Shown: in pieces, positions 1 to 64,000 of the stretch
Layout: every line of letters starts with the position of its first letter
How positions within the stretch are numbered: position 1 is the stretch's first letter
NCBI GenBank assembly: GCA_051294905.1
Contig: CM119371.1
Location: 40,240,001-40,304,000, forward strand
Direction: 5' to 3'
Length of the DNA stretch: 64,000 nt
DNA from: Botryllus schlosseri
Lineage: Eukaryota
Notes under the pieces: model-generated
What the model was told of the DNA's origin: nothing
The model's database searches: none
What the model saw: the letters and a program-made list of their open reading frames with translations, nothing else
Position numbers and translations under genes: made by a program

Positions 1-34
1 TCATTCCAACCTTGATGTTAAAGTGACCGCTTAC

Positions 35-106
35 ACCGCCAGTCATGTCGATGACATCTTCTCCGTTCTTTAAATCAAAACAGTTTCCGGCAGACAACTT
101 GACAAC
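35..106 (-). CDS. Probable further NLR exon (VVKLSAGNCFDLKNGEDVIDMTGG)
   Basis: Acceptor acaattttcAG at 107, phase 0, open frame. Candidate donor ggt|GTAAGC at 34; the frame also stays open to the window edge. Confidence 0.55.
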
Positions 107-429
107 CTGAAAATTGTTCAGAAACTCGAGTATTCCATCATCCCAAAAATATTGTGACGTCATATCAGACATACGGTGATGACAACAGCATCGGAATACG
201 TCACCAACACGGTTCCCTGATTTAGCAAAAGAAATCGGTGAAAATTCTGTGTAATAAGCCAAAAGTCACACTGGTTAATAGAGTTGACTTGTAACTAAAA
301 CTGTAAGCACCGCAAACGGTATTCCAGCATTTACGCCACGAGACATTTTTGAGGGATTTTTGTCTTTATAATCGGCGCGCGAAATAAGAAAGTTTGTCAT
401 TGTGTGCATGCATATAATTATATATATAC

Positions 430-1011
430 AAGGGTAGTTCAAAAATAACTTTTTTTCGGATACCCGGGATTCACTGATTACATTGTTAGGTTGCCTAAAA
501 AAACGCTGCATACTAAATTTGGCTCAATTCCTACCAGTAGAGGCCGACGCAGAGCCAGTTGAAAATAATTATTTTTAATATAATTACTGTAAGCCTCATG
601 ATATTGTTGAGTTGTCTACGAAAACGATGCGAAACAAATTTGACGTAACTGCAACCCATAGGAGCCAAGTTATTAGAGTTTTTCAATAATAATTTTCGGT
701 TTTCCCACCGACAATGCTACTTTTGAACTTTCAACCGCAATAACTTAGTTTCTGCTGGTTGGAATGGAGCAAAAAATGTCATGCTTCGTTCTTTCAGGTA
801 CCTGAACAATCTTATGGAGTTGGCAGTAAAAGTGGAACAATTTATTTTTCAATTTTGGTATAATAAATTCAAAATTTCAATTGGCTCTGCGTTGGCTTAT
901 ACTGTTTGTAATCGAGCCAAATTTGATGTGCAGCGATTATTTAACCAACCTAACAATTTAATCAGGAAATCCACGGAATCTGAAAAAAAAAGTTATCTTT
1001 GAACAATCCTA
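430..1011. mobile_element. MITE with long imperfect TIRs (TAGG-type termini)
   Basis: agggtagttcaaaaataacttttttt...gctgcatactaaatttggctc is mirrored by gagccaaatttgatgtgcagc...aaaaagttatctttgaacaatccta. Related ends at ~9595, ~27600 and 56351-56651. Confidence 0.7.
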
Positions 1012-2928
1012 ATGTATATGTGTATTGCATAATATTGTATGCATGTTTTATGAGCAGACCTGATATGGCATGATAGTGACTTCTACTATACTGTTATACT
1101 GTTATTATCGGCAAACAATTTGCCGATGCGATGTCAGAAGTCACTGTGTTGACCTATTGCTAATTAGATGGCGCTTTCTTGAGGACTTGAAATCATCCCC
1201 TGCGTGCTAATTCATGTCTACATGCTCACTCTAGAATTGCCGCGCTCCCAGTAATGTTGCTTGCTACCGAAGGTAGTCACAAGCACACAAGTCGTTTTCG
1301 ACTACTTCTAGTACTTACTCAAGTAAAACTAATATTTCGCTATACTTTTCACTATTTACAGTTTGTGAATTAAATGATTATATTATTCCAATAGAGAGAG
1401 AGAATGAGACTAAAAAAATATAGTGACGTTTTTTGCCGAGTATCAAAAATAATTTACCTATCACAAAAGTTTAAAAAAGTTGGGAATGTTCGTCGTGCTT
1501 CAAGCAAAATAGATATGGAGCGACAAGAATGTTTTCATGGAACTGTTGGTCAGTATCATTTAGGTAGGTTCATTTCATAACATACTTTCGCCTATATGAC
1601 ACGTTTCATCGTGCAGTAAATATGGCTCGGAAAAGATATTCGGAACTATCTCATCGTAATCTTGCACCCTAGCCGCACAGCAAGTGTTCAAACAGGGAAA
1701 AAGTGGTCCTTGACTTTTTAGCGCTAGACCGTTGAGCGTCAATCACTGTTGAAATCGTCTGAAACCTGTTTTACATATTGTAGTTGAATTTCTCTTCATG
1801 CACGGTATCATTACAGTTGGTTTTTTAATCAATCTTAGTTCTTTTGTCCGAGACACATGCGCATAGAAGTGTAATATTACGAAGTAAAATTGAACGTGAA
1901 TGGCATTTTACGATCTACCCTATTGTTGTTTCACGTAATACTCATCGCACAAATCGGTAATACCATTTCTAATACAACTCAATATCGCTTTTCGCCTCAA
2001 CTACGGGTCTTATAATACTGTAGAGGGCATAATTCCATGACATTCTCTGAAATCGAGCTCTGGGGTAAACGAAAGTTGAGAGCCTCTTTTCTGAAGCAAA
2101 ACCATCATTTGCATCCCACGATGCGGTCTAATTCTTATGTGTGGAAACTTTGTACTGAGCAGCACGAATCCATCTCTCTGTGCCATTCGAAGGGCCCAGT
2201 TTCCGGCTTTTGACAGCCAATGACAGCGTATTTATGACTGCTTCTCACAACTACTTACTTAGTTGCTTGCATGAGTACATTTTAGCTTCGCTACTCCTAA
2301 TTCTACTCTCAAAGTAGTTTTAGGATGCTTAAAAAAGGACTACTTTTACTCGTACTCGAGTAAATTTTACCTTCGCTACTTCTACTTCTTCTTGAGTAGA
2401 TTACATGACTGCATTGACCACCTCTGCTTGTTACTCGTGCAGTGCATTTCGCAGTGGCATGTGGCGTTGGGACGCGCAACTGCGACATAATTTGTAACGA
2501 ATATTTATGACCAGATTATGAATTCATTCGAGTTGCCAATAAACTTGATCACCAACAAACTGACAGGAATCCAGCACGCCAATATCGAACTTCAGTCGAT
2601 TGTGTATTTAGTAGAAAGCTGATTTCTATGTTTAGGTCTCGACATTCGGTGAGCGTTCCTAGTGCTGCTGCTACTCTACATAACTCGCCATTCCACTGAA
2701 TTCGATTGCATAGCCCGGTATTAATGAGACGTGCGAATATGAAAACATCATATCAATGGTAAATGTACGTCTTCTGGATGAATGCAGATGGCTTGTAGCA
2801 AAATTCCTTGTCTAGCGACGATGACGTCACGGATCATGAGCGATGATAATGTTACAAGTCGCCGCATACCCACATAAAATTACGCCTACACTTGTTAGTA
2901 CGCAACTAAATCTTAGAATCGAACTCAC

Positions 2929-3033
2929 TTCCCAATCCAAATTCCCAGATAGCGACTCAATCCGACGATGTCCAAGTAATGAACGCAGTGCTGTTGCTGA
3001 GAATTTGTTATTATCCAATGTCACTTCCTTCAC
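2929..3033 (-). CDS. NLR LRR-like exon (VKEVTLDNNKFSATALRSLLGHRRIESLSGNLDWE)
   Basis: Acceptor tttctatcttttcAG, donor gaa|GTGAGT. 105 nt, phase 0-0, with an LxxLxLxxN-type pattern. Confidence 0.75.
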
Positions 3034-3843
3034 CTGAAAAGATAGAAATATGATATGAAGTGTTGACCAAAACTAAGTGTGCAAGTAAGTTTGACAGCAA
3101 GTCATTAGCATCAAAATACCAAGTAACTGAGCTGTAATCGATTCGCTTTACTATTGAAGGATCTTCGATGTAACCGACATTACAAAGTGATATCTAAAAG
3201 GGGATGATATCAGCGACTGTCAGAAAATAAAATCTCGATTGCGAGTGTTTAAAACTAATATCATGCCATTCATTACCATTATATTTGGAATAATTTCAAA
3301 ATCCTTATTCGCTATGCATTAAATTCCAACAACAGGAGTCGATTCCAGATTTACATAATTGTGCGTGTGAGCAGCAATCCCTTGCATATTGAACGATATG
3401 AAAAAATGGGTCACATTGGAGATTACTGAAGAAATTTCGACCAACATTCATGCGAAAATGATTTGACAGGAGTAATATTATTATTATACTAATACTCGTA
3501 TGTGTTCCGAAAATATTCAAATAATTCTGCGAAGATGGAAAGCCAATATTTACATTTAAATCATTTTATAAAGACACCAGAAAGATTATACACAAAATTT
3601 CTACGACCAAAGACGGAAAAATATAGATTCCTCCATGAAGGCAAACCAAAGACACTCAATTTCATCAAATTCACTGTTCTGACGCACAAGGACTGAGCAG
3701 GCGATGATCAACACTGTCGTTGATGCGTTACAAGACTATTGATAATACCAGGGGTCAGCAGTGTTCAGCCCGCCAACTGTTCCGCTCAGGTCCGGATTCA
3801 GTTGCACATGTAAAACGTTTGCAAGAAACCCAACCTGCTATGT

Positions 3844-4710
3844 CAGTGGTTCTCAAACCTTTTGGACACGCCCCCCTTGATGGTAGTGAAAAATTCCGCG
3901 CCCCCTTATCGTCCATATCAAAAAAATACTAAAAAGTGCAGCAAGAATACTTGCAATCCCAACGCATAGTCTGGTGGTATGTAACGTTATGACTGTTGAG
4001 ATACCATTAAAATATCAAATTGGGACTAAAGACCAGGGATGGCTGCTAACCTTTCCAGCCAAAGTGCAACAAGAGATTTACGAACCATTGGGTGGGCCAC
4101 TTGAAAATTGATGACCTGTTAGTAGTCGTCCAATAAGAGCGAACCGTATTAGGTAACAGTGAAAACAAGACTTATATTACAACGCACCAAAATCGATAGC
4201 AATTATGTCATTAAAACCCAGTGATAACCGCGCAAAGCGAGTAATTTTTTCCAAGTTATGAATGAATTCCGTCAATAATAATGGTACTTGCATTTATTGT
4301 TTGTCGCCCCTGTATACTGCTGGGCTCATTTGGCAAGGACTGGATTATTCAGGACGTGGACATATCAATATCGAAGATTTTGTCGAACATGCGTCTATCA
4401 TTTTGTGCCAAGGTTTCGTTGCCAACAATCTTTCTGCGACTGTAGAGATGTAGACTAGGCTTGTTCAAAAAAAACTTTTTTTTCCAAATCTCACTCGCCT
4501 AGTGACTAAATCGTCAGGTTGTCACAATCCAGCGCCGATGTATGGGCGCTACAATGCAACTAACACATTCATAATCGTGGTATATTTCGGATTATTGACA
4601 CTGTTAAAACTTGCGGCACATATTAAACTCATTCCGTGTTCAAGAAACTTCATGTCTCCGCTTCGCGCCCCCCTTGAGATGCTTTCACGCCCCCAGGTTG
4701 AGAACCACTG
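3844..4710. mobile_element. hAT/Charlie-like MITE
   Basis: TIRs cagtggttctcaa / ttgagaaccactg; flanks tgctatgt / tgcaatgt (7/8 TSD). Confidence 0.8.
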
Positions 4711-6211
4711 TGCAATGTGATCAGATGCTTTGCTTTGAACTATATTAATGAATCACTTTGCGGGACAAGTCTTGAAGACTTATTATCATTTTAGAGTAGA
4801 ATTTCTAATTTCCAACTAACTGACGTGTAAGTTGCGTCACGCAATCGTTTTTCCGAACTCAACAACACTAAATTTCTTTATAAAAAATTTATAATAAAAC
4901 AACCATTGCAGTGATCTCCACTGCAGTATAGGAAGTAGGTCAATGGGGACACGTAGGCTATGTCACGCCCTCAAGTTTTCACCTATTGTCATTTTGACTT
5001 TGGAATTTGAAGAGCTTGTTGGAGGTACAGAACTTCAATATGCTATTGAATAATGTATTCATATTGAAATACACCCGATTATTTTTGACTGACACTCCGT
5101 AGATGTAATCGTCAGCAGCTGTAAGAGAATTGAAAAGGACCTATAATATCAACAGTCGTATCACCAAATAAACTAAAGCTACATTTTGTTGGAAACGGGT
5201 ACTTGTCAAAATGTTCCACTTAATTTTTCCCGCGCATTCGATATCGCTTCTGCATTTGACGAAGGCATACGAATCAAATCCCTTCATCATTGCAACGATA
5301 GAATATAGTAGTACAAGCCATAGTCGTTAAACCAGGGTATGATGAGTATGCTGCATTTATCCTGTATTTTTGGTAGGCCTATGCGGCATACCTGCAGTAG
5401 GCGTGTTAAAAAATGGCTTTTCTTCAAATTGCACTGGCTACTTGATAAAATTGCTGATAAAAAGCTGCTCAAAACTATTTCAAGTGGAAGTCGAATTGCT
5501 GTCTATGAAAACTACGCGAGTAAGTAAGTAGTTTTAAAAAGCAGTAACAAATACGCTCTCACAGACCGCTTAAACCTGGAAACTGAGAGCTGGTTCTGTA
5601 TTGCTACATCCCTGCGGAATCATTATGGCATAAGGATTCTCTTGCATCATGCAATACAAATGATAGCTTTGCCATGAAAAAGTGGTTATGTAGGCCTACT
5701 TGTTTTGGCCCCAGTGCCCCCTTTCAGAATATATGACGATATTACAATTTTTCTCGTAGTACAAGGCCCGTAGTTAATAACACGATGAACGATACGGACA
5801 GGCTGGTCCGCATACGACATTCACGCTTTGAACGATGAGGAAGGCACCTGGAAATATGGACGATCATACTATAATTCCAAACATTTTGATGAGTGCCATA
5901 TACTGTGATGAAACTGTCATATTGACAATGATATGGTCTTAAAGTTCGCACATAGGACAGCAATATAAACCATATTGAGCGAGAGGGGTTAGGCATATGT
6001 ATTTCGCGCGAATCATGGTAAAACTTCCGAGAAAACAGCCCCTGAATTTCATCATCTTGATTTTATTCTTTCTCTTATCGGACAAACTGTAAATAATGAA
6101 TAGTAAATAATTATTTAACCAAATAAAACGAAGTTCAAGTTGAAGTAGCTGGAAATTGGATTTACTTGTGTAAGTAAATAGCTGGTTCGCGGTACAGAAC
6201 TTGAATATAGC

Positions 6212-7898
6212 TTTCAATACAATATCCATTGTAGAATAATATTTATTAACTCGAAGACTTTTCGGGTGCCTCTTTTCAAGAGTTATCGGCACACTAAAGG
6301 GATTTGAACAGATTTAAAAGCAAAACCAAAAAGGCAAAGTATGACGCAACAGTCAAAATCACAAACCATGAAATTCGCATTGTACCAATGGCAACAATAA
6401 CAAACTATGAAGTATACGAACATACGGTACTATAGTAACAGCACAATTTGTAAATAAACAATTACACGCACGGAACAACACGCACTAATGAGAAATTTGT
6501 AGGTTATAGAGGAAATCTTTTTGTCTGCATAAAATAGGTTTGCTCAACTGAATAATAGTAGACTCCAACACTTTTAAATGAAACACAGATCTACCACGCG
6601 CAATGACAGTGAACATATTGTCATCATAGTGCTGTGCACAGGCAAGGTTTTCACTCAGATGCTGACCAATTGACGAAGCATATGCTTGGTAATCATCATA
6701 GCAGTCTGTTTTTGCAGCCAATTTGCACTGACGTGCGAGCTCCGTGCGATCATTTGCGCAAGTTTTTGACCGAATCGATTTTGGGATATGCTGCTTAATA
6801 CGCTCAAACAATCTTTGAGATGTACGTCCTACATCCCTACTATCAGAGTGGCACTTGTATTGGTAAACAACATTACTTGCATCAAAGGCAGGAAGTACAT
6901 CTTTTCGAGAGTTGGGTAACAAGCGTTTCGTCGTGTACACTACATGCGTGTTAACGCTGTAATAGCAACGGTGAACAGCCGATTTAATAAGCTTTTCAAA
7001 ACGGCTAGACACGTTACCTAGCCAAGGTAGGTGCAAAAATGCCGGGCATTTTTCTGGGCCATATTTTGGAGCTGTATCCGATTTTTTCAATACCCTAGAG
7101 ATGGAGCATTTTAATATGTGGTCCGGATAGCCATTTTTGGAGAGAATCAAGTGGATATCATCCAATTCGCGTGACAGTTTTTCTGGTGAGCAAAGGCGCA
7201 AGGCGCGATTAACGAGCGATGAAATGAGGTTTAATTTACGCCGCTTCGGGCAAAATGAATCCCAACGAATATAGTGACCAGTGAAAGTAGGTTTTCTGTA
7301 CACCGACGTTAAAAACGTTTGTCCTGATCTCTCTACTAAGACGTCTAAAAAGGGGAGGGCAGCATCAGCTTCCTTTTCCACGGTAAATTGTAGAGCTGGA
7401 TGGAGACAGTTCAATTTTTCGAAGAAATTATTACACTCTCGCTCATTTTTAAAGGCAACAAAGGTGTCATCGACATATCTAAACTAGAGGAGAGGTTTTG
7501 CGACGTTTTCAAACAATTTCTTTTCATGGTATCCCACAAATATATCGGCCAAACTAGGTCCCAACGGTGAACCCATCGCAACACCATTACATTGACGGAA
7601 CATCGTGTCATTGAAGCTGAATTCAACGCTACTCGTAGCAGTTTGCAACAATTCAAGAAATATTTTACGCGGTAGTTTCGGAGGTTCAAGCGTGCCATTA
7701 TAAAGCGCGTCTGCGCAGATTTCGAAAGTTTCCGCCAATGGTAAGTTGGTAAAAAGACTTTTCACATCAAATGAGCTAAGAAATACATTGGACGGATTTA
7801 ATTTAGAACGTTTTAATTCGTCTATAACTCTTGAAAAGAGGCACCCGAAAAGTCTTCGAGTTAATAAATATTATTCTACAATGGATATTGTATTGAAA
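6212..7898 (-). mobile_element. 5'-truncated Penelope-like retroelement (RT C-terminal half + GIY-YIG endonuclease) with inverted terminal repeat
   Basis: FDVKSLFTN, QCNGVAMGSPLGP, FRYVDDTF, LPFLDVLV, VYRKPTFTG, then VVYQYKC...VGRTSQRLFERIKQH. 6212-6286 and 7824-7898 are a perfect 75-bp inverted pair. Confidence 0.9.
6485..7800 (-). pseudogene. Penelope RT/GIY-YIG ORF with in-frame nonsense codon
   Basis: ORFs 7484-7765 and 6485-7414 are the same frame, separated only by TAG at 7484-7486 (KPLL*FRYVDD); 5' end truncated near 7800. Confidence 0.85.
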
Positions 7899-8020
7899 AC
7901 TTGTGTAAGTATGTACTGAAAGTAGAGAAAAACTACTCAAGTACCGTACTTTCAAAAATTGGTAACGAAGGACCGTAACAAAGTACTTCTGCTTTTTCAA
8001 AGAGCTTCGTTACCTCTTGA

Positions 8021-10217
8021 CAGTGTTGGGATCAAGTCCCTACCTTCTAGTTACGAGTCATCTCGAGTCATTGCACATTTTGACCCGAGTCGAGTTAAGT
8101 CACTCGGATTTTGTAGGTGATTCGAGTCAAGTCGAGTCACTCAAATTTTGGTGACTCGAGTCGTATCGCTCACACGTAGGCCTACGATCAACTGCTTAAC
8201 TTCCTATAAGTAACTGTATAGCCTCAGTCTATCATTATCAGTTAAAATAGAGAGTTGAATATGAAACCTCGGAAAGTAAAAACGCGTTGATATGATGCAA
8301 CGCAATAGCAACCGACACATCAGTGTTGTGACCAAGTCGCAAGGTTCAGAGTCACAAGTCAATCGAACTTTTATAGTTTGGACTCGAGTCAAGTCAAGTC
8401 ATTTTCAATACACCATCGAGTCAAGTCCGAGTCCAAGTAATAATGATCATTATTCAGTTTTCAGTTCAATCCGGTTCAACCCACTTGTTTTAACTCTGCT
8501 ATAGTGCTATGGAATTGCTCGCATTCATAATAGTAATTTTCCTCAGTTTTACCAGTTTCTGGCCCTATTTTCCAAGTATCAGTACTGACAGACGAAATAC
8601 CAATAATGTGGTGACTTCACTTTCCTTCGAAGTTACAACGAAATGTCTGTCTTGGCCGCCTCAAACTCGAGGCGTATGACTTGGTTCGAGTCATGCACAA
8701 ATTCGTCATTTTACGCATTTGAAAAAATGACTCGAGTCAAGTATAGTCGCCAAAAAATCGCGAGTCGAGTCAGGACTCAAGTCATTACGACTCTGCTACA
8801 CGTCCGTGAGATCTGTGCCGGCAGTTGAACAGTAATATAAACCCAAAAACTTCATTATAATTCGATTTAAATTTTGCAAGAGGTTACCGACCATTATAGA
8901 CGCTGAACTCTAATTTACCATGGGTATGAGCTATGAGGGATCAAGGACGTCATAATAGTGAGAATTGACAAATTAGCCGACTCGCAGTAGTAGGTTGTAT
9001 ATGTTGAGAAAATTACGATATTATTAAGCCGGCGCAGAGCCAGCCGGTCACCTGCTGATTTGACTTCAAATTTACCAAGGCAGCATCGATTTACTAGGTT
9101 CAAGTTCATGCCCCAATCCTAATAACACATCGATCGCATCAGCTTCATCACGTTAACGAGCTCGCATGAACGATTATTATATATACTCCACATCTCACGT
9201 TGCTCTAAGATTACTAGCGGCTCCGAGCTCACAATCTTCCGTCAATACGCATTACACAATCGGTCCGTCTCGGGAACAAACGAATACGCATTTCGACAGC
9301 AAACGCAAACGACAGCAAATAAACTAAAGTTCAATGAGCTATTTTCACAGATACTAAGTCTCTTCTGGACTCCGTTCTGTACTGGAAGTAATTACTCGCA
9401 TTAGATCAATGTATTGCTGCTGATTTGCCCAAGTGGACAGAAGCACTACGAAATACATTGCTGATTTCTAAATCGCACAATTCAGCAACAATTCTGGGTG
9501 TGCCGCATACTCGAAAATAGTCCTAGGTATGCTCGGCATCGGCATACGAAGCATACTTGATTTCAGCGCCTGTGCCGACCCCAATGAGCACTGTAGGGCT
9601 GTTCAAAAATTTTTTTTATTTTATTATTTCACTCCCTATGTTATACAGTTATTATGTTGGCTAAAATAACGCTGTAAACCAAATTGGGCTCAATTCCGAC
9701 CAATAGAAGCGACGTTATGGTAGTAAAAAAATTTGGATTTGAATAAAATAGCATATACGGTGGCAAACTCTTTCATTAATTAATATGAAATTATAGAATT
9801 AGAAATTGAGTAGTCTATAGAAGAGAGATATTTTGCCATTAGATCATTTTACTACTATAGTTTACGAGCTCCGATCACTTCATTTGCGGTCAATTTATTT
9901 GTGATAGAAGAATGGAGACCCAGTAAAGCGCACAATCTTCGAGTGATTTCTCAGTGTTCACGCTCCTAGGTTACACCAGCGTATCGAGAACAATCCGAAT
10001 ATATGCAAGATCCGTCATTTTGGTTGACACCGTTACTTGATGACTTGAAATTGACTCGTAAATTTTGTTATGGGTCACAGGTCAATCCACATTTCTGAAA
10101 TGACGAGTCAAGTCAAGTCATGTCAAGTCAAGTCATTTTTGCAAAGTGACTCGAGTCAAGTCAAGTCATACCAAAAGAGTGACTCGAGTCTGACTTAATC
10201 GAGTCATCCCAACACTG
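8021..10217. mobile_element. hAT-type MITE (CAGTGTTGGGA termini, GACTCGAGTC/CAAGT subterminal repeats) with nested insertions
   Basis: cagtgttgggat ... atcccaacactg; flanks cctcttga / ccgcttga (7/8). A related element lies at ~8321-8795 inside. Confidence 0.75.
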
Positions 10218-10512
10218 CCGCTTGATATACATACCGAATACCAGTATCCGTACCACATCCAAAAAGGAACTAGGGCGGTCCATTAATACACACCGACGCA
10301 GTGACATTTGAAAGCATGTATCTGGAAACCGGAGCGATACCCTGCGTATTCAACCTCATCGGCTAGAAAAGGCCAAGAAGTGGGCCGTGCTACAAGTCGG
10401 CTGATACGGAGAGTCGACAAAGGCCATGATTACCCGAAACAAAAACCTCATCGGCTGAATTGAACTTGGTCATGCTAGAAAAGATAACTATCATCCGTGC
10501 ACAGCAACTTTA

Positions 10513-10717
10513 CTCAAAAATTATATAACTTGGCTGTGTCGATTATTGAGATTCAAGTATTTTATTCAAAAATTATATAACTTGGCTGTGTCGATTATTG
10601 AGATTCAAGTATTTTATTCAAAAATTATATAACTTGGCTGTGTCGATTATTGAGATTCAAGTATTTTATTCAAAAATTATATAACTTGGCTGTGTCGATT
10701 ATTGAGATTCAAGTATT
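10513..10717. repeat. 52-bp tandem repeat, about 3.9 near-identical copies
   Basis: Unit caaaaattatataacttggctgtgtcgattattgagattcaagtattttatt starts at 10515, 10567, 10619 and 10671. Confidence 0.95.
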
Positions 10718-12458
10718 CCATCGCGCGAGCAAATGGTGACTTTTCATATTTCATAGCGCAGTAACACTCAGACATTGTTTTATCTTCGTTAATAAACAAT
10801 GATTGGGAGGGAAACTGATATCCGTGAATTCTACTGGCCTAATTCGTCTTTAGTGAACTTAATATATTTCAAATGACAAGTAAGAACTGTGAGTGTGGTC
10901 TGTGACTGGCAGCCTGTTAAACTAATTTTGCAATTTACATAAACAGGTTTCCAATTGTGGAGGAATTGAAATGTCGTCCACAGAGTTACCATTGGTATAA
11001 TATCTGCTGTGGAGATGGAAGAGTACATCACACCAATGTGACGTCCACCAGCTTCAGATATTGGACAAAATTGCTACCCTGCATGGGACAGGCGATATAT
11101 TACACTGGTACACACATATTTTTGGGCAGAAAAAGTAAGAGTGGGTTTGAGGGGTCTGGAGGGCACTGATTCCGAATATGACCTTACTTTTTTCAAAATG
11201 GTTCTTGTTTTGGAGATAACGCATTGTGCTATTTTGAACAAAATCTCCCATTTTCGCAGTAATGGCTAGATAAAAAAATCGGCTCAGGCGCACTATAAAG
11301 TTTACAAATTCAATCTACTTGTTCTTTTTACATGCAATAGACTCTTTTAAATCAAAATACAGCAACAATGTTATAGTAAGGAGTATTAGAATTTTAAGAC
11401 CAACTGTTTGTAGTTGAGTGTTTTGTGACCAGTGATCCTTTGAAAAGTTTTATTTACGACATGTTAGGATAAATGCCATGCAGTGAGCTCCTTCATAATA
11501 TGAAATTGGAATCTTTCATCAGTACCGGTATTCGAATCGGAAATCGATCAAGGATACCAGATTTAAGCTTCTCGTTTGATAGGGACACTAGGGGTATACC
11601 CACTTTGTTGATTCAGCGGAAAATTATCCATTCACAAGTCAAAAGAAATGAGTATTATAGTTGAGCTTTTTAAGGAAAAATTTTATAGCTTTGTGCTTCT
11701 CTTTATTCTTGGTACAATGACCAAGTGATAAAGGGGAATATGTTCTTCCGGCTCTCAGACGTTCTGCCAAAAAAAATCATTTTGTTGAGCAGTGTTATAT
11801 ATGAAATGGTTGTTAATTTACAGTTCAATCAAATACCGGTATTATTTTAAAAATTGCAATAAATTTAAACTACACCGGTACTTCAGATTATTGTACCTAT
11901 ATGATTACTACTATCAGGGCAGCGTTTTGAAAAGCTCTAAATTCATATGTTGTGTACCATAACTAAATCGGGGACGACGTCAAAATGATGAGCTTCGATG
12001 ATCTCATGATAACTCTAGAGGTGACATTGCAATTCTAACTCAAGTACACATGCGAATGTTTTTATGTAATTGCAATATGGCGTAAAAAATAGTCATTCGC
12101 ATACCGGTAGTAAAATATCGACTGAAAAGCAAATCTGTATCGCGTGCTTTGTCAAATCGAATTTGATCATGAAATCAGGATTGGTTACTGACAAAGCCAA
12201 CGAAAATGTTAAACTGGCAAGGTGAATATGCTCGTTTAGTGCTGAATTTTTTTTCGTGTTACCAGAGGAATTCACAACACGCACTAGTCCATAACGCTTT
12301 ATCTACATTCCCTCCCATGAGGATCTCACATTATCGAATACTAAATTATTGAAGGCATCACATTGAAAATCGCATTAGGTATGAATTCGATTCGATGAAT
12401 CTAGAACACCGCTATTTGTTGTTTCCTACGAAAGCTTTGATTTAATAAAGTGACTCAC

Positions 12459-12766
12459 TTGAATTCGATTTCCCAGACACCTTGCAATGATGCCCAACAG
12501 CTCATCGTCGATACTGCAGGCTTCTAATCCCAAAGAACGAAGGCTTTGACTCCTTGCTGCAAGCGATCCAACGATATGAGCTTCATCGCGACTCAATGAG
12601 ATGCCAGATACACCGATGACGTCAAGATCTTTCATGAGATTGCCGTCGTCTGATTCATAGATCGCTGTATAAAGTTCCACGAGAAGGCGGCTGTTTTTCT
12701 TATTCTCCTCGAGTTGAAGGCGAAGCGATAGACCAAAAACTTGTTGCTTCTTTGTTCCATCCGAGA
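12459..12766 (-). CDS. NLR exon: post-NACHT helical region and first LRR-like repeats
   Basis: Acceptor gttgcgtcacAG (phase 1 matches the NACHT exon). Reads SDGTKKQQVFGLSLRLQLEENKKNSRLLVELYTAIYESDDG...LRSLGLEACSIDDELLGIIARCLGNRIQ (RI-like LRR). Donor caa|GTGAGT, phase 0. Confidence 0.8.
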
Positions 12767-15058
12767 CTGTGACGCAACAAGCAATATCGTGGTGATCGTT
12801 GGCATTGCATATTTACGTAACAATTGGAAGATATGCACTGCTGCGATAACACAGGGTTAGAATGAAGCGATTGAACTCTCGGATCGAGTTCACATGAGTG
12901 TTTCATGAGCAACAATGGCGATGATCAACGATGAGCTATCATTCATTACTGTTACTTTCAACTATAAATTAGTAACCTACGACTAGATGCGCAAAACGTG
13001 CCTGCACAGTTTGATTATTTCTACACTTTTCCTAAACGTATATGGCTGCGGTTCTTGTCCGACAGTTTTTGTGTCTGCGGAGCTATCCGTCTGAACCCGA
13101 AGAATCTAATCCAACTATCCGACTATATCCGAAAAATCCTTATTGAATAATGATATTGCAGAATATCAATTGTACGGCTGAGCTTAAATACAGTTCTACA
13201 GATCACGAATTGTATTTATCGAAAGAACATAGGCAAATGGAACAAAAATTGGAATTTTAATTACAGGAATGTTAACACAAAGAGACAATGCTATTAATTT
13301 GAAGTAAGTGTGCAAATGAAAGTGGGATCTCGGATCAAAAGAAAATGAAAAATGACAGAGATTATTAGGCCATGGCCAGAGATGAGCAGATAGCATCCGG
13401 ACCGGACCGGATATTAGACAATTTTGTGGCAGTCGGATAGGACTCGGATATCATCGCAGATTTTTTCGGATATTGTCGGATAACTGAAACTTTTGATGCG
13501 GATAGTTTCGGATAGTTTTAACCAGAAGTGAGATTTGATGACAGGCCAATAGAAAGAAGTCAAGAAGTCAATAACCAAATAAAGCCAGCTGACACGTTGC
13601 GATATGACTCGTCACAGTCTAGACAATGTTAGTCAAGAGTCCAAGAAAATATATATCAACTATCACCACTATACCATTCTAACCACTCAAGAGTAGACAA
13701 TAGTCTACTATAAGGTCCGCCATGTTATCACATTTATTTGCTAAAACACATCAAGTATAGGCTACCATACTTGCCAGTCTAACGATACATAGTAGCCTAT
13801 TAGAACTAACAAAAGATGGTATGATTAGACATGAGCTCTCCTGACATAGTTATCATCAGTAAGGTATTCTTGCACAGCAGTGTTTCAAGTTCAAAAAATT
13901 GAAGGTATTGTTTCATTATCAGTCGAAGAACTGCATTTGCTTCCCGCCTTGGCATGAAGTTTTCAAAACCCATAGCTGACGAATGTCACAATAAGACATA
14001 CAATCTTGAGAATCATTTAATTTATTGTTGTGGTGGTGTTCTGTATATTAGAGGCAGTCTTCTGTACATTAATATAAATCAAATCCCTCTTTGCATATAC
14101 TTGTTGCATGACTGATTTTCATGCAACCACAATAGTTGCATCGTATGATACCCTTTCAATGAGCAGTATACCGCGTTGCTTGTGCTATGGCACAACATTT
14201 AGCAAACGTGAGTCTTCCGACAGTTCATGATCATAACCGAATATATCCTGATTACGTTCAACAATGTAATAATTTCTTTTCGTGAGTGGTATTCCCAGTG
14301 TGGTCTTGGACTTAGCGTCAGCTTGGCACGTCGAGTTGACAGCTGGTATGGTTGACGTATGGTAAGCCTACGATACAGTAGCCTATATAAGTCCTCATTG
14401 AAATCATTCAAGATGCATGGATTGCATACGCTACCTTACTTAGGTAAACTAATAACATCTAACAAGACTCCCTCGTAGTTACAACGAAACGCAAGCCTGT
14501 TTAACTTTGCTCAGTCACAGCAATTGCAGCAACCTGACAGTGGTCAACTGCTCAGTGCTCACTCTTCCACTATAGAATGTTACTTTCTCTACTTCCACTC
14601 TTCCCTTCCTTCAGCAGTTAAATTTTCTCCAATATGATTGACGTGATCAATCATCCAGAACCACTGAGCCAATCAGAAGCTAGGTAGCGTACATCCGGTT
14701 TCAGCCCGTATAAACAGAACTGATTTGACCACTGTGATTCTATTAGAATTTTTAGCCGAAATCGGTGATCGGGTGAATCATGAAAATATACTCGGGTGTC
14801 ATTACGTTTTGTGCTTTGGAAATTACATCGGCATATTCAGGAGCCTCTTGCCAGACTATTTCTTGGTGATGTATTCAACGACAAATGCATGTAAACGACG
14901 GTTTTCGGGTGTATTTCCGGGTATAATGACGAAAGAACAATTTTAAGAAAACGAATGGATACCTACTACGCAGCCGTTTGACTGAATATTTTGCAGAGAA
15001 ATCGCCAGAAATGTGTCGATGATAACGCTCAGCAGACCATGTCTATCGACAATCCTTG

Positions 15059-15875
15059 CAGAGATGAGCGGATTTGAAATTTCTATGTCCTAATCCAATC
15101 CACACCTTCAAATCCATATCCAAATCCTAATCCATAACTTTTTTATATTCAAGTCCATGTCCAATCCTAATCCGATTCCAACTGGAAATTCAGAACGAAT
15201 AACATAACATAACATTGTTGGGTTATTATTTTTATCTGAACAAGTCACACACAATGTACAATGCGATAAGACACAATACGATGTCATGAACAGATAGGAG
15301 GATGTCGAACGACACGCATCAGTAGCGATACTTTACTCTAACATCCACCTCGGCCTAGAGTGCCCGATGTTACAGTTCTTTTCGATGTGCTTTGAAGCCG
15401 GGTCCTTTTCTACTAGTTCTTTCCATTCCTTGTGAGTGGTTTCTTTCGTCGGGTCTTTTACTGGGCTTTTTTGTCGCCGTAAGAACGGCAACGGCGGGGG
15501 AAGAGGAGCCCAGATAAACCTCCGACGAGAATCGAACCCGGTTCTCCTGCGTGCTGGGCGATTATCGTAACCACTACACTATCTCCCTACATCCATACTA
15601 ATGTATGCAATGGAGGGATTAGAAAATTTTCTTTCACAACCAACGATTCACTTGATTCAAGATAACTTAGTAACGATAAGTACATTAATAACTGATCTGA
15701 ATAAAGTTGATCGCCATTCGCCACACGGCATTTCAATCTCCAAGAAAATGAGTAAATCCAATCCGAATCCTAATCCGTTCTGATAAAAATCTCTAATCCA
15801 AATCCAATCCAAATCCGACAAAATTTCACAAATCCTGTTTTTTCAAAACCTAATCCTAATCCATGCTCATCTCTG
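15059..15875. mobile_element. hAT-type MITE containing a SINE
   Basis: TIRs cagagatgagc / gctcatctctg; perfect 8-bp TSD aatccttg (15051-58, 15876-83); aatcc subterminal repeats. Confidence 0.85.
15223..15587 (-). mobile_element. tRNA-derived SINE
   Basis: Minus strand has Pol III A box tagtgtagtgg (15571-81) and B box ggttcgattct (15528-38), a core shared with 59347-59367, and an aataataa-like tail near 15223. Confidence 0.65.
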
Positions 15876-15984
15876 AATCCTTGGGGTATAAATATATTTC
15901 GAAGAGTGCGAGAATGGTTTGACACCGGCGGCAGCTACAAAGAATCATCATTTTCGCGAATATATGATCACGACGAATAGTAGA

Positions 15985-18900
15985 ACACTTTTTTAAAAGA
16001 TTTAGGCTCCGGACTCTACGTCTACATATATCTCATTAGAATCGAATTGAAATCGGACATTTTCGAAATTTTGATAATCCGGACACAATTATGGCCCCAG
16101 TTGGACCCTTCAGACGTCGACTTGAATAATAATTTTGGTATTGATGGAATCGGCTAGACTAGTAAAATCCATTTCAAAAAGAATTAGGCATCGGACTCAA
16201 CATATATCTCATTAGAATCGAGTTGAAATTGGACAATGGACATATTCGAAATTTCGATAATCCGGACACAATTATGGCCCCAGATCGACCCTTGGGACGT
16301 TGACTTGAATAATAATTTTGGTATTATTGAAATTGGCTAGACTAGTAGAATCCATTACAAAAAGACTCTACATATATCTCATTAGAATCGAATTGAAATC
16401 GGACATTTTCGAAATTTTGATAATCCGGATACAATTATGGCCCCAGTATGACCCTTGGGACGTCGACTTGAATAATAATTTTGGTATTGATAGAATCGGC
16501 GAGACTAGTAGAATCCATTTCAAAAAGAATTAGGCTTGGGACTCTGCATATATCTCATTGGAATCGAATTGAAATCAAACATTTTCGAAATTTTAATAAT
16601 CCGGACACAATTATAGCCCCAGATCGACCCTTGGGACGTAGACTTGAATAATAATTTTGGTCTCGATAGAAGCGGCCAAACTAGTAGAATCCATTTCAAA
16701 AAGAATTAGGCTTCGGACCTCTACATATCTCTCATTAGAATCGAATTGAAATCGAACATTTTCGAAATTTTGATAATCCGGACACAATTATGGCCCCAGA
16801 TGGAACCCTTGGGACGTCGATTTGAATAATAATTTTGGTATTGATGGAATCGGCTACACTAGTAGAATCCATTTAAAAACGAATTAGGCTTCTGACTCTA
16901 CATATATATCATTAGAATCAAATTGAAATCGGACATTTTTGAAATTTCGGTAATCCGGACACAATTATGGCCCCAATTCGACCCTTGGGACGTCGACTTG
17001 AATAATAATTTTGGTCTCGATAGAAGCGGCCAGATTAGTAGAATCCATTTCAAAAAGAATTAGGCTTTGGACTCTACATACATCTCATTAGAATCGAATA
17101 GAAATTATACATATTCGAAATTTCGATAATCCGGACATAATTATAGCCCCAGATCGACCCTTGGGATGTCGACTTGAATAATAATGTTGGTATTGATGGA
17201 ATTGGCTAGACTAGTAGAATCCATTTCAAAAAGAATTAGGCTTCGGACTCTACATATATCTCATTAGAATCGAATTGAAATCGAACATTTTCGAAATTTT
17301 GATAATGTGGACACAATTATGGCCCCAGATCGACCCTTGGGACGTAGACTTAAATAATAATTTTGGTCTCGATAGAAGCGGCCAGACTAGTAGAATCCAT
17401 TTCAAAAATAATTAGGCTTTGGACTCTACATACATCTCATTAGAATCGAATTGAAATTATACATATTCGAAATTTCGATAATCCGGACATAATTATGGCC
17501 CCAGAGCGACCCTTGGGATGTCGACTTGAATAATAATTTTGGTATTGATGGAATTGGCTAGACTAGTATAATCCATTTCAAAAAGAATTAGGCTTCGGAC
17601 TCTACATATATCTCATTAGAATCGAATTGAAATCGAACATTTTCGAAATTTTGATAATCTGGACACAATTATGGCCCCAGATCGACCCTTGGGACGTCGA
17701 CTTGAATAAAAATTTTGGTATTGATGGAATCGGCGAAACTAGTAGAATCCATTTCAAAAAGAATTAAGCTTCGGACTCTACATATATCTCATTAGAATCG
17801 AATTGAAATCGGACATTTTCGAAATTTCGGTAATCCGGAAACAATTATGGCCCCAATTCGACCCTTGGGACGTCGACTTGAATGATAATTTTGGTCTCGA
17901 TAGAAGCGGCCAGATTAGTAGAATCCATTTCAAAAAGAATTAGGCTTCGGACTCTACATACATCTCATTAGAATCGAATTGAAATTATACATATTCGAAA
18001 TTTCGATAATCCGGACATAATTATGGCCCCAGATCGACCCTTGGGATGTCGACTTGAATAATAATTTTGGTATTGATGGAATTGGCTAGACTAGTAGAAT
18101 CCATTTCAAAAAGAATTAGGCTTCGGACTCTACATATATCTCATTAGAATCGAATTGAAATCGAACATTTTCGAAATTTTGATAATGTGGACACAATTAT
18201 GGCCCCAGATCGACCCTTGGGACGTAGACTTGAATAAAAATTTTGGTATTGATGGAATCGGCGAAACTAGTAGAATCCATTTCAAAAAGAATTAGGCTTC
18301 GGACTCTACATATGTCTCATTAGAATCGAATTGAAATCGGACATATTCGAAATTTCGATAATCCGGACACAATTATGGCCCCGGTTCGACCCTTGGGACG
18401 TCGACTTGAATAATAATTTTTGTATTGATAGAATCGGCGAGACTAGTAGAATCCATTTCAAAAAGAATTAGGCTTCGGACTCTACATATATCTCATTAGA
18501 ATCGAATTGAAATCGGACATATTCTTTTTGAAATGGATTTTACTAGTCTGGCCACTTCTATCGAGACCAAAATTATTATTCAAATCGACGTCCCAAGGGT
18601 CCAACTGGGGCCATAATTGTGTCCGGATTATCAAAATTTCGAAAATGTTCGATTTCAATTCGATTCTAATGAGATATATGTAGAGTCCGAAGCCTAATTC
18701 TTTTTGAAATGGATTCTACTAGTCTGGCCGCTTCTATCGAGACCAAAATTATTATTCAAGTCGACGTCCCAAGGGTCGAACTGGGGCCATAATTGTGTCC
18801 GGATTACCGAAATTTCGAAAATGTCCGATTTCAATTCGATTCTAATGACATATATGTAGAGTCCGAAGCCTAATTCGTTTTAAATGGATTCTACTAGTCT

Positions 18901-19023
18901 AGATGATTCCATCAATACCAAAATTATTATTCAAGTCGACGTCCCAAGGGTCGAACTGGGGCCATAATTGTGTCCAGATTACCGAAATTTCGAAAATGTC
19001 TGATTTCAATTCGATTCTAATGA
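15985..19023. repeat. 176-bp satellite array: about 14.5 direct units, then about 2.8 inverted units
   Basis: tcattagaatcgaattgaaat recurs every 176 bp (e.g. 17261, 17613). From 18521 the sequence is the reverse complement of the unit. Confidence 0.95.
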
Positions 19024-19844
19024 GGATTGTCGGTATAGTGGAGGAGCGCACGATTCAGAGTTCATACTTCTATATGGGGTGCGTCATTCTCCTCTGCCGT
19101 TCAAATCGGTACTGCTGGCTCTGATTTCAAAGGGCGCTACTATATTAAAAACGAAAAATGAAGCCACACTGAATCGCGCCCAGCGCGAAAAAAATTTCAT
19201 GGTTAATTAAAATCTCTCAAGAAATCGGTAGTAAATTCGTAAATTCAAATTGCATGTTGACGGCCGCCAACGCATACTAATTGAATCACGAGTCCACGGC
19301 CGCACAAATTCCCATCTACGGCCGCAGGTTGACCACCCCTGGTTTAGTACGTTTTGGCGATTCTATATTTTTGATATAGCAGACAGGAGGTCATATAACG
19401 AAGTCATACCAACGGGTCCACCCGGCCGAAAATGTTTAGTTATTTTTACTGGTCCTACAATTTCCAAGACACCTCATCAGCTGTACCGGTACATCTAATA
19501 ACGCGAGCAGATAGGACAAGAAATTGATAGCAATATGTAGGCCTATACAATTCCTGATCTTATTGACCGATTTTATGATTATTCTCTTTATTCACAGTAA
19601 AACTGGTAGATACACACATAATCCGGGGAGCAACCTGCCCCCAAAGGAAAATGGCGAGATTGGAGTAAATTTTTAAAATTTCAGTAATACATTCAAATTG
19701 TTATTCCTATGCAATACACGGAGAAGTCACATTACAGAATTGCAGCAGATGAAGAATTGGCAAGGGTTACAGAGCAGAGGTAGAGATGATTGAAGATGAA
19801 GAATCGAAATTACAGAAATTATGCTGTGATTCACAAGTGTAATT

Positions 19845-20130
19845 TTAGTCCAGTGGTGCATTCAGGGCCTTCCGAAGAATGTGCACAGTGCCCAATAATG
19901 TGATCTTTTGGATCATGTCGAATCGAACGTTACCCGGAATTTGTTGGATATGTCTCATGAGTTTTTTGCTCACGACCCCTGTAGCACCAATGACTATCGG
20001 TACAATGTTTATTTTGCATCGCCACATTTTCTCACATTCTATTTTGAGGTCTGCGTATTTGGAGTATTTTTCTGATTCTTTTTGCAGTAGGTTGTGATCA
20101 GCTGGGACAGCCAGTTCAATGAATAAGCAT
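19845..20130 (-). pseudogene. R4/Dong ORF C-terminal REL endonuclease part
   Basis: (ECL)FIELAVPADHNLLQKESEKYSKYADLKIECEKMWRCKINIVPIVIGATGVV...MIQKITLLGTVHILRKAL: typical E, KxxxY and PIVIGATG motifs of REL. Confidence 0.88.
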
Positions 20131-20830
20131 TAGGGTTGTCCAAAATTTGAAAAATTTCGAAAATGCTGCGTTGTAATGTCTTATTCTATAGATTATTGAT
20201 TAAAAACATCAACAAGCCTGAAAGAAGCTCTCAGGAACGTCGTTAAGATTTCTTACAAAGCGTTTGAAAGTAGCTGCCAAAGAGTGGGCGGGCCACCGAC
20301 GGCGAAATTGCAACTAGGCGGGCAATGACGAAACCACGATTCTTGATTGGGTAATCGGTTATGCTTCAACGATGACGGCGGCTGTCAGCTCTGATTTGGG
20401 TGCTTCACCGTGTTTGACAGAAGGAGTAGGTTTTGCTGCTGCTGAGTCTGTTGGTGACGGCTGTAATACTGTAAAAGCGTGTTGTGGTTTGATGAGTCAA
20501 TAGTAGTAATGTAACAGTGGTTCTTCGAATGTATCAGTTGTAGCAGTAGTTTCTGTTTTGCGGAGGTCGAGTCTGTTAGTAGAGACGGGAATTTGTAAAG
20601 CGCATTGTGGGTTGATGCATCAATAGTTGTAATGCAACACTTGTTCCTTGCTCAATGTTTTAGTTGCAGCAGCATTTTCTGTTCTGATGAGGTCGATTTT
20701 GTTAGTAGTGGTTGTGGTTATGTACAAGGGCATTGTGGGTTGGTGAGTTAATAGTCGTAATGTAACACTTGTTACTTAAATGTTTTAAACGTAGCTGTAA
20801 TTTATGATAGAAGGCAAAAATATTACTGTC

Positions 20831-20941
20831 ATGGCAGAGGCAAAACGGCGGAAGACTGTGCACTTGCCACAGAGAAGAACAAGATCTCGATCTGAGCATT
20901 ACTTGGTCGGATATGCTTGCGATTACATCTGTGGCTCGAGA
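20831..20941 (+). CDS. N-terminus of the hAT transposase, separated by the CMC insertion
   Basis: MAEAKRRKTVHLPQRRTRSRSEHYLVGYACDYICGSR joins LPTLREVMSYF (29678) in frame after removing 20942-29675 and one GA copy. Confidence 0.8.
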
Positions 20942-23188
20942 CCCAGCAAACACATAATTGCCTATGGCTATCCAAGCAGTGTCCGAGTGTCCCAGTGTCC
21001 GGTTGGACAGACGTGGGCTAATACGTGGCTATCCACGTTCGAAAATGTGCGGTTCGGATATCCTAGGACATACATACAGAAAAACATTTCGGATAGTCCA
21101 CTAAAAGTCCTAATTCAATTTTCAATGGATATCATAATCTAACAGTGTGCGGATATTTCCATGTTGTATCAGCTAAAAAGTCAACCACTCAAGTTCTTGC
21201 TGATAAGGGCACATATTTCATCCTTTCAAAATATTTCTCGAGTACAGTTCGAAAGAAAATCGCACATTTACACACCGATATTCGGGATAGTCCACTGAAA
21301 GTGCGAATCAGAATTCCAATGGATATCATATTCAGACAGTGTGAGGATAGCTCCATTTTGTTTCAGCTATAAAGTCAATCTCTCATTTACTCCCGACGCT
21401 GATATGCACAAATTGCACATATTTCAGTATTTCAAACTATTTCAAGAGAATTTCAAGGAAAATCGTCACTGGACGTGATTCTTCATAGCGACGTCACGTA
21501 ACCGGATTATGCTTGCTGGCATTGAACGGTCAATATTCACTATCGAGCCTACTTTTCAAGCTTTTAAACTTTGTCATTTCTGTGTCCTTTTAGCTGTCGT
21601 GTTACTGTTTGTTCCTGCGGTTAACATTCGCAATTCCGAAAGATGTTACGAACTTTTTGCGTGCGTCATGCCGTGAGATGTTTAGCGTTTTTCACTTGAA
21701 TGCACTCAGTGGGTCGGCAGAAATGGCGACTGCGCACAGTGAATCTGACTTGATCGCCATATAATTGACAAGGATGATATGCTGGTATATTGAATAGTTA
21801 ATGGTATACTCTATTATCGACTTCGATAATGGTACATTCTCTTTCGTACTTTTATTTCGAGCATGTAATAAACTTTACAATTTTTGTACCGCATAATGTT
21901 TTACCGATGTTAGCCCGCTTAATACCACTCAACGATTGACGAGCTTTCCTAGTGCGTCGCGCGGCGCCATGCGTGAAGTGAATGAGATCATTAGCCTTTT
22001 TCATCGATATGCGCAGTGGCGGATTGCGCAGCGAGCCCAGTTCACGTGATTCAAATTTTCGTCTGGGAAGTTTGAACTGTGTTTCTGTGAAGTGAATTGC
22101 TGTCAGCGGCGAGAAGCATTTTCGACATTTGCTGTGTGCCACTTGGCTCGGTGATTACTTAACCATAACCACTCGTTGTGGCAGTGTAGTCAGTCATGAT
22201 ACGGTCAGAAGTCAGAAGTGGCGTATGTGCAGAACAAAAATGCGCTTGGTTATTGAATCCCTATAGTAAAGAGCTATGACGGATGTTCGACAGGCCTATT
22301 ATTGTTTAGAGTTGATACTGTTATAGTACGTCCTTTTATTGTAACCAAACCTGATTTCTTGATCAACATAAGGTAAGAGTTACTGTTTTGTGATTTATGA
22401 CTGGAAGTGGAGTGGAAGGTAACATTTGACAGGATTTGACTGACCGCAAGAAGCTATCAGAATTTCTGAATTAGACCCGTAACCCAAATTGAGTGATAGA
22501 CCTCCCTACTCAAGAGTCGTGGTTGCTGGTATTTCAATCATGATATTAATGCTTGGCTTCCAAATTGTATTATTGAAGTACCGATATTCAATTCTACCCA
22601 GCCCTATATCTATATATATATATATATGGTTACCGTATGAGTACTATATTGCAATATACTAACTTGGATAGCTCGGCATCGGATGCGGGGAAAGAACGAT
22701 GGATACGAAGATCTACCAAATATGATTCCGATTCAAGGTCTGATTCGGGTGGTCACGAAAAGATTCAAAGAAAACGCACATGTTCCACTGATACCAGTGA
22801 TACGGATCTTGCTGAAGCTCAAGCAAAACAGTTCGAAAAGAAATCTCAGCACCTTGAAAAGAAGTGAAGGAGGCAATCTGCCAGTAATGTCATGATTTTA
22901 CTGACAGTGCATCACCAATTCACCAAATGCAGGTTAGAGCTTAATTCCTCCATGTGGTATCAAAACAGCAAGAAATCTGCAGTTATGACCGTTTGATTTG
23001 TAAAAAGATTATTTAACTCTTATATATAGCTGAGTAGAGTAGAACTGAGTACCGTATGTAAGTTATGAATTATTTGAAATTTTTTATGCTCATGCAATGA
23101 TGACTGTAGAAACTTCCAATTTGATAACTCAACGGTAATGCTAGAGCTGGCAACCAGAACGCACAATTTAATTACACTTACTTACTTT

Positions 23189-23799
23189 AGTTACTTTCGC
23201 ACTGACTCCGATAAGACAAATGAAAATCTGGTCCGGGCACTGGAACGCCCTCAAAGGGCCAAAGTCGGTATTGTTCCTATCAATGGTATCGTCGGTAGAC
23301 AATGACCGTTCAATGTCTCTTACTGATTATGACATCATTGAGCACCTTGGCGAAGTCGTGTGCCGTGTTCCCCGTGATTCTCAGAGTATAGCGCGCCGTA
23401 TCAATCGCTGTAACGCGAATAAGTGGTAATGTGAATAGTTTGTGTATTTTGCGTCGTCGCGCATTCAAAAATTTGGATAAATACAAATTATAGCACAAAA
23501 GCCTACACATATATCGTAGAATTTACTATCAACGCGTATTTCTTAGTACGCAACAGGCCGATCTACGAAACAGTTTGTTCCATTCGGTACAGCGGTTCAT
23601 GAATTTCATTGTAATATAGATTCAGCACGTCTTCGCCAAGGCGCTCAATGATGTCACAATCAGTTCGAGACATTTGATTTGTCATTGTCTACTGCCGCTA
23701 AAGCAATGGCGATTTCGGACTTTGAAGGCAATTTTCGGGGCGTTTTAGTGCCTGGACCAGATTTTAATTTATATTTTCTGAATCAGTGCGAAAGTAGCT
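23189..23799. mobile_element. Palindromic MITE (Harbinger-like termini) inside the CMC element
   Basis: agttactttcgcactga...gacatcattgagcaccttggcgaag is mirrored by cttcgccaaggcgctcaatgatgtc...tcagtgcgaaagtagct. Confidence 0.65.
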
Positions 23800-25615
23800 T
23801 TATATTGAGACCTGTTTTATTAAATTTTGCGCTCTGTTCGCCAGCTATAAGATTACCATTATTTGACTGCGTTTAATCAACCCATGCCTGTTATTGTGTG
23901 TTTGAGGTGCCACTGACTGTTATTTATCTGTTCAGATACGTTGTCTCAGCAAGTAGCCCATCCTAGAGAGAGTCGTCTAGGTTCATTCTGCTGGGAATTT
24001 CCTACTTGAAATGGTGAGTATATAGTATATTAATTTGATTAGCGCGGAGTTTTCCCATAGAGTGGCAACTGATAAAGTTGAGCAGAACTGGGAAGAAAGC
24101 TTTTTGTGCACTGAGTTTATGCAAGACACTATATATCGTAGGTTGAACTAGTTTGTCGTCTCTATGAATTGTTTACTATAATCTTCCTGTTTAGGTGCTT
24201 GTTGCAATATTCCTACGACTGTTCCGGAAAAGGACTACGAGATTGCAGTCAGATCTATGTTGCGCCATGCACCATCCAAAAACAGAAATCAGCAATACGA
24301 GGTAGATGCAATATTGATTGTCTAAATATATCGCGCAGAGGGGATAATGGTTATATTGCGTAATCATAGGCGCCGACTTTTATTTCTACATAGGGTGACC
24401 AGATGAAACAAGGGAGGGGTTTGAAATTTCTTTAAGTTTACCAAGTTAGCATCATTTATTACGGTTAAGTACATGTATCCTCTGATGTTTCAGTATTAGC
24501 GCTGATCAATTATGTTCGTTCGCGTCTGTTCGTGGCCAATTGCGCAGATTCAGGTTTATTCAATTTGACGCTGTCAGTCTTAAACCAGTACAACATAACA
24601 ATCAAATGAGTAACATAACAATCAAATGTGTAGAGATACCACGCAAATCATATGATGCCTGTAGCAGACGCTATAGTTTAGGCCAGCGATGTTATCACAT
24701 GCGCCAGTCCTGCTGTAGACTCGATAGTTCAGGCTGGAAACGATATCAGGCATAGCCTGGCGCACATGATATTTCATGCCAGCGATTATAGCATGCAGGC
24801 GTGCATGCGGACGCGTTGAATCAAACCAGCGACGATAGCTCATATCAGATGTCAATGACCCAATATTGCACACAAATGATTCTCGCTAATTTGCAGTACG
24901 CAGCACCGATGATACGAATTATCAAATTGACATTTCGAAAGGACGGTATTTAGAGTTTTAAGTGGGGAACTCCATGGCTATGCGCGTAGGGTTTTTAATA
25001 CTAATGACACACTGTTTAATATCAGCCCAGAGCCTACGTAGGCCCCGATCAGCCAGTCGAATTTGATCGCGAAATGGTGTTATATTTATCCATGTGTTGT
25101 TGCAGCAAGAGCAATATGGCCGCATACCGCGACCTTATCAATAGAAATACAAACCTAATGGTTTGAAATTCGATCTGCGATATGGTTGAGCTCGAGTCCG
25201 TCCAGCAATGAAGCTTATTGTATTGGAAAATAAATGGTTCCCAATGTTCCCATTCAAACTAATCGAATAAATTCAGAATTTACGCCACAGAAAACCTTGT
25301 GTTGCATCACTATTTGACAACGTAATTCAACGCCATGCACTGCACAATGCGCAGTATTATCAACGAATCAAACACCAACAGGTGACATCGAGGGAATACG
25401 AGTGTATAAACCAGACAAGAATTAGTACCCTACAGATGATAGCAAACGAGAAAGCACGCATCCGAGGCTTACGATACGAATATTGTAGGCCTTGCCTGGC
25501 GCATCTAATCCATAATTCCCAAAATTGAATTCAGCACAATTGGTTGGAACCTAGTCTAACAACACGACAATTGCATGTCGAAAACCCGGATTACAATTTA
25601 TTGGGGCGTTTCAAG

Positions 25616-26931
25616 CAGTGGCGTATCCAGGGGGGGGGTTTTAGGGGGTCGGAACCCCCCCCTTTTCAAAATCCTAAAAATTGATGTAAAATATAGCCTC
25701 TAATATTTGCTAATTTATTAGTTTAACATATTCGTTTTTACGTATGAGAAGGCGAATATGGCGTGTTAATGTTATTTAGGGGACTAAAACCCCTACCAAA
25801 TCTCGGAATCATGCGCCGAATTAGTCGAAAGGATAAAATAGGTCATTATATTTCGCTAATTCCATACGAATTCTGCGCTTGTTCAGCTACATTTCAGCGG
25901 TAGTTGCTGACGTTCTCAACTTTCTTCCCTCGATTTCTCTCTCGCCTTGCTAAAACGAGAGACGCATTTCAGGAAAATCTAATCTAATTGGCCGACGCGA
26001 TACGTAATTGCAAAGACGAAGTTGTCGGCAATCAACATCGCCCGCGAATTCGCTGCACCTGCTCGCCTTGAAATCCTAATTAAGAATTGCACGGCGTGTT
26101 GATTGATCAGCGAGACGCAGACACGGCGGCACCAGTACGACAATACTATTCTCAAATCCACATTGTCTTCGCGATTATTGGCGAGAAATGGTCTACGATT
26201 GACATTCACCTTTCAAAATACAAGCCTAGCAATCCACGTTCCCGATTGTTAGGTGGCTTGCTTGCGTCCAAATACAGGCCTGTGTTGTCGCTGAACGGGA
26301 GAATTGAGTAGGCCTAGTAGTAAAGTTAACCTAATTATATCGGCTGACAAGTTTCTCTGTAGATCAAGTTATTATCCCAGTGTGTACTTTGTATTAATTG
26401 ACTGACTTGCGTACTTGCAATTAAGGTCTAATTACCTTCGCGCGTACTACACGCTCAGCCGTAAGGCTAGTAAAGCCATCGAAAAGCACACATTCGTGTA
26501 CGACGTACACTGTTCACACCACTCTGTGGCGATTGCGATCGCCCTCGTTTATGCTACCGCCTTATTCCGCGCTTGTTCGTGCGCTGCGATACTACCGACC
26601 GTGCGAATAATATCGTCAAAAACCAACAAAATCGCGCATCTCTGGCCGGAACTAGGCGCTTGGAGACGGTCGGCGTTTGCTGGCTCATGACTAAATGTGA
26701 GCATTTACGAATTTCTTTCAATCATACCGTAAAAGAAACGCGATTTTCATGCAATGTCTGTATCGTATTCGTACATCTCCCACTCACCGCAAATCTCTTT
26801 TTATTATTAAACTATAGAATATCGTAAATATTCGCCATGGCGTGGAGACGAGTGATTGTAATGATGACGTCATAATAGTCAATTCCGTACCGCAAAACCC
26901 CCCCCTTTTTCGCGCTCTGGATACGCGCCTG
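25616..26931. mobile_element. hAT-type MITE inside the CMC element
   Basis: TIRs cagtggcgtatccag / ctggatacgcgcctg; perfect 8-bp TSD gtttcaag (25608-15, 26932-39). Confidence 0.88.
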
Positions 26932-28654
26932 GTTTCAAGCATTAGTTTGTCGCCGCCTAGGAAGCTGCGTATTCAATTATTTGCGCGTGAATCGGTTAAT
27001 GGTAAATAGTTGGCATTTACGCGATATCACGGACTCGCTCATTGACAGCGCTGATGTCGTATTGAAATGACCAGACAATAGAGACATACGAAAATTTGAA
27101 ATCGCAGACGGCGGGCGTTTCAGCATATTGTATGGGGTGCCCCCCCGTAACTCGGCGCCCATGACCATACTCATATATTTACCCGTTGTTTTACCTACGT
27201 GTCAGTTTTTTTTTTCGTTTTCGTGGTCGTTAATTTTAGTGTGAAAAGTAGTTTATTTGCAAAGTATATCACCATTACTTGAACGTGTCTATTAGCTATT
27301 TCAATGAAGTCTACTAATTTCCAGCTAATCCGTGTCATATCTTTTACTCGTCAACTGGCGATGTTTTCATCCAAACTCTACCATGGGCCCCTGTAAAGAT
27401 GGAAATGAGTGGAAAAAAGCATCCCTACATCTTAGGCATTTTTGATCATGTCGGAGTGGTGAAATTTCCCACCGTAAAGACTATTATTTGGAAAATGATG
27501 GAATTTTCGAATTGGATGACCTCAGCATCTACTGGTTGAAATGAGTCAAATTTGTTGTGCAAGGTATTTTAGGTAACCTAATGATTTGCCAGTTGAGCCA
27601 ATCAAATTTGAAAAAAGTTTTTTTTGAGCACCCTTAGTGTCCACTGTTCTATAATGGTCATAAATTTTAATATTCATGATTTGTACGTTAATGCATAGTA
27701 TGCTGTACTTGTCAGTGTTTGAATGTATTTTGCAAGGCTTTCGGAGTTGGTAGCATTTTGAAGGATTGTTTCATGTTCGCTTGTAATGATTTTCTTGCTA
27801 ATTATTTTAGGACAAGAATGCAGAACAAGTCCATATCCTGTCTCAGCCTTAAGCAGACGATGACGAAGAAGAGGATGCTGTATAAAGTCATTCCCCTCCT
27901 ACCAACTTTTGACCTCGTTGCAAGTTAAACCTGTATGAAGATTGAAGATATTTCCAGCTAGAGAGATTGTTGATTGCAAGTGTGCATTGCTTGCTGTGGA
28001 ATTTTTTACAAGTTACAGTTGAATTTGCTGATTATTATTTTCATCTGCTCTAGACGATCAAAAAGGGGTGAAAGTTAGTCATCCTTGCTGCTCAAGTAAA
28101 GGTGGATGTAAAATTGTGACTACTTGAGTACTTTCCAAAAGTAGAACGAGTCGCACACTTGCAGGTTACTGCAGCTGGTAGAGGCCGCTTTCAAAATTGC
28201 AGGATGTACCATCGCGAAAAATATATAATGGCACTCCAATTATAGTGCGATTTCTAAATTGCATTCACTATTACTACATTATAGGGGCTATCTAACTGTT
28301 TATGTCTTAGAAAGGTAAGTAGAAGTAGTCACAAAAACATGCAGTGAAAGTAGAAAAAACTTGAGTAGAAGTGCTTTGTTTGTTATACTGCATCTTGAAC
28401 AATGTGTGACAGATCTGCACATAGAGGATGTCGGAACGACCGATTGACCAGAGTAAAACATCCTATTTTTCTTGTATCTCTATTCGTATTACCTCTTCAC
28501 CTTGAATAGTTGCCATCTTAAATGTTAATGTCAGGTCTTTCCCTAATGTGCATGATTTTTACTGTCATTGAAGAACTTCAACCTGCCACTTTTTGAATTT
28601 TTTTACCGTCTCATTTCTAATGTATTCTCATATTGTGAACGTAATTTTTCAACT

Positions 28655-29162
28655 TGATTTGACAGTTGTTGCTTTGACTCGATGCTGACTTCTTTTACTT
28701 CACTGCAATTTTTAATGTATCACTATGTCTTCTTGCATAATGATTTTCAAAACTTGCCAACCTCTGTATTTCTGATACATTTGTGTATGCGCAATTGTAC
28801 ATGTGTAATGCGGTGCGTGTCTTCTATTTGCTTCGCCAGGTAATTGCTTCGACCTATCATAATTTTTCAACACTCGCCCATGTGTCGTATTCTGTAATCC
28901 TATCGGTGTGAACTGTGCATGCTTCTTTACCTTGATTGATTGACAGTTGTTGCTTTGACTCAATGCTGTGCTGTGCTTCACTTTGCTGCAGTTTTTATTA
29001 TTGCCTATAATGGTTTTCAAAACTTGCCAACCTCTGGTATTTCTGATATAGTTGTGTATGTGTAATGCGGTGCGTGTCTTGTTTTCATTCTCATTGACGA
29101 AATTCAAGGTAATTGCTTCGAACTTTCTTTAATTTTTCAACACTAGCCCATGTGTGGTATTC
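28655..29162. repeat. About 280-bp diverged tandem duplication
   Basis: gacagttgttgctttgactc at 28661 and 28942; tttcaaaacttgccaacctctg and tgtaatgcggtgcgtgtctt are also repeated. Confidence 0.8.
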
Positions 29163-29677
29163 TTCCCAGTGTACATACTTCGTAGTCATCTTATTTTTTG
29201 CCTGATTGATCGACTGCTTGTGATATTTTCAAGTCCACCTGCATCTTTATGGCATCTCTTTAACTTGAGTGAATGATTGATTTTGACGTGATTTACAGCA
29301 GTTGTTAATTTTACTTGTTGATGCTTTTTATTGTTGAAAATTTGATAATATAAGCTTTTTGCCTCAAAATCAATCTTGTGTCAGTATATTTCTGCGTCGC
29401 CTAACCTGTGGTATAAGGGAATATGCAGGTCCAGGAGCTAGCTATAGCTAGCTAGTGTTCAGAGGGTTGATCAGTGGATAGTCTATGGATATCAGTCTCA
29501 ACCAGACTTTGTCCCTACAGTGGCCAGGAAATGACTTGATTGGATGATAAATGGACGACCACTGGATGACACCAAGATTCGACATTCTCGGTGCGACCGG
29601 ATGACACTAGGATGAATCTGGGCCAAATGACAAGTTATCCGACGGATATCCGTTTGCCGTAATGTGTTTGCTGGGGA

Positions 29678-31867
29678 TTACCAACCTTGCGAGAAGTAAT
29701 GAGTTACTTTCTGCATCTGAAAGACCATTGCCCTCAGTCAACCCCTACTCGTGAGCTATGTAATGTGGTGGTTCATGATGTCATGACAGTGTGGCAAATG
29801 GCGAGAATTGCCACAATACTTAAAGGAAATGCGGTGAAATTACTTGAAAAACTGAACAAAAAATATATTTTTCTGAAGGCGACCATGAAACGGGAAAGTG
29901 ATCCCAAGGGTAAGAGGAAAAAATTCACGGAAGATTTGGACAAGTTGTGGGATATTGGAAGTACAGATGCGATAGCAATAATACAAAATGACATTTATCT
30001 ATCACATGATAGAAAGCTCGAAGACATTGCATTCTATGAAGATGAACAGCAATCTCGCAAATGCATAATGTTGGGAAGAGACAAGATTCTCGCTAAAGAC
30101 ATCGAAAAGAAAACAGCAACCATGGCGGATAGAACTGTTAAAAACATTCAACATGACTCAAGTGATGACTATGTTGTTTTAGCATCTTCTTCATCTTCAA
30201 AAGAGGGTGATAGTTTGAGTTCAAGTTCTGATTATGATGCTGATGTTGGTCTTGGCACCTCGACAGCCATTAAGCTGATGGCACCTAAAAATATTATGAA
30301 TAATACCCATGTGTCCCAAGCTCTGGATCGATTGCAAATAACAGACAACAAGGCAACAATGCTGATCGGAGCATTTATTACGGCTTGTGGCGGTGACATA
30401 GCAATGTTCTCTCTGTCAAGATCTTCGACAAAGAGAGCCAGGGAAACAAATCGTCTTGAAATTTCCAAGGATATTTCAGAAAAATTTGCAGAAAATAAAC
30501 CTCAACATGTTGCTATTCATTGGGATGGAAAGCTCACAGAGGATAGATTAGGAAATCGGTATGAGGCTCTGTCAATTGTCCTATCTTGTCATCCTCAATA
30601 CTCAGAAGGAAAACTACTTGGCATTCAAAAGATGCAAAATGCTGCAGGTCAGACGCAAGCAGAAACCACTTTCAACATAATTGAAAGTTGGAATATAAAA
30701 GATGCTGTAACAGCTTTGGTTTTTGACACTACAGCAAGCAACAGCGGCTGGAAGAAGGGTGCGGCAAAGATTCTTGAAGACCTTCTAGGAAGGAAGGTGT
30801 TCTACCATGCATGTCGGCACCATGTGTATGAGCTGGTAGTGAAAGACGTTTGGAAATCTTTATTTGGAAAGGCCACAACTGGACCAGAGAATGCATGGTT
30901 TGCCCACCTTAAAAGGAACTGGAGCAGTCTTGACAGGGAACAGCAATTCAAGACTCTGACTATTCCTCTATGTTTTGCTGAACGAGCTGCAATGATAGTT
31001 GATAAGTTCAAGCTACTGTTGAACAGAAAAGATTTTTTCACACGGGATGACTACAAGCAATGTGTGACTAATGCTCTTGCTCTTCTCGGTGCAGATGAAG
31101 ATATACGTCATCACAAACCTGGTGCAGCACACCATGCGAGATGGATGGGTACAATTCTGTATGCTCAAAAGATGTTCATGTGGGCCGACCAATTAGATTA
31201 CAAATCTGAAGAAGTTGAACTGCTGCGCCGCTTCAATTTATTTTTGGTTCTCTTTTATATCCCTGCGTGGGTGGATTCAAGCATTGGTCGTGATGCAGCT
31301 GGTAATGACTTGAGATTCGTTCAGCACATGTTGAGTTATAAGGAATATGATGAGCAAGTTTCCACAGCTGCTTCACGAAAGCTTTTGAAGCACGACTGGT
31401 ATATTGTTGAGGAAACCGCTGTATACGCCTTGTTTTCACCGACGGAAAGCAAGGAAACCCGGGAAAATATGGCAAAGGCGCTCCTGCAAGTAGAGCGAAC
31501 TTCCAGTTTCAGAAGGGGCCCACCCTCATTGAATGCAACTATACAGATCAACAAGGACAGTACGTTGTCTGACCTTATTGGGCCCCAGTCGTGGTACATA
31601 TTTGAAGTTTTTGAATGCTCTGGGGATTGGCTGCGTCAACCGGTTGATGATTGGCACTTTTCAGATTCATTCAATAAAATGAATTGCTACGTTAGTTCTG
31701 TCAAAGTCGTTAATGATGCCGCAGAAAGAGGTGTCAAGCTAATCACAGACTATGCTGCAATCTTGACTGACAATGAACAGCAAAGAGACAGTTTGCTTCA
31801 AGCTGTGGAACAGCATAGGAAGATTTTTGGAGACAGCAGGAAGTCTACTCTTATCAAAGGCCAGTGA
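29678..31867 (+). CDS. hAT-like transposase, main part (N-terminal 37 codons at 20831-20941)
   Basis: Uninterrupted frame with IHWDGK, VFDTTASNSG, ACRHH (CxxH), HHARWM and VVNDAAERGVKL; lies inside the TIR-bounded element. Confidence 0.88.
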   Translation, partial: LPTLREVMSYFLHLKDHCPQSTPTRELCNVVVHDVMTVWQMARIATILKGNAVKLLEKLNKKYIFLKATMKRESDPKGKRKKFTEDLDKLWDIGSTDAIAIIQNDIYLSHDRKLEDIAFYEDEQQSRKCIMLGRDKILAKDIEKKTATMADRTVKNIQHDSSDDYVVLASSSSSKEGDSLSSSSDYDADVGLGTSTAIKLMAPKNIMNNTHVSQALDRLQITDNKATMLIGAFITACGGDIAMFSLSRSSTKRARETNRLEISKDISEKFAENKPQHVAIHWDGKLTEDRLGNRYEALSIVLSCHPQYSEGKLLGIQKMQNAAGQTQAETTFNIIESWNIKDAVTALVFDTTASNSGWKKGAAKILEDLLGRKVFYHACRHHVYELVVKDVWKSLFGKATTGPENAWFAHLKRNWSSLDREQQFKTLTIPLCFAERAAMIVDKFKLLLNRKDFFTRDDYKQCVTNALALLGADEDIRHHKPGAAHHARWMGTILYAQKMFMWADQLDYKSEEVELLRRFNLFLVLFYIPAWVDSSIGRDAAGNDLRFVQHMLSYKEYDEQVSTAASRKLLKHDWYIVEETAVYALFSPTESKETRENMAKALLQVERTSSFRRGPPSLNATIQINKDSTLSDLIGPQSWYIFEVFECSGDWLRQPVDDWHFSDSFNKMNCYVSSVKVVNDAAERGVKLITDYAAILTDNEQQRDSLLQAVEQHRKIFGDSRKSTLIKGQ

Positions 31868-32570
31868 TCTGCAACACTGACCCTGCGATATACTTTTTAA
31901 TGATGCCTTTTGTAAATAGCATTTTTGCCTTTGTTAAATCTTGAATAAAAAGTGTAATATGCGTTCGTTTTAGAGAGAGACGTCGACTTACCATAACAAG
32001 CCATAAGGAGAAATTGACTACTGGTTTGCAATTTATGAGTTACAGTCGTTGTCAACTGGTATGTTTTAGAAGGCTCGAAGGTAGCACGATGCATGCATCT
32101 AGTTCATTCTTATCTTAATTGGCCAAGCTCCTGTGCAAGAAGTAACAAAACTGTTATACACAGTGTTCAGGTAGAAAATATATTATTGGATCGTTATGCT
32201 GTTGTCGATGGCAGCATTAACAACGTCAATTTACCATATCGCCAATGCCACGAACAGAAATGGCTGCAAACCAACACAACAGAGTAGAACGAAATCGTGA
32301 CCAGCAATGATCACAAAATCAGTATTTCAGCCAATCAGTAGCTTATTATTACAGGTTCCAACCAATCAAAATTCTAGGTTCGTGATTGCCCGCCCACTTC
32401 ATCGATTCCCCGCCCACATGCAGACGGCTACTTTCAAACGCTTTGTAAGAAATCTTAACGACGTTCCTGAGAGCTTCTTTCAGGCTTGTTGATGTTTTTA
32501 ATCAATAATCTATAGAATAAGACATTACAACGCAGCATTTTCGAAATTTTTCAAATTTTGGACAACCCTA

Positions 32571-35500
32571 ATAAGCATTCTCTTTTCTTTTTTAGTTTGA
32601 CGATTATATCCGGGCGGTTGCTCCTGATTTCGCGGTCAGTTATAACTGGTACATCCCACAGAATTTTTACTTGTTCGTTTTCTGTCACTGGTGCTGGGCT
32701 GTAATCGTACCAATTTTTTGTCGAAGTGGTGATGTTAAAATGTTTGCATAATTCAAGATGAATGTAGTGACCAATCCTATTGTGTCTCCATGTGTATTCG
32801 GTAGCTGCAAGTGCACCACAGCCGGACATGAGATGTGCTACAGTTTCATTTTGGTTGTGGCACATTCTGCATTTGCCGTCCGTGTTTTGCTTCAGAATTC
32901 TTTTGCGATAGTATTTTGTAGGAAGCGATTGGTCTTGTGCTGCGAAAATGAATCCTTCGCTTGCCGGTTTCAGGCCACAGCTGGATAGCCAGGTCCATGA
33001 AAGCTCGTCTACATGGGGCTGTGAAGTTAACTTCTTGTGCTGTCCATGAAGAGGCATCGACTCCCATATCGTTTCTCTCATTTTGAGCGTTGCATTTTTG
33101 TATCGGACTCGTGCTGCTTTTGCTATTGTTGTGGGTTTAGCAACAGTGTTTTCTGCAGTGTACAGGTTAGCTGTTTCTATGTTGACTTCTTTGACGTACT
33201 TGTCGTGACGATAGCTCAGAGATTTTGTTTTGCGCTGTTTGTCTTCCTGTGCAATGAGTTTGCAGTAAATGTTATCGCTGTTGTTGATGTACTGTGACAA
33301 GCCGATGATTTCTGTTTTGAAAGTTTGTTCAATTTCTTGTAGTCCTCGACCACCTTTTTTTCTGGGGATGTACAGTCTTTGTGTGTCAGATTTTGGGTGA
33401 TGCATGTGGTGCATTGTCATCAGTTTTCTCGTCTTTGTGTCCAATTTTTTAATTTCATCTTTGCGCCAGTTCACCACACCAAAGCTATATCTCAAGACAG
33501 GCACTGCAAGACTGTTTATGGCATTGATTTTGTTTTTGGAATTGAGTTCAGTTTTGAGAATTGACTTGAGCCTGCTGATGTATTCTTTTTTTAGACTTGA
33601 TTTCATTGCAGCATGTTTAATGTTGTCGCTTTCACAGATCCCTAGATATTTATAGTGATCTTCAGCATTCAATTCTGTTATGGTTTCACCCATTTTGAAG
33701 TTCATGTCGCCAGTGCTGGTGGCTCTTCCACGTCGTATGGTAAGTTTTGAGCATTTATCCAAGCCAAATTTCATTTTTATATCATCCGAAAACTCATGAA
33801 CAATTTTCATTTGGTTATTCAGGTCCGTATCAGATTTCGCATACAGTTTCAGATCATCCATGAACAAAAGGTGATGAATCTTTTGACCTTCAGAATTTGC
33901 TGCTTTTTTCATCACGTATCCTGTTTCATTTTTTCTCAGCAACTCACTGAGTGGAGCTAAGCTGAGGCAGAATAGAAGTGGTGAGAATGAGTCGCCTTGG
34001 AAGATACCATTGCATATCTGAATTGTACAGGTTTCTGTTTCACCTTGGTCATGTTTGATCAACAGTTTTGTATGCCAATTTTTCATTGAATTTTCAATAA
34101 ATCTGATGATGATCGGATTCATTTTGTACATACGCATTGTTTTCAGTATCCACGTGTGAGGGACTGAATCGAAAGCTTTTTTGTAATCTATCCATGCCAT
34201 GCTGAGGTTAGTGTGTCTCCTCTTGCAGTTTTCAAGAATGGTTTTGTCAAGGAGCAGGTGGTCCTTACAGCCAAGGGCGCCTTCCTTGCATCCTTTCTGC
34301 TCAGGCGGTAGAAGATTTTCTAGGTGTTTGTAGCTTCGTTTTGCCAGGATTTTGGTCAGTGTTTTGTACATGGTTGTCAGGCATGTTATTGGCCTGTAGT
34401 TCTTGGGGTCCCTGGTGTTTTCATTTTTTGGAATAAGATAGGTGATCCCTTGTGTGAACCAGGCTGGGATCTCGTGCGAGCTGGTTGAGGATAAAAGCTC
34501 ATTATAGGTTACCGCTAGGTAATAATGTGTTGCAGTTAGTTTTTTTAGCCAAAAGTTTTTGATCTGGTCAGGACCAGCTGCTTTCCAGTTCAGTGAACTT
34601 TTTAGGGCCTCCATGATTTCTTGTTTTGTGATTTCTGACCATTGTTGTTCTGGTGTTTGTAGATGGTCAGTGTGGAGGTCTTGTATCCAATTTGCATTTG
34701 AGTTGTGCAATTTTTTGGTTTCCCATATTTTCTTCCAAAATGATTCCACATCTGCAGTGGCTGGTATTTTGCTGCTGGTAAGTTTTTGATTTGACTTTTG
34801 TTTCATCATTCGAAAAAATTGTCCAGGTTTGCGAGCAAATAACAAATTTTGGCGATATTGTGTTTCTCGTTTTTTATATCGTTTCAATCGTTGTGCTTTG
34901 GCGCATATTTTCATTTTTAATTCTTCTTGCAGCATTGTCACTTTTTCTGTTGACTGCAGTTTGGTTTGGTGCTCCAGTTCTATTCTTTTTACTTTATTTT
35001 TTACTTTGCGGGAAACATTTCCTTTTTTTAGTTCTGAGAGTATCGCAACGTCACACCTTAGTTTTGCGATTTTGTTTTCAATTCTGCGTTGCCAAGCTGG
35101 CGTATGCCTTCCCCTTTTTTTTGTTGACAGTTCTTGGTATTTTGCAGTGCCTTTCTGAGATAACTGCCGCAGTGCTGTAAATGAGGTTGTTGATTGTTGT
35201 CAAGGGACATTGTGGTCTTTCTCCTTGTTTGTCATTTAGAGTTGCAGGTAGTATGGTTTCTGTCAAAATTTTGTTCGCTACTGCAATATCAGTTTTCAGT
35301 TTCTTTGTAATTTGTAAGTCAGGTAACTGCACTCTGTCATTTACATTCAATGTGGATTTCATTCGGTCGATGATTTGATTTTTGATCTCCAATTCTAATT
35401 CCGTGTCTATGTCGCCATCGTTAGGTGTTGTTGATTCATTCGGGTGCCGGGTGGTATTTTGTAATTCTACTTCTGCGTTGTTCGGGTCATCAAGTGATTG

Positions 35501-35605
35501 TTGTGGGTTCAGGTCATCTTGACCGAATTGCAGTTCCATTGCCTCAGAGTTTTCTATGTTTTTGTTACACATTTCTCCCTCGATTTCTGCGAGTTCTTGT
35601 TCAGA
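32571..35605 (-). pseudogene. R4/Dong ORF, N-terminal and RT portion (one frameshift near 35110-35122)
   Basis: ORF 35078-35572 (INNLIYSTAAVI) shifts frame at an A8G4 run into PAWQRRIENKIAKLR..., which continues in frame into ORF 32551-34941. Confidence 0.85.
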
Positions 35606-35607
35606 TA

Positions 35608-35634
35608 ATTATTATTATTATTATTATTATTATT
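35608..35634. repeat. (ATT)9 microsatellite, likely Dong target site
   Basis: Directly abuts the truncated 5' end of the R4/Dong ORF. Confidence 0.9.
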
Positions 35635-37209
35635 GGATACGACAGTGGTGCTTTTAGCCAGGTTAAGGCCCTGTGCTCCACGACATTGCAATTACACGGA
35701 CAGTACACAATGAATTTCATTTTTTCGGGTCTCTGACGTTCTTCCACTCTCGCTTTATCGTCGTATCTTTGCTTCACTTTTTCATTCTTCTTGCACTCTC
35801 ACAGTCTCTTTCACGCACACTTCATCAGTTGATAATCGTCTCTGTTGCTACCGAATTATAGCTCGGCTCACTGTAGCTGGGCTTTTAATGTCACTGACTA
35901 GCGATTTTATGATGAATTATAGCGAATTTTCGCGATCCGCGTTGGCTCGCTGAACAGTACGGTTAATTACGTGGCAAAAGCGAAAAACGTGATTTGGGGG
36001 GATGGTTTATCACCCTATGGGAGCCCAAGACCCTATTCTTTTTGGTCCTGACGAAGTGCTGTTTCCTTCCTGCCAATAGGTAGCCTATACGCCTAAAGAT
36101 GTTTAATTATTATTGAGGGGTCCTACCTTTTTAAACACACCTCCCTCAGCTCTACCGGTAAATCTGATTCCGTGAGAAGATATAGGATAAAAATTGATAG
36201 CAATATATATGCAATTCCCGACGATATAAACCGATTCAAGAATGAATTATTTAAATTTTTGCGCTTCGCGCGTCTGGACGAGAGCAGCTGGCTCGCTAAA
36301 CGGACACCCAACGTAGATGACACGTAGCGGCAAAGAGTGTACATCCAAAGGGGGGTCCGGGGGGCAAAGCCTCAAAAGGTTCGGTTTATCGCCATGTGGG
36401 GGGGGGGGGGCAAGACCAACGTTTTTTTGGGGGGGCTGACGAAGTGCTGCTACACGGCCGTGCTGAAGAACATTATACAACGAAAGAATATCCCATTTAG
36501 CTGGATAAATAATAGACCGCGACCAATATTTTACAACATGTATTCGATTGTGCAGGTGCATCAAGACCTCATAGCTTCAAAGTGATAATTTCGTATAGTA
36601 AATTACAACATCAATCAAATTGCTTGTGTTGATCGATGTAACTAGTTAACTGGGATCTTAGTGGCGAGATAATTTACAGATACCGTTGAGGTGAGTTCCA
36701 CATTTGCAACGCCAGTGGGTTGCGTGTAGGGCTGGGCAAAATCGAGTACCTGAGTGATTCGAGTATGACCCATTATGACGTCATAGCAGAATGAAATATG
36801 TCAAAGTTCAAATATGTACCCTTTATGCGACCACAAAGAATATAATGGCTGTTTTCGAGGGTTACTATTTTGGAATCGGGAAAGGAGGACACTTTTCAAA
36901 ATTTTCAGACTTCGAATACCGGAGGAACATCCAGAACAAATGGTATATTTTGACCACCTAGTGGTCGGTTGACTAAAAAAATGTCGACTTACCGGCCCAA
37001 CTCCAGAAATGCAGTACGCCTATTTCTTTCACACTTTACGTTGGTTGAATAAAAAAAAGAGAGAAAAAAGTCAACTTTACGGCTCAGCTCCCAAAATACA
37101 GTTTCTTTCATATTATCAGTTGGTTGACAAAAAAGATCTTCATTCTTGTTCAAACCACGAAATTCCCATTTAACGTCATTAATGCCCATTTTACCTCATA
37201 TCTGACCAC

Positions 37210-38133
37210 ATGCGTCGGGATCAAGTCACTACCTTCGAGTGACGAGTCATCTCGAGTCATTGCACATTTTGACTCGGGTCAAGTCAAGTCAATCGATTTT
37301 CGAAGGTGACTCGAGTCAAGCCAGGTCACTCGTTTTTTGGAGGTGACTCGAGACATGTCGAGTCCAGTCAAGTCACGATTCAAGTCAAATTGAATTTTCA
37401 AGTGAGTGATGATGCAACGTCATTACATTCTGCTAACTGGGTGAAAGACGGATAAATTGGTTATTTATCTTAAATCAAATAACGAATATAATGTCAAATA
37501 TACATGCAAATAGGCGTTGTATCGCTCACGCACACTTCAAACTGCTAATAAAATACTTAACTGCATAGCTACTGTCTGTTATCATCAGAAAAAAGAAAGT
37601 ATCGGATACGAAGCCTCCATAAGTTGAAACAAATTAATACGGCACAATACACTACCCATCCCACACATCGGTGGAAATATAAACGCATAAACTATGTTCG
37701 TTCTACTTAAATCATAAAAGGGGCTTGGTAAAGGTGAGCACTGCGCAATGTAAGCACTGAACCGTCTAAGAAACAAAGATACGTTGCTATTAGATTAATC
37801 TACTACTACGACAACGTAAGCTGCGATTATTTCGTTAGCGGTCAATTTATTTCTGATGTAACAATAGAGGATCACTGAAACGTACAACCAGTGAATGTTT
37901 GCTTGCTCTCACAAGTGTCACCGGCGTATCGCCAGCAATTCGAACATATAAAAGATATGGTGATTTAATCGACACCGTTTACTTAATGACTTGAAATTGA
38001 CTCGTAGATTTTTCTCAAAGTCACGAGTCAATCCACATTTCTGAATCGCCGAGTCAAGTCAAGTCAAGTCATACTAAAAAGTTGACTCGAGTCTGACTCG
38101 AGTAAAGTCATGACTCGAGTCTTCCCAACACTG
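37210..38133. mobile_element. hAT MITE, CAGTGTTGGGA family
   Basis: TSD ctgaccac (37202-09, 38134-41); internal similarity to 53166-54079. Confidence 0.8.
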
Positions 38134-38806
38134 CTGACCACTATATTAGCTCTAAAAGCGATAAAGGAGGACGAATTCCCAAAATCGAGGACATTTTGGA
38201 GTCCTCGGAGGACATTTTCTAACTCCCGATAAAGGAGGACAAATCCTCCTAAAGGTAATCCTACTGTTATCCATCACATTAAAGATACTTGGGTATTTTT
38301 TTGACCATACCGATTTCATTGCACTTTGTGACAATGTTGTGAATCATGACTCCGGAAATGCAACTTCGCAACTGCCATATGTAATCCACTATTTGGTTAA
38401 TTTGTACCAGTGTCGACATATAACCAACGTGATGTGGTTCAATTTAAGGTAGGCTAATAATTTAATGAATATGCATTTTTTCACTGGAATATTGATCCAC
38501 TCAGGCCGCCTGATACACGGATTTGTGGGGCTGCATGATTTCTGAACTTGTCGATGTTTCAAACTCGACGGTCATTTTGTATCATGCCGATATTTATGTT
38601 ACTGATTTGTTAACTGCCGACTTGAAAACAGTGACCGATTTCGTTCTTGGCATTTTTACGTAACACTTTTGCGGACTGGCTGGCCTTTCCAACATTTAGT
38701 TAGGGCTTATGAGTTAACTCCTGGTTTCCAACCAGGAATCAATTGGATGTTTGCAGCAGGGGAATTTCAAATATTACCAAACAAGATAAACGTATAAATG
38801 TCTGAC

Positions 38807-40237
38807 CTTTATAAAGATCATTCCGTGGTTTCGAGAAGACAATGCCTGCCACGAATCGTCGCACGACGGACCATTGCTCTTCATGAAGATGTTCTTCATC
38901 GAAGCGAGAGAATTCGCTGAGCTCCATTTCCGTTACAAAGATCGCTGCCAGATATTCTTGCAGGCTTTGATGGCAGAAGAAGAATGTGAAATCTCCTTCC
39001 ATCAAATGCCGGCTGAGTAGATTGTTCCCCGGAACTTTCGTCATTAAATCTTGGACTTCTTCCGTTGACACTCCAAAGTTTGTCAGGTCAGTCTGTTTGA
39101 ACACTACTCTTCCTTCTTTCATGCCTTGAAATGCTAATGCCTTCAGTTTGTGGACGATCGATAAAATTTGATTCCGATTTCGAATGTTTTCAACGCTTCG
39201 CAGAGCTAATACGATTCTATTGTATAGTTCTGTTACCGTGTTCGGGGGAGGTTCGTTTGGATCCCTTCCCATCACAACTGCTGTTAAAATCAGGAAAACG
39301 GGTACAGAAACTAACTTCAGCAGTCTTGGTGACATGGATTCAATTTTCTGCCAGAGTTCCTCGCCTTTCTCTTTGAGTAAAAACGCAAATAGCTTATGCG
39401 CGTCTTCCGAAGTAAGACCATTCAGTGTAATGATGGTTTCGGGTCGCGCCATCGCCGGTAACTCTGAAACCTTGAATTCGCGTGAAGCAATGTACACTTT
39501 CACGTCACGAAGGATATTGCGGGATAGAATGTTGTACATAATTGTCCAGGAGCTTGCTTTTTCATGCTTTCTCATTTTTCGGACACTTTTATCATCAACT
39601 TCCCACCTTGCCTGATCAAGCCCGTCAAATATTAAAATTGCCTCAGACTGGTGGTTATCTAGCCATTCGAATGCCTGGTCTTCTTCTACTTCGTTTTGAT
39701 ACAGCCCCCCGAAGAGAAATTTGGACGGATTAAGCCTGGTAACCTCTTCCATATCCTTCAATTCAATGTAATGTACCATTTTATGTTTGTAACAGGGCTG
39801 ATCCTTGACATCACCTCCTGCAGTCATGCCGAGAGCTTGTCTTGCTATTCTGCGTGTGAGTGTGGATTTACCGGATCCAGCAGATGCCACTATAGCGGTT
39901 ACACCAACTGTTTCTAACGAGCTTGTTTTTTCTCTTTGCCATATGGATGTAAATAAGTCACCAAAGCCGATCATTTTCGCTCCAATTCCCTCTTGGCGGA
40001 AAAAGCCAACTTCCTTTGTCAGCTGATTACGAACACCTAAATTCTGAGCTCGTTGAATGCTGATGTTGTCATAGCGACCTTTGTAATAATGTTGAACGTC
40101 GATCTCTCGCATTTGCGGGTAAACTTCAAAGTCGGGTTGATTGAGGTTTTCAAGTCTGAAGTCGTCAAGGATGTCAATAGCCGTCAATTTCTTGGTATTA
40201 TCGTTGCAAATTTGAATTAATTTTCTGGATCTGGTGC
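38807..40237 (-). CDS. NACHT-domain exon of an NLR-like protein (477 codons)
   Basis: Walker A ASAGSGKST, Walker B ILIFDGLDQ, sensor-1-like YIASR, VSVPVFL, winged-helix FFFCHQSLQEYLAA, and EQWSVVRRFVAG. Acceptor ttttccattccAG at 40238; donor aaag|GTCAGA at 38806. 1431 nt, phase 1-1. Confidence 0.92.
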
Positions 40238-43074
40238 CTGGAATGGAAAATATTGAGTCGTTTCATGTCTACAAATAGCTACAGTTTGCCATTGCTGATA
40301 TGGTAAGTCAGCTGCACATTGATTCTAAAAGGTGACCAGCATTGAGGTTCTCGCTCGTGTGAACAAAAACTACTATAGAAGGTCTGCTGCGAACACAAAT
40401 ATATGACGATACGATGGTAATTGAAACTAATCTAGTTTTTGCTTTCCTATCTGAAACCGTGGTTGCAGAACATGTTGACTCCTAATTTGGCTGACGACTC
40501 AGGACGAATTCTACCCACTATTGTACAAAACAGTGCTTTTCAACCTGTGGAATGGTATGCACTTGTGAGAAAAAAAAATTGAGTGCGGATGACGAAGGTG
40601 GTGCGGAAGGTGCGAATTAAACTTTCGCTGAATGCGGATGAAACTCATAAATAATTGGTACATTTTCTGACGAGGAATAATTCATATAAACCTAATAGGA
40701 AATTCAAGTGTAGTGGTTACCTAACTTTTGTAGTTGTGACCAACGTCCCCGCTAATTTCCCACTAGTCTGCGCACACTCACCAACTTACTGATCGGTCCT
40801 TTGGACAACAGTGCGTAACGACTAACAAAAAAGATCAGCCCCTTTTCGCAGCTTAGATTTTCTGAACGCAGAGACCGTGTCAGCACTGCGCGATTGCGCA
40901 CGTGCGCAGCTTAGAGGGAAGATTGGTTGCGACGCAATTGTAAGAACTTTTTGACTCTTCACACGTGACATAACTAATCATAGCTTCGACAAAAGCTCTG
41001 ACTCCCACGAGCCGTACTGAATTAATATTTGCGCACTGTAATTATTACGTAATCAAAAGCTTGGTTCGAAAGCGGGTATCGTGACAGTCATACAGTGTAT
41101 CAGCATGACTGAGCCTGTGACCGTCTGTTAGTAATCTATACTGTACTGTGACACGCTGAAGATATGACGTCCAATTGCTTTCGTTCGCTGAACAATCATC
41201 ATATTCTCGTAATAACAGTTCGATTAGCGCGAGGCATGAGGATAGTAGTAAATGCCAACATTATACAGACTAACGTATGCAAGTTACTTTAACTCAAATT
41301 CTTACCCCTTTAACGGTTATTAAAGTATGGTTCGCAAATGGAAACCTATAATTATGGGTTTCCACGGTGCCAGAGCAATCTGTTAATATCTATGCCATAT
41401 TTGTTGGATTTATTGCAGAAAGTCCTGCGGATCGTTTTACATATCCAAGGCCACTGTGTTGGGCACTATAGCCAATGAGTGAGACACGCAGGATATGTGG
41501 CTTCATGAGAATGTGCCATCTTTTGTATTACACAAATTGGTTTGAATTCATGTTAAGATTTGTCCGACTGGTTTCTCTGTAAAACATCGTTAAATACCGT
41601 TGGGATGAAGTATACTGTAGGAGTGTGCAAGAAGCGAGTTCGGGTCTATGCGACACATTCATTTCGGGGCCAACCCCTTCTTCGTCAGGGCACAGGAAAA
41701 GGTAAAGTTTAGGCCAAAAGACCGCTGATAAAATACGGGGCCAAACAGATCAGCAGCGACGAAAAAAATGTCGACCAAAAATGACTCTCGCGGGTTGGCC
41801 AAAACTTTTCATATGGATATGCTCCGTAATCGAAATGGTCGGCAGTCGTCACCGAATAGGCCCGTTCTTGCAATCTGAGTACTAGCACAAATGCGACGGG
41901 CATAGGAAATTAATTCACTCCAATTTGAAATTGTTGGCGTCAGACATGTTTCGCAGAGCTGCGCTGGGTACAATTGTGTTTTGCGCGTTCTGTAAATCAT
42001 ACATGTTCGTAAATTCATAGCATACTACTATAATAACAAAAATGCATTAATTTCCTTGCGTGTGGCTCGGGTCTTGAGATGCCACCAAAACTTGGGATTT
42101 CGTCGTGGCCTGAAAAGCTGATTCAAGGTTATTGAACTGTTATGAAATTTCAAGTTCGATTGAGCTAAAGAGTCGAACACGCAGTATCGTGACTATCTTT
42201 GCTCTTCTCATTCACTGGCTAAACAGAAAATAGGAAATTAAAAGAAAAAAAAAACAGAACACACGTTGTAGCAACGTAAGGTAGCGAGCTCTAACGCACA
42301 TACTCTCCTTGGTAATTTTGGGGACAAGCCACCAGGCAGAACCTCGACACAAACATGTGGGTTTCTCACCCTTCGACAAACTGGACCTTCCCGGGGACCT
42401 TTGTGTCATCTCTTGACAACGATTACTGCCAGTAAGCATTTTACTCTCGGTAAAAATACTCTGTATTTTGGATTGGAGTGTTTTATGGTTATTATATAAA
42501 CCTGGCCATCCAAGTACTAGTATAAACGTTCTTGTACGAAATAGACCGGCTTATTTTGCCGAGAAGAATGTTAGGTAATTATAGTTGAAATCAAAACAAG
42601 TAAAATGAATTATATTTTTAATGAGACACTTGATGGCCTGTAGCAGACTATTTGTTGCACATCTGAACAGAATATTGTTGAGTGTCTTCTTCTTTTTGTA
42701 TAACAATTTTAGGTTGGTTGTGCGAATGTAATTTATTTTGCAAAAAAAAAAATGCGAAAGGTGAAATGTTGAAAAGCACTGGTCTAAAACATTTAGTAAG
42801 CTCCATATTTTTGATTTTATCTCAGTAAAAGCCATTAAATATATTTTGACACTTATGACAACTAACATGATTGTTTTAAAGGGCGACCGAAGAGTTTGAC
42901 GATAATAAAAATCTAAATCTACGGTTTATTCTTTAGTAACACGCTTATCACGGCAATGCGAGTAGCAGTAGGCCTACGCAATGGCTGTATCGGTTAAATC
43001 AGTTCCTCAAAACTGAAAGAACAACAACTTAGGAACGGTTAATATGGTTAACTGACAACGTTTCTTTGACTATA

Positions 43075-44037
43075 GGGGGAGGTGTGGTACCGATGGATCA
43101 CTGGGACCGAAAATACTTGAGAAATTCTCCATGATAATTCCATGATTACACTCCGTGATTTTGTCTACAAGCACATGCTGACAGAATCTTTCCTCACATG
43201 CAAAAATATTCAACCTGCATGAGTTATGGGGTCTGTGACGAATGATTTACGTTTTAGGGGGTGTAAAGTAAATTTGGATCGACATTTGCATTTTTCTATA
43301 TCACCTTTCAGACTAACCAACCCGCCATAATTTTTGATGTGAGGAATAGGGCTTGTATCAATGTATATAATGGCACATATTTTTTAAATCAATACCATCC
43401 TCGAGTGGACTATTTTCAAGTCAATTACAATATTTATGGGGTGGGGGACCTATGGTACCATAGCCGAATCAAGTAAAATAGATGGACCGACTAATCACTT
43501 AACAACAGAAACTCGCCTATTATAGGCTGTAAATCATAGTTACCTGCGGTGTTTTATCGCTATTACGAGGTATTTGAAAGTCAAAATGTCGATTTTCGGG
43601 TAATATGTATGTGGCATTAATGTTGTAAGTTTAGGCGTAAATCAAAACATGATTTTATGCCAACATTTGAGTTCATATAATCTATTTTATTCTTGAAGGT
43701 CGCAAAGAAACATTCTTCATTGGCTTGCTGTAGCTTGGCTTATAGTACACAACAAAACAAGTTACCAAATTTGAGTTTTTGAGCGTGTGTCTCATAGCAT
43801 AGGTCCCATGGTCATGTGCCTTTGGACCCACCGGGTGGGGACCGATGACACGTTCGAGCAACAAATTTTAAACGTTTATAAATATTTTTTGAAAAGGCGG
43901 ATATTCATGTAAATGTCCGCGATAGGTAGAGCTTGTATCGAAGTGTTGAGCCAGCAAAAGATCTGCTATTCTTGGCTGAAGATTTAAGGGCCAGAGATCA
44001 TTTTGTAATTTTTGATCCATCGGTACCACATCTCCCC
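43075..44037 (-). mobile_element. TA-flanked MITE (GGGGAGATGTGGTACCGATGG family), diverged copy
   Basis: Same TIRs and internal sequence as 44588-45551, in opposite orientation. Confidence 0.85.
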
Positions 44038-44587
44038 TACTGCTTACTTATTACAGTTTTCGGTGGTATAAGCCTTTGTTTAATCGACAGTGCCAGAAGA
44101 CTAACTTACGGTCGGTAATGTGGACTGCTATGTTTGTAATTGGCAATGCCACTACCAAGAGAGTCCTTTTCCCGCAGATACTCGAGAAAACAGTGTGGAT
44201 TCAAAAGCTGCTTTACACACATAAGTAGCAATGTATTCTCCTCGGTCCATGCAATGCAACATGCAATCCAAGAACACAAGGTGAACGATGTCGGGTAGAA
44301 CGAATTCGCGAGTGAGGATGAATGTCGATGCGACAGCAACTTTGTTTTTGTATTGATACAAACTTTTTGTCGAAATCGGCTATTAGATTTGTCCGATTAT
44401 TTGGTGTCTTGACTTGACTAGAATCATTTTCTTTTTCAAATGCGTGAAATGACTCAACTCGAGTCAATTTTTGTACGGAATCGACTTGTACTCGAGTCTT
44501 TGTGCATGACTCGAATCAAGTCACATGGCTCGAGAGAGGACGGCCAAAACAGACATTCCATTGTAACCTCAAAGAATAGTAAAGTTA

Positions 44588-45551
44588 GGGGAGATGTGGT
44601 ACCGATGGATCTAAAATTGGAAAATGATCGCTGGCCCCAAAATGTTCAGCCGAAAATAGCAGATCTTTTGCTGGCTCAGCACTTTGATACGAGCTCTACC
44701 TATCGCGCGCATATACATGAATATCGGTATTTAAAAAAAATATTTATGGATGTTTAAAATTTGTTGCTCGAACGTGTCATCGGTCCCCACCCGGTGGGTC
44801 CAATGGCACACGACCCGGGGACCTATGACACATATACCCTAAAAAACTCAGATGTAACAACTTTTCTTGCTCAGTATTATAATCTAAGCTACAGCAAGCC
44901 AAAGAAGAATTTTCGGTCGCAACCGTCAAATAATAGATTAAATATTGACTCAAATGTTGTCATAAAATCACGTTTCGATTTAGGCTCGGACTTATAAATT
45001 TAAGGGTACATATATATTGCCCGAAAATCGACAGTGTGACTTTCAAAGACCTCGTTATAGCGATAAAACATCATATGCAATTATTACATAAAGATTTTCT
45101 GTACGTAGTCATGTTTCATTTGTTTCATGATTAGTATGCTTGTTTATTTTGCTTGATTTGGCTATTGTATCATCGGTCCCCACCCTACTAATTTTGTACA
45201 TGAATCGAAAAAAAATCCACTCAAGGAAAGTACTGAAAAAAATAATAGGTTCCATTATATAGCCTGATACAAGCCCTAGACTTTGCAATAAAAATGATTG
45301 CTGGTTCGTTCGTGTTGAAGGTTACAAAGAAAAATGTATATGTCGATCTAAATTTACTTTACACCCCCCAAAACAAAAAACATCTGTGAGAGACCCCATA
45401 GTTCGCGCACGTCGATTTTTTTTTTGTATGTGAGGAAAGATGTTGCTAGCATGCAATTGTAGACAAGTTCACGGAGTGTAATCATGGAATTATCATAGAG
45501 AATTTTCAAAGTATTTTCGGTCCCAGTGATCCATCGGTACCACATCTCCCC
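44588..45551 (+). mobile_element. TA-flanked MITE (Tc1/mariner-type TSD), young copy
   Basis: TA|ggggagatgtggtaccgatggatc ... gatccatcggtaccacatctcccc|TA; near-identical to 56657-57618. Confidence 0.9.
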
Positions 45552-46782
45552 TACCACAATATTGGTATTTGGTGTATCAGCCTGATACATGGAAAATACG
45601 GCCAGAAACTGTTAAAACTGGGAAAACTTACTATATCCTTGTACCCAATATTGCTGGGCCAAACGCCTGTCATGCTGAGCACCTCTCCAGCCTACGAAAT
45701 TGTGGAATACGCTGTATATTGACACTAGAAACTTTGTCTCTAAATTCATACAGTGCCCATTTAGCAAATTATACTTTCAATCTTTCATGTCAGAATTCAT
45801 TTTCAAAATTCATTAAAATTCAAGTACTGATAGTTTGATTGATTAAATGCTGATATTTTGATGTGCTAAGCCGAATATTAATAAAGTTTTAATTGAAGGC
45901 TAACGATATATTTTAGCCATCTCTGGCGATATATTTCATGTACTCCAACACCTGAATGCAATTTTAATATAGTTGAGTCCATTGAATAGGAATTTAATGT
46001 GTTGTCAGAAATGTGCATCGATTTTTTTCAATACTGGCAATATTTTCCTCACCTATACTTACGTACTCTTACATGTGAATCAAATTTTAGTAATCCACTG
46101 CAATGATATTTTCACTCGAATATATTTTTAGTCCTCATTTCAATGTTTGCTGGCCATCTTGCTACTTCTAAGTCTGTAAATTCTAATAATTTATTTGTGG
46201 TACTGTGTCAGGCAATTAACTTCAATGTTTCGTACCGAATATTGCTATGTATAGCACTTAAAAATTATTTTCCCCAGCCTAGGGGAAGATTGAGAACTGC
46301 GGTATAAAATTCAACAACATAGAAATTCCATAAGATCAAGTGCTTGTAGTTCAATCTATTGAATAGGCATTTTTAGTGCGCTCTGCCCAATATGTATCAA
46401 CTGTTTCATTGGAGGTTGCATTTTTGTGATAGTCATTAGATATTTGTGTACTTTCAACTCTTGCGCACGAATATAATTACAATTACTCCCCCCAGTGACA
46501 TTATCCACTTAATTTTGTGTTTTCATGCTGAATTTTATGAAACCCCTTTATTGTTTCTATAATGCAAGGTAATAAGTCGTGGTTGATATCGTGTTTGTGT
46601 TCGCAGCCATGCTAGGGGGTGCCTAAGTAGGTGGGGCCAGGAAAGCTAGGGTGTCGGGTGGTTCTTTTAACCGTCGGATCTACGTTCTGTAGCATTGTAG
46701 ATAAAACAAATTTTGTACGTTTTATTTTGCATGTCCGATTTATGTGAAAAACGCGTTAAAACGCGTCGACACAAAAACAAGA

Positions 46783-46890
46783 CTTGAAACTGTGGAACAT
46801 TTTCTCATTCATTGCCCAAAATATTCCTGCGAACGGGAGTACCGGGAAAGCGCAGCTCGGGAACACGGCGTGCCTTTTCATAGATAACAT
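46783..46890 (+). mobile_element. Decayed LINE 3'-end fragment
   Basis: Translates LETVEHFLIHCPKYSCERE, resembling the C-terminal Zn-knuckle of non-LTR ORF2 proteins. Confidence 0.45.
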
Positions 46891-49555
46891 ACTGACCCAT
46901 CCCGCAGCGATTTCCTCGGCAATATAATTTTTTTCTGTTGTCCGGAAGAGAGATTTATTAGAATGATGCGTTTATCACTAATTGACCTGGTGCACAAGGC
47001 CATTGCTGCCTGCCGAGCACCATAATTCTATACCAACAGCAACAAAAATGTCGAAAGATTTTTTGTATTGCATACCGACAACCGAAATACGCTTTTTTAT
47101 GCTATATATCGAAAGATATCAAGTGGAGAAGTTATGCTTTGCTGACGGATCTGCAAAGATATATTTTGTCAGTGAACGGGCTGATTGCATCTTAGTACAT
47201 CGGTCGAATGTTGTATACATCAACCTCAAAATTCGTGATGCTTGATATGTATTAGGCCTACTATGCTATGATTTATGGAAATACCACTCAGATTATAGCT
47301 AGTAAGATAATTGTCTCTCCTCTCGTAACAACAATTATATTACAACAGAGTAATATGTTAATAGGTAGCTCCCAACCTTCCTTTTCGCCTTTCTCGTGCT
47401 GAAATGAGTCAAGTATTGAGTCTCTCTTCTATCAATGAAATTGACTGAACGTTTTAATATTTTCGCACTGCAATTGACCCATTCGTTATAATACTGCCAA
47501 AAACTTGACGATACACGGAGAAACAATTAATTGTTACGACTGCATATTTACCATAAGGATTATTTGGCGATGATCTTGATGACCGCTTAAGAATCTTGTT
47601 GGTCTTTCGTGGGATTTTAGTCAACCCGCCCTTGTTTCCCCTTTTTCTGTTACCTGTTACAAAGTAATTCGTTTCTAAAACCTTATATCTCACGTGGAAA
47701 ATCAAAACCGCGTTCAACATGAATATCTACATAAGGAATTTTAATTACAATAATATTTGAAGATTATACACCAATCACTTAAGTTCATCCGTAAGCTGAA
47801 ATAAAATAAATTTCATTTATTATAGGTATTTATAATATTCACAGTTACGGCTCGTCCTTAGGCCAACTTGGGCATTGCCAACCTACAATTCTGTGCTATA
47901 AAAATATTAACACGAATTTATTATTTATAAACGAAGCGAAAATGCAACAAAAATCAAGTGATTTTCTATGTTCTCGCTTTCAAACTTTCAAACGCATCCA
48001 AATTCCTTGAAAAGGTAGCGCTCAAAAAAAGTCTACTTATTTATTTTCCCAATGTTACCCACAATAAATAAACATATACGGTTCTTTTTCTTCATTCATC
48101 TCACTCGGCGAAATCGGGAAATCTCCAGATTGCCCTGAACTCTGACATAACAATGGTCTATGTGTGTGACACTGAGCGGGTCCGCCTTTCTTCTTAGGCT
48201 GTACAAAATATATCGAATTATACTCATATCAGCAGTTTCTAATTCAAGTCCGGCTTGATGATTGTTAATATAATATTAATATTAAAATAATCAAATTCGT
48301 ACTGACGAAGCACCACCGCCTCTTTTTGCGTTGAACTAAAATCGCTCTTCCACACGCTATTAAAACTCTTCGTTGCGATTCAATATTTCGGCGATAGCAC
48401 TATTGTAATGTTGGCGCACCCGCTACACCAGTGTTTCTCAACCTTTTTGGCTTCGCGGAGCCCTTTTGGACCATCACGGACCCTCGCGGACCCCCTCAAG
48501 TTTTAGTTCAAATTTAGCTCAATTATAGTGCGAGAGTCATCTGTCTTGCGCAAATATGAACTCATTGAACTGTAGGCTTGTTATAGACAGCGACAAAATG
48601 ACTTTTCTTGATAACAACATCATGCGATTTATTTATAAATTGTATAGACTTTATTATTTCAAAGCTAACTTTGCAGCTGTATTTCTTGAAGTAGGCCTAC
48701 GTGGTACGTAGCAAAAATCCCTTTCCACACACAAAGATAGATAGAGGTCAATGTAATAATAACACGTAACGATTCCGAAGACACTTTTGGTGTGATCGCA
48801 ACATTTGTGGCCCTATAATGAAGACACATATTTTTAATATAAGACCTTGATAGCTTCCACACCCTATTATCAGTGGTTCTCAACCTTTTTGTCTTCGCGG
48901 ACCCCTTTCGGACCGTCATGGACCCCGCGGACCCCCACGAAATTTTCTGTCAAATTTAGCTCAATAATCGTGTAATCGTCATATGTCTTATGAAAGTGAT
49001 AACTGTAGGTTTGGTGATATACAGCAACTAAATGACTGTTCTTGAAAATTATATCATACTATTTATAGAAAGTGGGTTCACTTCTATTATGTCAAAGCGA
49101 ATTCTGCAACTGCATTCCTTGAAATACGTGGTCGTGTCTTGAAAATCCGTGCCTTCGATTTGGATTGGATATGAACGAGTGGAAAATCCATTTCCATTAA
49201 TATGGGTGGTGGCGAATGTAATGATAACGCGTAACGCTTCCGACGACACATTTGCGTATGATCGCAACAAATATGGCACCAAAATGGACAACTATTTTTA
49301 TAATGAACATACAACGCCCAGCCTGGTTATTCTATCTAGAAGCTTATCTTGAAGTTATTATGGGAAATTGGTTGTGTATATCACAGGAGAAAATGGATTT
49401 TTGTAAACATTTCGAAGTCACCGTGATTGACCTTACTCATCAAACTTTTTTTCCACAATCCCAAACAAAACATCTCTAAACAGCAAAATTTTTGTATCAG
49501 TAGGCTATTGGCAATTTAAGAATTAAAATGAGTCTGCGCAGTAGGATATCTTATC

Positions 49556-51377
49556 TAGGGATGGCGTGAACGTGAGGTTCACGTTCGCGTTCTGTGTGTG
49601 AGCCTCGGAAATTTAGAGGTTTGCGTTCACAACAGAACCTTGGTAGATTCTGCACTGTGAACCTTTTTCATGTATTATAATTTTCCCTTCATTATATCAT
49701 CTTTGGTTCCAATTTTTCGCATTTCAACTGCCGGCCACTCTATGCATGGCGCTGGTAGCATAAAAAATCCTACAGGGTTGGTGCGATTACATGCAAAATA
49801 AGGTCAGTGACATGCAAAATAAGGTCAGTCGCGACATGCAAAATAAGGTCAGTCCGCGCATAAATCCGAATCTATACTTCAATTACTAATCCAACTTTTT
49901 TCTTATGAAAAATAAATTCAAAATATCTTTCCTATATAGTAATTTCACGATTGACATTCCCCATATATATCCTAAATCTGAAGATGTTTCAACAAAATGT
50001 AATCATACGATCATTACAATTACGAGAGGTGAGTCGCATGTAGAATATAAAGAGTCCGCGTATAAATCCAAATGTTTACTTCAAATCCTACTGTTTTCTT
50101 ATGCCACTGACCTTATTCTGCAATCTGCATGTCGCGACTGACCCTATTTCGCATGCCACTGACCTTATTTTGCATGAGACTGACCTTATTTTGCTTGTCG
50201 CGACTAACCTTATTTTGCATGCGGCTGACCTTATTTTGCATGTCGCGACTGACCTTATTTTGCATGTGACTGACCTTATTTTGCATGTGACTGACCTTAT
50301 TTTGCATGTGACTGACCTTATTTTGCATGTCGCGACTGACCGTATTTTGCATGTGACTGACCTTATTTTGCATGTCGCGACTGACCTTATTTTGCATGTG
50401 ACTGACCTTATTTTGCATGTCACTGACCTTATTTTGCATGTGACTGACCTTATTTTGCATGTGACTGACCTTATTCTGCATGTCGCGACTGACCTTATTT
50501 TGCATGTCACTGACCTTATTTTGCATGTCGCGACTGACCTTATTTTGTATGTTTTTGACCTTATTTTGCATGTCATCGCACCAACCCTCCTCAAAAAATC
50601 AACACTAAGACTTAGCGAGCATGCACCTTGACAATCTCAAAAATGATACCCGCTTTGTTACAAAAGTTTGCTCGAAAAATCCAGCTTTCCGTATGTGAAT
50701 ATTTAGTGACTATCTGCTGTGAGCTTGACCAGCAATCACACAACATCACGAGCGAAATACACTACATGTAGTCATCGAATGATGCTTATTCAACCAATCA
50801 AGAAGATTGATATCGTTTTCTGATGTAAAAAATCTAACAGGCGTCAATCTTGACTTCACATGTTTACTGTATCATTAAAACCAAATCAGTGCGATTGAGG
50901 TGTTGGATACTGCTGTATAACTTGTTAATGGGGTAATATGGGTAGCAAGTATAGAAACCCGTATTACACTTTGCTCAATATCAATGCAGCAATACTCAAC
51001 TCAGGCGCCAAATACAATGTCAGATCTGGCCTATACCGTTAAGGCGTAAGCTTATATTTCCCCAAAATCCTCGTCGAAATTCTTGGCAAAGTGACGGAAG
51101 ATATTGATTTTATGGGAATATTATATAATTTGATGGCTCCACTTGATACATTTGGTGACCGTTAATTAGTCAGTATGTAGCCTACTCCTGCATTGTGGCA
51201 TAATGTGGTCCGAGTTGTCGCTAAGTGTTGTTCACAATAATATATCAACTCACTGAAATGCATGGTTGGAATTAGCATTATGACGTCACCAGGTTCACGT
51301 TCGCGTTCACACAGAACCTTTCAAAAAGGTTCGCGTTCACACGAACCTGAACCTTTCAGAGGTTCACACCATCCCTA
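49556..51377. mobile_element. hAT-type MITE (TAGGGATGG termini)
   Basis: tagggatggcgtgaac / gttcacaccatcccta; perfect TSD atcttatc. A partial copy lies at ~58160-58272. Confidence 0.88.
49774..50588. mobile_element. Foldback-like element with 21/24-bp subterminal minisatellite
   Basis: agggttggtgcga...catgcaaaataaggtca (3 units, left) is mirrored by about 22 units of actgaccttattttgcatgtg / ...gtcgcg (50101-50575) and tcgcaccaaccct. Confidence 0.8.
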
Positions 51378-52473
51378 ATCTTATCTCGGACTGCCATTCT
51401 GTTGATGTGAGCTCTGGAGTTTTACCAGTAATGAAGCGAAACTGCCTCGTGATTGTCCGAATTTAAAAGAATACAAATTAGGTTGTCAACTATTTTGAAT
51501 CTTCGCAGACCCCCTGAAAATGCTTCGTGGACCCCCAGGGGTCCGCGGACCCCCGGTTGAGAACCGCTGCGGCCTATTTAAAGTCCACTTGTATGAATAT
51601 ATGCGGTCTTACGTTTATACATACGGTCTGCTATCGGGGCCACAAAGTATAATTTTAATGAACATATCACGTCAAGCCTAGTCATTTTTATCTAGCATCT
51701 CATCTTGGAAGTTATTCTGGAATAGCGGTTATGTATATCACTGGATAAAATGGCTTTCGTGGCGAGGTTTCAATCCCTTCATTGGGAAAAATTAGGAAAA
51801 ATACTTCAGGAGCTGTTATTTCAGACAACTCGACTAATTTGATGACACTGACTACGAATTCACCCTGATTGATCTTACCATCTCCATATTTTTAATTTTT
51901 TCACACACCGCAACAAAACGTCTCAAAAACAATATGTTTGTATCAGTAGGTTATTAGCAATTCGGCAATGAAAATGAATTTGCACGGTAGGATATTTCAT
52001 ATCAGACGATTATTCTGATGATGTGAGTAATGAGGTTTTAGCAGTTGGGGAGAAAAACTGCCTCTTGCTTTCCCTAATTTAAAAAAAATTACAAGTTAGG
52101 TTAACAATCATTTCGCAAATTGAGAGGTCTCGCAGACCCCATGAAAAGTCTTCGCGGACCCCCGGTTGAGAACCACTGCGCTACACATTTAAGCGCATAC
52201 TCAAGTATCAGTCAAAGGGTACTTGAATGAAAAGCAGGTACTTTCTCTCAAAGTCCGGAATAGTTCATCCGGACTACTCCAATGGGTTTCATTGCGTATA
52301 TCTGATATATCAACATGTTGATAACCCAGAACACTCATAAAATTATCATGACCAACTGGCCTTGAAATATTTTATAACACATTTTTCTTCTCATTGAAAT
52401 TAAGTGCCTCAAAGTAGACCATTCTCCTTAATTGGGACACCGTATAAAATGAAGAACAAAACATTGCACTCAC

Positions 52474-52611
52474 CTTGAATCGAAGGACTTGCTTCTCCTT
52501 CAGCACTGGTAATGTTGTAGACGACATTGATCTGATTTCCGCCCACGACGGTAACAGGGCTATTTTCGAAATTTTGATTGATATTTTCACCTTCAGCCAA
52601 AGTTGCAGATC
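52474..52611 (-). CDS. NLR gene exon (GSATLAEGENINQNFENSPVTVVGGNQINVVYNITSAEGEASPSIQ), symmetric phase 1-1
   Basis: Acceptor gtgtgtcttAG|ga, donor caag|GTGAGT. 138 nt, open frame, joins in frame to the NACHT exon (G+GC = Gly). Confidence 0.75.
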
Positions 52612-52826
52612 CTAAGACACACGTGATTACTGTACTGCGTGCCAGGTTCCATACATAGTCTTATCATAAAATAATATGGATTCTATTATGTTCTGCATAA
52701 TATTCATGGAAAGAGCGAAATGGATTGTATTTAAATAGGCCTAACTTAACCAGTATTTTATATGGATAATGGTATTTTGAATTTTAAATATTCTGCGCTC
52801 CAACACAACGGTCGGGCATTACTTAC

Positions 52827-52902
52827 CGCTTGTTCCCGGTAATAATGATGTAGGCATGTCGTCAGCGACACCAGAATGGTGATCTCGACCCCCTTCTGCC
52901 AT
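52827..52902 (-). CDS. NLR gene, first coding exon (MAEGGRDHHSGVADDMPTSLLPGTS), ends phase 1
   Basis: ATG at 52902, preceded by acceptor tgtgttttcAG (exon starts 52946). Strong donor agcg|GTAAGT at 52826. 76 nt = 25 codons + 1, phase-compatible with the next exon. Confidence 0.75.
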
Positions 52903-53165
52903 TGTATTGATCACGTCGTACTAGTTAGCTAGCGTATACGACAATACTGAAAACACATATATTAATTAGATTCATCTTTTCTGAACAACAGGACGAGGCT
53001 ATCTGTCCTTAGCACTTAACCATGGTAGATCTGATAAATAAATTTGAGCGATATGACGTGACAACGCAGTCACATGTCCACAAATATGTATTACCCTATA
53101 TTATTTAGAAACGATGCGTTGAATAACGAATGGTATGAATTATACACAATGCGATCAGTTTGTAA

Positions 53166-54079
53166 CAGTGTTGGGATCAAGTCACTACCTTCGAGTCACG
53201 AGTCATTTCGAGTCATTGCACATTTTGACTCGAGTCAAGTCAAGTCAATCGGTTTTCAAAAGGTGACTCGAGTCAAGTCAAGTCACTCGATTTTTGGAGG
53301 TGACTCGAGTCAAGTCGAGTCAAGTCAAGTCAAGTCACGAGTCAAGTCACAATTCCAGTCAAGTTGCCTTATCGAAGTATTATAGGCATGATAACGTCAT
53401 TGCATTTTGCTAGCTGACTGAAATACAGATTGAGTAGTCATTGCTTTTGAACCGATGAATGAATATAGAGTTAAATATACACGCAAGAAGGCGCTGTATT
53501 TCTCATATATACGTATAACTGCTAAATCCCAGTTTAATAAATACAAATTGATAAAATGCAATACATTACGCATTTACAAATCGATATGATGCAATTTGAA
53601 CCTGCGCAAATGGTTGAGGACTATATTAACTATATTCGAATTCAGTTTCAATAAAACAAGAGGTTTGGTTATGGTAAAACAGAGAGCAGAAATGACTTTA
53701 CTATACTAGTTTACGACAACGTAAGCTGTAAGCTTCGATCACTTCGTTTGCGTTCAATTTATTTGTGAGAGAACAATGGAGACTCAGTAAAACGCACGAT
53801 CATTAAATGATCGGTCGCTCTCACCGGTTACACCAGCGTTACGCGAACAACCTGACCATATGCAAGATGCAGGGATTTTGATCGACGCCGATTACTTGAT
53901 GACTTGAAATTGACTCGGAAATTTTGCCCCGAGTCACTAGTCAATCCATATTTCTGATAGGCCGAGTCAAGTCAAGTCAAGTCATTTTAGCAAAGTGACT
54001 CGAGTCAAGTCAAGTCATACGAAAACGGTGACTCGAGTCTGACTCGAGTCAAGTCATGACTCGAGTCATCCCAACACTG
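53166..54079. mobile_element. hAT MITE, CAGTGTTGGGA family (full-length, 914 bp)
   Basis: TIRs cagtgttgggat / atcccaacactg; perfect TSD gtttgtaa. Confidence 0.9.
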
Positions 54080-54497
54080 GTTTGTAATCTATATAGGTAT
54101 CTTCAATTAAAATTAAAATTCAATTCGCTTCTAATTCAGCTGCCCACAAGTTAAAACCTTGATAAATATTAGTTCTGCAATTTATAGATCCATACTACGA
54201 AGTCAGTCAACAAATGGTACGCTTGCCTTGGTCACCGAGCGATATGTTTTGGTATATGGTTTGTTTGTTTCCGTTGATTTCGGAAGGTTACGTTGAAGTG
54301 GGCGGGTTGAGGGTGTTACACATTATCTGTGTGGCAAATCCAAAGTTTGCAGTGGAGAATGTTTAGTGATTCGGAATCCGTAATATGTGAACAGCGAAGT
54401 TAAACCTGCGAATATATGGTATGAAAACATCACAAAGCATGTGAATACTAGACCAAGCATTATCCGGCTGTGCAGGCGGTGCACCTACCGTCTAGTC

Positions 54498-55847
54498 CAG
54501 TGGTTCCCAACCTTTTTCGACTCATCGCCCCCTTTTCAAATTCAACAGCGATCATCGCCCCCCAAATATTGGGAACCGAAAAATGGGCATACAGACTGAA
54601 ATCACCGGCGAGTTGACTAAGAAAAAATGTCAACTTTTCGGCTCGACCTCGAAATTACACTTTTGTGTTGACTAACAATAAAGGTGATTTCTCCGAAAGT
54701 CCAAAAGGACCGTAACAACATTTCGTCAGCCCCCCCCAATACGTTGGTCTTGCCCCCACCCCCCCCACATAGGACGATAAAGCAAACTCCTGCACCCCTC
54801 AGACCAAACTCCCCCGATACCTCTTTACTGCTACTTCTCAGCACAAATTGTTGGCCTCTTTAGTTAGTCGGCTTAATTCGCGCAATGCGTGAAAGCTTTC
54901 CATCTTTCATGATTGAATGGGTCAATATGATCAGGAATTGCATATATAGTGCTGTCAATTTTTCATCCTCTCTCTGCTCATGCATACAGATTTACCGGTA
55001 ACGCTGAGTTGTGCTGAGTGTCTTGGAAAATGTAGGGCCCGTAAATAATAATTTAACATCTTCGGGCGGACCCGTGGGTATAATGACTTCGTTACGTAAT
55101 GGCATTTCGTGGCCAGTCTGCTATGTCAAAAGATATTCGAATCGCCCATACGTATACTAAACTAAAAGACGCACACGATTTCAAATTGGTATTTCCACAC
55201 AGGCAATTAATTTTTCTCTGCGAGATGACATTTGTTTTGTGGGGTTCTGATTGCCAGGACAAGAACATTTGGCGCCAGCCATTTAGGTGCCTATGGACAA
55301 TTAAATATATATGTATATCGTATATATATCGAAGTCGGTCAGAATAAAGGCAGTCCTTTCCGCCAAGGTTTTCTCGTTCTGGCACAATTCTCGGAGTCGC
55401 ATGTTACATGACCTGAAACTTCATATGTCTTGGTGCTACATGGTGTGATAATGGCTGACGCCGAGATGCTCATTTCTATAACTCATGCGTATTATTTCTT
55501 GGAGGAAGGGTATCCAATTAGCAATAAAAATGGCACCACGAAAGGGCGCGCAGCGCGAAAATTTTTTGAAAAAGTGTAATAAATTTATTAAATAATACTC
55601 TATAATTAATGTTAATTCACGAAAAAAATTGCGGGATTCCTTGAAGCTCGGACCCCCCATCCCAATTGGGGGTTTGAGTGCGGCAGTTACTGTCATGGAC
55701 GCCAATATAGCTATTTTAACGCGCCATCGCCCTCCTATCGCCTCCTTCCTCCGTTTTCACCCCCTATCGCCCCCTTCGCTATTTTCGCCCCCCTGGACCG
55801 ACAAATCGCCCCCTGGGGGGCGATATCGCCCACGTTGGGAGCCACTG
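54498..55847. mobile_element. Charlie-like hAT MITE
   Basis: cagtggttcccaac / gttgggagccactg; flanks gtctagtc / ttctagta; atcgcccc repeats. Internal similarity to ~36100-36470. Confidence 0.75.
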
Positions 55848-56350
55848 TTCTAGTATTTGGGAATAGGGAAACATTCAGTGATAAAATCAAGCCATCATAC
55901 GCGTTGGTAAGTAGTTTCTTTTGAATAAAATCGGATGCTTCGCAGTATTTGGAATGCTCAATCTGTATGTACACACATTTCTCAACTCACCAGACTGTAT
56001 TAGCGCGTTTCAGATAACAAGACTCTCGCAATATCATTAGAAGTTGCATTTGTCATGTAACACGACTGATGTTCGACAATCGGGCTGTGTATGCAGTGCA
56101 GTGTAGGTAATGTACTATCAGGAGAATGACGTAATTCTTATTGGAACTTATTGCTAGACTCCATATCGTTCGTATGTGTATCGGATCACTATGGGATACG
56201 GGATATTGAATCTACAGATCATTCAGCAACCGTGGTCACCCCTACCACGTATAAAAGTGGAAATCATATCATTAGGCTCGCCGACGTTTGAACAGGCTTG
56301 GACTGAACAGTACATTTAACAACATTGTAATTACGAGTTGAACTGTACAT

Positions 56351-56651
56351 TAGATGTGCTCAAAAATGATTTGGCTCGATTCCAAATTTTTGTTTCAAGG
56401 CAATAACACCGCTTCCAGTGTATGGAATTGAGTCAAATTTGGTGAATATCGTTTCTATAGACAACTGAACAATTTCCTGGGGCGAACAAAAAAAATTGAA
56501 ATCTTTTATATTATTTTTTATTCTTTTATATTCCTGTATCAACTGGTTGGAATTGAACCAAATTTGGTGTGCAGGCTTCAATTAGGTAACCTAACAATTT
56601 TGTCAAGTAGCCAGCAAAATTTGAGAAAAAAGTCATTGTTGAACACCCCTA
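56351..56651. mobile_element. Short TAGG-type MITE
   Basis: tagatgtgctcaaaaatga / tcattgttgaacaccccta; TSD ctgtacat, whose right copy is split by the next MITE. Confidence 0.7.
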
Positions 56652-56656
56652 CTGTA

Positions 56657-57618
56657 GGGGAGATGTGTACCGATGGATCACTGGGACCGAAAATACTTTG
56701 AAAATTCTCTATGATAATTCCATGATTACACTCCGTGAACTTGTCTACAATTGCATGCTAGCAACATCTTTCCTCACATACAAAAAAAAATCGACGTGCG
56801 CGAACTATGGGGTTTCTCACAGATGTTTTTTGTTTTGGGGGGTGTAAAGTAAATTTAGATCGACATATACATTTTTCTTTGTAACCTTCAACACGAACGA
56901 ACCAGCAATCATTTTTATTGCAAAGTCTAGGGCTTGTATCAGGCTATATAATGGAACCTATTATTTTTTTCAGTACTTTCCTTGAGTGGATTTTTTTTCG
57001 ATTCATGTACAAAATTAGTAGGGTGGGGACCGATGATACAATAGCCAAATCAAGCAAAATAAACAAGCATACTAATCATGAAACAAATGAAACATGACTA
57101 CGTACAGAAAATCTTTATGTAATAATTGCATATGATGTTTTATCGCTATAACGAGGTCTTTGAAAGTCACACTGTCGATTTTCGGGCAATATATATGTAC
57201 CCTCAAATTTATAAGTCCGAGCCTAAATCGAAACGTGATTTTATGACAACATTTGAGTCAATATTTAATCTATTATTTGACGGTTGCGACCGAAAATTCT
57301 TCTTTGGCTTGCTGTAGCTTAGATTATAATACTGAGCAAGAAAAGTTGTTACATCTGAGTTTTTTAGGGTATATGTGTCATAGGTCCCCGGGTCGTGTTC
57401 CATTGGACCCACCGGGTGGGGACCGATGACACGTTCGAGCAACAAATTTTAAACATCCATAAATATTTTTTTTAAATACCGATATTCATGTATATGCGCG
57501 CGATAGGTAGAGCTTGTATCAAAGTGTTGAACCAGCAAAAGATCTGCTGTTTTCGGCTGAACATTTTGGGGCCAGCGATCATTTTCCAATTTTTGATCCA
57601 TCGGTACCACATCTCCCC
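56657..57618 (-). mobile_element. TA-flanked MITE, near-identical inverted copy of 44588-45551
   Basis: Inserted into ctgTA|cat with TA duplicated; sequence is the reverse complement of 44588-45551 with few differences. Confidence 0.9.
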
Positions 57619-59339
57619 TACATATCAGTCCAAAGATACTGGCAGCTGGTAGCGGGAACTTGGCAGTAAAAGTAAAATGTTATGCGATCATCAAGAATAC
57701 ACATTGAAGGCCGAATTGCCATAGCATGCAGCAATTCAACACTATTAGACTGAACGATGCCGAATTATCTTTAATATCCCAAATATCCTTATACACAAAG
57801 AGAAATAAGTTTCAACAATCTAATTAAGCTTAAATTAGGGTGGAAAAGGAAGATGGTAGGACATACGTCTTGGTAGATTTGATTTTGCTCTTCAACGGGT
57901 CCTTAAATTAAGTCGGTAGCGTTCGCAATATTACAAAGTTGGTAGTAGGCTACAAAAAAAGGCGGCACGAACTAGGCAAATGTTTCCTGTGGATCAGCGA
58001 GGTTAGTGGCATTACCAATTAAATATATATAAGCCCATGCCTTAGCGATCTAGACTCGGCCTGAGATCATAAGTCAAGACTAATAATGTGGCCCAGCAGT
58101 TGAAATGCAATAGATTTCAATCAAATATGCTATAATGAAGTGAAAATTGTAATATGTGTAAAAAGGTTCACAGTGCAGAACCTACCAAGGTTCGTTTCTG
58201 AACGCGAACCTCTAAATTACAGAGGCTCACACAAGGAACGCGAACGTGAACCTAACATTTACACCATCCCTACTCTGTATAAGGATGATGTTTCCGAGCA
58301 ACTGATACCGATTCCACAACTATTTATTTTAAGCAGATGACGTAATCCTCTTGCGCGGAAAAAATCTCTCACACTTTGCAAAACGCATCGCGAACGTTCG
58401 TAACTTGTGAACTAGAAAATCTCAGCTACCAACAAGTTTTTAGAATTGCGTCCAAACAACAAAAGGTACGGACTCAATATGCACTTAATATCCTATTAAG
58501 TTTATTTGAATTATTCGACGTATGAAAAAGTTCGAAATTTGGACAATTTTTATTCGCACCATCCGCCTCACGCTTGTCATCCGCCCTGGAATTGTGGTCA
58601 TTTGCACAAGTGCAAACCGTCACACAGGTTGAACAGCACTGCACCAGTGGATTAAATTCCGCTTGTACTCGAACATCATAGCATAATCTCTGGAATTTTG
58701 AGTTTTCATATTTAATCATCCATGCCTCTCCAGCGCGTGGCAATTTTTCACCAAACACAATTCTGATATCTGACGTCTTCGTGTATTACATAGGAATATC
58801 AATTTCATTCCATTGCTGAAGTCGTAAAAGTTTACTATAATCTCTCCATTTTCCTAAGGATGCATAATACTACTCGCATTATGTGTGTAGTTACCAGTTT
58901 TACTGTGAATACAGAATAGGATAATTTTAGCGTAACTCGAAAGCGATTTATTCCCGCAACAATCATAAAAATTAACAATTAAGTTTACTACTGCGAAGTC
59001 ATGACGAGGCAATGGGTGTTTTTGTAATTCTGCATAAACTGTTGACCCAGTCAATAAATATATAATGAAGTGATAACGCAACATTCATGTTAACGTGCAG
59101 AATACTGCTATCGATCACTGCTGTGTACACATAAGCAAGGCAAGGCCCAACAAAATGAAATATGGGTCGACTGAATCAGGAATTACATCTGTTTTTCCGG
59201 TATTCATGCTGTTTGTCGACTGCCATGGTCATTGGTCATTCACAACAGGTCAATTATCTTCAATTTTATTCCGTAGCTGCCGACTTGTAGCACGGCCCAC
59301 TTCTAAGCTTTTTATAACACACCACCTACACGAATGAAA

Positions 59340-59465
59340 CGGCGAGGAGGAGCCTAGATAAACCTCCAACACTGGGGTAGGAATTCTGGAGTCGACCTCG
59401 GTCGGACTCGAACCCGCAACCCATAGGTGTTGAAGCTGAGGATTATACCACTATGCTATCTCGCC
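59340..59465 (-). mobile_element. tRNA-derived SINE head
   Basis: A box tagcatagtgg, B box gggttcgagtcc, and core ggaggtttatctaggctcctc shared with the 15.5-kb SINE. Confidence 0.6.
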
Positions 59466-62400
59466 ACAATTAAATATGTTGTTGCACATCATTGATTTCG
59501 ATTAATTAACTGCTCTATTATTCAACAGCTTTCAGGTTCCCCTAATTTGATATGACTAGAATTGCATATTCTCACAATCTATAAAATCCGTTAATGACCG
59601 TTATACTTTCGGTTACCATCACTTGATCGTAGGAGGCAGATATAAACAAGTAGCCTGTACACCATGGGTGTCATTCTCAACTGGCGTCGCGGGTCGGAAT
59701 GAAACCTTCAGATCGCTCGCGGGGCGGACCAGTCAATTGATTCCAAAATGTTGCCTCGAAATCCATGCCCTTGTTATTCACTCGTATACTTTATTGTCAA
59801 GTCGATACGTACAATAAAATATTACATTATATTGCGGATCAGTAGGCGTCTATTCTAGCAACGCCTTTAATCGCAAACAATGGAATTGGAGAAAGTACGA
59901 GTATTGCCCGGTTGAATACAGTTTTTCAACTGCTAAAACGTTCCTCTAACGACGATATAAGCTGTCATATTTCCATGCTTCCTCTGGTTTAGTCGTATAC
60001 TCTGACATTGGCCCTGCGTATGCGTCGAGAAAAATGCTAAAGATTTAACGGTAAAAGCGGACGTATAAATTGTTTCATTATTATTCAATCGCGATTCGGG
60101 TTTGTCTGGACTCTGGAGGCCGGGAGTATTTTGAGTCAGAAGTGATATAGCAGTAAGTCCACAGATTTTTGAAGTATATATTTTGGTAGTTATTATATTC
60201 TGCATGTAACCAGCATATATCGGTGTCGTATTGGCGTTTTTGCTTCTGTGGATAACTTGATTTTGTCCGTTTTTCCCTAGGATTCTGAAGTTAGTGTACA
60301 CTTTTTCCCTCCCCGAATCGGAAGTCAATGTCATCGTCACATGTTACTTAAGGTGAACAGAATGACACTTGACAAACACCGCTGTGAGATGATTATAATG
60401 ATGTCGATGAACATACTCGACATTTGCTGTCTTCAGGGATCATTTACTGTATGTATTTATTACCAACAACAATTGTTAGAGATGTGCTGGGTAATACAGA
60501 CAATTCTTTAATCTACTCAGAATCGCTTCTCGGGCCTGATGCAAGAATGATAAATGAATTTAGTCAATACTATTGCAGCTTGTATATATTCCGGGTTGTC
60601 TCTGTATACCGCTGGCCTGATTTGACCAGGACAGGAATATTACGACCTTCGACATATCCATAATGAAGGTTTCGGTGAAGTTGCATCTATCCTTAGGTAC
60701 CTAGGTTTTATCGCCGAAGATCTTTCTTCGAGTGCACACGCCAAGTCGCATGTTGGACGACATAATTGCGAATATAATAGACTAAAATCTGGAGAGGGTA
60801 CCAATAATAAAACCAAGAAATCGACGTACAATAAATCTCGTGCAATTCCAAAAAAAATTAAGTCAAATACATTTGCCGCGAAATATACTACTCCATGGTC
60901 AAATACTAAGATCTACGTTAATGTGGCTGGCCCCATGGCTACGCAAATGTGTCGGAACTGATATTTTTAGCCATAAACCTTCCAAAGTTAACTGTTAGTC
61001 TAAGAAGTTTTTTCTTTGGCCTTTGCAAGTTCACAATAATTTACATGGGTAATTATTTTTTTAATAATATAACTAATTTTGAAAATTACATTAGAGGCCA
61101 CTCAAAACCTTCTCGCGAGTCACGGGTTGGCAGCCACTGCTTTATATACTAACTTATTTGCATATCCATTGGAAATAGATATTTACTATGATTACTAGGG
61201 CGATTTTTTTACCTAAAAACGGAAGATTTTGACCTAAAAACTCTAAATTTTGACATTTTTTGACCTAAAAAAACTAAAATTTGACCAAATTTTGACCTCA
61301 CGTATGCAAATTAGGTGTTTTCGCACATAATGTTAAAATTGTACTACTTATTTTCATTTCTGGTTAGAACTGTCTGTCCTTACAAAGTAGATTGGCCTGA
61401 AAAAACGTTTTTGGCTCAAAAACTGACAAATTTTTACTAGTATTTAACTAGTATTTTAACGAAATCTGGCCCTGTGAAGAATTCCAGTAGTTACATTACG
61501 TAGTATGGTGGAAATAATTCAAATTTGTTGTAGTACAACAACGAAAGATACTTTCCTATATTCTCGGGTAGAAAGTGTGTGTCCTTACTAAGTATACTAC
61601 AGCTATAGCTGGTCAAGAATGGAGAAAGAGCGTTCAACAGCAGCAGTTGTTGGCTGACAATGCTGAAGTTGTGTGCACACTGCTGGTGACACACCGTTTT
61701 GCTTCATTCTGACAATGTTGTCTATATCACTATTTTTCAGCTTGCACTTCTTGATATAAGAACATCAATGTCCAAGCAGTCTTGCTTCAGTTAGGATATT
61801 GCGGTACGTTGACCATAACACCATGTCACTATTTGTTTTATTTGACTGTTTATGATTCAAATGAGCAGACGATGGGCCGTTTACAACGGTGGGCCTATAA
61901 AGTAGGCTACAAGCTGTAAAATATCAAATGATAAGTTCACCGACAGCGCAAAATCTACGATACAAACGAAATGCAGAGGTCAAAAAATGTTGGACAAATT
62001 TTGACTTTTTTTGACATATCAGCAATACCGGTTTTGCGTAAATTCCGAACAAAATCCAGAGTGTAAGAGTCTTTAGTGCATCGGAATAGTGTAGTCTTCT
62101 ATCTACTTTACAAAATTTATACGATTTTTCTTGCTGCGTTCCGGGATAAAATGTAATTTTTCGCGCTTTTTGTTTATTTTTATTAAAATTAGTATCCATT
62201 ATACAAAAACGCCGTGTAAAGGTAAAGTACGAATCTAAGTACAAGTTGAGATTTCAAAGTAAGTAAGTGGTTATGTTCGTAGACTAACCCCACTCCTACG
62301 CAACGATTTTTCAGTAAGTAGTTATGTTTCTAGGCTACTTTTACTTCTATTTAACGAGTTTTCATACTAATCTGCTTTCTTTAATAACTTTCATCTTTTT

Positions 62401-63016
62401 CATCAGTGAGCGAAGGTAATACCGGTGTTAACTCCATGGTCAGATGCGAGATAACAGCGACTCGCAGAGCTCATTTAGATATCTAAGTTACTTTAAAATT
62501 AGTACCCGAGTATTTGCTGCAAATATACTGCCAGATAGTTATAGCCAGATGGTTTCGATGGTGACGTACTTGTATAATGCACATTTTGGAGAGAGTAAGT
62601 AAAGCAATGATCTCAGATAAATCCATTAAATTAAGGTTGAAGTAACTATTTACGAATAAAAGTTAGTATTCTAGGTCTATATTTCTGTTAATACTGAAAA
62701 TGTCATGAAGTTGAAGCAATCTGAAATCATAAACACTTTAGTACTAGGTACATATACGCGAAAAGCTACTTTAGTATTCTGATGGAGTGCAAATACTTGT
62801 TTACTTATCAACGTTGAAGGCTTGCGCAGTTTGTGGCGTGATACGCAAAATTAGGGTGTTCCAATCAGAACTGTCGTACACATAGTGATGTCGCATTAGT
62901 CCTAAATATAGATGATAGAATATCAAGGAAAAGTATCATCTAACGTATAATGAATGTTATTTCTTTCTCGGAAGCAAGCCATTATCAAAACATAGTGATC
63001 AAAATTATCGCAGAGC

Positions 63017-63865
63017 TGGAAAATGCGTGAGCTGGACTAACTTTTTACGTAGTTCGAAATCGCTACTTCTATAGATTAATTCAAAGTATTTGTCAGTCAT
63101 CGCAGCACAGCTCATATTGCGCACCATCTATTTATATCACGGATAACAAATTACTCCTGCTTTCATCAGAGGATACTTTCCTAGGGTTTGCCTACTAACA
63201 GTACTTAGTTTAGATTAATGAAAAATATAGTGATTGAAAATATATCACTGGATTATAGTTTACAGAAAACTCCACAATTCTATGTGACGTCCTTGCATGA
63301 CAACAGCCTTCGAACTATTCACCACCTCATAAACACTTGAGTAGGCCTACATTTGATACGTGTGGGGAAAACCTAGGTAAATTTTCATATGCATTTAGTT
63401 TCCGGCTCCGAAAGCAAGCTTGGTCTAAGATCAATAGCAAAAATGGAAAATGCGTGATCTCGACTAACTTTTCACGTAGTTCGAAATCGCTATTCTATAC
63501 AATAATTCGAAGTATTTGTCAGTCATCGCAGCACCGGTCATGTTGCGCGCTATCTATTTATTTCACGGATTACGAATTACTTCTGCTTTTATCAGAGGAT
63601 ACTTTCCTATGGTTTGCCTACTAATAGAACTTAGTTTAGATTAATAAAAGTATAGTCATTGAAAATAGATCACTGGATTATAGTTTACAGAAAACACCAC
63701 AATTCTATGGGATATCCTTGCATACCAACAACTTTCGAACTATTCGCCACCTCATAAACACTTGAGTAGGCCTACATTTGATGCATGTGGGGAAAACCTA
63801 CTTAAATTTTCATATGCATTTAGGTTCCGACTCTGAAAGCAAGCTTGGTCTATGATCAGTAGCAA
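63017..63865. repeat. 427-bp tandem duplication (2 diverged copies)
   Basis: tggaaaatgcgtga at 63017 and 63444; the two units are colinear throughout. Confidence 0.9.
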
Positions 63866-64000
63866 CTTTTGCGTCAAACCCGTTCTATTTCACTTCATAC
63901 CTATACAATGTAGATAGTCTATTCGAATAATTCGATGTATAATTGAACTTTTCCTCTGCATGATCATTAGGGCTTCTATTTTTTTGTTGCAGGGCAACTT

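Follow-up and report, generated by a model that had tools for sequence, protein, structure and literature searches.

In maize, TIR elements often lie inside earlier TE copies (~70% of copies), as the accessible part of PMC8547701 reports. Among LINEs, Dong targets (TAA)n (PMC7998251, in part). CCC termini and a 2-bp TSD define the animal TRC/CACTA elements, and one of them, the Hydra element EnSpm-4N1_HM, begins CCCAGCCAACA (PMC1636069 and PMC4298943, both in part). The terminus motif of the hATm family is TAGGGTG (PMC6004678, in part). We found no description of a comparable animal nest in the literature searched, which does not show that there is none in print.

Within the window, a stretch of 64,000 nucleotides of Botryllus schlosseri, six or seven TE layers can be told apart. 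The most probable reading (about 0.8) is that the locus records successive ordinary TE insertions of well-known kinds in a repeat-rich animal genome. The nest is real; it is deeper than the first reading had it, and no new mechanism is shown. An earlier note on this DNA had described four levels. Its order, LINE, then hAT, then a CACTA-type element, then a MITE, stands, whereas two outer layers and probably one inner layer had been missed. The locus is like the nested TEs of maize in that TIR elements landed inside earlier TEs; it is unlike them, as far as PMC8547701 could be consulted, in that an animal here shows a stack whose six or seven layers, of four element kinds, resolve cleanly and whose long middle layers are almost unmutated. 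The features are as follows, in window positions.

19342..19567, no strand: layer 0, left part, a high-copy interspersed repeat hosting the whole nest; 72-75% identical to copies at 54916-55162 and 36091-36236
19568..19579, + strand: left member of a 12-bp direct repeat that occurs just twice in the window; probably the TSD of layer 1
19580..20122, - strand: layer 2, 3' part of the LINE with the end of the endonuclease domain, stop at ~19845 and 3' UTR
20123..20130, + strand: left TSD of the hAT, ATAAGCAT
20131..32570, + strand: layer 3, hATm-like hAT, 12,440 bp (3,704 bp without its insert)
20804..20941, + strand: hAT transposase codons 1-46, 100% identical to residues 1-46 of the intact transposase P0001
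20942..29675, + strand: layer 4, a CACTA/TRC-type element of 8,734 bp with CCC ends, non-autonomous; TSD GA at 20940-41 and 29676-77
22670..27888, + strand: decayed spliced gene of layer 4; exons predicted at ~22670-22932, 23936-24013, 24195-24301 and from 27811 onward
23131..23860, no strand: MITE-like palindrome, a side insertion within a predicted layer 4 intron; the similarity between its arms is 73.5% over 238 bp
24365..27163, no strand: probable layer 5, an older non-autonomous TIR element in which the MITE sits directly; 1,475 bp once the MITE is subtracted
25616..26931, no strand: layer 6, hAT-type MITE, 1,316 bp; TSD GTTTCAAG at 25608-15 and 26932-39
27527..27640, no strand: piece of a different repeat, within a predicted layer 4 intron; 75% identical to 56538-56655
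29678..31867, + strand: hAT transposase codons 47-775, open; D329, D396 and E729 conserved
32571..32578, + strand: right TSD of the hAT, ATAAGCAT
32579..35607, - strand: layer 2, 5' part of the LINE with RT, CCHC finger and start of the endonuclease; 5'-truncated; from RVT_1 and homologues
35115..35122, - strand: LINE frameshift at an 8-base homopolymer, where homologue matches switch frame
35608..35634, - strand: (TAA)9 microsatellite, probably the tail of layer 1 and the site where the LINE landed
35635..35901, - strand: layer 1, putative 5'-truncated retro-fragment of ~270 bp, not the N-terminal coding part of the LINE
35902..35913, + strand: 12-bp direct repeat, right copy
35914..36089, no strand: layer 0, right part, where the host repeat continues; joined as an empty site, the two flanks align across the junction with the copy at 36090+

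The history would have begun with a 5'-truncated retro-fragment carrying a (TAA)n tail, which entered a high-copy repeat and made the 12-bp duplication. The chance of such a pair of direct repeats is ~0.002. Summed depth over the left part of the host repeat is very high in each of the 3 contig runs; depth sums of contigs, here and below, serve as rough contrasts only. Joined as an empty site, the two sides of the repeat align up to position 399 with a score of 211, whereas a control join stops at 255 with a score of 155; moreover, a joint in run X7 (19573>35964) skips the nest. The outer boundary, previously placed at 19575, is corrected to 19580. We infer that 35635-35901 is a retro-fragment in its own right. 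It has no Pfam match, and 110 RNA reads run past 35902 into other sequence. The possibility that this segment is the LINE's own 5' coding part was rejected, as tblastn with 120 LINE homologues gave no match there.

In a second step, an R4/Dong-like LINE, homing to TAA repeats, would have inserted behind the (TAA)n tail, 5'-truncated and dead on arrival. Its RT domain is recognised by PF00078 (RVT_1) at E 3.5e-30, and a CCHC finger and restriction-like (PD..D/E) endonuclease motifs can be read in the joined LINE frame and in homologues; a zf-RVT match (E 7.7e-4) falls under the cut-off. Judged by its RT, the finger and endonuclease motifs and the (TAA)n site, the element is probably R4/Dong-like. 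It shares with Dong and Dong-like R4-clade elements the order of RT followed by CCHC finger and restriction-like endonuclease, as well as the position behind (TAA)n, and its full-length homologues have ~1,200 aa, as in that clade (PMC7998251, in part). Unlike the Dong elements in the available part of that source, this copy lacks ~140 N-terminal residues (the SANT/Myb-like domain is out of view) and has a frameshift. It starts at about residue 140 of full-length homologues: in two of the 120 the alignment reaches 35608, which corresponds to residue 142 in one and 136 in the other. No insertion is related to the frameshift at 35115-35122, which is either a mutation or an assembly error. With its ~140-aa truncation and its own frameshift, the LINE was already dead before the hAT inserted. 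A second 3' end of the LINE kind, 74% alike, lies at 58640-58915.

Layers 1 and 2 might instead be a single chimeric retro-insertion produced by template switching in one event. A single 12-bp duplication encloses both retro pieces, and the TAA array flanks only the 5' side of the LINE, with only AATA on the 3' side, both of which would suit such an origin. Against it, (TAA)9 sits directly upstream of the LINE, exactly at the joint of the two layers, and Dong-like elements target (TAA)n (PMC7998251, in part). We consider a single event unlikely and keep to two successive insertions.

The third step would have brought a young hATm-like cut-and-paste element into the endonuclease domain of the LINE, with an 8-bp TSD. 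ATAAGCAT occurs on the + strand of the window only at 20123 and 32571, and the terminal arms of the element are identical over ~145 bp. The LINE frame is continuous through the insertion site, inside the PD..E endonuclease motif. Colinearity of LINE relatives across this site had been named in the earlier note as a test, and 98 of the 99 homologues with matches on both sides (120 tested) are colinear. Uninterrupted LINE copies also exist: a joint skipping exactly the hAT (12,448) is present in 4/4 public runs.

The 8-bp TSD and TIRs are those of the hAT superfamily. Like the hATm family, the element has an 8-bp TSD, long TIRs and termini that agree with TAGGGTG in 6/7 letters (PMC6004678, in part). 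Both ends read TAGGGTT, however, so that the seventh letter differs, and we therefore file the element as hATm-like only. A further possible difference from hATm, as described in the consulted part of PMC6004678, is that the C-terminal dimerisation domain PF05699 is undetected at E 0.01 in all 23 proteins of the hAT family here; the structural match to Hermes extends to Hermes residue 609. An open transposase frame of 766 codons results only from removing the insert together with exactly one 2-bp duplication, whereas three neighbouring control junctions give frames of 44, 62 and 43 codons. Its intact relative P0001, of 775 aa, differs from the hAT here at 3/775 residues, and D329, D396 and E729 are conserved in at least 90% of 86 sequences. 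In the structure model (pLDDT 88; a single-sequence fold at pLDDT 34 was discarded), the protein is predicted to have a DDE core, a hAT insertion domain and a Hermes-like fold. Hermes, a solved hAT transposase with which the model would share core and fold, was the best match in both structure searches (Z 16.2, rmsd 4.3, 370 aligned; Foldseek E 1.5e-7). A PDB sequence search with the transposase alignment returned nothing useful.

In the fourth step, a non-autonomous CCC-ended CACTA/TRC-type element, moved in trans, would have entered the transposase between codons 46 and 47 with a 2-bp TSD. Its 14-bp TIR is perfect, and no second inverted pair of 14 bp without mismatch exists between 20400-21500 and 21600-32300. 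CCC/CAC termini in short TIRs combined with a 2-bp TSD are those of CACTA/TRC (CMC) elements. At the two ends, the outermost 400 bp contain 9 and 5 copies of GGATA/TATCC, versus 0.7 expected; subterminal short repeats at both ends are a feature of plant CACTA elements. No remnant of Transposase_21 was found in 88 ORFs of at least 42 aa or in six frames read through, and we file the element, by its ends only, as a non-autonomous derivative. SmTRC1 and Spongebob_HMa (that is, EnSpm-4N1_HM) likewise have CCC termini and a 2-bp TSD, and the TIR here matches 10/11 first letters of EnSpm-4N1_HM (PMC1636069 and PMC4298943, in part). According to the same partial sources, animal TRC/CACTA copies lie inside other repeats, as here, and the Hydra element is likewise without a readable transposase. 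Unlike the named TRC/CACTA elements in these excerpts, the one described here holds several inner insertions and contains a spliced gene that has decayed.

A single intron of this gene is seen in reads: 24014-24194, whose GT-AG joint appears in 1 contig of X7 and 5 reads of X24. The other exons are predicted from splice signals and stops. No homologue came from the Atlas, from phmmer run on 1.84 billion representatives or from a word-index search of longer proteins, and there is no Pfam match. By eye, one exon resembled what we took to be the C-terminus of DUF4806-type CACTA helper proteins; none of the Pfam, Atlas, word-index and phmmer searches returned anything of the kind, and the label was dropped. 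A 138-aa ORF (28712-29128) lies in a 270-bp duplication, has only a sub-threshold ISP1_C match and is treated as non-coding. Two metagenome loci match the left end of the element by only a 21-mer each (GC 59% and 50%) and were set aside as chance matches. An Rfam search over 19000-36600 gave a single match, at E 0.23, far below the cut-off.

The three TSDs previously called perfect are so, and once each insert is taken out, the hAT and LINE frames are continuous again. The broader claim that every host frame can be restored exactly holds for the hAT, and for the LINE through the hAT site, but not for the LINE's own frameshift and 5' truncation; nor does it extend to the inner layers, where no frame of the middle element can be restored and the sequence around the MITE is non-coding. 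The nest could in principle be an assembly artefact, and among the matches listed (23 records) none bridges a junction of the window's copy. Such an artefact is nevertheless very improbable. Four exact duplications stand at the expected boundaries, frame continuity is found only at the exact junction, private substitutions run along every layer, and mis-joins do not create TSDs. Several window letters are without support in X1; together with the lack of bridging among the matches listed, this means that the copy may be absent from those individuals.

The earlier note also held that each insert disables its host's enzyme. The insertions do lie in the LINE endonuclease and the hAT transposase, but this is uninformative: coding sequence makes up 62% of the hAT and 93% of the LINE copy, so that hits in ORFs are at chance level. 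The claim is further weakened because the LINE was already truncated and frameshifted, and because the CACTA element lies far upstream of an intact DDE core. After the CACTA insertion 729 codons remain open, including the whole DDE core and an in-frame Met at residue 53, and this Met lies downstream of the same-strand spliced CACTA transcript. One could imagine the 12.4-kb hAT plus CACTA as a mobile composite in which the CACTA element is a reversible switch on the transposase and not its killer. Read-through could then yield a shortened transposase, and the complete enzyme would return upon precise excision. We regard this as highly doubtful.

The composite could also have formed elsewhere, as the earlier note suggested: the CACTA element would have entered a hAT copy at another site, and the 12.4-kb unit would then have been moved as a whole, in trans, to the LINE. 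The hAT has two intact ends that are identical over ~145 bp, intact transposase genes exist, and the CACTA element is not less diverged than the hAT (13/3120, 0.42%, vs 5/2062, 0.24%, in X7; p 0.34). No second hAT+CACTA composite was seen, though, and uninterrupted hATs, marked by a joint skipping exactly the CACTA element (8,736), occur in 4/4 public runs. Record 21 of X7, with 663/1,182 letters on the CACTA right end, appears to join this end to a different flank and suggests independent CACTA sites. Since the right end is apparently found on another flank and uninterrupted hATs are common, the CACTA element can move alone. Transfer as one unit seems improbable, and we infer that the hAT and CACTA insertions were separate steps, in this order.

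Family-contig distances fit recent outer layers, as had been claimed: in X16 the LINE differs at 24/3277 positions (0.73%) and the hAT at 7/3436 (0.20%; p 0.002). The locus is a clean record of at least three unrelated families (Dong-like LINE, hATm-like and CACTA/TRC-type) recently active in this animal; it orders their activity and provides presence/absence markers for population work.

The CACTA element most likely brought older passengers with it: a palindromic MITE and a TIR element holding the 1.3-kb MITE, both sitting in predicted introns of the decayed, still spliced second gene. The TIR element, layer 5, is probably the direct host of the MITE. Its ends match at 13/15 positions and its flanks at 4/8, and no TSD was found at 24365..27163. 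Depth in X1, as a rough contrast, is 6,900-18,000 in layer 5 outside the MITE vs 1,800-4,700 elsewhere in layer 4, and MITE-free relatives are present. The 1.3-kb MITE itself has the properties of non-autonomous hAT elements (8-bp TSD, short TIRs, no coding capacity, many copies), with ends that differ from those of the layer 3 hAT. Distances to family contigs (LINE 0.7%, hAT 0.2%, CACTA 0.4%, MITE 6%) suggest that the CACTA element arrived with old passengers; the MITE figure comes from one X16 contig (20 other letters and 5 gaps in 334 bp) and is a distance to the family, not to a twin. This accords with the earlier proposal that the middle element moved as an already degenerate, non-autonomous unit, as do the missing transposase remnant and the 99.6% identity of its relatives across the interior.

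Alternatively, the MITE and layer 5 may have inserted after the CACTA element arrived, and the apparent age inversion would reflect only a diverse MITE family. The MITE TSD is a perfect 8 bp, and its letters are nearly unsupported in X1 (0/16,867 at 26750; 44/28,815 at 26210). At 25512 the depth in X1 is no more than 191; this would be expected were the MITE copy missing from other CACTA copies, which may therefore lack layer 5. The unsupported letters, on the other hand, fit private mutations at the CACTA rate of 0.4% (~5 expected in 1.3 kb), and the imperfect MITE TIRs (12/14) and the lost TSD of layer 5 point to age. Late insertion therefore appears rather unlikely. If the passengers are indeed older, an inner element can predate its host by arriving on a non-autonomous carrier, a point of importance where nesting order is used for dating. 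An exact 1,324-bp skip of the MITE was found in none of the 15 joints considered of 225, and the palindromic MITE at 23131..23860 forms a local depth peak in X16.

The stack is real, was built by known mechanisms and has six or seven layers: a host repeat, a retroelement fragment, a Dong-like LINE, a hAT, a CACTA-type element, a probable TIR element and a MITE. The four levels counted in the earlier note are too few, as further layers lie outward (a 12-bp duplication and a 270-bp fragment) and probably inward too. The three nested insertions that it named are present in the sequence with their flanking duplications:

20131-32570, hAT, 12,440 bp, flanked by two ATAAGCAT copies (TSD)
20942-29675, middle element (CACTA-type), 8,734 bp, flanked by GA copies (TSD)
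25616-26931, MITE, 1,316 bp, flanked by GTTTCAAG copies (TSD)

The arms of the hAT show identity over about 145 bp, the TIR of the middle element is a perfect 14 bp, and that of the MITE matches at 12 of 14 positions. Once the middle element and one duplication are removed, a 766-codon frame opens in the hAT, compared with just 44, 62 and 43 codons at three neighbouring control junctions. Removal of the hAT likewise rejoins the LINE frame within the endonuclease motif. The proposal that all host frames can be restored thus holds for the hAT and for the LINE at the hAT site, but the LINE has a separate frameshift (35115-35122) in a homopolymer of 8 bases; homologue alignments switch frame there, and it may be either a mutation or an assembly error. 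Moreover, the LINE copy begins near residue 140 of full-length homologues, so that even without the hAT insertion it could not have made its own enzyme. The transposase is interrupted by the middle element between codons 46 and 47; codons 47-775, D329, D396 and E729 among them, stay open. Since the hAT is 62% coding and the nest LINE copy 93%, insertions into ORFs are the chance expectation. The ORFs are indeed split, but with chance-level hits and a LINE already 5′-truncated and frameshifted, the headline of restorable frames and disabled host enzymes was overstated.

Uninterrupted relatives are colinear across the proposed junctions. Evidence from beyond the window was drawn from protein collections and public runs. 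P0001, a 775-aa uninterrupted hAT transposase from a 3.4-kb public contig, matches both transposase halves, with 3 differences over its 775 residues; 99 of 120 LINE homologues have matches on both sides of the hAT, colinear in 98. Four public runs, from 24 listed, were aligned to 19300-36300. A 12,448-base skip (the hAT and one TSD) and an 8,736-base skip (the middle element and one TSD) occurred in all four; one instance of the former lies in a 1,081-base contig that extends far on both sides. MITE-free relatives with inexact joints were found in two of these runs, X1 (6 contigs) and X7; among the 15 joints listed of 225, there was no exact MITE skip. None of the 23 records listed (a further 87,388 pieces lie outside this listing) bridges a junction of the nest copy in the window, and several window letters lack support in X1, so the nest may be polymorphic. 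Its assembly is backed by internal logic rather than by reads.

The outermost layer is marked by a 12-bp direct repeat at 19568 and 35902, present in two copies only in the window (chance about 0.002); a join across it restores a high-copy repeat. Aligned to a copy at 36090, this join runs past the junction to position 399 (score 211), whereas a control join at the LINE end gets no further than 255 (score 155). With a second copy near 55 kb, the two joins differ little in score (257 vs 236). An X7 contig joins 19573 directly to 35964. Between the LINE and the right 12-bp repeat lie (TAA)9 and a 270-bp piece, which was not matched by any of 120 LINE homologues searched and from which 110 RNA reads run into other sequence. 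Since Dong elements are described as inserting at (TAA)n (PMC7998251), we take this piece for the terminal 3′ part of a different retroelement, its tail targeted by the Dong-like LINE.

The LINE and the hAT were assigned to families by domains, motifs and fold rather than by a tree of named references. The LINE has an RVT_1 domain (E 3.5e-30) and a C-terminal finger and restriction-like endonuclease. A second Dong-like LINE 3′ end, 74% alike, lies at 58640-58915, with no TAA array 3′ of it. Antisense to the LINE RT, GT-AG joints at 33738-33822 and 33868-33938 have 189 and 270 reads in the RNA run X24 and occur in contigs of X7 as well. Their loose ends do not resemble the nest locus, and it seems that another, related copy of the LINE has been exonised antisense into a well-expressed transcript. 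The hAT transposase had no match in Pfam. Its alignment-based structure model (pLDDT 88) best matches Hermes (Foldseek E 1.5e-7; Z 16.2, rmsd 4.3, 370 aligned; next match Z 11.0). Because its termini agree with the hATm motif at 6 of 7 letters and hATm elements are described with TSDs of 8 or 9 bp (PMC6004678), it appears to be hATm-like. A 126-bp tandem repeat (2.5-3 units, 20430-20806) occupies its 5′ region directly upstream of the transposase start.

The middle element starts with CCC and has a 2-bp TSD, given as the signature of animal TRC/CACTA elements in PMC1636069, and its TIR agrees at 10 positions with the first 11 TIR letters reported for Hydra EnSpm-4N1_HM (PMC4298943). GGATA/TATCC is enriched at its ends, with 9 and 5 copies per terminal 400 bp (0.7 expected). 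Neither 88 ORFs nor six read-through frames yielded a transposase remnant, and protein homology searches returned no homologues of its gene. The element shows activity: X7 and 5 X24 reads have a GT-AG intron (24014-24194) spliced out, and RNA depth goes up roughly tenfold at the bin beginning at 27805, beside the acceptor predicted at 27811. The predicted exons contain stops in frame as well as a frame conflict, so the gene of the nest copy is decayed. Of the 1,182 letters of one X7 contig, 663 align to the right end of the element and the remainder is unaligned to 19300-36300, which suggests another insertion site elsewhere. A 270-bp internal duplication (72% alike, 28645-29163) lies in the transcribed right part.

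The inner insertions sit in predicted introns; of all the introns of the gene, reads support only the one at 24014-24194. X1 depth climbs to 6,900-18,000 beside the MITE, from 1,800-4,700 in the rest of the middle element. The segment 24365-27163, bounded by ends agreeing at 13 of 15 letters and with no TSD found around it, probably represents a TIR element of greater age that is the direct host of the MITE. Two further features lie in the middle element:

23131-23860, palindromic element
27527-27640, repeat fragment

Relative ages were estimated from the longest contigs listed per run, as distances to family contigs, not parents. Against run X16, there are 24 differences over 3,277 bases of the LINE and 7 over 3,436 of the hAT (p 0.002), which makes the LINE the older of the two. 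The order of the hAT and CACTA is indistinguishable in X7 (5/2,062 against 13/3,120 over five contigs of the middle-element interior; p 0.34). The two could conceivably have moved as one composite, as the earlier note proposes. The MITE appears far older than the elements that host it, differing from X16 at 20 of 334 bases plus 5 gaps (one contig), and this divergence supports the view that the CACTA arrived with old passengers. In X1, however, the MITE letters of the window have little support and depth at 25512 is low, so other CACTA copies may lack these inner inserts. X16 carries a different organism label and contains the hAT at 99.8%, the LINE at 99.3%, the flanking repeat and members of the MITE family; DNA of the same species filed under a different name seems a more probable source than horizontal transfer.

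The nest elements are further members of known transposon kinds. No matching animal nest was found in the literature searched, which does not show novelty. In maize, about 70% of TIR element copies are reported inside other elements, and nesting is described as the rule in repeat-rich genomes (PMC8547701).

Around the nest, a 176-bp satellite unit is repeated about 17 times (16021-19024), with a flip in orientation at about 18521. An NLR-type immune gene adjoins the nest: the 507-aa ORF at 38739-40262 (-) has a NACHT domain (E 1.1e-15) and a NOD2 winged-helix domain. Judged by eye, a 332-aa ORF at 6485-7483 (-), with no Pfam match, resembles a Penelope-like element in its RT end and GIY-YIG part. 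The window also contains a 21/24-bp minisatellite of about 20 units (50137-50575) and a 425-bp tandem duplication (63068-63940).

Follow-up and report, generated by a model that had tools for sequence, protein, structure and literature searches.

What serves as the signalling end of an animal NLR when the leader ahead of its NACHT exon is only about 71 residues long? The question is raised by a gene on the minus strand of a 64,000-nt stretch of the Botryllus schlosseri genome (hereafter, the window), for which an initial annotation proposed that a short segment encoded on its own exon acts as an amyloid signalling motif in the place of a death domain. According to the accessible text of a 2025 methods paper (PMC12261475), signalling amyloids associated with NLRs are known from fungi, bacteria and archaea. 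In animals, amyloid-templated signalling of the NLR type is known only through RHIM proteins and one in silico RHIM-NACHT case from amphioxus. As far as the accessible text of Kajava et al. (2014, PMC4262963) goes, amphioxus has many RHIM proteins, in which the RHIM is found at the positions usual for CARD-like domains; among these proteins, BF82280 shows in silico an NLR-like architecture of RHIM, NACHT and repeats, and tunicates appear to be without RHIMs. Since this RHIM-NACHT protein is already in print in that source, the concept of an amyloid-motif NLR is not new for animals.

Gene model at the window locus

The 5′ end of the gene was modelled as three coding exons, all on the minus strand. 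Exon 1 (52827..52902) opens with an ATG in the context acaATGG, spans 25 codons plus one base, encodes an acidic Ser/Pro leader, MAEGGRDHHSGVADDMPTSLLPGTS, and ends at a GTAAGT donor. A 215-nt intron (intron 1; 52612..52826), which among paralogues is alignable at ~70% identity, separates it from the 138-nt exon 2 (52474..52611; hereafter, the motif exon), in which the motif is followed by a tail of Ser, Ala, Glu, Gly and Pro. The motif exon is preceded by a polypyrimidine/AG acceptor (tgtgtcttAG, followed by the exonic GATCTGCAACT), and its 3′ end, ATTCAAG, is followed by a consensus donor, GTGAGTgc. It opens with two codon bases and closes with one and is thus of phase 1-1; its translation is (G)SATLAEGENINQNFENSPVTVVGGNQINVVYNITSAEGEASPSIQ(G). 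A symmetric phase 1-1 exon of this length and position was what the initial annotation had claimed, and it was recovered with AG/GT boundaries and with a peptide identical letter for letter to the one quoted. The conserved core of the motif (52508..52600) reads LAEGENINQNFENSPVTVVGGNQINVVYNIT and holds two look-alike half-sites of the form G-[E/D]-[N/Q]-[V/I]-N at a spacing of 17 residues.

Intron 2 (40238..52473) is 12.2 kb long and contains dispersed repeats and, at 50136-50575, a tandem array of about 20 copies of a 21-nt unit, ACTGACCTTATTTTGCATGTC, with a 3-copy relative at 49789-49854. The NACHT exon (38807..40237; 1431 nt, 477 codons, phase 1-1) lies between an acceptor in which ttttccattccAG precedes GC and a donor in which AAAG is followed by GTCAGA. 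It encodes a pre-NACHT region of ~115 aa, the NACHT domain and a winged helix; Pfam returned NACHT at 1.1e-15 (58.4 bits against a cut-off of 26.7) and NOD2_WH at 2.4e-5, above its cut-off. The translation also contains the Walker A sequence GSGKST, and the exon thus has the NACHT NTPase with Walker A by which an NLR is defined. The reading frame is unbroken across both predicted junctions (exon 1 to exon 2, and 52474 to 40237). Counting 25 + 1 + 45 residues, the leader ahead of the NACHT exon is 71 residues long, as had been estimated, with the motif exon providing residues 27-71.

An open frame at 12426..12812 on the same strand, 26 kb downstream of the NACHT exon and beyond two retroelement insertions, is a candidate for the next coding exon. 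It may encode a post-NACHT helical/LRR-cap region, being similar by eye to the post-HD2 region of Styela NLRs, and has no Pfam match; its assignment to the motif-NACHT gene is tentative. In the presumed introns downstream of the NACHT exon, we observed an intact-looking 882-aa reverse-transcriptase ORF (32551-35199, minus strand; RVT_1 3.5e-30, zf-RVT), a second, broken reverse transcriptase (6485-7870, minus strand) and a 734-aa open frame without a Pfam match (29663-31867, plus strand).

The motif exon is one of a conserved family

A search of the genome (495.5 Mb, 219 contigs) with the exon peptide gave 158 candidates, 150 of which were scored, and thus at least 150 motif-exon matches: 67 at E≤1e-3 (hereafter, strong) and 83 weak. 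AG...GT boundaries of phase 1-1 are common to 28 of the 30 best loci, where the exon is 123-150 nt long, every length being a multiple of three; the other two loci (L019, L028) have no donor under the pattern used. We aligned 26 copies from these 30 loci (alignment A1), leaving out L019 and L028 for want of a donor, and L010 and L011 because they are identical to L009. The consensus of the 26 copies is SATLAEGENVNQKFxKSSVNVVAGDQINVKxVYNITSAEGEASPxxQ, with L4, G7, E8 and N9 invariant in 26/26, and indels among the fetched motif exons are of whole codons. More divergent motif exons of 99-120 nt, also of phase 1-1 (for example, IATLAEADNVSQNFENTTVNVVAGDQTNITIN and VLAKGDHVTQHFENATVNVVAGDQYNTVIN), keep the core VNVVAGDQ; over these variants the deep core reads LAxGxxVxQxFxNxxVNVVAGDQ.

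The start exon is part of the same unit. Of the 30 loci, 24 have an exon-1 region that blastn detected; in 18 of these it is a clean ATG-to-donor exon, and intron 1 measures 162-223 nt. At one locus (L013; C1:11762237-11765377, minus strand), a single NACHT exon is preceded by two full 5′ modules, each of exon 1 and a motif exon, with 1.15 kb between them; the second encodes FATLADGENIYQNFINSEVKVVAGDEIHGNKVINKYYMNAESPANPADQ. The arrangement may reflect a partial duplication or first exons that are used alternatively. Paired motif matches were also seen at several further loci. The suggestion that the motif exon could be shuffled or skipped in frame agrees with its phase 1-1 boundaries, with in-frame length variants of 99-150 nt and with such duplicated 5′ modules; because phase 1 is shared by all three exons of the model, skipping the motif exon would preserve the frame.

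The way in which these modules are copied bears on what is being conserved. The 5′ module might be kept for its promoter, its start codon and a tolerated disordered leader, copied at gene duplication, with a peptide that has no signalling role. Homology among paralogues does span the whole ~660-bp unit, intron 1 and flanks included, at ~70% identity, the modules are duplicated whole and in tandem, donors are damaged in some copies, and the window gene has no RNA depth (see below), all of which would suit a passenger leader. The substitution pattern argues otherwise: the median dN/dS (pairwise Nei-Gojobori, 298-322 pairs, dS ~0.6) is 0.39 for the whole exon, 0.32 for the core and 0.64 for the linker tail, which indicates that the motif peptide itself is under purifying selection, a core value of ~0.3 meaning constraint while being silent on what is constrained. 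The invariance of L4, G7, E8 and N9, the strictly in-frame indels and the retention of VNVVAGDQ in divergent short variants that sit on a different NACHT subfamily also speak against a passenger, and we consider this explanation improbable. Conservation of the motif among paralogues, which the initial annotation had set as a test, is therefore borne out both by the boundaries common to 28 of 30 copies and by the core dN/dS of 0.32.

Motif exons lie upstream of NACHT exons

The set of NACHT exons was assembled from three genome scans, each of which scored 86-94 of ~220 candidates, together with three exons from fetched loci, so that the counts of motif-NACHT pairs given here are lower bounds. 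The first scan gave at least 98 NACHT-exon matches genome-wide, and the combined set holds 141 scored NACHT exons. Within 25 kb downstream and on the same strand, a NACHT exon was found for 44 of the 67 strong and 38 of the 83 weak motif exons; as controls, a NACHT exon lay upstream on the same strand of 1 of the 67 strong motif exons and on the opposite strand in 0 of 67. Seen from the other side, a motif exon precedes 75 of the 141 scored NACHT exons. The distance between motif and NACHT has a median of 8.9 kb and a minimum of ~0.2 kb, at least 82 motif exons lying at 0.2-25 kb. Short motif variants of the C3 type (C3:6.03, 6.33, 7.17 and 7.22 Mb) pair with a different NACHT subfamily. Downstream neighbours were assigned for 86 of the 150 motif exons (82 NACHT, 4 NHL propeller), and the other 64 include clusters at C1:23.4-24.8 Mb, C12:3.1 Mb and C12:17.07 Mb. 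The motif exon and its 25-codon start exon thus form the 5′ module that is usual in a large NACHT (NLR) family specific to this lineage.

The motif module is found in the position of a death fold

The initial annotation had also stated that no helical domain of CARD, PYD or death-domain size precedes the NACHT exon. This agrees with the AlphaFold2 model of the motif peptide, which has no helix, and with the 71-aa leader, which has no Pfam match and is shorter than the ~80-90 aa of a six-helix death-fold bundle. An additional death-fold exon between 52474 and 40237 was likewise not encountered, either in intron 2 or in paralogues with short introns. Among 124 minus-strand frames of at least 30 aa in the 12.2-kb intron 2, no Death, CARD, PYD, DED, TIR or other domain was found at E≤0.01; the sole matches were of low complexity and fell on the 21-nt tandem array, which is open in several frames and therefore gives spurious coiled-coil-like Pfam matches. 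In the three short-intron paralogues fetched, the motif exon is predicted to join the NACHT exon directly and in frame in all three. The intron measures ~428 nt in L051 (on C9, with a NACHT 75% identical to that of the window), where the join reads ...ADQ, S, IKFRKLIQICNDNTKKLTAID; ~160 nt in L052 (C1:8.93 Mb); and ~80 nt in L053 (C14). Introns of only ~80-430 nt leave no room for a death fold between motif and NACHT.

Among annotated long proteins, the NACHT exon is closest to five NLRs of the ascidian Styela clava (34-38% identity), by which best matches the animal would probably be a tunicate. Two of these NLRs (P0022 and P0023; LOC120326636), whose NACHT region is 34-35% identical (E 1e-72 to 1e-78), have the homologous NACHT/HD2/LRR body and share with the Botryllus gene the pre-NACHT region containing ...EP.FEVYPQ.... 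At their N-terminus they carry a Death domain (PF00531, cut-off 22.6 bits; 23.9 bits in P0022, above it, and 22.5 bits in P0023, just below), whereas the Botryllus gene has the 71-aa beta-motif leader. Because the Styela Death domain precedes the same pre-NACHT region, the motif module sits in the position of the effector domain. Similar-length homologues of the NACHT exon comprised 11 Logan genomic ORFs, which start inside the NACHT exon, and one Styela protein, none of which reveals the upstream splicing.

In a further Styela protein, P0024 (LOC120326500), residues 1-75 have no Death or other Pfam domain and are rich in Q, N, V, I and H (…TVVNVHETNISHSEIGQIS…IIADQINHVHTDQFVQHIHVG…). Its ...ADQINHV... 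is like the motif by eye; this likeness was not supported, with an hhalign probability of 0.1 against A1 and no Pfam match at E≤10. Ascidian NLRs may thus have, in the N-terminus of P0024, another short motif of independent origin.

A Death-domain partner for the motif exons was also considered and rejected: a by-eye comparison gave no Death match within 25 kb of any strong motif exon left unpaired, and a Death-domain match lies within 30 kb upstream of only 1 of the 141 NACHT exons. Separately, Death-like open frames of ~100 aa form 32 pairs genome-wide, the two members being inverted and separated by less than 20 kb (~10 kb being common), often with identical scores (for example, C4:20656892(+)/20667428(-) and C5:25440527(-)/25450416(+)); this looks like a repeated element with a Death-like ORF in inverted terminal copies.

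RNA reads at the locus

Four bulk RNA runs (X5, X7, X8 and X9; 6-13% of each) were mapped onto positions 38500-58000 of the window. Depth on exon 1, exon 2 and the NACHT exon was about zero in all four, and no joint was found at the predicted junctions. Between 98 and 100% of the reads mapped to this 19.5-kb stretch ran on into unlike sequence and are thus repeat-derived. Four X7 reads covered 52501-52522 with one mismatch and then diverged; they appear to derive from the motif exon of a paralogue. In a search of a sequencing-run index, no RNA run was listed with the NACHT exon.

This lack of RNA support in the four runs, the long, repeat-filled intron 2 and the two retroelements in the next intron would fit a window locus at which the gene model is wrong or the copy is decaying, with an extra exon in intron 2 or upstream of exon 1, or with a motif no longer spliced to NACHT. 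The three exons are, on the other side, intact and phase-compatible, intron 2 is without a domain frame, paralogues with introns of 80-430 nt join motif and NACHT directly, and homology to paralogues ends ~70 nt upstream of the exon 1 ATG. We therefore regard a wrong model or a decaying copy as very improbable. That the motif exon is real, forms an N-terminal module, replaces a death fold and does so across the family is, taken together, highly probable.

Character and predicted structure of the peptide

The core, LAxGENVNxxFxxSxVNVVAGDQINV..VYNIT, is flanked by Ser/Glu/Pro linkers. Over the 26 copies it contains 21.5% Asn, 18.1% Val, 7.1% Gly, 6.7% Ile, 5.2% Gln and 0.7% Pro, compared with 4.8% Asn and 7.4% Val in the NACHT exon. 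In the tail of the same copies, Pro makes up 8.5%, and Ser, Glu, Thr, Ala, Gly and Pro together 80%. The description of the peptide as a short N/Q/G and beta-branched segment between disordered linkers is accordingly accurate, the core being rich in N, V, G and Q and nearly free of Pro. Its two best-conserved stretches look alike: G-E-N-V-N in columns 7-11 and G-[D/N]-Q-[I/T]-N in columns 24-29, 17 residues apart. With an alignment, the AlphaFold2 monomer has a pLDDT of 53 and a pTM of 0.15, showing two short strands, no helix and no stable fold; a complex prediction for four copies of the 45-aa exon peptide, made without an alignment, scored 0.02, which weighs on neither side.

The motif is short, lies at the extreme N-terminus of an NLR and has disordered flanks, as is expected of an amyloid signalling motif. 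By analogy, its features equal those described for such motifs, and they are also compatible with a strand-forming docking peptide. The latter would be a linear or beta-augmentation motif that docks on a globular partner with no templated amyloid; the partner would be an adaptor, or else the NACHT/LRR of the receptor itself, which the peptide would plug in an autoinhibitory manner. A peptide that is short, unfolded alone, strand-prone in the AlphaFold2 model and conserved under purifying selection is what docking would call for; however, ~30 contiguous conserved residues with two repeated half-sites are long for a docking peptide, and the extreme Asn/Val content without proline is more typical of stacking motifs.

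Comparison with known amyloid signalling motifs

In the accessible part of the preprint by Dyrka et al., RHIM, PP and BASS3 have a central G-phi-Q-phi-G in common. The corresponding columns 24-29 of the Botryllus motif contain, in the 26 copies, G in 23, D in 15 or N in 11, Q in 23, I in 17 or T in 5, and N in 22. Since the first phi is Asp or Asn and the last Gly is Asn, the motif departs from this signature of RHIM, PP and BASS3. A Pfam search of the 26 copies at E≤10, an insensitive test in that HMMER filters drop most weak matches, found no RHIM, PP (Ses_B) or HET-s family. The caveat that the core is not a canonical RHIM thus proved well placed: G-[D/N]-Q-[I/T]-N stands where G-phi-Q-phi-G would be expected, no copy matches the RHIM profile, and the motif was rejected as a RHIM on both grounds.

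The likeness to RHIM proteins lies in architecture. As in amphioxus BF82280, so far as the accessible text describes it, a short non-globular motif with disordered flanks is found at the position of a CARD/death-type six-helix domain in an animal innate-immune protein, and the order is motif, NACHT, repeats, the repeats of the Botryllus gene depending on the tentative exon at 12426-12812. The core differs, being (I/V)Q(I/V)G in RHIM and G-[D/N]-Q-[I/T]-N in Botryllus; BF82280 is, in the same text, a single protein, whereas at least 82 Botryllus NLR loci have the motif as their default N-terminus. By that text tunicates appear to be without RHIMs, whereas the annotated NACHT relatives nearest to the Botryllus gene are ascidian. 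Like the fungal motifs NWD2/HET-S (HRAM), PP and sigma and the bacterial BASS motifs, as presented in the accessible literature, it is a lone short segment at the extreme N-terminus of a NACHT/NB-ARC receptor, has a high content of N, Q, G and hydrophobic residues, and has split into subfamilies. It has no sequence similarity to them. In that literature, moreover, the same motif recurs on a neighbouring effector (HeLo, HELL, Bell, lipase and others), whereas none was found for the Botryllus motif.

Within the literature in our view, which left subscription-only papers and preprint supplements outside, there was no description of this motif or of a tunicate NLR with an amyloid motif. What appears to be new is the motif family itself, together with its scale and the lineage in which it occurs, and the motif appears to be a non-RHIM variant.

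Searches for related proteins and effectors

To our knowledge, adjacency of motif and effector genes is not to be expected in an animal genome. Neither the exon sequence nor the 26-copy profile had a match in the PDB; a word-indexed search with the peptide, covering longer proteins only, gave no match; and the best score in the ESM Atlas was 0.81, below a useful level. Against 1.84 billion representative proteins, the 26-copy profile gave 18 matches at E≤1e-3. Twelve of these are fragmentary ORFs (40-124 aa) on Logan/ENA contigs, which measure 0.9-2.7 kb in the 10 cases looked up; the fragments read include translated intron flanks and are therefore genomic copies. The other six, repeat-rich proteins of 591-4171 aa, were judged spurious as relatives, the four that were read resembling bacterial surface-repeat proteins. 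Among the matches of this profile search, none was a spliced or annotated carrier of the motif, and none linked the motif to NACHT in a spliced product. Every motif copy inspected is an internal exon of the N-terminal type.

The proposal of a partner carrying the same motif was not supported by these data: neither the assigned neighbours (82 NACHT and 4 NHL among 150 motif exons) nor the protein profile search included a kinase, MLKL-like, caspase, gasdermin or other effector. This is a further point for a docking peptide, as a heterotypic partner fits the failure to find a second protein class with the motif better than a homotypic one does; set against that, no candidate partner domain was identified. 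On balance, docking without templated amyloid seems to us somewhat unlikely.

The four NHL neighbours form a tandem series at C8:3.86-4.02 Mb (L031-L034), with units of 37-56 kb, each of which has the 5′ module and, 3.5-7.6 kb downstream on the same strand, a gene for a six-bladed NHL propeller; an LTR retroelement with RT, RNase H and integrase is inserted in one of the units. The genome has at least 56 NHL exons of this C8-type family, and the 5′ module is upstream of only four. At C8, the first NHL exon has its own in-frame ATG, a possible start, and no RING or B-box was found between motif exon and NHL exons in 56 frames from two C8 loci, so that a motif-NHL fusion protein is not established. 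The association of motif and NHL may be incidental.

A proposed mechanism

Our best explanation overall, put forward tentatively as a possibility, is a selected 5′ module that supplies an N-terminus of ~71 aa and acts by amyloid-like assembly. The amyloid-like mechanism considered alone, which is drawn by analogy, is possible, if less likely than not. The core of ~30 residues, rich in N, V, G and Q and proline-free, with two half-sites between disordered linkers, would be unfolded in the resting monomer. Oligomerisation of NACHT would then crowd the N-termini, which could pass into a stacked beta structure, either amyloid-like or beta-solenoid-like. Such a structure might in turn recruit motif-bearing proteins, be they NLR paralogues or a putative partner. 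The model is patterned on RHIM, HET-s/NWD2 and BASS signalling and implies no sequence membership in those families.

Significance for NLR signalling in tunicates

A wider reading, which we regard as unlikely on present evidence, is that a chordate (tunicate) lineage swapped the death-fold effector of most NLRs for a hitherto undescribed non-RHIM, amyloid-type motif on a shuffleable phase 1-1 exon, whose subfamilies could serve as signalling 'addresses'. If true, this would be the first large animal NLR family to signal by prion-like templating, and it would parallel the NLR-amyloid systems of fungi and bacteria, including those of fungal allorecognition. It would also bear on whether prion-like NLR signalling is a general solution across kingdoms, and on how NLRs signal in a lineage that is reported to be without RHIMs and, at these loci, is without death folds. 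At least 80 NLR loci with a conserved 30-residue Asn/Val/Gly/Gln motif as their sole N-terminal module make a candidate that is cheaply testable, as the peptides can be synthesised. Should the motif be a plain docking peptide, it would still define the output arm of a large immune-receptor expansion.
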